A DNA stretch of 48,062 bases, from NCBI GenBank assembly GCA_028714995.1, contig JAQTLI010000001.1, positions 1-48,062 of the forward strand, written 5' to 3'. This document shows positions 1 through 48,062 of the stretch, in pieces. The notes beneath the pieces are model-generated. The model was not told the origin of the DNA. It searched no databases and worked only from the letters and a program-made list of their open reading frames with translations. The stretch is from Methylobacter sp. (GTDB taxonomy: Bacteria; Pseudomonadota; Gammaproteobacteria; Methylococcales; Methylomonadaceae). The position numbers and the translations under genes are program-made. How positions within the stretch are numbered: the first letter of the stretch is position 1; the number at the start of each line of letters is the position of its first letter.

Positions 1-637
1 TGCAGGGTTGTGTTGCCAAGTCCCAAATGGTGTTGATACCAAGCTGATTCAGCTTTGCGGTAGTGCGTGAGCTTATGCCCCAAACCTCGTCAACCGGCAC
101 GATCCGCATCAGCTTTTCCCTGCGCACCGTGTCCGACAAGTCCAGTACGCCACCAGTCTGTTTCCATTTTTTGGCGGCAAAAGTCGCCAGTTTAGCGAGT
201 GTTTTAGTCGGCCCCATGCCGACACATACCGGGATACCGGTTGCCCGGACAACTGCTTTTCTGATCCGGTGGCCGTAAGCAACGGGGTCTTGTTGGCAGA
301 CGCCGCTCAAATCCAGAAAAGCTTCGTCGATGGAATTCGCCTCCAGGCTGGAGGCGAATTCTTCCAATATTGACATTACTCTCGACGAAAAATCGCCGTA
401 TAACGGGAAATTAGAGGAAAAAAGCTGGATGTTATGTTGCTTGATCAAGTGCTGAATCTGGAACACCGGCGCACCCATTTTTATCCCTAAGTCTTTAACT
501 TCTTGACTGCGAGCTATGAGAATTCCATTGTTATTGCTGAGTACCGCTACCGGTTTACCGATCAAATCAGGCCGGAACACACGCTCACAAGAAACGTAGA
601 AATTGTCGCTATCGACCAAGGCGAGGAGGGGTTGCAT
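1..637 (-). CDS. umuC: Y-family DNA polymerase V catalytic subunit UmuC (runs off window start)
   Basis: Hand translation from ATG at 637 (overlaps umuD stop, TAATG): MQPLLALVDSDNFYVSCERVFRPDLIGKPVAVLSNNNG...SSNFPLYGDFS...SIDEAFLDL, the UmuC/DinB motifs. Confidence 0.93.
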   Translation of the reverse strand, partial: MQPLLALVDSDNFYVSCERVFRPDLIGKPVAVLSNNNGILIARSQEVKDLGIKMGAPVFQIQHLIKQHNIQLFSSNFPLYGDFSSRVMSILEEFASSLEANSIDEAFLDLSGVCQQDPVAYGHRIRKAVVRATGIPVCVGMGPTKTLAKLATFAAKKWKQTGGVLDLSDTVRREKLMRIVPVDEVWGISSRTTAKLNQLGINTIWDLATQPC

Positions 638-1083
638 TACAGCGGATGAATAACGTTGGTGACCACGCCCCAGATCACCATTTCAAGCTCTTCGTGGATG
701 GCAATATCGGGATAGGCCGGATTCTCTGCCTTGAGTTGCCATTGACCGTGATCGCGCTCCAAGCGCTTTACCGTCAGTTCGCCGTTTAATGCGCAAATGA
801 CAATCTTCCCCGGCACCGGCTCAATGGAGCGATCCACTATCAGAATATCGTTGGGATGGATGCCGGCACCGATCATGGATTCACCTTGCGTACGAACGTA
901 GAACGTAGCCGCCGGCTTTTGTACCAGCAGCTCGTTCAAATCCAGGGTTTTCTCGACGTAATCATCGGCAGGCGAGGGGAACCCGGCCGCGACTTTGCCG
1001 CCGAATAAAGGCAAGGGCATCATGCCAGGTAGTGGACGAGGCCATAGCAGAGTAAAAGAAGTCGTGGACATAGCGTTTGGCAT
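637..1083 (-). CDS. umuD: UmuD / S24 peptidase, polymerase V accessory subunit
   Basis: VAAGFPSPADDY cleavage region, GESM Ser and LTVK Lys dyad; coupled to umuC. Start may be a few codons downstream. Confidence 0.93.
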   Translation of the reverse strand: MPNAMSTTSFTLLWPRPLPGMMPLPLFGGKVAAGFPSPADDYVEKTLDLNELLVQKPAATFYVRTQGESMIGAGIHPNDILIVDRSIEPVPGKIVICALNGELTVKRLERDHGQWQLKAENPAYPDIAIHEELEMVIWGVVTNVIHPL

Positions 1084-1122
1084 TTATGGGAGAAGGGGAG
1101 GGTATAAAAGAATACATTATTT

Positions 1123-1137
1123 GTTTTCTTTTTGTTC
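1123..1137. promoter_or_regulatory. Candidate LexA box of the GTTC-N7-GTTC type (GTTT-tcttttt-GTTC)
   Basis: One mismatch from the direct-repeat SOS box, in the divergent umuD/lexA promoter; no E. coli CTGT-N8-ACAG box seen there. Confidence 0.5.
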
Positions 1138-1211
1138 TCTTTTTTTGTTGCATTCTAGTATTTTTTTGTTAAGCTTACAAAAAATTAATGCGGGGCGAGA
1201 GGCAACAATTA

Positions 1212-1838
1212 ATGGGTATATTAACCAGACGGCAACGGGAAATCTTTAATTTTCTCCGCGATAATCAGGAACGTTTTGCTTGTCCTCCAAGCCTGGATGA
1301 ACTTTGCGCGGCGCTGGGCATGGCCTCGCGGGGGTCGATGTACAAGCACATCATGGCTTTGATTGAAGCGGGTCTGGTGGAGCCCTTTACGGGCAATAAA
1401 CACGGAGGTGTCCGCCTTACTGCTCAAGCACAGCGAGACGATTCTGTTTCTGAACAGGATTTACCCTTTGTCGGATCAATCGCCGCTGGCAAGCCGATTG
1501 AAGCCGTGGAAACAGATAGCTACATGACCGTACCGAATGCGCTGAAAACCGATAAGCCTTGTTATGTATTGCAGGTTAAAGGCGACTCAATGATCGAGGC
1601 CGGTATTTTTGATGGCGATTGGGTGGTTATCGAACAACGTGATTATGCGAGTAACGGGGAGATAGTTGTCGCCTTAATCGAAAACTTCGAAGCAACTCTT
1701 AAATACATTGAGCAAACAGCAGAGCAAGTGTTGCTGATTCCAGCCAATGCCAATATGACAGCGCTGTCATACCGTCCTGAGCAGGTTGAAATTCAGGGTG
1801 TGTTAGTCGGGCAAATGCGCAGTTATCGTTCTCATTAA
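1212..1838 (+). CDS. lexA: LexA transcriptional repressor
   Basis: N-terminal wHTH (LTRRQREIF...PPSLDEL...SRGSMYKHI), IAAG cleavage site, GDSM and ATLK catalytic motifs; ATG at 1212 preferred over the track start 1188. Confidence 0.93.
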   Translation: MGILTRRQREIFNFLRDNQERFACPPSLDELCAALGMASRGSMYKHIMALIEAGLVEPFTGNKHGGVRLTAQAQRDDSVSEQDLPFVGSIAAGKPIEAVETDSYMTVPNALKTDKPCYVLQVKGDSMIEAGIFDGDWVVIEQRDYASNGEIVVALIENFEATLKYIEQTAEQVLLIPANANMTALSYRPEQVEIQGVLVGQMRSYRSH

Positions 1839-1871
1839 CCATTGTAATTTCAAACCAGGAGAGTCATCATC

Positions 1872-2021
1872 ATGCAAAGAAAAATTCACATGCGGGACCA
1901 GGTTGGCGCTAACAAAATTGAAGCAATTATGAGTCATGATTACGGCAAGTGTTCGATGGAAATGTGGACAGTGAAGTTTGCAGTGGTTGGGGTGTTTCTG
2001 TTGGTGGGGGTGTATTGGTGA
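1872..2021 (+). CDS. Small 49-aa protein with C-terminal hydrophobic helix
   Basis: Hand translation MQRKIHMRDQVGANKIEAIMSHDYGKCSMEMWTVKFAVVGVFLLVGVYW; AGGAG upstream; fills the lexA-SRAP gap. Confidence 0.5.
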   Translation: MQRKIHMRDQVGANKIEAIMSHDYGKCSMEMWTVKFAVVGVFLLVGVYW

Positions 2022-2042
2022 TGAGTCAGATCATGAGTTCTT

Positions 2043-2711
2043 ATGTGTGGCCGCTTCGCGCTTTATAGCGATCCTTTTACCTTAGCCCGGCGTTTTGAGG
2101 CCGAAGCGCTTCCAGAGCTGCGGCCGCACTATAACATAGCGCCGACGCAAAGCATTCCCATTGTGCGGGAGGAAGAAGGAAAAAGGCGCTTTGCGTTGGC
2201 TCGCTGGGGCCTGATTCCGCATTGGGCGAAGGATATAAAGATCGGTTACAGCACCATCAATGCCAGAGCCGAGACTGTGGCCGATAAGCCGGCGTTCCGC
2301 AATGCCTTTCGGCACCGGCGCTGCCTGATTCCGGCAGATACTTTTTACGAATGGCAGGCCATAGCGGGTTCAAAGGTTAAGCAACCCTGGCTTATCGCGC
2401 TGCGGGACCGCGAGCCGATGGCGTTTGCCGGATTATGGGAGCGGTGGCGGAGCCCCGAAGGCGAAGAATTGGAATCCTGTTCCATCATCGTGACGGATGC
2501 AAATGAGATCATACGGCCAATCCATGAAAGAATGCCGACTATTCTTGCACCCGAGGATTGGGATGCTTGGCTTGAAACGGACGCCAAGGATGCGGGAAGT
2601 TTGCAAAGCTTGCTGAAACCTTATCCCGCAGAAGATATGACGGCCTGGCCGGTCAGTACGAAGGTCAATAGTCCGAGGAATGATTCGGTGGAATGTATGG
2701 AGCAGCTTTAA
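2043..2711 (+). CDS. SOS response-associated peptidase (SRAP/YedK/HMCES family)
   Basis: N-terminal MCGRF, YNIAPTQ, INARAET, FYEW, HERMP motifs. Confidence 0.95.
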   Translation: MCGRFALYSDPFTLARRFEAEALPELRPHYNIAPTQSIPIVREEEGKRRFALARWGLIPHWAKDIKIGYSTINARAETVADKPAFRNAFRHRRCLIPADTFYEWQAIAGSKVKQPWLIALRDREPMAFAGLWERWRSPEGEELESCSIIVTDANEIIRPIHERMPTILAPEDWDAWLETDAKDAGSLQSLLKPYPAEDMTAWPVSTKVNSPRNDSVECMEQL

Positions 2712-3277
2712 AAAATTAGCTTTCGATCCAGCATATCCCACAGATACAAAGTCAGGTAAGAACAGTACGGTGCTGCATTTACTTGTAAAAAAGTCTCTAA
2801 TTTTTCACACAGCCTTGGTCGGAAGCACTCGAGCAATATTTTTACCGTGCTTTACATATCGCCCGATTTATTTCTTTGGGTAGTCTAATTTTCACGGTAC
2901 GCGAGCCCAATAACATAAACACCGCATAGTAAATTTTGAGGCTCTTTACGGGCAAATTTTCAAGGTTGTTAAACTGGCAGGCACACAGATTTGTTCGACA
3001 AGTAATTTTAGCCGCTAAAATTTTTTGTTTCGCCTTTGGGCGTTATGTTAAATGCACGCTAAAAATAGCGTTAGTGTCACCGTCAGCCAACGACCCATTG
3101 CAGGCAGTCAAGCCAGATTCTCAAATGGCAGCATACACATGGACAGCGGACAGTAAACTCTAGTTAATCAACTGGCACTATCAGTCATTGTGGACGGTGC
3201 CTTATCGCTTTTTCCAAAGTTTTGGTGCTTTGGATGTCACTGTTAACGGCAAAATCAGTATAATTATTTTCAATATT

Positions 3278-3315
3278 GGGGTCTGCTCACGAAACGGAAA
3301 AAATCGTACGCTAAG
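3278..3315 (+). repeat. Tn3-family 38-bp terminal IR (Tn21/Tn501-like)
   Basis: GGGGTCTGCTCACGAAACGGAAAAAATCGTACGCTAAG. Confidence 0.9.
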
Positions 3316-3319
3316 CTAA

Positions 3320-3431
3320 TTGCACAAACGAACGTTTGTGCAACGATCACGGGACCTCCGTCCAATAAGGCATTGCGGCTTGCATAAATATATTGCATAA
3401 TGATATTTATTTGCAACAGGTTTCTGCAACA
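3320..3431. other. res site for the serine resolvase
   Basis: Perfect palindrome TTGCACAAACG-AA-CGTTTGTGCAA (3320-3343) followed by TGCA-containing accessory half-sites up to the resolvase ATG. Confidence 0.7.
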
Positions 3432-3992
3432 ATGCTGATCGGTTACGCGCGTGTTTCGACCCAAGACCAAGATACCGATGCACAAATTGCTGCATTAAAA
3501 ACTTCCGGGTGCGAATTGATCTTCCAGGAAAAAGCCTCGGGTGGCCGTTGGGACAGGCCTGAGTTGCATCGTTTGTTAGGGCAATTGCGTAAAGGTGATG
3601 TGTTGATGGTCTGGAAACTCGACCGTCTGTCACGTTCTTTAAAAGATGTGTTGCACCTGATGGAGAAAGTTGAACAAGCCGGTGCCGGTTTTCGTAGCCT
3701 AACCGAAGTGATTGATACTACTTCGCCTAGTGGCCGAATGATGATGCAAATGGTAGGAACTTTTGCAGAGTTCGAGCGTGCGATGCTGCGTGAGCGCACA
3801 CAAAATGGTCTTGATGCGGCACGAAAGCAAGGCCGAGTCGGTGGTCGCCGCCCAAAACTCAAGAAGCATCAGCAAGATGAAATCATTAATCTGGTCAACT
3901 CTGGGCAGAAAAACGCAGCGGATGCTGCCAGATTATTTAATGTCCATCCTGCTACCGTATCGCGTATTCTCCAACGCGATAAAATTCCTTAA
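3432..3992 (+). CDS. tnpR: Serine recombinase (resolvase) with C-terminal HTH
   Basis: MLIGYARVST, KLDRLSRS, AEFER, GGRRPK; stop codon lies inside the right IR. Confidence 0.93.
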   Translation: MLIGYARVSTQDQDTDAQIAALKTSGCELIFQEKASGGRWDRPELHRLLGQLRKGDVLMVWKLDRLSRSLKDVLHLMEKVEQAGAGFRSLTEVIDTTSPSGRMMMQMVGTFAEFERAMLRERTQNGLDAARKQGRVGGRRPKLKKHQQDEIINLVNSGQKNAADAARLFNVHPATVSRILQRDKIP

Positions 3993-4025
3993 CCGGGTTT
4001 TACGTTCCATTGCTCCCTAAACCCC
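3988..4025 (-). repeat. Tn3-family 38-bp terminal IR (second subtype)
   Basis: Reverse complement GGGGTTTAGGGAGCAATGGAACGTAAAACCCGGTTAAG. Confidence 0.88.
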
Positions 4026-4048
4026 TACCTGCAGACAAGCGATAGTCA

Positions 4049-4375
4049 TCACCCAATTACAACTTGTTTCTCGCATTCCCCCAAAACAGTGATTGTGACG
4101 ACGACATTTAACGGTGAGTCCCAGTCCACATGAAGGTAGAATTCCACACCTCCAGCTTCTCCGCCTGGGTCGCCATGGGGACCGATGTTGGTCACATAAA
4201 TATTGGCTTCGCCAAGATTAGGCCTTCCCGGCAATGGCTCGGAGGGATCATGACCAGGCCCCCATTCTGCAGCCGTGATCAACACGGCTGATGTCCGCGA
4301 GATAGGCGGCCAGTTAAAGTTGGCCCGGATCCTGCCCTGCATTTGTCTGTAGACTACTCGTATCGACTCACTCAT
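4049..4375 (-). CDS. Hypothetical 108-aa beta-rich protein
   Basis: Strong RBS AAGGAG before ATG 4375; globular-looking sequence (GPHGDPGGEAGGVEFYLHVDW). Confidence 0.7.
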   Translation of the reverse strand: MSESIRVVYRQMQGRIRANFNWPPISRTSAVLITAAEWGPGHDPSEPLPGRPNLGEANIYVTNIGPHGDPGGEAGGVEFYLHVDWDSPLNVVVTITVLGECEKQVVIG

Positions 4376-4821
4376 TGGTAGCTCCTTAACTTGTGTGGTG
4401 TTGCACTGTTGCACTGTTGCATTGTTCCCGGACTAGCACACTTTCCGGGACGGATCAAAGGTTTTCTCTACCTCTGCTGGAACACGCGTTTTGCTTGTTA
4501 AAAATACTTTCGGCTTCCTTTAGAGCCTGTTTTTGAGATACGGTTTCATTATTAGCTGTCTGTTTCTGGCCCAAAATAATCTCGGGGTATCGATGGCGCG
4601 GAGGGCGCAGTAGTCTCATCGATGATGACTTCCTCTGCCCCAAGTACTTCGCTAGGTTCAAATCAACCAGCTAATATGGTCTAAGATGCGTGCGTCGCCA
4701 CTTTTCCCGCCTACACCTGTCTTCGAGTACCCGTACTAGAAATCGCACAAACCTAAATACGTCGCGAAATCAGCCATCTTTTTCCTGACCTGCCCGTGGG
4801 GGCAGGTACGCTGCACAACAG

Positions 4822-7800
4822 TCAGCGTGCTCCGGGAAGGATGGTAAACACTTTTTCGCCCTCGATAGCTTCTATCGCTAACCCGTAAAACTCGGGAAGT
4901 CGAAATGCACAACGTGGACAAATGCCAATTGTGGTCACCCCGCGAAGCGGAGTATATCCCAATTCTAAAGCTCTTGTGAGGACCGTTTCCTCCGCATGAG
5001 CACCATATAACTTGACTGGCACTAGACCTCTTGCTGAAGCATAGATCCGTTGCAATGGTGATAAATCTTGAACACCGCCCGCAACGAGTCGTATTCCCTC
5101 CGTAGTTTCGAGGACGGCTATCGTTTGCTTAAAGCCTCCGCTGCCGACTGAACTGACGGCGTGTGCCAGTTCTTCTGAGCTTGCGGTGGAGGAGAGAATT
5201 CTGGCTAAGCCTCCGGGGACAATTTTGAGCTCTCCCACCACAGGAATTACGGCGAGTATCGCGCTGCCAGCCGCTATGCTTTTGCTTGTGGTCGAGGCTT
5301 TCTTATCAAACACTGTTAATACGTCTTTCACAAAATTCCGATTAACATGCAGCGGATCCACCAGATCACGAGCCGTATCAAGAGCAGCCTTCTTAAGGTT
5401 CTGCCCAAGGCCTGTAAGGGCATGGCTCGCCACAGAAGGCTCATCAGAGGATCCGGATGCTGAAACATCGCCGCGTTTAGGCGCAAAATCTTGTGGCACC
5501 GATGGTATCGGAGTTGTCGGTTCCCGCGGTATACACTCTGTGCCAAGGCAGCCATTGCCCCCGGCCTGTTGTAACGTTTCGTTCCATGCTGCCTGTTCTT
5601 CGGGAGTCCTTGGGGGAGCGTCGTAAACGTCACTATCTAATCCCATGGGGTCAATAGAGCTAAACACCCGCCCACCAACATACGCATAAGGATTCAGATC
5701 ACTCCCAAACCCATGAATGGTCAATGGATCGGCGCTCATGAACCGTCCCAGGTGCGGCTGGTAATACCTGGCCCCAAAGTAGTACGCCCCGACTTCGATA
5801 TCCTCCTCCTTGCCAGTGAACTTGTACGGTTCTCGGAAAGCCTTCCCCTTCGAGGGCCGATAGTCGCTTTCGACAGCGCCGTACGGCAGATAAGTCGTGC
5901 GTTCGACGAGTTCGCTGTTCGCATGATTGATAACGACAGAACTTGAACCGAGGTGATCGCCCATGTTCAGGTGCATCGTGATCAGTGAAGCGGGAGCCTG
6001 GTGAGGGAATTGATTCTCGGTATCCCAAAAGACATGAGCCATCCCTCCTAGGTAAGCATGCAGATTATCGGGTTTTACTTCGTAGTTTTCATCAGTTGAG
6101 TCAAACGAAGCCTGCTCGACCCTTAGCGTGTCGAATACCTCAAGCGTGTGCCGGGTTACGTCAGTTGCGTCGACCACGCTTTTGCGAACCCGCGCGCCTT
6201 GCGAATAGGCATAGGTTAAATCCCAGCTCGGCTTTTCAGCGGGTAGAGCATCTGGTGAAGCTTGGGGCGGCAGTGCGCTCCCATCGAAGTCCCAACGTCG
6301 AGCACGGGCAAGCTGTCCAACTTCGTCCCAGTCATAGGCAAACCATTGTGCGCATTGGTCGGCGGCACCGGTTGGACAGTTACCAGGGCGTGTGAGTTTG
6401 AGATCGGACAGATTACCCGCCTCATCGTAGCGTACCTGTAGACCTTCGCCTGATTGTAACTGATTCGGCCCATTCACTGGTGTGCCATAGCCAAGATTAG
6501 GGCCCAGTGACCGGTCGTAGAGTACCTTGAGATCGTCCGAGGATGCGGTGAGGTTCCCTAGGCCATCGTAATCGAAGGTTTGTTGTGTCACCCGTGTTGG
6601 TAGCGATCGCAACGGTACCGGATGGCGGTCGCCTGTATTAATCTCGGACTCAAACGGGGAGCGCCACGGAGCTATCCCACCCGGAACTTTGTAAGTATTG
6701 TCAATACGGGTCAAACGATAGAGATCGTCGTATTCCATCTTGCGTTTCTGCACGGGTGCTGCTTCTGGCGGTAATGGATTCGATGTAATGCTGCTTATTA
6801 AAACTTTGCTTATATCTTCAATGACCTGAGGGTTACCGACCTCGTCGTACGCTGAAAAGCGGTAATCGAAGTAGGTGAGTGCGGATAACCATAGCGGTGG
6901 ATACGACTTGGTATTGGTGAGGTCGTATCGTGTGAGCCGCCGTCTGCCATCATACTCTAGCTTCGCTCGCGTCCCGTAGTAATCACCATAGGTGATGCTG
7001 TTGGGCGCGCCGTCGGGATCATACACTATTTTCTCGACGAGGGAACCGTAGGAACTGTAGATACTGAGCGGCAGTCCATGAGGGGAGTATGTGTAACGCT
7101 CTTCACTAGTTCCGTTCATGAGCAATTCAGCAACATCCACTCCGGTTGTCCGACGCTCGAGCCGGTCGCCAAGGTCGAAGTCCATTCGCGAAGTGAACCA
7201 GTGTGGTGCATACGGCGAGCTATTGCCCGAGGCATCCGGCTTTGCAACTTGTCGAGAGATCCGGCGAACCCGGCCGCGTGCGTCATAATTGAAGCGTGTG
7301 TGGCTGCCGCGATCGCTTACGGCGACGAGATTACCCAGGGCAAATTTCGGGTCGTCTGTGAAACCCGGCTCGGGGCTGACCTGGTCAGCCTCATATGTAT
7401 CGTAGCGGTAAAAGGTTTCAAGACCCTCGCCCGTCGCCAGGTTTGGAGAAGTGTATGCCGGTTGTGAGGCGAGACACGGGGAGTAATCCTCACCGATCAG
7501 ACGATTGAGTCCGTCGTAATGGAAGTTTTCACCGCAGCCGCGCGCATCGCTTGTGCCGAGCAATCTCCCGGCGTCATCCCACGCATAGCGCCAATTGTTG
7601 CCGGTGTTGGGTTCCTTGTTAACTATCAGTCGCCCGAGACTATCGTATTCCATTGTGCGCTTATAGGTATTGCCTGCGTGTATACGTGTAATGGCGCCCG
7701 GCTCGCCCGTAGGTTTGTATTCAACGGTGGTAACGATATTATCAGCGATTGGATTTCCAATGTGCTGAACGGCTCTTTTGCTGCGTCCGTGTCCATCGAA

Positions 7801-10800
7801 CTCGAGGCGCTGAAATGCCTGTCCATGTATGCCTCCGGTCTTGAGCTGTTCCGCATCGCGGGTTTCGAGTGCGAGGGGGAAATAACTGGTGCGCATAAGC
7901 TCTATAGAGAAGGTAGAAGCGCCAGTCGTGCCTTTTTCTTTCATAGAGGCCTGGCGTCCGAAACCATCATAGTTAATTTCGAAAAACGCGTTATCTGACG
8001 GAACCGGTAAATTGTTTGCGTTAACCGCTGTGGCGATGGGATCACCGGTGTAGGTCCAGGGACGGCGTGCCTTTACTACTTGACCTGTTAGATTGGTCTC
8101 CCTCCAGCCATTCAATATCCAGTCGTTGTTGTCTCCCTGGTCGAAAGCAACAACGGGTTCACCCAGACCATTCAAGATAGATACCGACCGAGTGCTCTTT
8201 CCGAATCCTACATTGCGCCGCACATCGACCAGACTTAGAGGTCTTCGGTCAATGTAAGCAATGGTTGCGCCTAATACAGGATTCTGGTTGCCTGAGGTAG
8301 CATTCGGATTGGGCAAGTAAACTTCAATCGGTCGTCCGAATTGATCATGATGAATGTCGCTGGAACTCCCATTCGGTGCTATCGAACTTACGACCTGCTC
8401 AAAACCGCGATCGAATATAGTCTTTGTCTCCAGGGTTGAGCCCGCGCACCCGTCTGTAAAACGTTCCACGAAATTGGGCAGGTATTGATAAGGACCATCA
8501 TAGATAATAGCTGTGCAACTGGCCGGTGAGCCGCCAGAAGACTGACCGCTGGCTATCTGGATAGCATTACCCCAGGTGTCATAATTCAATGTGGCGAGCG
8601 TGTGCCAGCCATTGTTGAGTGATTGACCAGGAGGCTTTGGGGCAGTGCTGTTATTACCCGCCGGGTGATGACGATCGAGAGATATTGATTGATCATCGAG
8701 CCAGCCCTCGACAGATTGGATATCTTTCGTGGCGTCATTGTAGGTGAAACGGGATTTGCGTAGGAGTTTATCTGGATGAATACCCCCCAAGACTGGCCGG
8801 GGCTCCCAGATGGAGACAAAGTCTGGTAAACATTGCCAATCGGGCGTGCAGGGGAGGATCTCAGGTGTATCAAGCGAATTACTCGGACCATCGGGATGAG
8901 CAGTACCTTTTGGTGAGAACAGTGTAATCGTGGTTATGTCTGCGACATCGGTTGGCTTGCTATCTTCATCTTTGACAGCCCCCTTGTCAGTGACTCTTTT
9001 TAGAGTTCCCAGCTGGTCATACTCGACCAAGCGGCTTAGGTGTTTGCGGATTCCTTTCTGGTTAGGGGCATTCTCCAACACATCACCTCCTGCCACTTCA
9101 TCACCTCCAGCTATGGGGGAGATTTTCCCACCGCGTTTTGTAGGCTGAGCATCATCGTAGAGATACGTGTCAATTTGGCTAGGGTATGAAAACGTCACCC
9201 GTCGGTCAGAGCGATCAAACAAGGTTCCGTTACCGTATTGGAAAGTCTTTGTCCATAGGAGTTTTGGCCCACCTCTTTCCAGTTGATGACCCCAATCGTA
9301 ACCAGTATTTAAGAAAAAGGAAGCATTGGCTCGATCAATACGCACAGCTCGGCCGGTAAGGGATTTATAAGTATCGTCGTCGCTACCTTCCGGGCAAAGG
9401 GGTATATCTTGAGTATTTAATGCATTATTTTGGCACGGCCCAAACCAATAAGTTGTCGCGGTTGTGGCCATTTCATCGCCATAGTGTGCAAAGACCTTGC
9501 GGAATCCTACAAAGCTCCGTGACCAGCGATCGTAGGCGGGGTTTTGGTAAGCATACTGTGCCGTACGCTTGAACTCATAAGGTGCTGAGAATTGAGTACC
9601 ACTTGGATTATTCGCATGGTAACTGTCCTGAGTGATAATCTGGGTGACGATGTTTTCAACAACTGGGGAATGATACTCCCATGCAACTGCGGGGCCTGTC
9701 TTTTTCGCTGCCAGGTCGAGTTGTTGTATGGTCTGATACTGGATATCAGTCGTCGCACCGTAGCCGTTATGGATTCGTGCCAGTAATCCAGGCCTAGGTG
9801 CTCCACCTGTACCTATGCTCGGAACAATAAGAGGCGGAGTCTGCATAAATAGGCCAATGTAGGCACCTCGGTTCGTGAGAATGACGATGTCGTCGGTACC
9901 GTCAGCATTCATGTCGGCAAAGGTCGTCCGGTGATCGCCAAAGTTAGAGCTAATGATAGGAGTTCCAGTACGTTCGTCCAAAACCACACCCACCACGCAA
10001 GATCCTGTCACGCACGCAAAGGTGTGTCCGTCCTGGTTGACCCACAGTCTCACTTTTCCCGTATATCTGTCATATTGCACAATGTCTGCAAGACCATCTG
10101 CCGTGACATCGTGGAAGAAAGTATCTTTTTCGAGCTCATGTTGATACTCGCTATTAGAAGGCCAGAGCGCTTGGGATCCTAACATCTCAATTTCATATAT
10201 GGCTGCAGCTTCAGTAGGCAATTCTTTACAGGGCCAAGGTTGTAGCGAGCCAATACACATAAATTCGCCGTAACCGTTACCGGGTCTTACCCGTGGAATC
10301 CCACTGCCATCCTTCGGATTTATGGTGACAAGATCAACCAATCCATCTCCATTTACATCAATATAGTAAAACTTGGTGCCTCTTTTTGAACCTGCCACAT
10401 TAGGAGCAAGACTATGAGGTAGTTGAGCAGGATCGGAAACAAAAGGAACCTGAGCGGGCCCTTCGCCCTGAATAGGCAAAGGTTCATGCTTAGCATAGCG
10501 TTGAGTAAACTGGACAAAGGCTGTATCGAAATCAATAGCTGGCTCACCGGTTGAATCGAGTCGATCTACAAGACCATCTCCATCAATGTCCGAGAACCAG
10601 CGGGGCACACGAGGTGACCCTAACTCAGGTTGATCAGAGGGGATAGGTGGATCTTGCTCTGACTTGCCAGGGGCGCGTTTTGGCCAGTCATTGTCGTGTG
10701 TTTTTTCCCATTTCCAGCCTGGATGGAAATCGGCCTCTTTGAAGTCGTAAGGTCCGGCTTCAACCTTGAACAATTTACAGCCAGTTCCTGGTTGAAACTC

Positions 10801-12615
10801 GCCAGGTTTAGATCCAGGCAGCAAAGGCCGGGTACGGAAGGGAGCATACTGTGCGTTACTCCAAGCAGCAATACCTTCGCCCCACGAACCCAGTATCGTG
10901 GTTGCTTTGGATGGTCCTATATTGGTTAAAAAACCTGGGAAATGCCCAATGTTGTAAAAAGTGAGTCCGCTTTGATCGTCAAATCTTCCGGCATCCATGC
11001 ATTGATAAGCAAGTTCGACCTGGGTGCCGTTACTAATTCCAAGATTCAAGTAACCGACGATTGGCCGTGAGCTTGAATTTGCTCTCAATTCTCTGTTGGT
11101 ATACACGCATAAGATAGAACCCTTCTGATCGTCTGCCACATCACTACCGGCTATTTCTGTTGCGACAGGTGCAATTGCAGAACTTTCACCTTCGAGCGGA
11201 TAGGTGCAAAATTCATTATTCCAACTTTGCACAATGTCTGGAAGCCCGTCCCGATTGAAATCAACGACACCGACACTGTTGAGGTATGGAAGCACGCGGT
11301 ACGCATCGATTGGGTTGGTAGGTCCTCCCTGGACATTGGTGATAAACGTTGAGCCGAATGCGACATTAGCGCCCTCATATTCAAATGACGTAGGGGGTAA
11401 GCGATATCGACATTCGCGATCCTCTGGAATGTGCCCTTTATCGTCTTCAAACTGGTTGCAACGGCCTTCCATTTGTATTCCAGACAGGAACGAGTGATGC
11501 CATAGCTGGAATCGAACAGGATTCTCTGAGGGGACAGTAGCGCCTGTACCTTGTAGCAAAGCGTAGTTGAGTAAGTAAGTGCGGATAACCTCACGCGGCC
11601 CGGCGCCCGACCATGGCATGCTCGCGACCACGACGCGGCTGAGGCGTAAGTCTGGAGTGGCATGGTAGGGATCGGCGTAAAAGGTTTGTGGGAAATCGGG
11701 TTGTTTCCAGGTAAGTTGTGTATGATGAGCGAAGTCGGTATCGCTGCGTGGGCCGTTCGCACGTGGTGTGTCGTAAATGTCCGTGAGGTATAAGAGCCCG
11801 CGCTTGCCGAGGCGCTTCCAATGGTAGTCAATATAGTTGACCGGCATACCAGAAACTTTGTGTACCGCATCGGAATGCCGAACCAGGCGCCAACGAAGAA
11901 TAGCCTTATTGTTTCCAAAAGGATGTTCAATGCCAGGGGTGCTGTTGTCTGGTGGTTCGCCAAACTCAAGTAATTCACCGCCTTTGAGTTGCACTCGCCA
12001 GTAACGGCGATCACCGGAAAGATAGAACCTCGAGAATTGACCTTCAACTTGTAGCCGGAAATAACGCCATCCACTATTTTGAACCCAGCCTGGTTGAGGT
12101 TCATCGCCACAATTTGAATCCGGCAACTTACAAATAAAGACCAAAGGCTGTCCGTTATAGGTATAGCGCTCCTCGGTAACGAGGGCACCAGACGCATCTT
12201 TTCGCCGCTCTCCACAAGCGATAGGATTTCCGTCTTTGAAACAAGGATTGCCGGAAAGTGGTTTGCGCTCAATCACCGGTAAGTCCAGCCCCCAGCCATA
12301 CCCGGCCTCGGAATCGCGTGAGGAGGAGTTATAGTTCAACGAAAGTCTCGGCTGGGGTCGCCCACGCGCTGCGGGGAGGTCAAACGGGTAAGTCCAAGTC
12401 ATTGCCCCCGTCTTGCTGTTGGGCTGTCCATAACCTGTTGTGCCTTCGCCGAAGACACCTTCGGCTGTCTCGCCGGCTGCGCTCGTTGGATCCGCACGTC
12501 CAGAAGGCGCAATAAGTATTGCAAGCAAAATCGCCACTAGTAAAAGGATTTCGCGCCCTAATGCATATAGTGCGCCGACACAGCTTAAGGGTACATCGCT
12601 GGCTTTGCCATACAT
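4822..12615 (-). CDS. Fused TcB-TcC-like RHS toxin: signal-like N-terminus, SpvB, FG-GAP repeats, RHS core, deaminase-like C-terminal domain
   Basis: GAMTWTYPFDLPAARGRPQPRLSLNYNS...GYGWGL (SpvB), DxNGDGLVD repeats, YD repeats, GARYY...GRFMSADP...NPYAY...DPMGL core, tip HAEE...CPRC. Confidence 0.9.
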   Translation of the reverse strand: MYGKASDVPLSCVGALYALGREILLLVAILLAILIAPSGRADPTSAAGETAEGVFGEGTTGYGQPNSKTGAMTWTYPFDLPAARGRPQPRLSLNYNSSSRDSEAGYGWGLDLPVIERKPLSGNPCFKDGNPIACGERRKDASGALVTEERYTYNGQPLVFICKLPDSNCGDEPQPGWVQNSGWRYFRLQVEGQFSRFYLSGDRRYWRVQLKGGELLEFGEPPDNSTPGIEHPFGNNKAILRWRLVRHSDAVHKVSGMPVNYIDYHWKRLGKRGLLYLTDIYDTPRANGPRSDTDFAHHTQLTWKQPDFPQTFYADPYHATPDLRLSRVVVASMPWSGAGPREVIRTYLLNYALLQGTGATVPSENPVRFQLWHHSFLSGIQMEGRCNQFEDDKGHIPEDRECRYRLPPTSFEYEGANVAFGSTFITNVQGGPTNPIDAYRVLPYLNSVGVVDFNRDGLPDIVQSWNNEFCTYPLEGESSAIAPVATEIAGSDVADDQKGSILCVYTNRELRANSSSRPIVGYLNLGISNGTQVELAYQCMDAGRFDDQSGLTFYNIGHFPGFLTNIGPSKATTILGSWGEGIAAWSNAQYAPFRTRPLLPGSKPGEFQPGTGCKLFKVEAGPYDFKEADFHPGWKWEKTHDNDWPKRAPGKSEQDPPIPSDQPELGSPRVPRWFSDIDGDGLVDRLDSTGEPAIDFDTAFVQFTQRYAKHEPLPIQGEGPAQVPFVSDPAQLPHSLAPNVAGSKRGTKFYYIDVNGDGLVDLVTINPKDGSGIPRVRPGNGYGEFMCIGSLQPWPCKELPTEAAAIYEIEMLGSQALWPSNSEYQHELEKDTFFHDVTADGLADIVQYDRYTGKVRLWVNQDGHTFACVTGSCVVGVVLDERTGTPIISSNFGDHRTTFADMNADGTDDIVILTNRGAYIGLFMQTPPLIVPSIGTGGAPRPGLLARIHNGYGATTDIQYQTIQQLDLAAKKTGPAVAWEYHSPVVENIVTQIITQDSYHANNPSGTQFSAPYEFKRTAQYAYQNPAYDRWSRSFVGFRKVFAHYGDEMATTATTYWFGPCQNNALNTQDIPLCPEGSDDDTYKSLTGRAVRIDRANASFFLNTGYDWGHQLERGGPKLLWTKTFQYGNGTLFDRSDRRVTFSYPSQIDTYLYDDAQPTKRGGKISPIAGGDEVAGGDVLENAPNQKGIRKHLSRLVEYDQLGTLKRVTDKGAVKDEDSKPTDVADITTITLFSPKGTAHPDGPSNSLDTPEILPCTPDWQCLPDFVSIWEPRPVLGGIHPDKLLRKSRFTYNDATKDIQSVEGWLDDQSISLDRHHPAGNNSTAPKPPGQSLNNGWHTLATLNYDTWGNAIQIASGQSSGGSPASCTAIIYDGPYQYLPNFVERFTDGCAGSTLETKTIFDRGFEQVVSSIAPNGSSSDIHHDQFGRPIEVYLPNPNATSGNQNPVLGATIAYIDRRPLSLVDVRRNVGFGKSTRSVSILNGLGEPVVAFDQGDNNDWILNGWRETNLTGQVVKARRPWTYTGDPIATAVNANNLPVPSDNAFFEINYDGFGRQASMKEKGTTGASTFSIELMRTSYFPLALETRDAEQLKTGGIHGQAFQRLEFDGHGRSKRAVQHIGNPIADNIVTTVEYKPTGEPGAITRIHAGNTYKRTMEYDSLGRLIVNKEPNTGNNWRYAWDDAGRLLGTSDARGCGENFHYDGLNRLIGEDYSPCLASQPAYTSPNLATGEGLETFYRYDTYEADQVSPEPGFTDDPKFALGNLVAVSDRGSHTRFNYDARGRVRRISRQVAKPDASGNSSPYAPHWFTSRMDFDLGDRLERRTTGVDVAELLMNGTSEERYTYSPHGLPLSIYSSYGSLVEKIVYDPDGAPNSITYGDYYGTRAKLEYDGRRRLTRYDLTNTKSYPPLWLSALTYFDYRFSAYDEVGNPQVIEDISKVLISSITSNPLPPEAAPVQKRKMEYDDLYRLTRIDNTYKVPGGIAPWRSPFESEINTGDRHPVPLRSLPTRVTQQTFDYDGLGNLTASSDDLKVLYDRSLGPNLGYGTPVNGPNQLQSGEGLQVRYDEAGNLSDLKLTRPGNCPTGAADQCAQWFAYDWDEVGQLARARRWDFDGSALPPQASPDALPAEKPSWDLTYAYSQGARVRKSVVDATDVTRHTLEVFDTLRVEQASFDSTDENYEVKPDNLHAYLGGMAHVFWDTENQFPHQAPASLITMHLNMGDHLGSSSVVINHANSELVERTTYLPYGAVESDYRPSKGKAFREPYKFTGKEEDIEVGAYYFGARYYQPHLGRFMSADPLTIHGFGSDLNPYAYVGGRVFSSIDPMGLDSDVYDAPPRTPEEQAAWNETLQQAGGNGCLGTECIPREPTTPIPSVPQDFAPKRGDVSASGSSDEPSVASHALTGLGQNLKKAALDTARDLVDPLHVNRNFVKDVLTVFDKKASTTSKSIAAGSAILAVIPVVGELKIVPGGLARILSSTASSEELAHAVSSVGSGGFKQTIAVLETTEGIRLVAGGVQDLSPLQRIYASARGLVPVKLYGAHAEETVLTRALELGYTPLRGVTTIGICPRCAFRLPEFYGLAIEAIEGEKVFTILPGAR

Positions 12616-12684
12616 AACATCACCTCCGCGTAGATACCTAAGTTACAGGGATCTTACTTTTACAAAGAACAGGGAGCCCAATTT

Positions 12685-12722
12685 GGGGTTTAAGGTGCAA
12701 TGGAACGGAAAACCGGGCTAAA
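12685..12722 (+). repeat. Tn3-family IR, same subtype as 3988-4025
   Basis: GGGGTTTAAGGTGCAATGGAACGGAAAACCGGGCTAAA. Confidence 0.8.
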
Positions 12723-13039
12723 TACTTATGACTTGACGAACAATCGTGCGAAGGCCATTTTTATTGCGCATACGTTGATTTCAAAGACATCCCCTAGACT
12801 GAAAAAACCAGTTCTAACCCTGAGATGGATTTTAAGTTAAGATACTAGGCACACTAGGCCACATTGTCAATACGGTATAGCGCGTAATATAAGGCTTACA
12901 CACAATAACCAAATGCTAGTGGTCTGTCATCTGATGCGATCCTCGTACTCTTTAGCATAAGAGAAAAATCAGACCTGTATGTGTTAACTGCTTGTTGATC
13001 TTAAACAATTGATTTATTGATACACACCTCATCATAGAC

Positions 13040-13077
13040 GCTAACCTACGTTTTCGTACCGTTGGACTTCAATCTCC
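13040..13077 (-). repeat. Degenerate Tn3/Tn1000-like IR (third subtype)
   Basis: Reverse complement GGAGATTGAAGTCCAACGGTACGAAAACGTAGGTTAGC; shares its core with 24634-24671. Confidence 0.7.
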
Positions 13078-13165
13078 ATTTACGGATGTGCTCTAAGCCC
13101 ATTGACTTCCCGATTTTTCTAGTATATATGCGTACTATGCGTTGATTCCGCCGACTTTGCCCATG

Positions 13166-13345
13166 CCGCTGGCCGACGCCTATCGGTATGCGGTAACGCT
13201 CTGTGGGGGCGAATGAACGCAAGTGAAGATCGGTGGTCCCGTTAAGAACCTTGAGGCCTTCATGGATCGGATCATGGACTGACCTTCCGTGCAGCCAGCG
13301 TTGCGCGGCGAAGCCGCTGCATTCGCTGCCCAGCTGGTCTCCTAA
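13166..13345 (+). pseudogene. Probable glutathione S-transferase C-terminal fragment
   Basis: Frameshifted pieces LADAYRYAVTL...KNLEAFMDRIMD*PSVQPALRGE resemble the GST C-terminal ADAY...AFxxRxxxRPAVQxAL pattern. Confidence 0.45.
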
Positions 13346-13551
13346 AGAGCCCTCCGCATGACCCACCTACACGGCGACGCTGAGACTTGCGGGAACTGAG
13401 GCATCTATTACGAGCAAGCATCTAGGGCCAACCTGAAAGTCAGGCATGCATTCTACTGCTGCCATTCCGAGTGATAGCGTCGAGGTCCGCAATTGGCCGA
13501 CTGTTGTTATTCGCGACAGTCGGTACCCGACCCAAAGGAGACCGTGAAAGC

Positions 13552-16500
13552 CTAACTGTCAGCCCTGAATTGCCCATGGCGCAAAGCCAAACCAGGCAAT
13601 ACCAATAGATTGAGCAACGTTGAGGTTGCGAGTCCCCCCAGAATGACGATAGCCATTGGTCCTTCAATTTCCCGGCCCGGTTCTCCGCTACCGATAGCGA
13701 GCGGCAAGAGTCCGAGCGCCGTCACCAAGGCGGTCATGAGGATGGGTGTGAGGCGCTCCTGGGCGCCGCGCAGGGCAGTTTCTCTGTTCCAGGTCAGCCC
13801 CTCGACGGAAACCAGATGCTCGTAATGCGATAACAGCATCACGGAGTTACGCAGGGTAATGCCGAACAGCGTAACGAAACCCACCAGCGAACCGATGGAC
13901 AATTCGCTGCTCGACAGAAATACAGCCAAAACGCCGCCTACCAGGGCAAAGGGCAAGTTGATCATGACCAGAATCAGGTTGCGATGATTACCCATCACGA
14001 TGGACAGTAGCAGCACGATCCCGACACCGGCCATCGCTGAATGAACCATCAAGTCATGTGTTGATTTGGCCTGAGCCTCCGCCGCGCCGCCAAATTCCAC
14101 GTAACTGCCCGCAGGCAAGGCGACCGTAGTGGCGATTTTTTGCTTAGCTTCGTTCACGAACGAGGCGATATCGCGCCCCGCAACGTTGCCCGTAACGGCT
14201 TGAATTCTCCGGGCTCCCCGATGCAGTACCACATAACGTCCCGAATCTTCGTAAATATCCGCCAATTCCTTGAGCAGGACATAAACGCCATTCGGGCTTC
14301 GCAATGGCAGACGGCCGATGTCCGCGATATTTTTTCGCAGTTGTGGATCGAGGATCACTGCGACATTAAAAATCCGGTTGCCTTCGTAGATTTGACTGAC
14401 CACGTCGCCCTGATAGGCGGTACGGATTGCTTCCAACACCTGGACCGAATCGAATCCCCACCGCAACAGGTCATTTTGGCGCAGGCGGACGATCAACCGC
14501 GGCGTTCCCGGCGGGGATTGCACCTGCACATCGGTTGCACCCTTGACCTGGTTCAGCACCTGAGCGATCTTTTCGGCCTGAGCATCCAGACTATCCAGAT
14601 CATTACCGACGACGTTAACCACCACCGAAGCGGTATAGCCTGACAGGGTTTCTTCGACACGTTCGGCCAAAAACGTTTTCACCGAAGAATTGATACCGGG
14701 GAACTCTGTCAACACGCGGCGTATATCCGCAAGCGCCTGCTCGGATGCTTCGCCGGACAGCGGCTTCAGGTCGATATTCATTTCGCTATAGTGCGTGCCC
14801 CAGGTATCATCGGCCTTTTCCGCACGTCCGACGCGTTGAGCAACCAAGCTCACTGCGGGAAGTTTCAGCAATGCCTGGCTGATTTGTCCACCGAAACGCA
14901 GCGACTCCTCCAGTGAAGTGCCTGGCGCTGCCGATACGTGGATAATGAAATGACCTTCTTTTAGTTCCGGCAGAAAACCCGCACCGAAAAACGGCAACGA
15001 ACCCAAGGCGGCCAGCATCAGCAGTACCACGCTGCCGATGATGACCTTTGGGCGGCGGTCAATTTTCATCAGAATCCCAAGGTATCGGCGCTTGAGCCAA
15101 TTCATCAGCGGGGGCTCCCGCTCGTCCAGGTTCTTTTCTCCCAGGAACAGCAAACACAAGGCCGGAGTCAAGGTCAGTGCGACTGCCAGCGAGGCCAGCA
15201 CGGATAAGATGTAAGCGATGCCCAGCGGGGCAAATAATCGGCCAGCCAGATCGGACATCAGGAGAATCGGCGTAAAGACCAGTACAACCGCGAAGGTGGC
15301 AAAGACCACAGCGCTACGGACTTCGAGGGAGGCATCCAATACCACCCGAAGCGGTGCGCGGGGCTGGGCCGCGTGGCGGTTGTCCCGCAGTCGGCGGAGG
15401 ATATTTTCGACATCGATGACGGCATCATCCACTACCTCGCCGATCGCCATCGCCAGGCCGCCCAGGGTCATGGTATTAAGGCTGAAGCCAAGCCATTCCA
15501 GCACTATCACCGCCGACAGCAACGACAAAGGGATGGCGGTGCAGGAAATCGCCGCCGTGCGCAGATTGAACAGGAACAGTGTCAGGACGACAGCAACCAG
15601 CACGGCGCCAATGAGCAGCGAGGTTTGAACATTATGGGTGGCGAGCTGTATGAATTTGGCAGGACGAAACAGCACCTGCATTGTCACATCCTGTTTCGTC
15701 AGACCGGGCTCGATCTCCTTCAAGGCCTGCTCGACGCGTTCGGTTACCTCCAGAGTATTGGCTCCGTATTGTTCCGAAATAACCAATTGCACACCGGTCT
15801 GGCCGTTGATCGACGCTACGCCGATGATGGGTTCCGGTGCTTCCCGGACTTGGCCGACATCGCCCAGCGTGACGTTGGCCCCGTTGCCATGCACGAGCAC
15901 CGTCCTGGCCAGTTGTTCTGCGGTAATGAACTGCCCCTCGCTCTGCAAGACCAGACGCTGGTTGGGATTGTCGATAAAACCCGCGCCCCTGATGCCGGTG
16001 GCACGACTCGTCGCGGCGCGAACGTCTTCAATAGAAAGGCCGTATTGGATCAGGCGATCGGGTTGCACCTGGACCTGCAATTCCTTCACTTCGCCGCCGA
16101 AAACCGCGACCTTCGCGACTCCGGGAGTCGCCAGCAACCTTGGTTTGAGGGTCCAGTCGGCCAAGGTCCGAAGCTCCATCAGGCTGCGTTTATCCGAACT
16201 GAGTCCCACGTCCAGCACCGTGCTCATGGCAGACGTCAGCGGTGAAATAACAGGTGCCTGGACGCCCTGAGGCAGGCGCCCGGCCAGAGTCGCCAGCCGC
16301 TCGGCCACGACCTGACGATCGCGGAAAATATCGCTGTTCGGTTTAAAAATGACGGTAATGACGGACAAACCCTGAATTGAATTGGAGCTGAGACGCTCGA
16401 TGCCGGCCACACCGTTGATGACGTTTTCGATCGGTTGCGTCACCAATACTTCCACTTGCTCGGCGCTCAATCCCTGCGCTTCGGTCTGGATAACGACCTG

Positions 16501-16656
16501 CGGCGGTGCGAATTCAGGAAAAACGTCGTAATTCGCCTGTTCAAGGGCATAGAGTCCATATCCCAACAGCACGCACGCCAAGGCGATGACGACACCTCGA
16601 AAGTGCAGAGAAAAGCGGACGATAGCCGCCAATAATCCCGTAGGTTCTCCATTCAC
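13552..16656 (-). CDS. Heavy-metal RND efflux permease (CzcA/CusA family)
   Basis: 1034 aa; [23 protein letters not shown]4, [11 protein letters not shown]. Confidence 0.95.
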
Positions 16657-16659
16657 GGC

Positions 16660-17685
16660 TTAATCCCCTTCGTCGCCCATTTGAATTTGTCCCAGTAGCT
16701 CCTGGGACAGCAACAACTGCGCCCCCTTCAAGACAACGGCCTCTGCTGCTGAAAATCCTTGATTAACAAACCAGCCATTAGAAGTAGGCAGGTCTGCCGG
16801 CAGTTCCCGGCGGATAAATTGTCCGGGAGACGTTTCGATGTAAACCCAGGCTTTTCCCTGCCACGACACCACGGCCGCAGCGGGAATGTTCACGCCCGGA
16901 ATCGAATCACCCGCAGGCAGAAAAACCGGTATATTCACGCCGGCCGCAAAATCGAATGATTGGCGCGACACTCGATAAAGCAGCGTCGTTCCCTGAAACC
17001 TGGGATCGGTGCGCGGCAATCGGGTAATCAAACTGGCTTCAATCAAAGCACCATCGCTCGTTTGAATACGGGTCGTATCAGGTAACGAGGCGAGGCTTTC
17101 TCCCTCCGGAACGGACACTTGCACCAAGGCTTCTTCCAGACTCGCCACCCGGCTGAACAACGGCGAGTCATCCACTATGACTTGCGCCACAGCTTCACCC
17201 CACTGCTGCCGGGCATTGCGCTCAATGGCCAGAGAGACTTCGCGGGTCGCTTGGGCGCGCGCTTCATCGGAGCGCCAGGTTGCTTCGGCGAGCTGCATGG
17301 CTCGCTCGGAGGTGTTACGATCATCCGCATGCAAGTCCTTGAGCCTCAGATATTCCAGCCGCGAAGCCAACACCGTGGCCTGGGCGCTTTCCGATTGCGC
17401 CTTGGCCGCTGCATAGGCATTGCGCAGATCAACCCATTCCTGGATAGGTAATACTACACCGAACGCCCGTATCATCCGCTGGTGATTGACCGCTTGCAGC
17501 GCTCCTGTGGCGATACCGCCTTTTTGGCGGGCGATTTCTTCCAGAGTGACAACAGCGGCGCCGTCAATGACCGCAACGCTCGCCTTAGTCGGCAAGACGG
17601 CCTGTTCGCGTTCACGCTCCGTTTCCGATTCCCGACATCCCTGTAAGGCGAAAATCATCAATACCCATAACGCGACTTTTCTCAT
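16660..17685 (-). CDS. RND periplasmic adaptor (membrane fusion) lipoprotein
   Basis: Lipobox LQGC, coiled hairpin, IPAAAVVSWQGKAWVY; lies between tolC and the RND gene. Confidence 0.85.
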   Translation of the reverse strand: MRKVALWVLMIFALQGCRESETEREREQAVLPTKASVAVIDGAAVVTLEEIARQKGGIATGALQAVNHQRMIRAFGVVLPIQEWVDLRNAYAAAKAQSESAQATVLASRLEYLRLKDLHADDRNTSERAMQLAEATWRSDEARAQATREVSLAIERNARQQWGEAVAQVIVDDSPLFSRVASLEEALVQVSVPEGESLASLPDTTRIQTSDGALIEASLITRLPRTDPRFQGTTLLYRVSRQSFDFAAGVNIPVFLPAGDSIPGVNIPAAAVVSWQGKAWVYIETSPGQFIRRELPADLPTSNGWFVNQGFSAAEAVVLKGAQLLLSQELLGQIQMGDEGD

Positions 17686-17696
17686 TCTGATGTGCC

Positions 17697-19106
17697 CTAC
17701 GGACGCGGTGGGTTACTGGGAGATGGGTGATCAAGCTCGGCGTTCAGCGGCCGTTGCAAGGCGTCTTCCACCAAGCCGAGTGCTTGGTGCGCCCGGTTCC
17801 AGGTATCCAGACGCGCGAGCTGGATGCTGATAAGTTCCGCCTCGGCGCTGGTCAAAGCGAGCCGATCGGTCTCGCCGGCGTTGAATTGAGCAGTGACCGC
17901 ACGTTGCTGTTTTGCGCGTGAGGCAAGCAATGCCTCGGCGATAGTCAGTTTATTCGAAGCCATCCGAAATCCGATAACGGTTTGGTCAATGTCGCCCATC
18001 GTCTTGTTTTGCAATGCCAGGAAAGTCGCCGCCGCGAGTTTGCGATTGGCTTCGGCCTGGGCGATGGGACCTTCGTTCTGGTTCAGGATGGGTAGCGTCA
18101 GCGATACGCCCAGTGACCATTTGTTTTCACCTTGATCCCATTGGTGACCCGGTTTCATCTGGATGTCCGGGTATTGCTTGGCAATTTCCAGTTGTAAGGC
18201 CGATTGGCTAACGTCGTATTCAGCCAGCGCTTTCAGAATATCCGCCCGGTTGATCAAGGCCAAGCGTCGTAGTCGGTCAACGCCCAGCGATTTATCCGGC
18301 GGCAATCGGGAGAAGGCATCGAAGGAAAAGGCTATTCCGTCCAATGCTTGGACCGGCAGTCCCAGAGCCGATGCCAGAAGTACCTTAGCTTCAGCGTGCT
18401 CCCGTTGCGTTTCCGCCAACAGCAATTGGGTTTGTTGCAGGGTAAGATGGGATTGCGTCACCTCCGGCTGAGAGACGGCTCCTGCGGAGAGACGATGCGC
18501 CAGTAAATCGACCAGACGATCCTGAATGGCCGCCTGCTTTTGCAAGGTATACCGCTTCGTCTGTGCGACATAAAAGGCTAGAAATGCCGATCGAACACGG
18601 CTGCGGACTTGCCAGGCCGTGTTGAGCAATTTGAAACGAGCCGCGTCTGTTTGGTGTTTGGCCTGATCCAACCTAAGCCCACGTTTACCCGCGGTCTCGA
18701 TCGGGACATTCAGACTCCAGCCCAATGTCCATGGAGAAACCGAGGCTAGTGCATTGGAATCGAACTGCGGGGAAAAACTCACCGTTGGATTGGGCCGCAT
18801 ACCGGCGGTAATACTTCCCGCTTCGGCGAATCCCAGTTCGGCGCGGGCTACGTCCAAGTCCGGGTGATAGTAAAATGCGGCCAGCATGAGGTAGGTCAAA
18901 TTCCAGTTTGCGGGCGGCCATGCAGAGCTATCCTGCCTGAGATTGATCTTAAAAAACGCACGCAAACCGGGATCAGTCAGCGTGTGCGCTTCCAGACCGG
19001 AGGCTGTGACCAAAGCGTTGATCGGCTTGTCGGTAAACGAAACGCAGCTGTTCAGCGAGAGCGGTAACAGAAGAAAGAGAAAAAATAAAGCCGGTCGTGT
19101 TTTCAT
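17697..19106 (-). CDS. TolC-family outer membrane efflux protein
   Basis: Lipobox SLNSC, HPDL, PIETAGKR, AKQYPD, LPILNQNEG; start 19106 or 19127. Confidence 0.9.
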   Translation of the reverse strand: MKTRPALFFLFLLLPLSLNSCVSFTDKPINALVTASGLEAHTLTDPGLRAFFKINLRQDSSAWPPANWNLTYLMLAAFYYHPDLDVARAELGFAEAGSITAGMRPNPTVSFSPQFDSNALASVSPWTLGWSLNVPIETAGKRGLRLDQAKHQTDAARFKLLNTAWQVRSRVRSAFLAFYVAQTKRYTLQKQAAIQDRLVDLLAHRLSAGAVSQPEVTQSHLTLQQTQLLLAETQREHAEAKVLLASALGLPVQALDGIAFSFDAFSRLPPDKSLGVDRLRRLALINRADILKALAEYDVSQSALQLEIAKQYPDIQMKPGHQWDQGENKWSLGVSLTLPILNQNEGPIAQAEANRKLAAATFLALQNKTMGDIDQTVIGFRMASNKLTIAEALLASRAKQQRAVTAQFNAGETDRLALTSAEAELISIQLARLDTWNRAHQALGLVEDALQRPLNAELDHPSPSNPPRP

Positions 19107-19153
19107 GATGGTTAATGATAGAACCATGACCCGACCAGGAACATGACGCCAAG

Positions 19154-19169
19154 ATTACATTTTTGTCAT
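19154..19169 (-). promoter_or_regulatory. CusR/CopR/CzcR-type response regulator box
   Basis: Minus strand ATGACAAAAATGTAAT just upstream of the tolC-adaptor-RND operon. Confidence 0.65.
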
Positions 19170-19255
19170 GTTGGGTGGTGAACAGGAAGAGCGACTTTAA
19201 AAGTCAGGGGCACCTCACTCCTCATGAAACTGAAAAAAATCGTATGCGTGCTGCA

Positions 19256-19531
19256 TCACCTCAGATAAGAGTGAAGCACTCTTACCACCTCTTCCAAATC
19301 CTCGCTCCGCTGCTGTGGGGAAATGTCATCCGCACCGAGGTGCTCGCGAATATGCCCTTCCAACACCTCAGCCATCAGTCCGTTAACAGCGCCCCGAATC
19401 GCGGCGATTTGCTGAAGAACCGCCGCACACTCCGATTCCTGCTCTAACGCCTTTTCCAGCGCCTCGGCTTGCCCTTTGATGCGGCGCACACGGGTCAACA
19501 GTTGTTTCTTGAATTTGATTGTATGGGCCAT
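19256..19531 (-). CDS. RcnR/FrmR/CsoR-family metal-sensing repressor (DmeR-like)
   Basis: MAHT...RVRRIKGQ...ECAAVLQQIAAIRGA...EGHIREH; divergent from dmeF. Confidence 0.92.
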   Translation of the reverse strand: MAHTIKFKKQLLTRVRRIKGQAEALEKALEQESECAAVLQQIAAIRGAVNGLMAEVLEGHIREHLGADDISPQQRSEDLEEVVRVLHSYLR

Positions 19532-19556
19532 GGCGTCTCTTTTGATTGCATGAAAG

Positions 19557-19575
19557 TATACTGGGGTATAGTATA
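19557..19575. promoter_or_regulatory. RcnR/FrmR-type operator
   Basis: TATACT-GGGGTAT-AGTATA, a TACT/AGTA inverted repeat around a G tract, between repressor and dmeF. Confidence 0.75.
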
Positions 19576-19602
19576 TATTATTTAGCCAAAGGACTCTATC
19601 AA

Positions 19603-20520
19603 ATGCACTCCTCCGCTATTGACAACTGGCGTCACTCTCACGTCTTTGACGAGGGCAACCCCCTGGCAGAAAGAAACACGCGCTGGGCTCTGGTACTAAC
19701 CGCCGTCATGATGGTGGCCGAGATCGTCGGCGGTTTGATGTACAACTCAATGGCGCTGTTGGCTGATGGCTGGCACATGAGTTCGCACGCCTTGGCGCTG
19801 GGTCTGTCGGTGCTGGCCTATGGTGCTGCTCGTCGCTTTACCCACGATGTGCGGTTCGCCTTTGGCACTTGGAAGATTGAGGTGCTGGGCGGCTATACCA
19901 GTGCGGTTTTCCTTGTAGGCGTTGCAGGGCTGATGCTGTACCAATCTGTTGAACGTCTGCTCTCACCGACGCCGATTCACTACGATCAAGCCATTGCGAT
20001 TGCGATGGTCGGCCTGCTGGTCAATCTTGCTTGCGCGTGGCTGCTTAAGGATGGACATGCCCATCAAGAGCATGGCAGTCATCATCACCATCACGACATG
20101 AACCTGCGTTCCGCGTATTTGCATGTCTTGGCTGACGCAGCTACCTCTGTGCTCGCCATACTGGCGCTGATCGGCGGCAAATTTTGGGGGGCCAATTGGC
20201 TAGATCCGGTCATGGGTATTGTCGGTGCCGGCCTGGTCGCGATATGGGCCTATGGATTGCTGCATGACACCGGACGTGTGCTACTCGATGCCGAAATGAA
20301 CGCCCCTGTAGTGGCAGAAATCCGGGAAGTCATCGATGCAAGCCCACTCAAGGCCGACATCACTGACCTGCATGTGTGGCGTGTCGGTAAGGGCAAATAC
20401 GCGTGTATCCTCTCGCTCGCCGTCACCGATGCCGCAGAGCCGGATGACTTCAGGCGACAGCTAAGCATTCATGAAGAACTGGTGCATGTCACCGTTGAAG
20501 TCAACCTACGCCGAGAGTAG
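19603..20520 (+). CDS. dmeF: CDF Co/Ni efflux transporter DmeF
   Basis: WRHSHVF N-terminus, SMALLADGWHM, His-rich loop, AYLHVLAD, DLHVW. Confidence 0.92.
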   Translation: MHSSAIDNWRHSHVFDEGNPLAERNTRWALVLTAVMMVAEIVGGLMYNSMALLADGWHMSSHALALGLSVLAYGAARRFTHDVRFAFGTWKIEVLGGYTSAVFLVGVAGLMLYQSVERLLSPTPIHYDQAIAIAMVGLLVNLACAWLLKDGHAHQEHGSHHHHHDMNLRSAYLHVLADAATSVLAILALIGGKFWGANWLDPVMGIVGAGLVAIWAYGLLHDTGRVLLDAEMNAPVVAEIREVIDASPLKADITDLHVWRVGKGKYACILSLAVTDAAEPDDFRRQLSIHEELVHVTVEVNLRRE

Positions 20521-20745
20521 TCAAACACGTTGTCGATCGACAGCGTATACATCTCAACCGGGCGTCAGGCCAGATTAGAGTCGTTCGCCATTAAATCTTC
20601 GGCCAAACTCGTTACATCGCCCGCGGTAATAAACGCCAAGCGACCTTTACCATCATCTGTCGATCTAACAGGCAGTCGGACAGGTAGCTAAAACTTAAAA
20701 GTGGTCGATGATTCTCTTGGCCAACAATGCTGGGGTGCCCATACA

Positions 20746-20782
20746 GGGTATAGCTCTCGAAACGGACAAAATCGTACGCAAG
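20746..20782 (+). repeat. Degenerate Tn3-family IR (same subtype as 3278-3315)
   Basis: GGGTATAGCTCTCGAAACGGACAAAATCGTACGC-AAG aligns with the 3278 IR. Confidence 0.65.
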
Positions 20783-20804
20783 GGATGCTTGCTTGGCAGA
20801 GGCG

Positions 20805-21998
20805 CTACCGGTTGTCTTTTGGTTGTCGAATCAAGCCAATAAGCGCCATCGCGCAAAAGACCGCACCCGCATAAAACGTGAACGACGCTCCGAACCGATC
20901 CCACAACAGCCCCGCAAGTACGCTGGCAATGAGCATGGCAAACCCGCTCATCAGGTTGAAGAAGCCATAGGCAGTGCCGCGTAGATCGATGGGCGCGGTA
21001 TCGGCCACCATGGTCGCCAGTAAACCCTGCGTCATTCCCATGTGGATGCCCCAGAGCGCGACCCCAATCAGCACGACGCCCCAATGATCGTTGGTGGCCA
21101 GGACCAGATCGGCCGCGATCAGCACGATGAGGCCAAGCGCCAGCAGTTTGGCATGACTTATTTTGTCGGAAAGCTTGCCGAACGGATAAGCCGAAGCCGC
21201 ATAGACCAGATTCATTGCCACCATGACCAGCGGCACCAGTGCGATGGGAATACCGCCCTGTTGTGCACGCAGAACCAAAAACGCTTCGCTGAAACGGGCC
21301 AGTGTGAAAACGGCACCGATACCCACCACCCACCAATACCTTCGGTCGAGACGTTTTAGATTTTCCCGGCGAATCGGGTTGATACGTCTGCCATCCACAT
21401 GCTGCTTCGGTTCCCGCACTCCGAACAAGAGCAGTGCGACCGCCATCAATCCGGGGATTACCGCAACCCAAAATACCGCTCGGAAGTCGTTTGCCCAGAG
21501 CAGCATCAAACCGACCGCCAGCAGCGGCCCCAAAAACGCGCCCACCGTATCCAGAGACTGGCGCAGCCCGAAGGCGGCGCCTCGCAAGTGGGGCGGGGCA
21601 ATGTCCGCGACCAAGGCATCGCGCGGAGCGCCGCGTATACCTTTCCCCACTCTATCCAACAGTCTGGCCGTCAATACGATGCCGATACCGGGCGCCAAGG
21701 CAAACAACGGCTTGGTCAATGCCCCTAGGGCGTAGCCGGCCAGCGCAAGCCCTTTGCGCCTGCCGAGATAGTCACTCAGCACACCTGAGAATACTTTGAC
21801 AATCAATGCCGTGGATTCGGCCACCCCTTCGATCAGGCCTACCGCGAAGGCGCTTGCCTCCAGTGTTGTGACCAGGAACAGGGGTAGCAGGCTATGGATC
21901 ATCTCCGAGGAAATATCCATCAGTAAACTGACGAAGCCTAGTATCCAAATGCCCGAAGGAATTTGACGCAGTATGCTATGGGTGATTTTTTTGGTCAT
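20805..21998 (-). CDS. MFS transporter
   Basis: Many TM helices; SDYLGRRK motif A, DRVGKGIRGAPRDAL; overlaps the kinase stop. Confidence 0.92.
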   Translation of the reverse strand: MTKKITHSILRQIPSGIWILGFVSLLMDISSEMIHSLLPLFLVTTLEASAFAVGLIEGVAESTALIVKVFSGVLSDYLGRRKGLALAGYALGALTKPLFALAPGIGIVLTARLLDRVGKGIRGAPRDALVADIAPPHLRGAAFGLRQSLDTVGAFLGPLLAVGLMLLWANDFRAVFWVAVIPGLMAVALLLFGVREPKQHVDGRRINPIRRENLKRLDRRYWWVVGIGAVFTLARFSEAFLVLRAQQGGIPIALVPLVMVAMNLVYAASAYPFGKLSDKISHAKLLALGLIVLIAADLVLATNDHWGVVLIGVALWGIHMGMTQGLLATMVADTAPIDLRGTAYGFFNLMSGFAMLIASVLAGLLWDRFGASFTFYAGAVFCAMALIGLIRQPKDNR

Positions 21999-23451
21999 TG
22001 AACAAAGGGAAATGCAAAGTGACGGTCGTACCTTTACCGGGTTGGGATTCGATGCTCACCGTTCCACCATGCATTGCCATGATAGACCTGATAATAGCCA
22101 AACCCAGCCCGGTGCTGTGGGAGTCGGCAGAGCGAGCCTGATCGACACGGTAGAAGCGGTCGAACACTTTTGGGAGATGCTCTCGCGCAATGCCGCATCC
22201 GTTATCACTGACATGGATAGACACGCCATCTGCGCTTGGGGAAGGCTCCACGACCAGCTTGATCTGCCCACCCAGAGACGTATGGCGGATAGCGTTGGCG
22301 AGTAAATTAGTGACCGCACGCCGGAATAGGATGGGATCGGCTTCCAGGCCAGCCTCGCCCTCGCATTGAATCGTTACCCCCTGTTCTTCGGTCACGGCTT
22401 CGTAAAAATCACGGATCGCCTCCAGTTCTTGGCGCACATCGAGCCGGGCCAGTTGCAGAGGAACCTGGGCGTTGTCTGCGCGGGCCAGGAACAACAGGCT
22501 GTCGATCATGCGGGAGAGTCTGCCGCACTCCTCCAGGCTCGACTCCAGTACATTGCGATACTCGGTCTCCGAGCGAGCACGAGCAAGCGTGACTTCGGCC
22601 TCGCCCATCAGATTATTGATTGGCGTGCGTAGCTCATGCGCCAAATCCGCGGAAAACTGGGTAAGCCGAGTAAACGAGTCTTCCAGGCGTCCGAGCATTT
22701 GATCGAAGGCTTCGGCAAGCGTCCTCAGTTCCCGAGGCCAACGAGTCGGCTCGATGCGTTCATGCAATTGACTCGCGGTAATGCGTTGAGCGGCACGGGT
22801 GATGTCCTGCAAGGGTCGCATGCCCCGGCGTGCAACCAGCGCACCGAGCAATGCTGAAAGTAATATCCCGAATGGCAGTATCATCGCCAGTTTGCGCTGG
22901 TAATCGGTGAGTAGCGCATCTTCACGGCTGATATCCAGCGCCACCTGAATTACGCGGGATTCACCTGCCTCATTAACCACTTGCGCCGCCAACAGAAGGT
23001 AAGGATGACCGTCTGTCGTGTGCCACTGTAAGCTGTTCTCGGCCAAGTCGCCCCGTTTCGTCTCGGCGGCAGGCATTGGGAAAACCATAGCGGGAACAAC
23101 TTTTGCCATACCAGGCGTTTCGATCACCACAATACCCTGGGGTTCGAGAATGCGTGAAAAATAAGCGTAATAGGGTGTGACCTTTGCTGTCACCGCCTCC
23201 CATTGAACTTCTTGTTCAAGGGAAGTCCAATTATCCCCGTGCTCTTTTAAGAGTATTTGCAGGCTATGCACTTTGTCAGCAAGAAACTGTTTGTCTTCCT
23301 CGCGGAGGTTGATCACTACCGCCTCGTATAAGAACGCGGTAACCACAATCAGTAATGCGGACGCCGAGAGGGTGTAAAGCAGCGTTAATCGCCCGGCAAT
23401 CGAACCGGGGTCTCGGTCGATCTTATCGTTCTTCAAGGACGTAGCCGACAC
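21976..23451 (-). CDS. Heavy-metal sensor histidine kinase (CusS/CzcS family)
   Basis: Two TMs, [15 protein letters not shown]-box, NLLANA, DNGCGI, GLGLAI. Confidence 0.93.
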
Positions 23452-24094
23452 CGCGCAGCGTGTGAATTAGTTTTTTATCGAACGGGTCGTCCACCTTGCG
23501 GCGTAACCGCCTTACCGCGACATCGACTACGTTGGTATTGCTGTCGAAGTTCAACCCCCAGACCTGTTCCTCGATGAGAGTTCGGGAAATGACCTCGCCC
23601 TGTCGGCGCGCGAGCAGAGAAATCAATGAAAACTCCTTGGGAGTCAGAGTAAGCTTGCTGCCGGCGCGGGAAGCTTTAAACCGCAACAGATCGATTTCCA
23701 GGTCGGCTATGCAGAGCAATTCCGGTTGTTGTGCCGGGCTACGCCGCAACAGGGAACGCACGCGGGCCAACAGTTCCGAGAAGGCGAACGGCTTGACCAG
23801 ATAATCATCCGCACCCAGTTCCAGGCCTTTGACACGGTCATTCACCGCGTCTCGAGCGGTCAGAAATAGCACGGGCATTGACTTTCCGCTTTTCCGAAGT
23901 TCCTTAACCACCGTCCAGCCATTCATGACCGGAAGCATGACATCGACGATGACCACGTCGTAATTTCCTGTCGAAGCGAGGAAAAGACCATCCTGACCAT
24001 TCTGGGCATGATCAACTACAAAATCGTTTTCGGCCAGTCCCTTTTGCAAATAGGCGGCGGTCTTGAGTTCGTCTTCGATGATGAGCAGGCGCAT
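23423..24094 (-). CDS. Heavy-metal response regulator (CusR/CzcR, OmpR family)
   Basis: [40 protein letters not shown]. Confidence 0.95.
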
Positions 24095-24293
24095 GATAGT
24101 AAAAATTATAACGATTCAAAGTGTTTCAAAACAACGGCTTTATTTACGAAGATCATGAAGAGCCGGTTTATGTTGAGTCTTATGAGGCAATTGCAAAACC
24201 TCAACGACGAGCTGAATTAACCCCGGTGAAAGGTAGGAAAGGGTGGTCATTGCCGGCACGACGGAGTTTCTAACGACAATATCAACGCCCCAG

Positions 24294-24500
24294 ATGAATC
24301 ATACACACCGCACAGGCATCCTGCAACGATGGACGATCATTCAATAATATGAGCTATTACCTGAATTGAAGAATGAGGTTGGCAGCCTAACGCCGAAATT
24401 GGAAAAGCTAATTCATATCACAATTGCCTTACTGGAACGGTTGAAAATTGATCGTGCCTTAAGACGCCTGTATTGTTATGTTATCTTTGATTTCGAGTAA
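24294..24500 (+). pseudogene. IS transposase remnant (IS1182/IS5-like N-terminus, internal stop and deletion)
   Basis: MNHTHRTGILQRWTIIQ*YELLPELKNEVGSLTPKLEKLIHI...LLERLKIDRALRRL; recognised from memory of the family only. Confidence 0.5.
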
Positions 24501-24569
24501 ATAAATCCAACTATATCATGACCGTCGGCTTTTGGCCGGACTCGGCCATTCGAAGTTCGGCCTATCTAC

Positions 24570-24593
24570 TATTGATAACGGATTTTATCAATA
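24570..24593. repeat. Palindrome with 6-bp spacer, tyrosine-recombinase-site geometry
   Basis: TATTGATAA-CGGATT-TTATCAATA. Confidence 0.5.
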
Positions 24594-24633
24594 ATAAATT
24601 GACTTGAATGCTTCACCGATTTCCCTGTTTACT

Positions 24634-24698
24634 TCATCAATTTGTTTTCGTACCGTTGGATTTCAGACCCCCGAATTCGGAAAAAATCGTACACTTAG
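24634..24698. repeat. Junction of a Tn1000-like IR (24634-24671, minus) and a truncated Tn501-like IR (24673-24698, plus)
   Basis: Reverse complement GGGGTCTGAAATCCAACGGTACGAAAAC abuts GAATTCGGAAAAAATCGTACACTTAG, which lacks its outer ~12 bp. Confidence 0.75.
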
Positions 24699-24763
24699 CC
24701 GCGCCGTTGCAGCTTCCCATTGAACTTAATTGGTGAGACGCGATTGTTCGTTGATATCTGTAC

Positions 24764-25879
24764 TCACGCCCCGGGTGCCTCTGGTCGTTCGCCGGTTGGG
24801 GCGAATATGGGGATGTCGTGCTGCCAAGATCCAACGCCCTCTATCTCAAGTAGGAAGCGGAACGGAAGCCAATTACCATTTTGTCCAGAGGAAAGTTGCT
24901 CGATGCTCTGAACACGTAATACGCTCTGCAACGGCGTGTAATCCTGCTTTGTGATTGAATCGTAATAGGGCACGCAGGCCAGCCGGATGACTTCCAAGTT
25001 GATCAGGCGCAGGAGCCATGGCGAATCTCGGAATAGATCGAAATACTCTTTGATCCGAGTTCCGAAGATCGGGTTGAATTGCATTTCTCCGCGAAAAGTA
25101 GATAGGCATGACCTAATCTTTTGGGGAAGGGCCGCCAAGCCTGTAACAGTGGCAAAGTCACCATTGACTGAGAAAAGGTCGTGCGCGTCGCTGAGCGCAA
25201 GATCAGTCGGAATATTGTGCGCGCTAGTGCGGGGAAAGCTTTTAAGCACCCGGCACGTAACAATGTAGCCAGCATCTGTCTTCTGCCACACGGGAGCGGC
25301 AGCCAGTTGTCGGCCATCGCCTAACGCGTTCACCAACACATAGCGGTCATACCTGTCGATACGATCAAAGCGCTCGCTAAACTTGATGAGCGCGGAAAGA
25401 TCACCAATGAGGAAGTGGTCGATGCGCAGCTGCCACTCACACTCAATAGTGCCAATTACTTCACCAATAAAGACCAAGTCTTGGCCAAGCGCCACGAAGT
25501 CTGTTTCCGTTCTAAGCCTGGAGCCACTAAGTTCTGAGGACACTTGGCTCTCATGATCTAACTTCATCTTGTGAAGAACGTCCGCTGTGTATCGCATCTC
25601 GTCCCTGTCAATCTCAGTGCTATGGTTTGCACATAACCAGATGCCGTTTTCAATGTGAGAACGTTGCTCTGGTGTCATCGAGAGGAGATAGCGACGAGAA
25701 CCTGGCGCAGCTCCATGGATATGGGCCGCTACCCCAATATTGACATGAGCAATAGGTGACTCATCACTAGGGCCTGAAGTTGGAGATCCACAACCAGGAA
25801 ACGAACACCGATGGTTTGCGCGGAGGCCAAGCACTCTTATCGTTTTTTTTGAGAAATTATCGCGGTTCGATCCTGCCAT
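24764..25879 (-). CDS. HNH endonuclease-domain protein with a C-terminal gp25/baseplate-wedge-like domain
   Basis: N-terminal CSFPGC...AAHI...NGIWLCANH..EID; C-terminal DLALSDAHDLFSVNGDFATVTGLAALPQKIRSCLSTFRGEMQFNPIFG. Confidence 0.75.
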   Translation of the reverse strand: MAGSNRDNFSKKTIRVLGLRANHRCSFPGCGSPTSGPSDESPIAHVNIGVAAHIHGAAPGSRRYLLSMTPEQRSHIENGIWLCANHSTEIDRDEMRYTADVLHKMKLDHESQVSSELSGSRLRTETDFVALGQDLVFIGEVIGTIECEWQLRIDHFLIGDLSALIKFSERFDRIDRYDRYVLVNALGDGRQLAAAPVWQKTDAGYIVTCRVLKSFPRTSAHNIPTDLALSDAHDLFSVNGDFATVTGLAALPQKIRSCLSTFRGEMQFNPIFGTRIKEYFDLFRDSPWLLRLINLEVIRLACVPYYDSITKQDYTPLQSVLRVQSIEQLSSGQNGNWLPFRFLLEIEGVGSWQHDIPIFAPTGERPEAPGA

Positions 25880-26236
25880 GCTATTTAGCCCCTTGGAAGC
25901 AAGCTGAGTTTGTCAATCGGATTTTCATCCGGTGGATTTCTAACGTTACTGTATAGGTTTTTTGGAAATGAAACGGGAAATCGGATTAAGAGTCGCCATT
26001 CACCTAAACTCCAGCACTGAGCAGCGCAGTTTCTTGAGAGAATTGCTGATCAATGTCCAAACTTGTTCGCCACTGGCGAGCTGGAATGACAGGAGCGTTT
26101 GACTGATGGGAGCAGTATGAATTGAGATGTTCACTACTGTTCTGCGAGGGATTGCGGAGGAAGCCCCCGCGGTCTACTCACCAACGGCTCGACTTTCAAA
26201 CATTATAGAGCATTGCGTGGCAGACGTTGATAAGGC

Positions 26237-27259
26237 TCAAATCTTAATCCGCTCAACCTCTTCGAGAGTGATCGCATCGTTGGTGCGGTCGTAGAGCTTG
26301 GTCGTGCGGGGGCTTTCGTGCGCGGCCATGGTCTGGGCGTTTTCGAGGGAGCCACCTTCCTCCAGATAGGCGGTGATACCAGTTGCCCGGAAGGTGTGGC
26401 AACCGATTGGGAAGGCGATCTCGGCTTCCAGGGCGCGTTTCCTGACCATGCGCCAGGCGTCGACGCGGCTTAGCCGTTTCTCGCTGAGGGTTCCAGTCTT
26501 GCGGAGAGCCGGGCGGAAGAGGGGACCACGCTTGTCATCGCAGAGGCCTGCGGCATTCAGATACGCATCGAGATAGGCCTCCAGCTTGTGATGGCAGGGC
26601 ATCTCATGACGCTTGCCACCCTTCTCGTGCAGGCGCAGCCACCAGCGTTTGCCCTCGGGGTAGTAGTCTTCGACCCGCATGGCGACGACGGCACCGATGC
26701 GGGCGAAGGCGTAGCACATGACGCTGATCAAGGCCTTGTCGCGCAGGTCGAGCAGGGTATCAGTCGGGATGCTGTCGAGGAGCAGCCTGGCCTGTTCGGC
26801 AGTGAGCACGGGCGTCTTGCCGCGTTTGACCACATGCTTCGGCCCGCGCACCGCATGCGCCGGGTTAGTGGCGACGATCTGGCCGGTGACCAGCCAGTCG
26901 AAGCACATGCGGATGGCGGCCAGGTGCTGCTTGACCGAGGGTTTTTCGTAGGTGTTTTGCAGGCTCTCGATATAGGCGGCGACATGCAGCGGTTCGATAT
27001 CGACCAGATCGAGAATATAGGCATCCTGTTCACACCAGGCGAAGAACCGGTTCACGGCCAGGTAATAGGCTGCACGGGTGTTCTTGTTGCGAATCGTGGC
27101 GGCGAAGAATTCCAAAAAACGCCGCGCGGCATTCTCGCCGTCGCGGGCAATGAGACTCGGCACGATCGTCCGATGACTTTCGATCCTGACCGCAAGAGAA
27201 CGATCCGGGCACTCCAGTTTTTGGAGTGTCTTAACAGTGGTGCCAGAAGTGTCGTTCAT
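26237..27259 (-). CDS. Tyrosine recombinase (XerC/D-like, phage integrase family)
   Basis: Catalytic residues FARIG (R), HEKGGK (K), HTFR, AAHES, KLYD (Y); purine-rich RBS before ATG 27259. Confidence 0.93.
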   Translation of the reverse strand: MNDTSGTTVKTLQKLECPDRSLAVRIESHRTIVPSLIARDGENAARRFLEFFAATIRNKNTRAAYYLAVNRFFAWCEQDAYILDLVDIEPLHVAAYIESLQNTYEKPSVKQHLAAIRMCFDWLVTGQIVATNPAHAVRGPKHVVKRGKTPVLTAEQARLLLDSIPTDTLLDLRDKALISVMCYAFARIGAVVAMRVEDYYPEGKRWWLRLHEKGGKRHEMPCHHKLEAYLDAYLNAAGLCDDKRGPLFRPALRKTGTLSEKRLSRVDAWRMVRKRALEAEIAFPIGCHTFRATGITAYLEEGGSLENAQTMAAHESPRTTKLYDRTNDAITLEEVERIKI

Positions 27260-27280
27260 GTTTCCCCCTTGTTGTCCCAA

Positions 27281-27316
27281 TTTAACGTAACATAACGTCC
27301 TTTATGTTACGTTAAA
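27281..27316. other. Probable recombination site of the adjacent tyrosine recombinase
   Basis: Perfect 15-bp arms with 6-bp spacer: TTTAACGTAACATAA-CGTCCT-TTATGTTACGTTAAA, dif-like core. Confidence 0.8.
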
Positions 27317-27451
27317 ATTAGGGTAGGGTGGATAACTTTTAGTTAATAGGAATACCGTTTGCTTCTATCAGCTCGCTACGCTTCATCCCATTAGCATTAA
27401 TACTTATTGTTTGAAAGAGTTGATGTCTCTATCCTACAGTTAGCTGTATAA

Positions 27452-27489
27452 GGGGCAGTCGCAGAATTCGGAAAAAATAGTACGCTAAG
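27452..27489 (+). repeat. Tn501/Tn1721-like 38-bp IR
   Basis: GGGGCAGTCGCAGAATTCGGAAAAAATAGTACGCTAAG. Confidence 0.88.
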
Positions 27490-27944
27490 GCTTCGGAGTG
27501 AATCTATAGCTGTTAATCAGCGTCCAGTATTTACCAGTAAACAGCGTCATAATTGACCATGTAAATTATTATTACACTGTTTTTTAAGGTTCATTTGTTG
27601 GTGAGCCGGTAAAAATCGATGCTGAAAGTGGTAACTTTTGCACGCTGATTTCCAGGAATAAAAGCACAATGAGTAAAAAACAAGATACAGAAGCCAAAAA
27701 ACCATTGATATTTGATATTTGATATTTGCTATTGCCCTGTGTGCGATGCTCCACGCAATAAAGGCAATCACGCTAAATGTTCAAAGATTACGAAACTGAA
27801 ACACATGAAAGAAAGAGGAGAATTAAAATAAAAATAGCGGCATAAGGCTCATGTAATTTTGCTAATTATTTTAATTCTTAAGCAAACCATCATCTTGATG
27901 GGTTTAAATACGATTTCATATTGTTGACTCTTTGGAAATTCCAT

Positions 27945-27981
27945 AACCTGCTTAGGCACTTGCCTTTGCAGGTTTTTTTTT
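27945..27981. terminator. Probable intrinsic terminator
   Basis: AACCTGC..AGGCA/TGCCT..GCAGGTT stem followed by a T run on +; just downstream of the 99-aa minus-strand gene. Confidence 0.5.
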
Positions 27982-27994
27982 ACTTTAGGCAATG

Positions 27995-28294
27995 TTAAAA
28001 ATGCTCATTGCGGTAGGCTTCATAGGTTTTTACACCAAATAGAACCGCGAAAATGACTAACATCAACGGCAGCAGATAAGGCGCCCATCCAAAATTAGTG
28101 ACGATTGGCGACAAGAAGGGAGATTTTTCTGCGGTCGCAATCAATGTATCTACCCAGTCGTATGCTATATACGAAAGAAATAATAAGACCCCACTGACTA
28201 CTGCACCGATCTGCCAGACAAAGCCTGTCAAATCGGACAACAAGTCGAACAGTTCATCTGAACTGGATTTTCTTTTATAACGTCTACGTCCCAT
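27995..28294 (-). CDS. Small two-TM membrane protein
   Basis: RBS GAGG; basic N-terminus MGRRRYKRK followed by two hydrophobic helices. Confidence 0.7.
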   Translation of the reverse strand: MGRRRYKRKSSSDELFDLLSDLTGFVWQIGAVVSGVLLFLSYIAYDWVDTLIATAEKSPFLSPIVTNFGWAPYLLPLMLVIFAVLFGVKTYEAYRNEHF

Positions 28295-28363
28295 AATAAT
28301 GCCTCTTAATGTGAATTAGCTTGTTTCGCTGCCATACGCAGCCTTAAATTCGTAAAATATTGG

Positions 28364-28404
28364 GTTAGCCGAAGCTGGTCTGTTATCAATCAGCTTCGGC
28401 CAAC
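28364..28404 (-). terminator. Hairpin ending the defence operon
   Basis: GTTAGCCGAAGCTGGT...ATCAGCTTCGGCCAAC, a few nt after the patatin stop. Confidence 0.55.
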
Positions 28405-28410
28405 TCTTAT

Positions 28411-29541
28411 TTACTGGTGGCGTAGGAACAGTAGATCGTTCCATTTCGCTGTTTCATAACCGTGCCTGGCTATCAGTTCAAACGTGCTTTCCGTGAGTTG
28501 ATTAAGGTCAGTAGGCCAATCGGCGGATGCTTGAATCATCTCGTCTGGAAGCCATTGATCCTCTGACAGCATGTTTTCATCAACTTGGCCTTTGTACTGC
28601 GCAGCAACCCTTCGTGGATTGGACCCGAGCTGAATATAACGTGCTACTTCTGGGTTTTCTTGAATAAAATTGACTAACGCACGTACCCTAAGCGCTCTAG
28701 CTTGGTCCATTGTAATGTCCACAATGCGCTTTGCCCGCCCTTTGTGAAACTGAGGTGGAAGTGGGGCTCGTTTTAATGGTGCGCCTGCATCTGACACGAT
28801 GAGGCGCTCAATAGATGATTTGAGCTTCTGTTTCCCGACATCGAAGATGGGCTCCATACCGAGGTTGTCATAAACGCCACCATCCATAATGTGAAGACGC
28901 TGAAAAGGTGGGGTTATCGGTTGTTCAGAGCCAGGAGCGTCACCCCATTGTAGCCGCTTGTACCATTGCAGGCTGGTTGCATCAACGCTAAGTGGGCCGA
29001 TTAGGAGAGGGAAAGCTGCTGAGGCGGCCATAGCCTCCGACACTTTAAAATGCTGAGCGTCCGCTTCTCCAAGTTCATAATCCCCACATTTTCCTTTTTT
29101 GAATCGGAACCTCCGCCCTGTTTCAGCGGTAGTTCCATTCGCTGACCAAACTGGTAAATTCGGCACTTCTTGTAATGTTGCACGCACATCCCACAGTTCT
29201 TCAATAGCCATAGCAAGTACGTTAGCCCTAGAGAATAAGTAGCGCCAGTTGCAAGGGCATATAAGCAAAAGTGTTGCATGTTTTTGGAGATTATTTTTGG
29301 TCAAAAGCTGACGAATTTCAGGAAGAACGGTTGTTAAATATTCCTGTGAACTAGGCCACTTCCAGCCAGAAATACGGAAAACCAGCCCCGTAAATAAACT
29401 GCCCCCAGATACAGTTGATATGTCAGTGATATATTCAAGTTTGTTCTGTTCGGCTAGCCACTTCAAGACACCAGCATGAAACACCATGGCACGGACACCA
29501 CCTCCAGACAACGCCAAGCCAATTTTTCCAGAAGTCGTCAT
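28411..29541 (-). CDS. Patatin-like phospholipase
   Basis: LALSGGGVRA oxyanion loop, STVSGG nucleophile, MDGGVYDNLG catalytic Asp. Confidence 0.92.
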   Translation of the reverse strand: MTTSGKIGLALSGGGVRAMVFHAGVLKWLAEQNKLEYITDISTVSGGSLFTGLVFRISGWKWPSSQEYLTTVLPEIRQLLTKNNLQKHATLLLICPCNWRYLFSRANVLAMAIEELWDVRATLQEVPNLPVWSANGTTAETGRRFRFKKGKCGDYELGEADAQHFKVSEAMAASAAFPLLIGPLSVDATSLQWYKRLQWGDAPGSEQPITPPFQRLHIMDGGVYDNLGMEPIFDVGKQKLKSSIERLIVSDAGAPLKRAPLPPQFHKGRAKRIVDITMDQARALRVRALVNFIQENPEVARYIQLGSNPRRVAAQYKGQVDENMLSEDQWLPDEMIQASADWPTDLNQLTESTFELIARHGYETAKWNDLLFLRHQ

Positions 29542-29542
29542 G

Positions 29543-31813
29543 CTAATCTTCCTTTACCGCAGCGAAGTGCCAACGTTCATCTTGTTCACCGACAATCAGC
29601 ATCAGTGCAGGCAAACCATCACGATGTAGTTCAATACCAAGATGAGCTAGTTGCAAAACATCAGCACTGCTGGCTGCTGCCGTTGATCCTGGTGGATGCG
29701 AGTGCCATTCGCCCAAGTAGCCAACGATATTTGCAGTTCTGCGCTGTACCTCACTTATAGTATTAGCAAGGCCCTCTATTCCTCTGGAGAAACCGCTTGT
29801 GTCGCCTTGACTATCTGATGGTGCGGGGAGGACATCAACAATATAAACATTCTTTTGCGTGAGATCGAAATAACCCAGTAGAACTCCGCCAGTTTCCGAC
29901 GGCAGCGCCTGTAGTCTAAGTTCTCTTACTTTCGACCGTAACCCATCATCCCAGACAACACTTAGTCCATTAATGTTGTATTTGAGAACGGGGTGGACAA
30001 ATAATGCATCCGTTGCAACTGCTCCGGATTCTGGATCGTAATGCCAAACCTTAATCGCCGCCGCTGGGTTTTCTGAGGCATGACGAATCTGCCGGGAAAG
30101 GTTTCCAGCATGAAGAGCCACCAATTCTCCGGAAATGACTGTCGACAAGTCTCTACAGCCTCCTCCTGTCCAAAGATAGCTTTTGTTGCCGTCAAGGTGG
30201 GCTTCGCCCCACGCTTGGTTGAGAATGCCCCTGTAATACTGAGATTCCACTCCATCCAGTCGAACTGAGCGACAGGCATTCTCCGCCAATAAAGCACAAC
30301 CGTTACCACTCGGAGTCAAGAATACGGATATTCCGCGAGGAAAATCATCCTGTGAAGCGTGCTCTCTGGGGTAGTCCAGGGTTGTGGTTACGTCAATGAC
30401 TAGCGCGGCATTCTTAAGGGCATCAATGACTTCTGTTGAATCAAAGTCAGTTGCACTTTTCGGTATTGCTCTTGTTTTGCTTCCAGTGCTACCCCAAAGC
30501 GCTTCATCGAGATATCGAACCACATCGGCCTTATTATGGCCGACAAATTGATCAAATGCAGTGTGCCGTGCCAAGTTGTGAGGCTTTACATGGTCAGGGT
30601 CAATGAGCGTCCATTCTCCCCATCCAGATCGGCTCCACAGGTTGAATATCTCACTACCAAGAGCACCAACTCCTGCAAGTACGCCTTTGGGGCCGGAACT
30701 CAGTATTCCTGAAGTTTGGCGGGCATACTCAGGGGTGAAGGGTTGGAGTATATCAATAGGTTCAAGTTCGACGCTTCGCCATGCGTCTGTCGGTTCTACC
30801 TGAATTCCAAGGTTATGCCGTAGGAGGTATTGGTTCTCGTATTTGTCGAGCACTCCGCCCTTAAGTCCGATCTCTTCAAGACTGATTGGCAGGAAATACG
30901 CCTTGTTATCAAATCTAGCAATATCGCTGCCCGCTTCTTTGAGCAACGGAACATTCAAAATCAGTATGGTTTTGATGTTATTGACCTTGAGCAAATTTCC
31001 CTCAACTCGCTGCCGAATCTCAGCAAACAGTTCTTTGATGAATGGAGCGCCTCGAGCATCAAGTGTGTCAGAGAGTTCTCCAAGATTCCGAGGAAAGTGC
31101 TCGATTCTCCCCTGAATCACAGAGTTTAGTCGAAGAGCAATGCAGGATGTGTTGAGTACTTGATCTGATACAGCGTCTACTGACCTTTGCATCAAACCAA
31201 CGATTGTTTGCCTGTTATTACCTCGATCTGGCCTGAATTCCAGAGCAAGCCGAAACTCCTTGTTATTGACCTTTTCGTCAAAGTCATGCGGCAGAACAAG
31301 TTCTTTTGGTGCACTGAAATAAAGTTGCTCGACTGGCTGATCCGAGCGGTGAAGCTGCTCTAATGCTGTCTGCTCTAACCACCAGAGGATGCGTTCTAAG
31401 TGCTTCTGTGGTGTCCAAGTCCTGGCAATAACCGGCCACGGTTCAAAGTAGAGACACAGACTAGATGGGGCTCCATTCAAAACGTGATTTTGGTGAGGGG
31501 TAAGCGGGAATCCGGTACGTAGCGCTCTAACTTCCGGCGGGCGGTTCACCTTATTGGAAAAACAAAGAGCAAAACGTTCTCGATACTCAATTCTGGGTGC
31601 ATTGTTTGGCGGTATCCGATCACACTCGCAATCCACAATCACTAGCTCAGAGTATCCATCAATATCTTCATACTTACGTACTTCGATAGATGTGAAAGAA
31701 CGATGGCTACGTACCGCAAACCAAGTCTGCCGAGCCGCATCGACTTTCATGTTAGTCGGGGACTCTCCTTCAAGAGGCTCACCAATTACAAAAAACTCGG
31801 CGGTCATCATCAA
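29543..31813 (-). CDS. E2-E1(ThiF)-JAB fusion (Cap2/Cap3-like ubiquitin-like conjugation and deconjugation protein)
   Basis: E2: PEVRALR..FP.TPHQN...SLCLY; E1: GVGALGS, DPD...HNLARH, GGGCRD; JAB: ETGG, GEWHSHP, SSAD. Confidence 0.92.
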   Translation of the reverse strand: MMMTAEFFVIGEPLEGESPTNMKVDAARQTWFAVRSHRSFTSIEVRKYEDIDGYSELVIVDCECDRIPPNNAPRIEYRERFALCFSNKVNRPPEVRALRTGFPLTPHQNHVLNGAPSSLCLYFEPWPVIARTWTPQKHLERILWWLEQTALEQLHRSDQPVEQLYFSAPKELVLPHDFDEKVNNKEFRLALEFRPDRGNNRQTIVGLMQRSVDAVSDQVLNTSCIALRLNSVIQGRIEHFPRNLGELSDTLDARGAPFIKELFAEIRQRVEGNLLKVNNIKTILILNVPLLKEAGSDIARFDNKAYFLPISLEEIGLKGGVLDKYENQYLLRHNLGIQVEPTDAWRSVELEPIDILQPFTPEYARQTSGILSSGPKGVLAGVGALGSEIFNLWSRSGWGEWTLIDPDHVKPHNLARHTAFDQFVGHNKADVVRYLDEALWGSTGSKTRAIPKSATDFDSTEVIDALKNAALVIDVTTTLDYPREHASQDDFPRGISVFLTPSGNGCALLAENACRSVRLDGVESQYYRGILNQAWGEAHLDGNKSYLWTGGGCRDLSTVISGELVALHAGNLSRQIRHASENPAAAIKVWHYDPESGAVATDALFVHPVLKYNINGLSVVWDDGLRSKVRELRLQALPSETGGVLLGYFDLTQKNVYIVDVLPAPSDSQGDTSGFSRGIEGLANTISEVQRRTANIVGYLGEWHSHPPGSTAAASSADVLQLAHLGIELHRDGLPALMLIVGEQDERWHFAAVKED

Positions 31814-32943
31814 CCTGCACGCGGCGGTGTAGAAGAAATTACTGCGGCTGCCCCTGTGATAGTTCTGCCAAGAAATCGGAGCCCACGTTCAGAGATTTCA
31901 AACTCTAAGGGATGCGGCTTACTCGCATTGGGCTCTTCCATAGTGACGTAAAATTTACGTCCTCCAACTTCCCGCAAGTACCTTTCGTACGTTTTCCTTG
32001 CTTGGATATGGGGCGGTTGTATGGCTTTATACATATCTGCTGTGTCGGGAATTGGATTGCTTAAACTCACGATATAGGCATCCTTTTGTCCCGCGCGTAA
32101 CAGTTCTTTTATGCCATCTTTCGGCTCAGTTTCTTTGTCTCCCTTCTCGTCCGAAAGCGCAAGGTAACTGCAATGGTGTGGAACATTTAAGAGATTCCAT
32201 TGCAGGCGGTCTAGCCTTTTGTGGAACTTAGTGGTTGAAACAATTTCTTCCAGCGCTTCCGACGTCGAGTCACCGACAGAGAAATAATCGGTTCTGTACC
32301 CGTTAACCTCAAACCTGATCTGAAAAATGAGCGAGGCATCGTTGCGCAAGATATCGCCCTCGTCGCAATGCTTCATAAAAGGAGAGTGACAGAAGAATTC
32401 GACATTATCGGCTTCCAAAGTAAAGCCTCGTGCTAATGTACCGGCGTCTGTAAAAAGTCCCTTGCGATCTTCAAAGGAGATGTCGTTCTGCTCCATCCAA
32501 TCTTTGAGAGCTTCTGGTTTCGAGAATACTTGAATCCCCTTCCCATCCCTTAGGCGTTTTCGTGCCTCCTGTCGAAGAAGTATATACTCAGCGCTTTGCT
32601 GGTCGTTACTCGCCTGTTCCAAGAGAACCGCTGCCGGAACCCACAACTCACGAATCTTTATGCGACCATTTCCCTTGTACTTATCTGCTTGCTCAAGCTC
32701 AAAGAACTCGGAAAATCCAGCGATGTGATCCTTGTCAGCGTGGGTAAAGGCAACGACATCAAAGTAGTCCCGTTTTGCATTATCAAGCTCATCACGTAGA
32801 CGTTTCTTGATATCAATTACCGGATGGCCGTCATCTTCTCCTTGAACCTGATGGTGGAAGTCGAACAGGAGCCGCTTCCCGTTATCAAGGATGATTTGGC
32901 TAGTGTCACCGTTGCCGACGGGATAAAAGACTACTTTGTGCAT
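31810..32943 (-). CDS. Metallo-beta-lactamase-fold (ComEC-like) hydrolase, 6A-MBL type
   Basis: FYPVGNGD, THADKDH, NDAS, GDS, PHHCS; RBS GGAG before ATG 32943; C-terminus PPRAG. Confidence 0.88.
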   Translation of the reverse strand: MHKVVFYPVGNGDTSQIILDNGKRLLFDFHHQVQGEDDGHPVIDIKKRLRDELDNAKRDYFDVVAFTHADKDHIAGFSEFFELEQADKYKGNGRIKIRELWVPAAVLLEQASNDQQSAEYILLRQEARKRLRDGKGIQVFSKPEALKDWMEQNDISFEDRKGLFTDAGTLARGFTLEADNVEFFCHSPFMKHCDEGDILRNDASLIFQIRFEVNGYRTDYFSVGDSTSEALEEIVSTTKFHKRLDRLQWNLLNVPHHCSYLALSDEKGDKETEPKDGIKELLRAGQKDAYIVSLSNPIPDTADMYKAIQPPHIQARKTYERYLREVGGRKFYVTMEEPNASKPHPLEFEISERGLRFLGRTITGAAAVISSTPPRAG

Positions 32944-33020
32944 ACGTGTTTCTCCATTAGAGTAGTGGTGTTCTGTTCCATTCCCGTTCACTTAACCAGA
33001 TGAACGAGAGTTTAAAAAAA

Positions 33021-33575
33021 TCAGCCGATTCGGTGGTAGGTGAATTCGACCCCCCCAGACTCAGCAACATCCTCACGACGTAGCAAGAAGCCCTGTTCCC
33101 AAAGTTGTTTAAACTTGGTACTCGCATTGGCAATCGATATATCTGGCATGGATGCCGCGAACTCAGATGCTCTCGTGCGCTCGCGCTTCAGAGCAAAGTT
33201 GAATGCGCCCAGTGTTCCTTGGCTTGGGGTGATCCCAATTACTTGCCCGTTTTTCCCTTCCCAGACCATTATCGGTTGCCCCTTTCGTTCAGCGGCAGCA
33301 TCCCAGTTCTCCAGCATGTCCTGATCGGCTAGATCAGTAAAACAGAAGCCTTTCTTGCCACGATAGCGGCGGGCAAGTTCGACAATCGTTTCAGATGCGA
33401 ATGAGATATCGACTCTGCGCACCTGATCAAGCGATACCTTAAAGGTCATAGTCCCAGGATTTGACTCCACAAAGTCAATCAGCTGCTGATATACCTTGCG
33501 GCCCTGATCTCGACCCCATCCCTCTTGGGAATCCATGAAGTCACGTAATTTTATGATGGCTGATTTCTCGTTCAT
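33021..33575 (-). CDS. STAS-like plus winged-HTH regulator (CapS-like)
   Basis: VSLDQVRRVDISFASE STAS phosphoacceptor motif; SIANASTKFKQLWEQGFL...GGVEFTY wHTH. Confidence 0.75.
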   Translation of the reverse strand: MNEKSAIIKLRDFMDSQEGWGRDQGRKVYQQLIDFVESNPGTMTFKVSLDQVRRVDISFASETIVELARRYRGKKGFCFTDLADQDMLENWDAAAERKGQPIMVWEGKNGQVIGITPSQGTLGAFNFALKRERTRASEFAASMPDISIANASTKFKQLWEQGFLLRREDVAESGGVEFTYHRIG

Positions 33576-33582
33576 TGAACAC

Positions 33583-33611
33583 ATTAAATCGGATTTATCT
33601 GTTGGTGTCAA
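33583..33611 (-). promoter_or_regulatory. Sigma70-type promoter for the STAS-wHTH gene, likely leaderless
   Basis: TTGACA (33611-33606), 17 nt, TTTAAT (33588-33583), 7 nt, ATG (33575). Confidence 0.6.
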
Positions 33612-34515
33612 GCCTAAACGTGAAGCAAATATGTGTTCCCCAAATTAATGGAAGGCCATCGTAGCAATAGGCAGTATTTGGTTTGTAACCTTCCTTGCCG
33701 GGGGTGAGGAGCACACGGATGTTCGGAAGTCTGACATCAAGTTCACCGTTGTACTTTATAGCCTTTGCCGCACTTCCTTTAAGTCCACAGCCGCGATCCG
33801 TGCCATGCCGGGAGATGCCCTGTCGAAATATCTCCACCAGCAAATCTATGTCAGACAGATTCTCTAAGGAAGGAAATTCCGTTTTGATGGCCGGTCTTAA
33901 TGTACTCATAATGCCAAGACCACTATCTGAAACCGCGACTTTAACGCGATCACCACGAGGGTAAACCTGCAAAGCAGCATACCCATCAATCTGGGTGCTG
34001 CTGTGCGAAAAAATGTTATCAATCAGTTCAGCGAAGATTGTCCAAGCTGCGCCCTCTAGTCCTTTCGCATCGGGCCGGTTACCGCATGAATCCATCATCG
34101 CGTCGGTAAGACGTGATGGTAAATCTACGTCCCTATCTTTTGGGTTGATACTGGCGATTTCGACTAGCCTAGTATTCGTTCCCCCATAAATCTCAGCCGC
34201 GGAGAGCGACGGCCGAGCCGGTAAGACATCTACGTCTTTTGCCAGATGGTCGAAGAATCCCATTCTATCGAGGTACCCCATAGTACCCGCCTCTCCTTCC
34301 TCAAATTCAAGCCGTACGCGACGCATGGAGAGGCTGAGTTGGTTGATCAAAGATAGGAGCCTGACAGCGCTGTCGACCATGATCCTGCAGCCCGTTGGAA
34401 ACCGGAACAACACTTCATAGACGCCCGGTCCATGAGGTGCGCAACTGCTGCGTAATGTACTTTCTAGGGCTGATGCATCGATCCATGCCGAGGGAAACAC
34501 AATTTGACAAATCAT
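33595..34515 (-). CDS. STAS-like plus GHKL anti-sigma-type kinase (CapK-like)
   Basis: GYLDRMGFF, ELIDNIFSH (N box), VSDSGLGI (G1), RGCGL (G2); no His phosphoacceptor domain. Confidence 0.8.
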   Translation of the reverse strand: MICQIVFPSAWIDASALESTLRSSCAPHGPGVYEVLFRFPTGCRIMVDSAVRLLSLINQLSLSMRRVRLEFEEGEAGTMGYLDRMGFFDHLAKDVDVLPARPSLSAAEIYGGTNTRLVEIASINPKDRDVDLPSRLTDAMMDSCGNRPDAKGLEGAAWTIFAELIDNIFSHSSTQIDGYAALQVYPRGDRVKVAVSDSGLGIMSTLRPAIKTEFPSLENLSDIDLLVEIFRQGISRHGTDRGCGLKGSAAKAIKYNGELDVRLPNIRVLLTPGKEGYKPNTAYCYDGLPLIWGTHICFTFRLDTNR

Positions 34516-34609
34516 GATCTAAATCCTGTGTCCCTTATAATCGTACAGAAGTTACCGAGCCAATCTGCCAATCCCATTGTTATCCCACTCTCTCCAAAAA
34601 ACCAGGCTA

Positions 34610-36328
34610 TCATGCAACTTCCTCTAACGCCGGAGCCAAGGCTTCATGCAGCACGGCTTCGAGAAACCGACGGCTGTCGGTCTCAGTGGTGTTGAGTTGG
34701 GCTTCCAGTTGGTCGCATAGCGCCATTAGTTCATCGACCTTGGTGACGATGCGGGTTTGCTCGGCGAGGGGTGGTAAGGGAATCAGAACTGCGTTCAATA
34801 TTTCAAGGTTGATGTTTTTCTGGGCAGTGGCTGGAGCGAACTCAAGCAGATTAGCCTTTGCCGTCCGCACAAAATACTCGAAATAGCGAGCGTTTTGAAA
34901 CATCGAGGCAGGTATGAACCCAACAACACTATCAGGGAAACATGCATCGAAGCTAAGAATTCCGCTATCAGCAATGTTAGCGGCAATAGTGATGCAGAGC
35001 GTCCCAGTAGGCCACTTCATACTTTGTGCGAGTCCAACATCGTTGTATTTGTTGGTATAAGTTTGGATTACGCCCTGAGAGCGTGCGACATCTCCCGTCT
35101 GAATAAGCAAATGATTGCCGCCTTCAAACAACTTTGAATCATTCCGTGGACGATGTTTTGATTTACCTCTCCCAAAGATTCCAAGTTCAGGAAACCTTGC
35201 CCATGACCAGCCTAACGGTAGAACAAATGGAGCTTGCTCCAAGTCGACGTCAGGCAGTGCAGCGCCTTTTTTTCTCGCCCCATCCTTTACCAACCCAGCA
35301 TTCTCTTCCTGAATCCGCTTGAGCAATTCAGCAGCCGGCTCGTCGTTGGGGTCTTGTTCCACCAGTTTGCCGCGCACGGCTAGGTTAAGGATGGTTTGAC
35401 GCAATTGCTTAATGTGTGCCGGACGCTTGGTGATGCGCGGCAGATGGTTGAAGATGAAGCAGACGTGTTCTCGGAAGGCTTCTTCGTCATCGACTGGCAG
35501 GTTAAGCCGTTGCAAACTTGCCGCCCCCAGACGATCAAGACTTTGCTCCCGCTCGGTTTTCGCTGCCTCCAACTGGTCGCACAATGTCATCAGTTCATCG
35601 ACTTTGGCGACAATGCGGTATTGTTCTGTTAGGGGCGGGATGGGTAGAAAAATATTCGCAATCGATTCACGATTTAGTGTCGCTCCTTTAATCGCGCCCT
35701 TTGTATCGCCCTGTCGTGAAAACTGAGGAAGCACCTTGAAGAGGTAGCTGTCCAGCTCTGGCAAATGTGGATAAATAGAAATGATCGCTTCATTATGGAA
35801 AGCCGAAACACCTAGCCTCGAAATCTTTCCAATAGTCAGCTTGAAGCTCATGATCATAGTGCCGACGTGTGCTGGCTCCGAACTAAAGACTTGCTTTTTA
35901 GCCTTTTCGCTGACAGTTTCCTTAGTGGTGATAACATCACCGCCATCTTTCATATCGGCGATGCTAACCCACGGGTAGTCGCCGGTATTCCAAAAACTCA
36001 AATCATGACGAGATGGCGTCCTGCCAGCCGAGAAATCCGCTATTCCTCCGAAGCGGACCCATTGCCAATTATTAGGCAGTTCAAAGGGATATTCCTCAAT
36101 TTCAACCGGCGACTTTTGTTCCTGCTTTCTGATATCCCCATCTTTCACCAACCTGACCTTCTCGGCCTCAATCCGTTTGAGTAATTCTACCGCTGGTTCG
36201 TCGTTTGGGTCTTGATCCACTAGCTTGCCGCGCACGGCAAGGTCGAGGATGAAGCGGCGCAGGCGCTGGATAGCGTCGGGGGCTTCACTGAGGCGGTCAA
36301 AGTGTTGTAGCAGGTATTCGGCGTTCAT
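34610..36328 (-). CDS. hsdS: Type I R-M specificity subunit
   Basis: Two TRDs with repeated ILxLAVRGKLVxQDPNDEPA and PxPPLxEQxRIVxKVDELM conserved regions. Confidence 0.95.
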   Translation of the reverse strand: MNAEYLLQHFDRLSEAPDAIQRLRRFILDLAVRGKLVDQDPNDEPAVELLKRIEAEKVRLVKDGDIRKQEQKSPVEIEEYPFELPNNWQWVRFGGIADFSAGRTPSRHDLSFWNTGDYPWVSIADMKDGGDVITTKETVSEKAKKQVFSSEPAHVGTMIMSFKLTIGKISRLGVSAFHNEAIISIYPHLPELDSYLFKVLPQFSRQGDTKGAIKGATLNRESIANIFLPIPPLTEQYRIVAKVDELMTLCDQLEAAKTEREQSLDRLGAASLQRLNLPVDDEEAFREHVCFIFNHLPRITKRPAHIKQLRQTILNLAVRGKLVEQDPNDEPAAELLKRIQEENAGLVKDGARKKGAALPDVDLEQAPFVLPLGWSWARFPELGIFGRGKSKHRPRNDSKLFEGGNHLLIQTGDVARSQGVIQTYTNKYNDVGLAQSMKWPTGTLCITIAANIADSGILSFDACFPDSVVGFIPASMFQNARYFEYFVRTAKANLLEFAPATAQKNINLEILNAVLIPLPPLAEQTRIVTKVDELMALCDQLEAQLNTTETDSRRFLEAVLHEALAPALEEVA

Positions 36329-37782
36329 CGCAGCAGCGCCTCGGCTAGAATAGACTTGAGCTGGTCCCGTAAACTGTCGGTTTTCTGCTCATCCTGTTCC
36401 AACTTGACCAGCAGCTCTTGCGGATCGCCGTGGTCATTGGCCGCGATATGCGGGTTTTTGAAGTCGAGGTTGTAATTGCGCGCCTTGATTTCATCGAGGC
36501 CGACTTTCCATGAGACTTCGGATGCCTGCCGATCTATACGTTCCGTTCCACCCCACCACTCCACACAGCCTTGCATGTGATCGACCTTGATCGGTCTAGT
36601 CATCGAATAGGCTTTTTGGCCTTTCGGTACACGGTGCTCATAGAACCAGATGTCCTGCGTCGGTTCGCCCTTCTCGAAGAACAGCAGGTTAGTGCCGACG
36701 CTGGCATAGGGTTTGAACACGCTACTGGGCAGGCGAACGATGGTGTGCAGGTTACATTCTTCCAGCAGGTGTTCCTTGAGGCGAGTTTTAACTCCTTCGC
36801 CAAACAAGGAGCCATCCGGCAACACGATGGCGGCGCGGCCGCCTGGCTTCAAGAGGCGAATGAACAGTGCCAGAAACAGGTCGGCTGTTTCCTTAGTGCG
36901 GAAATGAGCCGGAAAGTTGGACTCAATGCCGTCTTCTTCTTTTCCGCCAAACGGCGGATTGGTGAGGATGATGTCCACTCGGTCTGATTGGCCATAGCTA
37001 ATATAAGGCCGTGCCAAGGTGTTGTCGTGGCGCACGAAGCTGGGGTCTTCAATGCCGTGCAATAGCATATTGGTGATGCAGAGCATGTGCGGGAGTTGTT
37101 TTTTCTCCACGGCTCGCAGGCCGGCTTGCATGGCCTGTTCGTCCGCGACCTTTTTTACATAGCGGTTGCGCATGTGGCGAATGGCACAGGTGAGAAAACC
37201 GCCTGTGCCACAGGAAGGGTCGAACAGGATTTCTCCCGGCTTGGGGTCGATACGATCCACCATGAAAGCAGTGACGGCACGGGGGGTGTAATACTCACCC
37301 GCGTTGCCCGCGCTTTGCAAGTTGTTGAGCAGTTGTTCGTAAATGTCACCGAAGTGCTTGCGTTCTGACAAGTCGTTGAAATCGACGCTGCTGATTTTGT
37401 TGATGACCTGCCTTAGCAGCTGACCAGACTTCATATAGTTGTAGGCGTCTTCAAACACGCTGCGCACCACGCGGCTGCGATTGGCGTTCTGGCCTGTTGT
37501 TGGCAGTTCCTTGAGCTTTGGAAATAGCTCGGTATTGATGAAGGTTAGCAGCGCGTCACCGGTGATGCCTTCCGGATCAGCTGCCCACGTCCGCCATTGC
37601 AGGGCATACGGGATCGGCGAGCGGTAGTTATCCTGCATCACCTCCAATTGTTGATCCTGATCGTCGATGATTTTGAGAAAGAACATCCAGCAAAGCTGGG
37701 ACAGGCGCTGAGCGTCACCATCGACGCCGACATCTTGGCGCATGATGCCTTGAATGGATTTAACGGTATTTCTTGCAGACAT
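36325..37782 (-). CDS. hsdM: Type I R-M N6-adenine methyltransferase
   Basis: GEYYTPR, DPSCGTGGFL, TNPPF. Confidence 0.96.
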   Translation of the reverse strand: MSARNTVKSIQGIMRQDVGVDGDAQRLSQLCWMFFLKIIDDQDQQLEVMQDNYRSPIPYALQWRTWAADPEGITGDALLTFINTELFPKLKELPTTGQNANRSRVVRSVFEDAYNYMKSGQLLRQVINKISSVDFNDLSERKHFGDIYEQLLNNLQSAGNAGEYYTPRAVTAFMVDRIDPKPGEILFDPSCGTGGFLTCAIRHMRNRYVKKVADEQAMQAGLRAVEKKQLPHMLCITNMLLHGIEDPSFVRHDNTLARPYISYGQSDRVDIILTNPPFGGKEEDGIESNFPAHFRTKETADLFLALFIRLLKPGGRAAIVLPDGSLFGEGVKTRLKEHLLEECNLHTIVRLPSSVFKPYASVGTNLLFFEKGEPTQDIWFYEHRVPKGQKAYSMTRPIKVDHMQGCVEWWGGTERIDRQASEVSWKVGLDEIKARNYNLDFKNPHIAANDHGDPQELLVKLEQDEQKTDSLRDQLKSILAEALLR

Positions 37783-37785
37783 GGA

Positions 37786-40236
37786 TTAGGAGACTTCCTG
37801 ATAGAGAGCGGCTTGCAGTTCATGGACAGCGTCTTCAAAGCTGGCTCGTGAACCAAATTCTTTGATGAGCTGGAGCGGTGTTCCCATCGTGTTGAAGGGG
37901 GAAATTTCAAGAATATGGACGTTATCCAGCCCGCTGACCACGCCTTCATCTTGATACTTGGTGAGCAGAGCTTCAAGTACGGCCCTGGCTTGCTGGCCGT
38001 ACTTGGTGAATACGTCACGTTTGCGCACGTTGTTAGCTCGGTCGCGACGCGTGAGCGGCGGCTGATCGAAGGCAATGTGGCAAATCAGGTCGAAGGGGTC
38101 GAGGTCTTTGCCGACCTCTTCCATCAACGGCTCCAGAAACAGCCCCTCTTCCGCCAATTCTTCAATAATGGCCTCCTTGCGCTCGTCAGACTTCCAGCGG
38201 GCAAGGAACTTATCAAGGCTGGAGAAATGGGCGCGGATAGCCTTACGGCTGTAATCGCGCAGGGATTCAGTCACCAGCTTGCCGTTTTCGTCGAGGTATT
38301 CCACCTGCTCGATGATGACGGTCACAGGCTTGCCTTTGACATAGAATTTGGTGGGCGGCCGGTCAGTACCGGGCGGCAGAGTAATATCTGGCGGATCGAC
38401 GACTACAGTTTCGCCTTCGCCGGGCTGAGGCGGAATGGGGTCTCCGTCATCAGGTGGCGGTGTGACATCCGGCGGGGTGACCGGATCACCTTCGCCCGGT
38501 TCGTAAATCTGCACCGGTTCGCCGTCAAATTCAGGGTCGGCAAAGTGATTGGTGGCTTTGCGGAAGTCGATCAGGGTGAAGTAATACTTCTTGGTGTCTT
38601 CATGGACGCGGGTGCCGCGTCCAACAATTTGCTTGAATTCGGTCATGGAGCCAATTTCACGGTCGAGCACGATCAACCGGCAGGTTTGCGCATCGACCCC
38701 CGTAGAAAGCAGGCGTGAGGTGGTGACAATGACTGGGTATTTGGCTTCCGGGTCAATAAAGTTGCCAATCTGATCCGTCCCCTCCTTATCGTTGCCGGTA
38801 ATGCGCATGACATAGCGGGCGTTCTGTTGGACGAGGTCTTGATTTTCATTGATGAAGGCTTGGCGCATTCGGGCAGCGTGTTCGGTATCCACGCAAAAGA
38901 CAATGGTTTTCTGGAATCGGTCGCCACTTTGCTTGAGGTAGTCCGATACCCATTTGGCGACGCGCTTGGTGCGCTCGTCGATCACAAGGTTCCGGTCAAA
39001 ATCCTTTTGATTGTAGATGCGGTCTTCGATTTCATGGCCATTTTGGTCGGTTTCCCCTGACTGAGGACGGTAGCCTTCTACATCCACATCGAGATGCACC
39101 TTGATGACTTTGTAGGGGGCAAGGAAGCCGTCACGAATGCCCTGCTTGAGCGTGTAGGTGTAAACCGGCTCGCCGAAGTAATGGATATTTGAAACATACT
39201 CGGTTTCTTTGGGCGTGGCGGTGAGGCCAATTTGCGTGGCGTCAGAAAAGTATTCGAGGATTTCTCGCCAAGCCGAATCTTCGGCAGCACTGCCCCGATG
39301 ACATTCGTCGATGACGATGAGATCGAAAAAGCCGGGTGAAAACTCGCGAAACAGCTTTTGCCGCTCCTCCGGGCCGGTGATGGCTTGATACAGTCCGAGA
39401 TAGATTTCGTAGGCGGTATCAATGCGGCGGATTTTGTCGATGGCTGTCGTAATGACCTCCACGCTGCCATCAGCCCGTTCAATGGTTTTGGCTCCGGTGC
39501 TGAGTTTGGCCATGGCCGCGCCGAAGGGGCGGAAGTCGTTGACCATAGTCTGGTCGATCAGCACATTGCGGTCAGCCAAAAACAGGATGCGTTTTTTCTG
39601 TCCGGCCCTCCAAAGCCGCCAGATGATCTGAAATGCGGTGTAGGTCTTGCCGGTGCCGGTAGCCATGACCAGCAAAATGCGGTTTTGACTCTTGGAGATG
39701 GCTTCAACCGTGGCATTGATGGCATTGCGCTGGTAATAGCGCGGTTCCTTGCCGCTGCCATCGTCGTAATAGGGCTGCAGGACGATCTTCTCCTGCTCGG
39801 GGACTAGCCCCTTCCATGCGCAGTATTGCACCCATAACTTGGCGGGGCTTGGGAACGTGTTTAAGGCAAGATTGGTTTCCATTTGCGTGCTCAGGCCGGT
39901 ACTGTCGTGAAACACGAAGCCGTCGCCGTTGGATGAAAATACAAAGGGAATATCTAGCGTGGCGGCGTAATCCAGCGCCTGCTGCATCCCGTCGCCCACG
40001 GCGTGGTTGTTATCCTTGGCTTCGATCAAGGCAATCGGAAAGTGCTGGTAATAGAGGATGTAATCAGCCCGCTTGGCCTTACCCCGCGTAACCAACTTGC
40101 CCCGCACGATGATGCGGCCTTTGGTGAAAAAGACTTCGCGACGAATCTGGAGTGCCTCATCCCATCCGGCCTGAATGACGGCTGGGGTAATGAACTTGGC
40201 GCAAATATCGGATTCGCTCAGGGTCTTTTTGCTCAT
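37786..40236 (-). CDS. hsdR: Type I R-M restriction subunit (EcoAI/EcoEI-like)
   Basis: ADY...IEAK nuclease, MATGTGKT, DECHR, TATP, QIVGRGTR, EcoEI-type C-terminus. Confidence 0.96.
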   Translation of the reverse strand: MSKKTLSESDICAKFITPAVIQAGWDEALQIRREVFFTKGRIIVRGKLVTRGKAKRADYILYYQHFPIALIEAKDNNHAVGDGMQQALDYAATLDIPFVFSSNGDGFVFHDSTGLSTQMETNLALNTFPSPAKLWVQYCAWKGLVPEQEKIVLQPYYDDGSGKEPRYYQRNAINATVEAISKSQNRILLVMATGTGKTYTAFQIIWRLWRAGQKKRILFLADRNVLIDQTMVNDFRPFGAAMAKLSTGAKTIERADGSVEVITTAIDKIRRIDTAYEIYLGLYQAITGPEERQKLFREFSPGFFDLIVIDECHRGSAAEDSAWREILEYFSDATQIGLTATPKETEYVSNIHYFGEPVYTYTLKQGIRDGFLAPYKVIKVHLDVDVEGYRPQSGETDQNGHEIEDRIYNQKDFDRNLVIDERTKRVAKWVSDYLKQSGDRFQKTIVFCVDTEHAARMRQAFINENQDLVQQNARYVMRITGNDKEGTDQIGNFIDPEAKYPVIVTTSRLLSTGVDAQTCRLIVLDREIGSMTEFKQIVGRGTRVHEDTKKYYFTLIDFRKATNHFADPEFDGEPVQIYEPGEGDPVTPPDVTPPPDDGDPIPPQPGEGETVVVDPPDITLPPGTDRPPTKFYVKGKPVTVIIEQVEYLDENGKLVTESLRDYSRKAIRAHFSSLDKFLARWKSDERKEAIIEELAEEGLFLEPLMEEVGKDLDPFDLICHIAFDQPPLTRRDRANNVRKRDVFTKYGQQARAVLEALLTKYQDEGVVSGLDNVHILEISPFNTMGTPLQLIKEFGSRASFEDAVHELQAALYQEVS

Positions 40237-41288
40237 AATTCCTTCTTTAAATCCTTTGTGTCCTCGTGAAAATCTCCCTCTTCTTCAGGGGCGTTCTGGA
40301 GATAAAATTCATGGAGTTTTTCCCGTAGAAGCTTTTTATCCGGCAATTGAGTTTGGTATTCAGCGATTAAAGCCGGGGAAAGGGTGCGACTCAGGGAATA
40401 TTCAACCACTTCGTCATCTTTGCTGGCACAGAGCAACACGCCGATAGCAGGGTGCTCATGGGACTTGCGGACATCACGATCCAAGGCTTCGAGATAGAAA
40501 GCCAGTTTCCCAAGATATTCGGGTTCAAATCGCCCAACTTTCAACTCAATCGCAACTAGACAATTGAGTCCGCGATGAAAAAGCAGCAGATCAAGCGCGA
40601 AATCCCGTCCCCCCACCTGCAAAGGATATTCAGAGCCGACAAAACAAAAGTCGCGGCCTAATTCAATCAAGAAATTCTTTAACTGACTCACTAAGCCTCG
40701 GTGCAAATCGGCCTCGGTGTGGCCGTCTGGCAACCCCAGAAAATCCACCATATAGGCATCTTTGAAAATGTTCACGCCGGTCGGGTAAGTTTGTGTCACC
40801 AGTGGTGACACTTTTGGCGGACTGAGCACGGTGCGTTCAAATAACGCGGTTTTGAACTGGCGTTCCAGTTCGCGCTTGCCCCAGTTTTCTTGAATTGACT
40901 GCCGCAGATAAAATTCACGTTCCTCTGGGTGTTTGCTCTGGCTGAGAATAATGAGATTGTGAGTCCAAGATAATTGTCTCACCAGGGGCGAGAGTTTTTC
41001 ATCATCCCGGTAGGCCTCATAAAACTGCCGCATCCGAAATAAATTACGGCGGGTAAAGCCTCGAAGCCCTGGCTGGGTCTGCGCGATGTAAGCCGCCAAT
41101 TGATCGACGACACCGTCACCCCATTCGGCGCTTTTGATCTTGCGACTGATGGTTTCACCAACGTGCCAATAAAGGTCGATCAAAGCGGTATTGATTGCCT
41201 GAAACGCTTTTTGACGAGCCGCCTCAATGAGGTTTGTCACCTCGTGAAAAGCAACTGCGGCAATTTGGTCTGGCGTTGTCTTGCTCAT
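40233..41288 (-). CDS. yhcG: YhcG/DUF1016 PD-(D/E)XK nuclease-domain protein
   Basis: LYWHVG, LSWTH, FKDAY, ELGRDF, DLLLFHRGLNCLVAIELK; overlaps the hsdR start. Confidence 0.92.
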   Translation of the reverse strand: MSKTTPDQIAAVAFHEVTNLIEAARQKAFQAINTALIDLYWHVGETISRKIKSAEWGDGVVDQLAAYIAQTQPGLRGFTRRNLFRMRQFYEAYRDDEKLSPLVRQLSWTHNLIILSQSKHPEEREFYLRQSIQENWGKRELERQFKTALFERTVLSPPKVSPLVTQTYPTGVNIFKDAYMVDFLGLPDGHTEADLHRGLVSQLKNFLIELGRDFCFVGSEYPLQVGGRDFALDLLLFHRGLNCLVAIELKVGRFEPEYLGKLAFYLEALDRDVRKSHEHPAIGVLLCASKDDEVVEYSLSRTLSPALIAEYQTQLPDKKLLREKLHEFYLQNAPEEEGDFHEDTKDLKKEL

Positions 41289-41369
41289 GCGTCCTTGGTT
41301 CCTATTCTTATTCGTGTGCGCGCAGGACTGATGTCTGCCGTCAGGGTCCCCATTGTCGAGTGTATGCGG

Positions 41370-41588
41370 TTATGATAGGTTCTTCGGGTTAATAAATTCT
41401 TCCCATCTGCCATCGGTCTGTATCACTTTATAGTCAATTCCAATGCGTTTGGACGCACTTTCTCGTTTCTTAAGACATTGTCGCACATAACGGCGCACAG
41501 ACTCTTCATCCGATAGCAAAACAGTTTTGGTCGTGCTGCGTGAGCCGACCCGGACATAGTTCATGACGACGATCCAATGTAAACGCAA
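41370..41588 (-). pseudogene. Probable WGR-domain protein remnant
   Basis: WIVVMNYVRVGS...LKKRESASKRIG..Y resembles the C-terminal half of a WGR domain; no good start codon or N-terminal half. Confidence 0.4.
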
Positions 41589-41642
41589 TATGGCAATTGT
41601 TTCCTTGAGTTAAATCGAATTGATAATGAAATTCAATTAACA

Positions 41643-42203
41643 CTATGAGTCAGCACCAGCGTATTTATATAGTGTGGTGCGTGAAACATGGTAGCGCTCA
41701 GCAACATTGGTGATATTAACCGATGGATCACGCATTAACGCCTTAACTTCTCGAATCTGCTTTTCATCAAGCGCCGGTTTTCTTCCGCCTTTCCTACCTC
41801 TGGCTCTCGCTGCAGTCAGACCGGCATGGGTACGTTCGCGAATTAGATTTCTTTCAAATTCAGCCAAAGCCGCAAAAATATGAAAAGTCAGTTTGCCGTT
41901 AGCATTAGTGGTTTCAATCTTTTCTGTCAGGCTTTCAAAGCCAATACCATCACGTTCAAGTTCGGCAACAATCCGCACCAGGTCGGGCAACGATCGCCCC
42001 AACCTGTCTAAGCGCCAAACAACCAAGGTATCCCCTGCCCTCAATGCCTTGCGGCATTGCTCAAGTTCAAGCCGTTCCATATTTTTGCCACTGGCTTTTT
42101 CTTCGTAAATAACATCGCAGCCGGCCTTTTTTAAGGCATCGTTTTGGAGGTCCAAATGTTGATCATCGGTCGATACTCTGGCATAACCAATCTTTTGATT
42201 CAT
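41643..42203 (-). CDS. Serine recombinase (resolvase/invertase, TniR/Pin-like)
   Basis: KIGYARVST, WRLDRLGRS, AEFER, GGRKP, VSRTTLY. Confidence 0.94.
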   Translation of the reverse strand: MNQKIGYARVSTDDQHLDLQNDALKKAGCDVIYEEKASGKNMERLELEQCRKALRAGDTLVVWRLDRLGRSLPDLVRIVAELERDGIGFESLTEKIETTNANGKLTFHIFAALAEFERNLIRERTHAGLTAARARGRKGGRKPALDEKQIREVKALMRDPSVNITNVAERYHVSRTTLYKYAGADS

Positions 42204-42209
42204 GAACAC

Positions 42210-42316
42210 TTTACTTGTTTTGATAGATTAACGGCTATATTAACATTTTTACCCCTCTTTCACTATCAAAAAAGGGTGATTTTTGAGTTGTTCATTAAAC
42301 GACCGTTTGTTGGACA
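42210..42316. other. res site upstream of the second resolvase
   Basis: Imperfect palindrome TGTTCATTAAACG-AC-CGTTTGTTGGACA (42289-42316) plus AT-rich accessory region. Confidence 0.6.
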
Positions 42317-42320
42317 GATT

Positions 42321-43370
42321 TCAATGCTCATGCTGGTGGTGAGCATCCGGGAAATGAGAATGGAAATGAGTCATTGGTATGTGCCGATGCAGGTGTCGGT
42401 GCTTCGTACCAAGCTCGACGGGCATATCATGCTCATGCTGGTGATGCTCGTCGTGGGTGTGCTCATGATCGTGTTCCAGAGCCTTATGTGCATGGGGATG
42501 GTGATGCTGCTCAGTCAAGTGCAGCCAGATACCCAACCCCATCAACGTCCCTGCGACAACCAGTGTCAGCGTCAACGGTTCGCCCATTGCCAACGCCAGT
42601 ATCGCACCGATGAACGGAGCGACAGAGAAGTAAGCCCCCGTACGAGCCGTTCCAAGGTGACGCAAGCCAACAACGAACAGAACCAGACTTACGCCATAGG
42701 CGAGAAACCCGACAACCAACGCCCCAGCGAGATTCAACAACGGCGGAACTGTTGTGCCTACAATGAAGGCCAAGGCTAAATTGATTGAACCGGCGACCAG
42801 TCCTTTCACCGAGGCAATCCAAGTCGCATCATATAGCGACACCTTACGGGTCAGATTGTTGTCGATGGCCCACATGAAACAAGCTCCAACGACGGCCAGA
42901 GACGGCCAAACACCGGTAAAGAACGCTTCATCCGGCCAACTTAAGACAGCGACCCCGGCCACAATGGCGATCATGCCCAGTGCGATCCGCCGGTCGAAGT
43001 TTTCCTTGAAGGCGAACCACGCCAACAGTGCAGTGAGTACCCCTTCGGTATTTAGCAGTAGAGAGGCTCCCGATGCAGGCATCCTGGTTAGGCCTAACAT
43101 CAACAGTATTGGGCCGATGATCCCTCCCGTTACAATAGCACCAACAAACCACAGCACCTCATGCCGAGGCAGTTTGACAGCAGGGGCTTTGCTAAAATAC
43201 CTGTATAAAGTAAGGCCGATACCGGAACCTAAATACAATAGCCCAGCCAGCATCCAAGGACTAACTGCATTCAGCAGCAGTTTTGCGAGCGGGGTGCTCG
43301 CCCCGAATAACATGGCGGCACCTAATGCAGCAGGTACGCCTGCTTGGCGTAGTCCATCTATTAACTTCAT
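42321..43370 (-). CDS. DMT/EamA transporter with His-rich C-terminal tail
   Basis: About 10 TMs, FGASTP, IDNNLTR, tail HHHPHAH...HFPDAHHQHEH. Confidence 0.92.
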   Translation of the reverse strand: MKLIDGLRQAGVPAALGAAMLFGASTPLAKLLLNAVSPWMLAGLLYLGSGIGLTLYRYFSKAPAVKLPRHEVLWFVGAIVTGGIIGPILLMLGLTRMPASGASLLLNTEGVLTALLAWFAFKENFDRRIALGMIAIVAGVAVLSWPDEAFFTGVWPSLAVVGACFMWAIDNNLTRKVSLYDATWIASVKGLVAGSINLALAFIVGTTVPPLLNLAGALVVGFLAYGVSLVLFVVGLRHLGTARTGAYFSVAPFIGAILALAMGEPLTLTLVVAGTLMGLGIWLHLTEQHHHPHAHKALEHDHEHTHDEHHQHEHDMPVELGTKHRHLHRHIPMTHFHSHFPDAHHQHEH

Positions 43371-43598
43371 TAAACACATCCCCCTCATTAGAGGTTGTTA
43401 GTAGGGGTAAACACAGAACCAAGTATAAGGCAGACAATACCTAGCGTCCCAAAATAACCGTTTGACGAACGGTCATTCCGACTTGCGAGCCCCATACTTA
43501 CCCCTATCAATCAAGGCGCTGAGTCATACATTTAATTGCTGTTCGGTTTCTCGCATGCTAGATTATAAAAGAAGTGATTTACAACTCAGAGAGGCCTT

Positions 43599-44015
43599 GT
43601 GATAACAGCGTTGCATTTCAAAAGAAATCGTCCTTACCTGCACACGTTAGTGTTCGTGTTGCTGGTGAGCTGGATTTCTTTGGCCATTTCGGCAACCTGT
43701 ACTATGCCTATGCCCTCGGTATTGACGGCAATGCCCGAGCACATGCCCGGATGTTCGGAATCAGGTGTACTTAAGCATACGTCCAAGACTATGCAGGACT
43801 GTACCCTCAAGCCCTGCCTTGACTCGCAAACTCATCCATTCCCCGATTTTAATCGTCTGGCTCACCCTGACCTGCCGGTTATTATTCTGGGCCTTATTTG
43901 GACGATTGTTTGCCTAATCCAATTTTTTCCACTCACAAAACCTCTTCCAAAAACCGAATCTCCGCCTGGGCGACGGATTCTGCTCATCTATCGGTTCTGC
44001 ACCCTGCTGAATTAG
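43599..44015 (+). CDS. Hypothetical Cys/Met/His-rich membrane or periplasmic protein leading the cus operon
   Basis: N-terminal hydrophobic helix, CTMPM..MPEHMPGC..C....C, C-terminal PP...YRFCTLLN. Confidence 0.7.
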   Translation: MITALHFKRNRPYLHTLVFVLLVSWISLAISATCTMPMPSVLTAMPEHMPGCSESGVLKHTSKTMQDCTLKPCLDSQTHPFPDFNRLAHPDLPVIILGLIWTIVCLIQFFPLTKPLPKTESPPGRRILLIYRFCTLLN

Positions 44016-44105
44016 CCACCCCTCGAAATCGAACCGCGCCGTTATAGGCGCACTGCGGTTCCGCGCTTGCGGAGCTTGTTTGTTCCGATTTGAGAGGAAA
44101 ATTCG

Positions 44106-45482
44106 ATGTTTTTTGTTAACTATCCGTGGCCGCTACGCCGCGCTTATCCGGCGTGGGCGGCGGTGACTTTTGGGCTGGCGCTATTTTCGCCCGGCCTGGT
44201 TTTTCATAGTTCAACCAGTGCAATCCGTGTGAGTTGGGTTGAAGCGCTAGCCGAAACCCGGCCTACTAACAAGGATGAATCCATCCTGACGCTCGGCCGG
44301 GCGGTTGAACTTGCCCTCACTGGCAACCCCGGACTGTCGGAAATCAAGGCGCGAGCTGAGGCGATGGCTGCCGTGCCTTCCCAGGAAGGCACGTTGCCCG
44401 ATCCGACGCTCAAATTCGGTGCGCTTTACCTGCCTACCAGCAGTTTCAATTTGCACCAGGATGATTTCACCATGATGGAAGTTGGCATAAGCCAGGAGAT
44501 TCCTTTTCCCGGCAAGCTGGCGTTACGGGAAAAAATCGCCGAGCAGGAAGCGCTGGCCGCCGCTGACTCCGTTGACGAAGCGCGTTTGCGGCTGGTGCGC
44601 GAGGTAAAACAGAGCTGGTGGCGGCTATTTTATTACGACCGGGCTTTAAACTTGCTGGATGAAACCGAACACTTTTCCCAACAACTCATCGACATTGCCC
44701 AGGCCAAATATAAGGTAGGTAAAGGAACGCAGCAGGACGTGCTGCTAGCCCAGCTGGAACTGTCCAAACTCAAAGATGAGAAGCTGGATCTGGTTAGTCT
44801 GAGCCACGGTCAGAACGCCCGCATCAATGCCTTGCTGGATCGCGCGGCAAAAACGCCTGTACAAATTCCGGCTGAGGCTGAGTTCAAGTTACCGCTCATT
44901 GTCGAGTCAGACTTGCAGGACAAGGCCTTGCACATCCGTCCTTTATTCGCTCAACACCGCAAGATGCTGGATGCGGGGCTAGCCAAGGTCGATCTGGCGC
45001 AAAAGGGTTTCTATCCCGACTTCACCGTTAGCGCAGGTTATGATGCCCGGCAGAACACGCCGTCAGGGCAGTCGCGTAGTGATTTCGCCAGTGTTCAATT
45101 GAGCATGAATGTACCAATTTATGCGGATCGCAAGCAAGCCAAGGCGGTTGATCAGCGCCAAAGCGAACTCTTGCAGGCGCAATATGCCCTGCAGGACGAC
45201 CACCGCAAAATTCAGGCTGAGATAGCCGCTAAAGCCGTCGAGTATCAACAGACAAAAGAAAAGCTGTTGCTGCTCGAACATGAAATCATCCCGCAGGCGC
45301 AGCAAACTGTTAATTCCCTACTGGCTGGGTATCAGGTGAGTCAAGCTAACTTTAGCGATCTATTGCGCACACAACTCAATCTTTTCCAATATCAGACACA
45401 GTATTGGCAGGCCTTGGTCAGCACTCAGCAAATCTTGGCCGAGTTGTCAGCCGAAGTGGGCGAGGAGTTGAGCCATGAGTAG
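44106..45482 (+). CDS. TolC-family outer membrane protein (CusC-like)
   Basis: NPGL, LPDP, SQEIPFPGKL, FYPDF; first gene of a CBA operon. Confidence 0.92.
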   Translation: MFFVNYPWPLRRAYPAWAAVTFGLALFSPGLVFHSSTSAIRVSWVEALAETRPTNKDESILTLGRAVELALTGNPGLSEIKARAEAMAAVPSQEGTLPDPTLKFGALYLPTSSFNLHQDDFTMMEVGISQEIPFPGKLALREKIAEQEALAAADSVDEARLRLVREVKQSWWRLFYYDRALNLLDETEHFSQQLIDIAQAKYKVGKGTQQDVLLAQLELSKLKDEKLDLVSLSHGQNARINALLDRAAKTPVQIPAEAEFKLPLIVESDLQDKALHIRPLFAQHRKMLDAGLAKVDLAQKGFYPDFTVSAGYDARQNTPSGQSRSDFASVQLSMNVPIYADRKQAKAVDQRQSELLQAQYALQDDHRKIQAEIAAKAVEYQQTKEKLLLLEHEIIPQAQQTVNSLLAGYQVSQANFSDLLRTQLNLFQYQTQYWQALVSTQQILAELSAEVGEELSHE

Positions 45483-46884
45483 ATATTTACTGGCATCTTT
45501 AGTTTTAATACTAGGCTTAAGTCTGGGATTTTGGGCTGGCCGTCAGGAAGTACTGCAAAATCCTACCGCAGTCGGAGAAAAAAAACCGCTGTATTATCGT
45601 CACCCGATGAATCCCCAAGTCACCTCGACTACGCCTGCCAAAGACGAGATGAATATGGACTATGTGCCAGTTTATGCAGAACAGCCAACCGCAGCAGCGC
45701 CGGAATCGGGAAAAATCTTGTATTACCGGCATCCGATGGGAGCGGCGGACACTTCGCCGGTGCCGAAAAAGGATGAAATGGGCATGGACTATCTCCCGGT
45801 CTATGAAAGCGAACTGGCGAACTCCGGGCAAATCCGGATCAGCCCGGAAAAAATCCAGAAATTGGGTGTTAGCACAGAAATCCTGGCAAAACGCACACTG
45901 ACGCACAGCATTCGTGCGTTGGGTAGCATTCAGATTGACGAACGACGTGTTCACGCCGTGACAACCAAGTTTGAAGGCTGGATTTCGCGTTTGTATGTCA
46001 ATGCAACCGGACAAGCTGTCAAGCGCGGTCAGCCGCTGCTTGAGGTCTACAGCCCGGAACTGATGACCGCTCAGCAGGAATATCTGATTGCCCGGCAAGG
46101 ACAACAAGCACTGCAACAGGGTAGCGCCCAAGCGCGCGGCACGGCGAAGCAGCTGACCGATAACGCGTTACAGCGCTTGCATTATTGGGATATTGCCCCG
46201 GCACAGTTGCAGCTTTTACAAAGCGAAGAAAAGCCTGTGGATACCCTGCCATTGCTGGCACCGGTCAATGGCGTGGTGCTGGAGAAGCCGGCGCAAGAGG
46301 GGATGCGTTTCATGCCCGGCGAGCTGTTGTTTCGTATCGCTGATTTAAGCACGGTGTGGCTGTTAGCGGAGGTGTTTGAGCAAGATATTGGCGGGGTGCA
46401 CTTGGGCCAAGTCGTGCAGGTGCGTATCAACGCCTATCCGGATAGACTGTTTAGCGGCAAGGTCGGATTCATCTATCCGACGCTGGCAACGGAAACCCGT
46501 ACTGTCAAAGTGCGTGTCGAGTTGCCCAATGGTGAAGGCCTGCTAAAACCTGGACTGTATGGCAGCGTGACACTGGCGGCGCTGGAGGATAGGGACGAAC
46601 GATTGGCGGTTCCTGATTCGGCAGTCATTGACAGCGGCACCAGACGAGTGGTTTTAGTGCAAAGAAGCGAGGGGCGGTTCGAACCGCGTATTGTGAAACT
46701 TGGGCGTCAGGCTGACGGATACTGGGAAGTATTGGCGGGGCTGGATGCAGGCGATGAAGTCGTGACGCGTGCTAATTTCCTGATCGATGCCGAAAGCAAT
46801 CTCAAGTCCGCCTTGGATGGCTTTAACAATCAGGGTGCTAAAGCTGGTCAGGCAACGCCTGAAACACAACATGGAGACCACTAG
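45475..46884 (+). CDS. cusB: CusB-like periplasmic adaptor with two heavy-metal-binding repeats
   Basis: Two YYRHPM...KDEMxMDYxPVY repeats, YSPEL, FLIDAESNL. Confidence 0.92.
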   Translation: MSRYLLASLVLILGLSLGFWAGRQEVLQNPTAVGEKKPLYYRHPMNPQVTSTTPAKDEMNMDYVPVYAEQPTAAAPESGKILYYRHPMGAADTSPVPKKDEMGMDYLPVYESELANSGQIRISPEKIQKLGVSTEILAKRTLTHSIRALGSIQIDERRVHAVTTKFEGWISRLYVNATGQAVKRGQPLLEVYSPELMTAQQEYLIARQGQQALQQGSAQARGTAKQLTDNALQRLHYWDIAPAQLQLLQSEEKPVDTLPLLAPVNGVVLEKPAQEGMRFMPGELLFRIADLSTVWLLAEVFEQDIGGVHLGQVVQVRINAYPDRLFSGKVGFIYPTLATETRTVKVRVELPNGEGLLKPGLYGSVTLAALEDRDERLAVPDSAVIDSGTRRVVLVQRSEGRFEPRIVKLGRQADGYWEVLAGLDAGDEVVTRANFLIDAESNLKSALDGFNNQGAKAGQATPETQHGDH

Positions 46885-46886
46885 CC

Positions 46887-48062
46887 ATGTTGAATCATAT
46901 TATTGCCTGGTCGTTGCGCAACGTGTTTCTGGTGCTGCTGGCAACCTTGAGTATCGTAATCGGCGGGATTTACGCGTTGTCGAAAATGCCGCTGGATGCG
47001 CTGCCCGATCTGTCCGATACACAGGTTATCGTATATACCGAATATCCCGGACAAGCACCGCAAGTCGTTGAGGACCAAGTTACTTATCCGCTAACGACAG
47101 CCATGCTGAGCGTGCCGCGTTCGAAAGTCGTGCGTGGTTTTTCCTTTTTCGGCGCCTCTTTCGTGCATGTCATCTTCGAGGACGGCACCGATATTTACTG
47201 GGCTCGTTCACGGGTTTTGGAGTATCTGACCACGCTGACCGGAAGCTTGCCGTCCAACGTAAAGCCTAAATTGGGACCGGATGCCACCGGAGTCGGCTGG
47301 GTTTACCAATATGCATTGCTGGCAAAAGACTTGTCGCTGGCTGAATTACGCACTTTGCAAGACTGGTTTGTACGTTACCAATTGACTAAAGCCAAAGGCG
47401 TGGCTGAAGTCGCCAGTATTGGCGGTTTTGTGCAGCAGTATCAGGTCACCGTCGATCCGCACAAGCTGCAAGCTTACGGTATCTCTTTACTCTCCTTAAG
47501 CGATACCATCCGCAATAGCAACCGCGATGTTGGCGGCCGGGTTATTGAGCTTGCCGAAACCGAATATATGGTGCGCGGACGCGGTTATTTACGCGGCCAA
47601 GCGGATTTGGAACGGCTGGTATTGAAAGCTGAGAAAGGTATCCCGGTGCTACTGCGTGATGTAGCACGGGTGGAACTGGTTCCCGATGAGCGGCGCGGCA
47701 TCACCGAATGGAACGGCGAAGGCGAAGTGGTTTCCGGCATTGCGCTGGCTCGCTATGGTCAGAATGCCCTGGATGTCATCAGCCATGTGAAAGACCGATT
47801 GCGCGAAATTACCGCCGGTTTGCCTACCGGCGTCAGCGTACAAACGGTTTACGACCGCTCCGAGCTGATTCATCGCGCGATTGAGAATTTACGTCATACC
47901 TTGCTGGAAGAAAGCGCGGTGGTCGCCGTTGTCTGCGTAGTCTTCCTGCTGCATCTGCGTAGCGCTCTGGTGGCTATTTTGATGTTGCCCATCGGCGTAC
48001 TGATCGCCTTTATCGTCATGCAGGCGCTAGGCATGAATTCCAACATTATGAGCCTAGGGGGT
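46887..48062 (+). CDS. cusA: CusA Cu/Ag RND permease (runs off window end)
   Basis: Hand translation MLNHIIAWSLRN...PLDALPDLSDTQVIVYTEYPGQAPQVVEDQVTYPL...DIYWARSRVLEYL...LGPDATGVGWVYQY. Confidence 0.95.
   Translation, partial: MLNHIIAWSLRNVFLVLLATLSIVIGGIYALSKMPLDALPDLSDTQVIVYTEYPGQAPQVVEDQVTYPLTTAMLSVPRSKVVRGFSFFGASFVHVIFEDGTDIYWARSRVLEYLTTLTGSLPSNVKPKLGPDATGVGWVYQYALLAKDLSLAELRTLQDWFVRYQLTKAKGVAEVASIGGFVQQYQVTVDPHKLQAYGISLLSLSDTIRNSNRDVGGRVIELAETEYMVRGRGYLRGQADLERLVLKAEKGIPVLLRDVARVELVPDERRGITEWNGEGEVVSGIALARYGQNALDVISHVKDRLREITAGLPTGVSVQTVYDRSELIHRAIENLRHTLLEESAVVAVVCVVFLLHLRSALVAILMLPIGVLIAFIVMQALGMNSNIMSLGG

Follow-up and report, generated by a model that had tools for sequence, protein, structure and literature searches.

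Why would a bacterium encode a nuclease joined to a building block of the phage tail? The question is raised by a gene on the minus strand of a 48,062-nt stretch of Methylobacter sp. DNA (the window). From the letters alone, an original prediction had read this gene as a new single-gene anti-phage system, consisting of an N-terminal HNH nuclease, a middle domain, and a gp25-like baseplate domain domesticated as a sensor of contractile-tailed phages. Mechanism aside, the gene is a further member of a known family, that of the E. coli defense system DS-7.

The gene and its mobile setting

The frame encoding the protein (P0001) is unbroken across 371 codons, and one contig of 3040 nt, whose run is a possible source, spans it with zero differences. 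The features of the locus are as follows (position in the window, strand, description, and basis).

24673..24698, plus: 26-nt repeat copy 3′ of P0001, presumably a Tn21/Tn501-like end (repeat search)
24764..25879, minus: DS-7-family gene encoding P0001, 371 aa (ORF list; 48% identical to DS-7 across 360 aa, E 6e-124)
24797..25219, minus: gp25/sheath-initiator domain (PF10934/DUF2634-like), residues 221-361 (Pfam on the family, PHROG, VIA, BFVD)
25232..25519, minus: middle beta-barrel, residues 121-216, suggestive of Hcp/tail tube (VIA, best Z 7.2)
25523..25867, minus: Cap5-type zinc-binding HNH domain, residues 5-119 (PADLOC, PDB profile search, VIA, conservation)
25721-25723, minus: codon of H53, equivalent to DS-7 H52 (alignment to DS-7)
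25889..25894, minus: AAGGGG, Shine-Dalgarno-like, 9 nt 5′ of the ATG (sequence)
26237..27280, minus: XerD-like tyrosine recombinase 5′ of P0001, mobile context outside the system (window ORF annotation)
27281..27316, no strand: perfect 15-bp inverted repeat with a 6-nt spacer, 5′ of the recombinase (repeat search)
27464..27489, plus: second, direct copy of the 26-nt repeat (repeat search; contigs of three of four runs stop matching at 27490-27493)
28411..41288, minus: defense cluster with patatin, 6A-MBL (cap2_3 and MBL), HATPase, type I R-M, and YhcG/PDC-S02 (Pfam/PADLOC; context)

A 267-aa database gene call at the same locus (P0003) lacks the HNH domain and was rejected in favor of the longer frame, whose start follows a ribosome-binding motif and whose N-terminus is conserved. 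No promoter consensus was found 5′ of P0001, and the gene forms a single-gene unit separated by 357 nt from the upstream recombinase gene.

DS-7 (working id SVIR, WP_225403053.1, 368 aa, from E. coli) is discovered system 7 of DefensePredictor (PMC13092281, Science 2026; preprint 10.1101/2025.01.08.631726). The original prediction was therefore wrong to hold that no described system has this architecture: the supplement (files 7 and 9) gives HHpred domains of DS-7 as HNH (7RWK, 5-122) and sheath initiator (8ENV, 225-350; PF10934). “A phage baseplate protein” is named among the defense domains that are newly validated, in the main text of PMC13092281, whose accessible part does not otherwise discuss DS-7. 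The DS-7 sequence is the ORF of two of our family loci, L085/L086, and equals P2-EC46 ORF2, the “putative lysogenic conversion protein” CAD54902.1; the L085 ORF was matched to the supplement's DS-7 sequence by script over the first 48 residues and by eye over the remainder. P0001 aligns collinearly with the translated L085 ORF at the identity given above, and its H53, which aligns to H52 of DS-7, is invariant in 150 of 150 homologs. DS-7 protects E. coli MG1655 against phage Bas60 (PMC13092281, Table S7), and the predicted single-gene anti-phage role is thus borne out through a validated homolog. P0001 is very probably a DS-7-family defense gene, and its similarity to DS-7 makes it likely that P0001 itself protects against phage. 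dN/dS was 0-0.43 in 18 of 18 domain-by-pair comparisons (six pairs, all three domains), and all three domains of the family are, as judged from these ratios, under purifying selection.

Direct 26-nt repeats flank P0001 and the tyrosine recombinase (two matches; 0 of 100 shuffles reach two), and we take the repeat to resemble a Tn21/Tn501-type transposon end. The 15-bp inverted repeat is likely the site of the recombinase. Because contigs break at the right-hand repeat, and one contig of a second sample tracks the window up to 24538 and then continues in different sequence, P0001 looks like variable cargo; no excision joint between the repeats was found among the assembled contigs. The 3.35-Mb genome is fragmented, with the window as its largest contig and one copy of the P0001 gene, and the middle and gp25 domains together (hereafter, the module) were found in 0 of 40 relatives searched. 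As originally noted, no phage structural genes were present among the 29 other window ORFs scanned (108 are listed), and the mobile ends beside a defense island correspond to the repeats, the recombinase, and the cluster at 28411-41288. No CD-NTase cyclase adjoins P0001 among the window ORFs scanned.

The window holds further elements. The transposon-end-like motif occurs in four copies of the same orientation (3297-3315, 20765-20783, 24673-24698, and 27464-27489), one with three mismatches, and no inverted partner was found in the window. The region 28411-32991 (minus) carries a 6A-MBL system, whose cap2_3 (E2-E1-JAB) and MBL-fold proteins both exceed the NCBIfam cut-offs. Immediately after the system come a patatin gene and a small ORF of 99 aa, and upstream of it lie an unknown of 196 aa and a HATPase. 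At 34610-41288 (minus), an EcoEI-like type I R-M system is preceded by a YhcG/DUF1016 (PDC-S02) gene, and a serine resolvase (41643-42209) adjoins. A 2597-aa protein encoded at 4822-12615 (minus), with a SpvB-like N-terminus, TcdB/TcB midN, FG-GAP, and RHS repeats by Pfam, is of the Rhs/TcB-TcC-like toxin type and has a resolvase alongside. The contig also carries two UmuD/LexA-like genes, SRAP, a two-component system, and RND and cation-efflux genes, and is plasmid- or island-like.

The three domains

The AF2 model of P0001 had a pLDDT of 90.6 and a pTM of 0.88. At the N-terminus, the motifs C25-x4-C30, AAHI (51-54), and NGIWLC (78-83), matches of PADLOC CBASS/SAVED-HNH effector models to residues 6-119 (E 1e-24 to 1e-16), and structural similarity to Cap5 7rwk (VIA: Z 14.2, rmsd 2.1, 104 aligned) confirm a zinc-binding HNH of the defense-effector type, as first predicted. 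Among 150 aligned homologs, HNH is the most conserved domain, with its zinc-binding and catalytic positions C25, C30, H53, N78, C83, H86, and D91 at 95-100%. Inter-domain covariation (MI-APC, 150 sequences) proved mostly phylogenetic noise and was discarded.

The C-terminal domain carries the gp25-like pattern DLALSDAHDLFSVNGDFATVTGLAALPQKIRSCLSTFRGEMQFNPIFG at residues 225-273. Pfam run on P0001 alone gave no hit at E ≤ 0.01; of 112 family members, 65 matched PF10934 (Sheath_initiator) at E ≤ 0.05, the best at 1.5e-6, and the PF10934 scores displayed in the Pfam scan of extended module proteins described below were under the curated cut-off. PHROG baseplate families 120, 975, 261, and 43 matched P0001 with E-values of 4e-7 to 3e-3. 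The VIA matches of the P0001 model include 6u5b, the sheath initiator of pyocin R2 (Z 9.0, rmsd 2.9, 99 aligned), and the gp25-like structure 2ia7 (Z 8.3, rmsd 3.2, 106 aligned). Many DUF2634/gpW models in BFVD, as well as T4 gp25, also matched. The structural check thereby upheld the proposed gp25/GPW/XkdS-like assignment. IraD bound to RssB matched at Z 5.6. The gp25 signature residues G264, E265, and G273 are 83-99% conserved among the 150 homologs. In the VIA alignments, sheath initiators of assembled tails align only up to residue 347-352, whereas crystal gp25 2ia7, TssE, and IraD align as far as 363-365; on this basis, the C-terminal strand of the model may fill the sheath-arm site, making it a candidate autoinhibition switch.

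Between the two lies a domain whose presence had been predicted correctly and whose size had not (about 96 aa rather than about 110 aa). Predicted alone (pLDDT 90.8), it returned phage-tail, T6SS, or CIS structures, by title, in 44 of the top 50 VIA rows; the best match was Hcp1 4hkh (Z 7.2, rmsd 2.8, 88 aligned), and these tube-fold matches have 2-18% identity and fall below the tool's caution line of Z 8. PilZ/FMN split barrels matched at Z 4.8-5.5, the PilZ proteins YcgR and MrkH at Z 5.2-5.5. Foldseek against BFVD gave nothing at E ≤ 1e-3, and a middle-domain profile had 0 matches to PDB sequences at E ≤ 10 and none to the panel phage ORFs. The resemblance of the modeled domain to the Hcp/tail-tube fold is suggestive only. 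The domain rows and accessible main text of PMC13092281 do not mention a middle domain of DS-7.

The module, its partner domains, and its genomic neighborhoods

The family search returned 518 proteins at E ≤ 1e-3, with one match among proteins longer than 650 aa; most of the 120 matches listed are full-length, and those named are mostly from Proteobacteria. A profile of the module found 573 representatives. Of 153 module-bearing proteins examined, 74 had HNH, 40 had other extensions, and 39 were module-only or fragments. Pfam assigned to 45 extended module proteins TIR (12), SEFIR (1), metallophosphoesterase (2), kinase (2), caspase (1), PNP (1), trypsin with SLOG (1), and resolvase (1) domains, together with class III cyclase (4), GGDEF (1), and HTH (2) domains, the last three not being immunity-specific and lone metagenomic fusions possibly being gene-calling artifacts; ten of the 45 received no effector call by Pfam or PADLOC. 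The module was complete in each of eight extended proteins checked by eye. On a FastTree module tree of 97 tips, from which 24 unlabeled tips were pruned and 33 short ones excluded, the minimum number of changes was five for TIR, three for metallophosphoesterase, and three for cyclase. An ESM Atlas search with the module scored 0.75 and is a lead only; a search with DS-7 gave two clusters, unnamed or HNH. Separately, P0140, P0253, and P0271 are module-only proteins of about 250 aa that start at the middle domain and represent effector-less versions or fragments.

Sensors, SAVED and Avs among them, are usually laid out as a constant module to which different toxic enzymes can be joined. By analogy, the module with its swappable effectors presents a sensor-like pattern, and we read it as the sensor for that reason; that it senses phage is probable. 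We propose more tentatively, at somewhat under even odds, that the tube-like and gp25 domains form a general exapted “mini-baseplate” pattern-recognition module that would nucleate on phage sheath or tube assembly and is joined to at least ten other partner domains. DS-7 would then be the first member put to the test in a family of sensors made from the very virion parts they detect. Effector swaps on the DS-7 module do not appear in the accessible main text or supplement rows of PMC13092281.

No partner gene was conserved across 67 loci, the largest shared neighbor cluster comprising five loci. Neighbors of family genes include Wadjet, CBASS, DRT5, Qat, DSR1, bSEFIR, viperin, and R-M genes. 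The defense-island enrichment suggested as a check on the homologs was not significant: PADLOC matched 25 of 125 neighbors and, among control ORFs, 16 of 116 (p = 0.23), where the neighbors scanned were 125 of 942 ORFs from 33 loci and the controls came from 20 random regions of the Methylobacter genome, one hitting a Dnd island. At ≥70% profile cover, the counts were 15 versus 6 (p = 0.07), and by locus 10/33 versus 4/20 (p = 0.53). Within this control set (L154-L173) lie genes for Dnd phosphorothioation and one of HerA type (L159, L162).

Family genes are AT-richer than their flanks in 38 of 52 loci. Prophage copies lie next to integrases or antisense among tail genes. The original prediction had counted homologs in prophage tail operons against it; copies do occur within prophage tail regions (L080, L085/L086, and L091/L092), yet they are always antisense to the tail genes. 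A second gp25-like gene nearby was seen only in L085/L086 among the 67 loci, where the prophage retains its own gpW. P2-like myophage prophages carry the family gene, the DS-7 gene itself occupying the P2 Z-region moron site (P2-EC46 ORF2), and such carriers must escape self-triggering.

Several loci deserve separate mention. A distant homolog (L091 7920-9155; L092 5638-6873) lies antisense between baseplate-hub and sheath genes of a myophage-like tail cluster. Split or interrupted copies with HNH and module in separate frames (L110 7992-9097, L052 7472-8580, L044, L048, and L023) reflect decay or a two-gene form. In the P2 Z-region, a second moron matching phrog_34061 (L085 8860-9921, minus; P2-EC46 ORF1, L174 2118-3119) is convergent to DS-7 and is possibly a further defense gene or a self-immunity gene.

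Phage Bas60 and the proposed mechanism

Cap5 nucleases are activated by oligomerization. We propose, with a probability of about 0.5, that P0001 and DS-7 are mini-baseplate mimics that would bind tail assembly intermediates and thereby activate the nuclease. The middle domain, whose predicted fold resembles a tail tube, and the tail-derived gp25 domain would imitate the platform of tube initiator and sheath initiator, an arrangement described for phi92 (PMC13450770, as far as accessible). Late in infection, the mimic would capture sheath or tube subunits of a contractile-tailed phage; capture would cluster the HNH domain or lift its autoinhibition, as in Cap5 oligomerization; and the activated HNH would degrade DNA, aborting the infection. 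We infer each of three parts, namely the module as sensor, HNH activation by clustering or release, and the abortive outcome; that the ligand is a part of the contractile tail is about an even call. This is our best explanation, against which stand the four other panel myophages without listed protection, the non-significant enrichment, the prophage carriers, and a tube match below Z 8.

Bas60 is a Justusliebigvirus, a phi92-like myophage whose genome has sheath and sheath-initiator genes. Four other phages considered here, T4, RB69, Bas50, and Bas63, are contractile-tailed. These four also belong to the 24-phage panel, and none has a SVIR row in the accessible Table S7 (PMC13092281). Among the 38 SVIR occurrences in that table, the sole screen row with SVIR as the system is Bas60, at a -log EOP of 2.70 (PMC13092281), bearing out the expected link to a contractile-tailed phage. 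The gp25 profile of the family scored the sheath initiator of Bas60 highest (17.7 bits), ahead of a P2-like gpW (11.8), Bas50 (10.8), T4 (7.9), and Bas63 (7.0), a ranking that took in four of the five panel myophages (without RB69) and one P2-like gpW; the blocked phage would rank first among the panel myophages by chance in one case of four, and the sequence ranking is weak evidence. Bas60 sensitivity may also be general rather than specific to DS-7, because seven systems in the screen target this phage, its empty-vector titer spans three logs (PMC13092281), and its group is unusually R-M-sensitive (PMC8594841). A complex prediction pairing residues 122-366 of DS-7, its module, with a sheath like that of Bas60 (467 of 468 residues identical) scored 0.00 and counts neither way. 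Rows labeled “DS-7A/7B” in Table S9 were set aside, as their values are those given for the two-gene DS-6 in the text, pointing to older numbering (PMC13092281). Neither PMC13092281, as available, nor the openly readable literature yielded binding, trigger, or escape-mutant data on DS-7, and our literature search found no paper on its mechanism or on gp25-fused effectors, which subscription papers may contain.

A less likely reading, though a serious one, keeps DS-7 as a sensor-effector whose module no longer binds tails; what it senses instead would be a different protein of the phage, a host protein under guard, or, by way of a PilZ-like split barrel, a nucleotide signal. Repurposing of the gp25 fold has a precedent (IraD with RssB, Z 5.6), the middle domain matches PilZ YcgR and MrkH at Z 5.2-5.5, and cyclase or GGDEF domains occur among the module partners; moreover, the accessible table lists no block for four of the five panel myophages, and myophage prophages tolerate the gene. 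However, tube/Hcp structures rank above PilZ (Z 7.2 versus 5.5), G264, E265, and G273 remain 83-99% conserved, the sole known target is a myophage with the top-ranked sheath initiator, and a tube-like domain beside a gp25 domain reproduces neighbors in real baseplates (PMC13450770, accessible text).

The histidine mutant proposed as a check of the nuclease is already in print for DS-7. From the pLAND plasmid, the source of the 2.70 above as well, DS-7 gave -log EOP values of 1.33 and 5.60 in repeats on Bas60, whereas H52A gave 0.48 and 0.26 (PMC13092281, Table S7), thus losing most of the protection. Because H52A retains the baseplate domains yet loses most protection, DS-7 requires the nuclease, and pure poisoning of assembly, part of the original prediction, is unlikely. 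The loss is consistent with an improbable alternative that requires nuclease activity as well as structural mimicry, in which the protein would take the place of phage gp25 in progeny baseplates and bring its nuclease to the packaged genome or the next host, so that virions would be non-infectious and the first cell would not be killed. The gp25 fold is intact, as this would demand, but the partners TIR/SEFIR (NAD-cleaving), kinase, caspase, and PNP are better suited to the infected cytoplasm, and the gp25 domain lacks the long C-terminal arm by which phi92 gp139 holds the wedge (PMC13450770, accessible text). The same mutant bears on a dominant-negative decoy that would halt tail assembly in the manner of Tab/Rta, with the nuclease dispensable: the intact gp25 fold, the module-only proteins (26 of 153 hits, some beginning at the module and possibly fragments), and the precedent of tail-assembly blockers (PMC10884400 and PMC11838301, as far as accessible) would fit, but the 0.26-0.48 log of protection left in H52A largely refutes it for DS-7, the most conserved domain is HNH, and we regard it as very improbable. 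Hardly credible is a role outside phage defense, whether as an orphan T6SS/eCIS-loaded toxin (Hcp-like and TssE-like adaptor with effector) or as a structural prophage gene, as suggested by the Hcp and TssE matches and the copies among tail genes, given that DS-7 protects MG1655 from phage (PMC13092281, accessible part), that no immunity or secretion neighbor is conserved across 67 loci, that tail-region copies are antisense, and that only L085/L086 have a second gp25-like gene nearby.

Returning to the mini-baseplate mimic, what is new here is the tentative tube likeness of the middle domain and the swapping of effectors; P0001 itself is one more DS-7 homolog. The published dissection of DS-7, as far as available, consists of one HNH mutant, and the anatomy of P0001 points to a testable mechanism. 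If the module does sense tail assembly, phage structural proteins would have been turned into bacterial immune receptors, and its fusions to TIR, caspase, kinase, and other domains would amount to a list of candidate defense systems.

Comparison with known systems

P0001 shares with DS-7 the single-gene organization, the collinear HNH and sheath-initiator domains, and the equivalent histidine (H53/H52), but is 52% divergent, comes from a non-enteric host, and occupies a transposon-like cargo site rather than a P2 moron site. Its HNH is of the same subfamily and fold as that of CBASS Cap5 (7rwk at Z 14.2; effector models of PADLOC), although SAVED-HNH models cover only residues 5-133, and P0001 has neither SAVED nor a cyclase partner, its C-terminal part being tail-derived. 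Residues 221-361 share the fold and the G-E-x4-P-x2-G signature of the sheath initiators gp25/gpW/TssE/XkdS (T4 gp25, pyocin PA0617, and phi92 gp139); in P0001, however, they are joined to a barrel domain and an effector, and the gene lies outside any tail operon. Tab/Rta, in the accessible descriptions, are likewise encoded by mobile elements and aim at tail assembly, but they target the tape measure protein without needing a nuclease, whereas DS-7 needs H52. DSR2 is reportedly activated by a phage tail tube protein. Tail proteins also activate the fused toxic enzymes of the Schlafen pSlfn5 (tail assembly chaperone) and of HepS (tail tip J) (PMC13056530 and PMC13434031, accessible text). By analogy, DS-7 and P0001 likely follow the same logic, in which a tail protein switches on a fused toxic enzyme; the sensors of DSR2, pSlfn5, and HepS are host-type folds, whereas the sensor proposed for DS-7 and P0001 would be copied from the tail proteins themselves.

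Follow-up and report, generated by a model that had tools for sequence, protein, structure and literature searches.

A patatin gene occupies the recurrent third slot of a 6A-MBL operon behind a predicted CapK/CapS switch in Methylobacter sp.

A five-gene operon from Methylobacter sp. joins a 6A-MBL anti-phage system, as identified by its profile scores, to a patatin-like phospholipase, and comparison with related loci suggests that 6A-MBL was defined with a part missing. This appears so because 80 of 83 non-redundant, well-flanked loci carry a membrane-acting third gene (a patatin and/or a membrane protein of two to four helices) and the same partners join MBLs that have no ligase. The individual parts, 6A-MBL and the CapK/CapS switch, are known. 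The anti-phage activity of 6A-MBL was reportedly established by van den Berg et al. 2024. All five ORFs lie on the minus strand at 28411-34515 of the window, the 48,062-nt stretch of DNA that was analysed, as an initial annotation had placed them.

The MBL gene (31810..32943, minus strand) encodes a predicted ComEC/Pce-like hydrolase of metallo-beta-lactamase fold, with 377 aa from the likely start ATG 32943 (full ORF 31810-32991, 393 aa). It passes NCBIfam NF058524 with 397 bits against a cut-off of 220. The following E2-E1-JAB ligase/peptidase fusion (29543..31813, minus strand, 756 aa; 6A-MBL cap2_3) passes NF058523 with 625 bits against 320 and carries the Pfam domains E2 (PF14457), ThiF/E1 and Prok-JAB in this order on one chain. 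Both scores bear out the initial 6A-MBL assignment. The system corresponds to operon type 6a of Iyer et al. 2006 (PMC1779556) and is represented in NCBIfam by these two genes only. It shares with the present locus an MBL gene followed by a single-chain E2-E1-JAB protein and the absence of a cyclase and a Ubl gene, whereas a third gene is coupled downstream here, the patatin (28411..29541, minus strand, 376 aa; PF01734). With TTG as the ligase start the MBL and ligase genes overlap by 4 nt, and with the following ATG by 1 nt (TGATG); 1 nt separates ligase and patatin, which confirms the tight coupling of the three genes. The other Pfam domains in the operon are Patatin and HATPase_c.

The catalytic motifs are intact, as had also been claimed. 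In 78 aligned ligase homologs, E2 H107/C120, E1 G381/G383/G386, D407, K428 and C553, and JAB E640/H704/H706/S715/D718 are invariant, and E1 D405 is kept in 77. The MBL residues H68, D70, D72, H73, D225 and H256/H257 are invariant in 66 aligned homologs, and so are G13-G15/R17, S45 and D220-G-G of the patatin in 51. The closest solved sequences to the ligase are a JAB peptidase and Cap2; the Cap2-like ligase and Cap3-like JAB are both present, the latter in fused form and below the Cap3 cut-off. Two neighbours were rejected as system parts: a 99-aa two-helix ORF (27995-28294) separated by a 116-nt gap, with homologs at 0 of 158 related loci, and an HNH gene (24764-25879) present in 1 of 158.

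Besides these 158 loci, the counts below refer to 136 loci with enough flank, 83 non-redundant loci and 26 loci in taxon-sampled genomes. A genome scan with the single ligase sequence gave no matches, and an alignment-based one did. In 61 of the 136, the gene that directly follows the ligase encodes a patatin, mostly with a 4-nt overlap. Within the non-redundant set, the third slot holds a patatin in 41 loci, a TM protein in 45, both in 6 and neither in 3; the corresponding taxon-sampled counts are 5 with a patatin, 18 with a TM protein and 3 with neither. The patatin is thus a regular but optional partner, and roughly one half to two thirds of the loci have membrane proteins in its place. The earlier proposal of an expanded 6A-MBL variant stands in part: the patatin recurs far from rarely and is co-inherited, including as ligase fusions, but it is optional. 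With this recurrence and no CBASS cyclase found in the genome, neither of the observations named beforehand as contrary to the proposal was made. Its identity follows that of the ligase (Spearman 0.87, 39 loci). No description of a patatin or an either/or membrane slot in 6A-MBL was found in the literature, within which key papers were partly covered.

Patatin and TM genes nearly exclude each other in independent pairs (on average 6.7 of 10 with and 0.1 against, median p = 0.016). Once TM genes accompanied by a second MBL are left out the median p becomes 0.5, and part of the TM genes may therefore come from an adjacent PDC-M48-like pair. In PADLOC, several genes next to related loci do match PDC-M48A/B. 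This candidate (TM + MBL) has a ComEC-like MBL and a small membrane partner, as in the related loci, but the partner here is a soluble phospholipase and the MBL has a conjugation tail. Third genes of unrelated families replace one another between loci whose MBLs are still 80-85% identical, and the third-gene type changes 8-12 times on the ligase tree (FastTree). Ligase-free pairs also occur, with patatin and MBL in genomes G470 and G316 and TM and MBL in G489; the MBLs of these pairs are tail-less. In six cyanobacterial loci, some near-identical, an S1/P1 nuclease comes after the TM gene, again giving a membrane protein plus a nuclease. The four TM families show no detectable relation to each other in profile comparisons and match no family from the ESM Atlas or Pfam. 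Csx27-family membrane proteins occur beside ubiquitin-system and WYL genes according to two reviews that draw on Makarova et al. 2019; only one TMd protein matched the Csx27 profile (E = 0.002), and three of the four TM families have no such assignment.

Patatins had been named initially as cell-killing effectors of CBASS; the comparisons made here give no support to a CapV-type affiliation. Neither the locus patatin nor six relatives have a PADLOC match at E 0.01, and it belongs to a separate clade, linked to ComEC-like MBLs, with 13-16% identity to CapV/CapE. The protein has no membrane helix, and its structure model (pLDDT 92.7) is no closer to CapE (Z = 22.1) and CapV (21.5; CapV/CapE range about 20-22) than to cPLA2 (24.9) and PlpD (23.9). 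An arginine-rich set (R146, R285 and R287) is invariant in the 51 homologs and could bind a nucleotide. The best 120 longer patatin matches include 19 fusions of the type E2-E1-JAB-patatin, while the three closest join a patatin to a TM domain; where the alignment covers most of the length, identity between the fused patatins and the locus patatin is only 24-29%. Prediction of an MBL-patatin complex gave a score of 0.00, with controls that did not fold, and so counts neither for nor against contact. A distant relative on a plasmid is encoded some 4 kb away from a CBASS operon.

The MBL itself is likely the conjugated moiety, because a [RK][AV]G motif stands at or near the C-terminus of all 136 full-length relatives (terminal in 96, followed by a short extension in 40). 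The protein ends in ...PRAG (31813..31824, minus strand), a flexible and likely ubiquitin-like conjugation handle whose final G377 is invariant in the 66 homologs. No beta-grasp Ubl gene occurs in the operon or window and none recurs around the 158 loci, as had been noted initially for this locus; since the MBL carries its own Gly tail, a separate Ubl gene would not be needed, and a hidden one is rejected. The Bil/Bub systems differ in having a separate beta-grasp Ubl gene. That the MBL is the conjugated protein is an idea already in print. The tail is missing from the second MBLs examined at related loci.

The MBL structure model (pLDDT 91.8, with a low-confidence PRAG tail) best matches the ComEC BLACT domain (9ic4, E = 3e-14) and then Pce, and its TM-score against the ComEC nuclease domain is 0.51 at 15% identity. 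A ComEC-like nuclease is therefore predicted from this model. Its PADLOC matches are the effector-type MBLs RTasMBL, LmuA and Avs1a. Pce is a phosphorylcholine esterase.

Type II CBASS (Cap2/Cap3 with CapV/CapE), in the available text of bioRxiv 2022.03.31.486616, shares with this locus an E2-E1 ligase and a JAB peptidase, their proposed action on the C-terminal tail of a neighbouring enzyme, and a phospholipase or TM protein in an exchangeable slot. In contrast, the present locus has no CD-NTase, its ligase and JAB are fused, the enzyme presumed to be conjugated is a hydrolase, and the patatin belongs to the separate clade described above. The accessible parts of two reviews (PMC12035536 and PMC13282480) do not mention 6A-MBL. 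In the available portion of bioRxiv 2025.09.30.679545, 6A-MBL is counted with the defences against jumbo phages, alongside Juk and Dionysus, which target the phage membrane vesicle.

We favor, with some hesitation, a core that consists of a ComEC-like MBL nuclease and a membrane-breaching partner, to which ligase and CapKS add layers of control. As in the published CapK/CapS system, ssDNA from damage would activate CapK, and phosphorylated CapS would leave its operators so that the operon is transcribed. By analogy with Cap2/Cap3, the JAB domain would trim the MBL tail, E1 would adenylate it, E1 C553 and then E2 C120 would pass the MBL to a phage or host amine, and the JAB domain could reverse the conjugation. 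The MBL and its membrane-acting partner would form the core unit, with the ligase as a control and targeting layer, because the slot is almost always filled and both partner types pair with ligase-free MBLs. Contact with the conjugate or the ligase might then activate the patatin locally at a membrane, either the host inner membrane or the phage early-infection vesicle, where its breach would give the MBL nuclease access to DNA or finish the infected cell without a cyclic-nucleotide signal. The fold nearest the ComEC nuclease domain and the effector-type PADLOC matches suggest this reading, as do the nearly exclusive use of the slot by membrane-acting proteins and the patatin-ligase fusions, which imply physical coupling. 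Against it, nuclease activity is predicted from a fold whose next-best match is Pce, and the patatin has the conserved Arg set and no membrane helix. The third gene may also be dispensable, since the NCBIfam definition of 6A-MBL comprises two genes.

These observations pose a sharp alternative between a diffusible signal and a local membrane breach plus nuclease. With a lesser but still appreciable probability, the MBL replaces the CBASS cyclase, and the conjugated MBL makes a small diffusible product from nucleotides or nucleic acid, which switches on the patatin or TM protein to kill the cell. The conjugated proteins of the CBASS, Pycsar and MBL pathways are indeed termed 'signaling enzymes' in the accessible text of PMC11601596. 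The layout parallels type I/II CBASS, in which enzyme and effector occur with or without ligase and JAB, the conserved patatin arginines would suit such a product, and the repeated third-gene exchange between closely similar MBLs agrees with a small-molecule link no less than with contact. The slot, however, is limited to membrane-acting proteins, and neither a ligand-sensing effector family nor one of nuclease/TIR type is repeatedly the only third gene in the related loci. CBASS-type diffusible signals also recruit nucleases and TIR. Further against a signal, the patatin has no PADLOC CBASS-effector match and the nearest relatives of the MBL are hydrolases used as effectors. Slightly less probable is a broader reading in which ComEC-like MBLs produce the signals of a nucleotide-based form of immunity that has so far escaped recognition, with MBL+patatin and MBL+TM as minimal forms, 6A-MBL as a ubiquitin-primed form, and one new hydrolysis-derived messenger activating phospholipases and several unrelated membrane proteins alike.

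The patatin could also be a parallel toxin with a separate trigger, which has only the damage-induced promoter in common with the other genes and accompanies the cassette as a further layer of defence; we consider this improbable. The gene is optional, with 5 of 26 sampled loci carrying it, some loci (L054, L124 and L160) have it upstream or in convergent orientation, and related patatins stand alone in six genomes of one family or occur near caspases and S8 peptidases. Against this stand its place directly behind the ligase in 61 of 136 loci, the ligase fusions, the near-exclusion with TM genes and its repeated pairing with MBLs even without a ligase. An Atg8-like lipid cycle, in which the ATG7/ATG3-like ligase couples the MBL to an amine of a membrane lipid and the patatin forms or removes this lipid anchor as a regulator rather than a killer, is quite unlikely. 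Cap2 resembles ATG7 and ATG3/ATG10 in the available text of bioRxiv 2022.03.31.486616, all partners are membrane-linked, and the patatin fold is as near cPLA2 as any CBASS enzyme; yet lipid conjugation by a Cap2-like enzyme appears neither in that text nor in the other literature examined, TM proteins could not perform the same chemistry, and the patatin also pairs with tail-less MBLs. Least credible is a response of the patatin to a cyclic nucleotide from a CD-NTase encoded at another place in the genome. An assembly completeness of 89.7% and the plasmid relative near a CBASS operon would suit this explanation. The window, however, has no CD-NTase, as first reported, SMODS and AGS_C profiles have no match in the whole assembly, no cyclase cluster recurs around the 158 loci, and the patatin sequence does not appear to be CapV-type. 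With its soluble patatin, a simple enzyme read-out and a damage-inducible switch that can be identified in the operon, the locus lends itself well to testing a diffusible signal against a membrane breach.

The kinase/STAS pair at the head of the operon was initially listed with the machinery as regulators. By domains and motifs it adds no new component but is CapK/CapS, the published DNA-damage transcription switch (Chambers et al. 2026, PMC13373217), which is already listed there upstream of seven MBL operons, and a new regulator is accordingly rejected. Both systems have a STAS-GHKL kinase followed by a STAS-wHTH repressor with an acceptor Ser. CapK (33595..34515, minus strand, 306 aa) combines STAS with a GHKL kinase (HATPase_c; E163-x3-N167 with the kinase Asn, and D197) and is assigned by domains, motifs and neighbourhood, without direct comparison to a published CapK sequence. 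Directly after it, capS (33021..33575, minus strand; STAS and winged helix) has 184 aa from the likely start ATG 33575 (full ORF 33021-33611, 196 aa) and in phmmer matches two solved CapS structures along some 175 residues, the chains 9z72 (E = 4e-29) and 9z71 (E = 8e-28). Its phospho-acceptor S58 aligns with the site mutated in 9z72. CapK homologs (E = 1e-46 to 1e-133) precede capS in five loci, two of which have the published TTAAaTTAA operator. Unlike the published protein, CapK here has no N-terminal HTH, and there is no space for one between its start and hsdS; it is equally short in three of the five close relatives, and deletion of the HTH has no effect in the published system (PMC13373217).

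Narrow and wide palindromes lie in the two intergenic regions, as in the published switch, whose operators are the narrow TTAAaTTAA and a wide form with 10-bp spacing (PMC13373217). The half-site differs, being TTCA here and TTAA there. A narrow operator-like palindrome, TTCA-a-TGAA (33571..33579), covers the capS start codon, and a wide one, TTCA-N10-TGAA with TTAA inside (32987..33004), lies between capS and the MBL gene; each has one copy in the window. The narrow spacing is conserved at the same place in all five related capKS loci (TTCA in three, TTAA in two), and an exact wide palindrome is found in two. A putative capS promoter, TTGACA-17 nt-TTTAAT (33583..33611, minus strand), lies in the capK 3' end and is the only match to this promoter pattern on the minus strand of the window. 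A generic promoter scan, which found fewer sites overall than in shuffles, did not list it because its rule demands A at position 2 of the -10 box. The published arrangement, with an R-M system on one side of the pair and an immune operon on the other, recurs here: the type I genes hsdR-hsdM-hsdS (34610..40236, minus strand) are directly upstream, as context outside the core. Of the 443 published cases, 88 have capKS immediately downstream of an R-M system (PMC13373217).

The genes capK, capS, the 6A-MBL enzyme (MBL), the E2-E1-JAB ligase and a patatin occupy positions 28411..34515 of the reverse strand. This locus had been described in the initial annotation as CBASS-like ubiquitin machinery without a cyclase, and inspection of its ORFs and junctions bears out the five genes, their order and their spacing. 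The 4-nt overlap claimed between the MBL and ligase genes holds with a TTG start of the ligase; it does not hold with the next ATG, for which the figure is 1 nt. The gap between ligase and patatin is 1 nt. The catalytic motifs are intact as claimed, with residues that are invariant in alignments of 78 ligases, 66 MBLs and 51 patatins except for D405 (77/78), and neither a CD-NTase nor a ubiquitin-like gene was found in the window. The MBL scores 397 bits against its NCBIfam 6A-MBL model (NF058524, cut-off 220) and the ligase 625 bits against its own (NF058523, cut-off 320). Their arrangement is operon type 6a of Iyer et al. 2006 (PMC1779556). For the anti-phage activity of 6A-MBL a review (PMC13276650) cites van den Berg et al. 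2024, and PMC13700489 lists the system. In its predicted structure (pLDDT 91.8) the MBL is closest to the beta-lactamase-like domain of ComEC (E 3e-14), with Pce next, and its PADLOC matches are effector-type MBLs.

Of 158 related loci (3 plasmid, 75 genome and 80 metagenome, near-duplicates counted), all chosen for similarity to the window ligase, 67 carry a patatin homolog. Where 1200 nt or more of downstream sequence is available (136 loci), the patatin directly follows the ligase in 61, usually overlapping it by 4 nt, and across 39 loci its identity correlates with that of the ligase (Spearman 0.87) and of the MBL (0.80). Among the best 120 of 324 longer patatin matches, 19 are E2-E1-JAB-patatin fusions with a patatin of a more distant clade, and the three closest of these 120 carry a C-terminal hydrophobic domain on the patatin. 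Three samples drawn evenly over taxa (about 400 genomes) contain 26 other genomes above the ligase cut-off. Five of the 26 have a patatin (one fused), 18 have a membrane protein (17 called by profile and one by hydropathy) and three have neither; seven of the 18 resemble one clade of one family, and about four resemble loci counted before. The patatin model (pLDDT 92.7) adopts a patatin fold, and because it is nearer to cPLA2 (Z 24.9) and PlpD (23.9) than to CapE/CapV (20-22), the protein would seem to have no particular link with the enzymes of CBASS. The literature searched, from which some key papers are missing, yielded no account of a patatin in 6A-MBL.

The third slot, next to the MBL and ligase genes, was counted in 97 of the 158 loci (flanks of at least 3000 nt upstream and 2500 nt downstream, ligase length at least 690 aa), which reduce to 83 at <90% identity. 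A patatin occurs in 41 of the 83, a membrane protein (TM) from one of four unrelated families with 2-4 helices in 45, both in six and neither in three; every locus with both also has a second MBL. The exclusion between patatin and TM has a Fisher p of 9e-14, a value that is inflated by kinship and for TM families picked after the neighbours were seen. Mapped onto a ligase tree built with FastTree, patatin presence or absence requires 12 changes, 10 of them forced by strong branches, and over 10 independent pairs the loss of the patatin coincides with TM presence in 6.7 on average and the opposite in 0.1 (median p = 0.016). Significance is lost (median p = 0.5) when TM genes that accompany a second MBL are left out. 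Because several TM+MBL neighbours match the PADLOC candidate PDC-M48, a neighbouring two-gene system may account for part of the either/or pattern. According to two reviews (PMC8209922, PMC7642515), work from 2019 connected membrane proteins of the Csx27 family with genes of the ubiquitin system, WYL genes and competence genes.

The upstream regulators swap too. The 83 nonredundant loci include 21 with WYL, 11 with a CapP-like regulator, four with CapKS and three with divergent CapKS, and no upstream regulator was detected in 44. In the window, the two genes upstream of the MBL, previously called kinase/STAS regulators, are indeed such and are more exactly CapK and CapS (PMC13373217). The sequence of CapS is similar to that of each of the two solved CapS structures (E about 1e-28) and retains the acceptor serine. 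According to PMC13373217, a narrow (1-bp) palindrome lies 5' of capS and a wide (10-bp) palindrome 3' of it, and each occurs once in the window at the position published for its form: TTCA-a-TGAA at 33571-33579 and TTCA-N10-TGAA at 32987-33004. The narrow palindrome is in the same position in 5/5 related capKS loci, and the exact wide one is found in 2/5. The paper already includes seven MBL operons behind capKS, and it places 88 of 443 capKS pairs directly 3' of a restriction-modification (R-M) system, a position that the window locus shares; the word 'patatin' was not found in its main text or in the supplements searched. Six cyanobacterial 6A-MBL loci (L001, L004, L005, L009, L012 and L013) have a divergent CapK/CapS-like pair upstream and a TM protein of the TMb family with an S1/P1 nuclease downstream.

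The MBL ends in ...STPPRAG, a tail of low confidence in the predicted structure. The motif [RK][AV]G lies within the last 14 residues of all 136 full-length MBLs from the 158 related loci, at the extreme C-terminus in 96 and before a short extension in 40, and it is absent from the second, ligase-independent MBLs among those listed. More distant loci have other tails ending in Gly. The clade-specific variants (PHG, GHG, RHG and GFG in L218-L221, L224, L228-L235 and L167) still keep Gly at or near the end, and this suggests that tail and ligase co-vary. The C terminus of a CD-NTase is conjugated by Cap2 and cleaved by Cap3, as bioRxiv 2022.03.31.486616 reports. By analogy to this chemistry, the conserved Gly-ended tail makes the MBL itself the likely conjugated moiety. 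This idea is not new, since PMC11601596 already groups MBL pathways with such conjugating systems. The tail motif is doubled in 7 of 109 MBLs examined, and the tandem copies (L030, L050, L103, L118, L124 and L128) resemble two putative JAB cut sites.

Some MBLs without this tail pair with a membrane-acting protein where the ligase is missing. A patatin profile matched nine other genomes out of 371. In the two best (252 bits; L252:7337-9605 and L253:6858-9190, in genomes G470 and G316) the patatin is directly followed by a tail-less MBL, with no ligase above the cut-off; in six, all of one family, no MBL was found within 1.5 kb; and one match is a weak one to a different protein. A TMb profile gave five matches in the 371 genomes, four adjoining a ligase and one accompanied by a tail-less MBL in the absence of a ligase (L254:7645-9586, in G489). 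Among ten plasmid patatin regions viewed from 61 records, five are next to a ligase, and in three of the other five a tail-less MBL lies no more than about 4 kb away, two of these three at weak scores. The constant pairing thus appears to be that of an MBL with a membrane-acting protein, and because this pairing occurs with or without the ligase, the latter may be read as an added layer. The pair of patatin and MBL is perhaps a defence candidate not described before; this ligase-free pair, the CapK/CapS assignment with its operators and the counted either/or membrane slot are what the present analysis adds. Two ligases above the NF058523 cut-off (L187 and L188) adjoin SRAP, with MBL, patatin and TM undetected nearby, and could be either orphans or part of a different system.

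We tentatively favour a mechanism in which the MBL, a predicted nuclease, would act together with a slot protein that breaches a membrane, because the slot holds almost only membrane-acting proteins and because the ligase-patatin fusions would indicate proximity. This reading also draws on bioRxiv 2025.09.30.679545, where 6A-MBL stands in a list of jumbo-phage defences beside Juk and Dionysus, attackers of the phage membrane vesicle. The swapping of unrelated partners at 80-85% MBL identity and the conserved arginines of the patatin speak instead for a diffusible signal made by the MBL, which is the main rival and somewhat unlikely. That the patatin is a parallel toxin is less probable again, and a lipid-anchor cycle would be improbable. 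A cyclase encoded outside the locus is very improbable, given that the SMODS and AGS_C profiles have zero matches in the whole assembly, which is 89.7% complete.

The 6A-MBL cassette is mobile, accessory cargo, because the ligase occurs in 0/30 same-genus genomes and one genome of the genus (G403) carries hsdR/hsdM at 87-89% DNA identity to the window R-M genes and lacks the cassette. There, hsdS is directly followed by convergent gyrB-recF-dnaN-dnaA-like genes. In the window, the type I R-M system with YhcG (PDC-S02) is at 34610-41288 (-). A tyrosine integrase and two resolvases (26237-27280 (-), 41643-42209 (-) and 3393-3992 (+)) flank defence and metal-efflux genes, and the stretch at about 27350-28010 has 76-95% copies at other places in the assembly, which together point to a mobile region. 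The 371-aa protein encoded at 24764-25879 (-) has at its N terminus an HNH domain that resembles PDC-M68A (E 1e-24) and CBASS HNH effectors, followed by a C-terminal part to which no family was assigned, and is probably the product of a further defence gene; present in 1/158 loci, it was ruled out as a part of 6A-MBL. A 99-aa ORF with two hydrophobic segments (27995-28294 (-)) begins 116 nt 3' of the patatin, and no homolog of it was found in the 158 related loci. The remaining features include a predicted secreted 2597-aa RHS-repeat protein of Tc/RHS type with SpvB, FG-GAP and TcdB_toxin_midN domains (4822-12615 (-)), and LexA/UmuD-type peptidases with SRAP as well as RND and cation-efflux genes with a two-component system (637-2711, 13552-23451 and 44106-46884).
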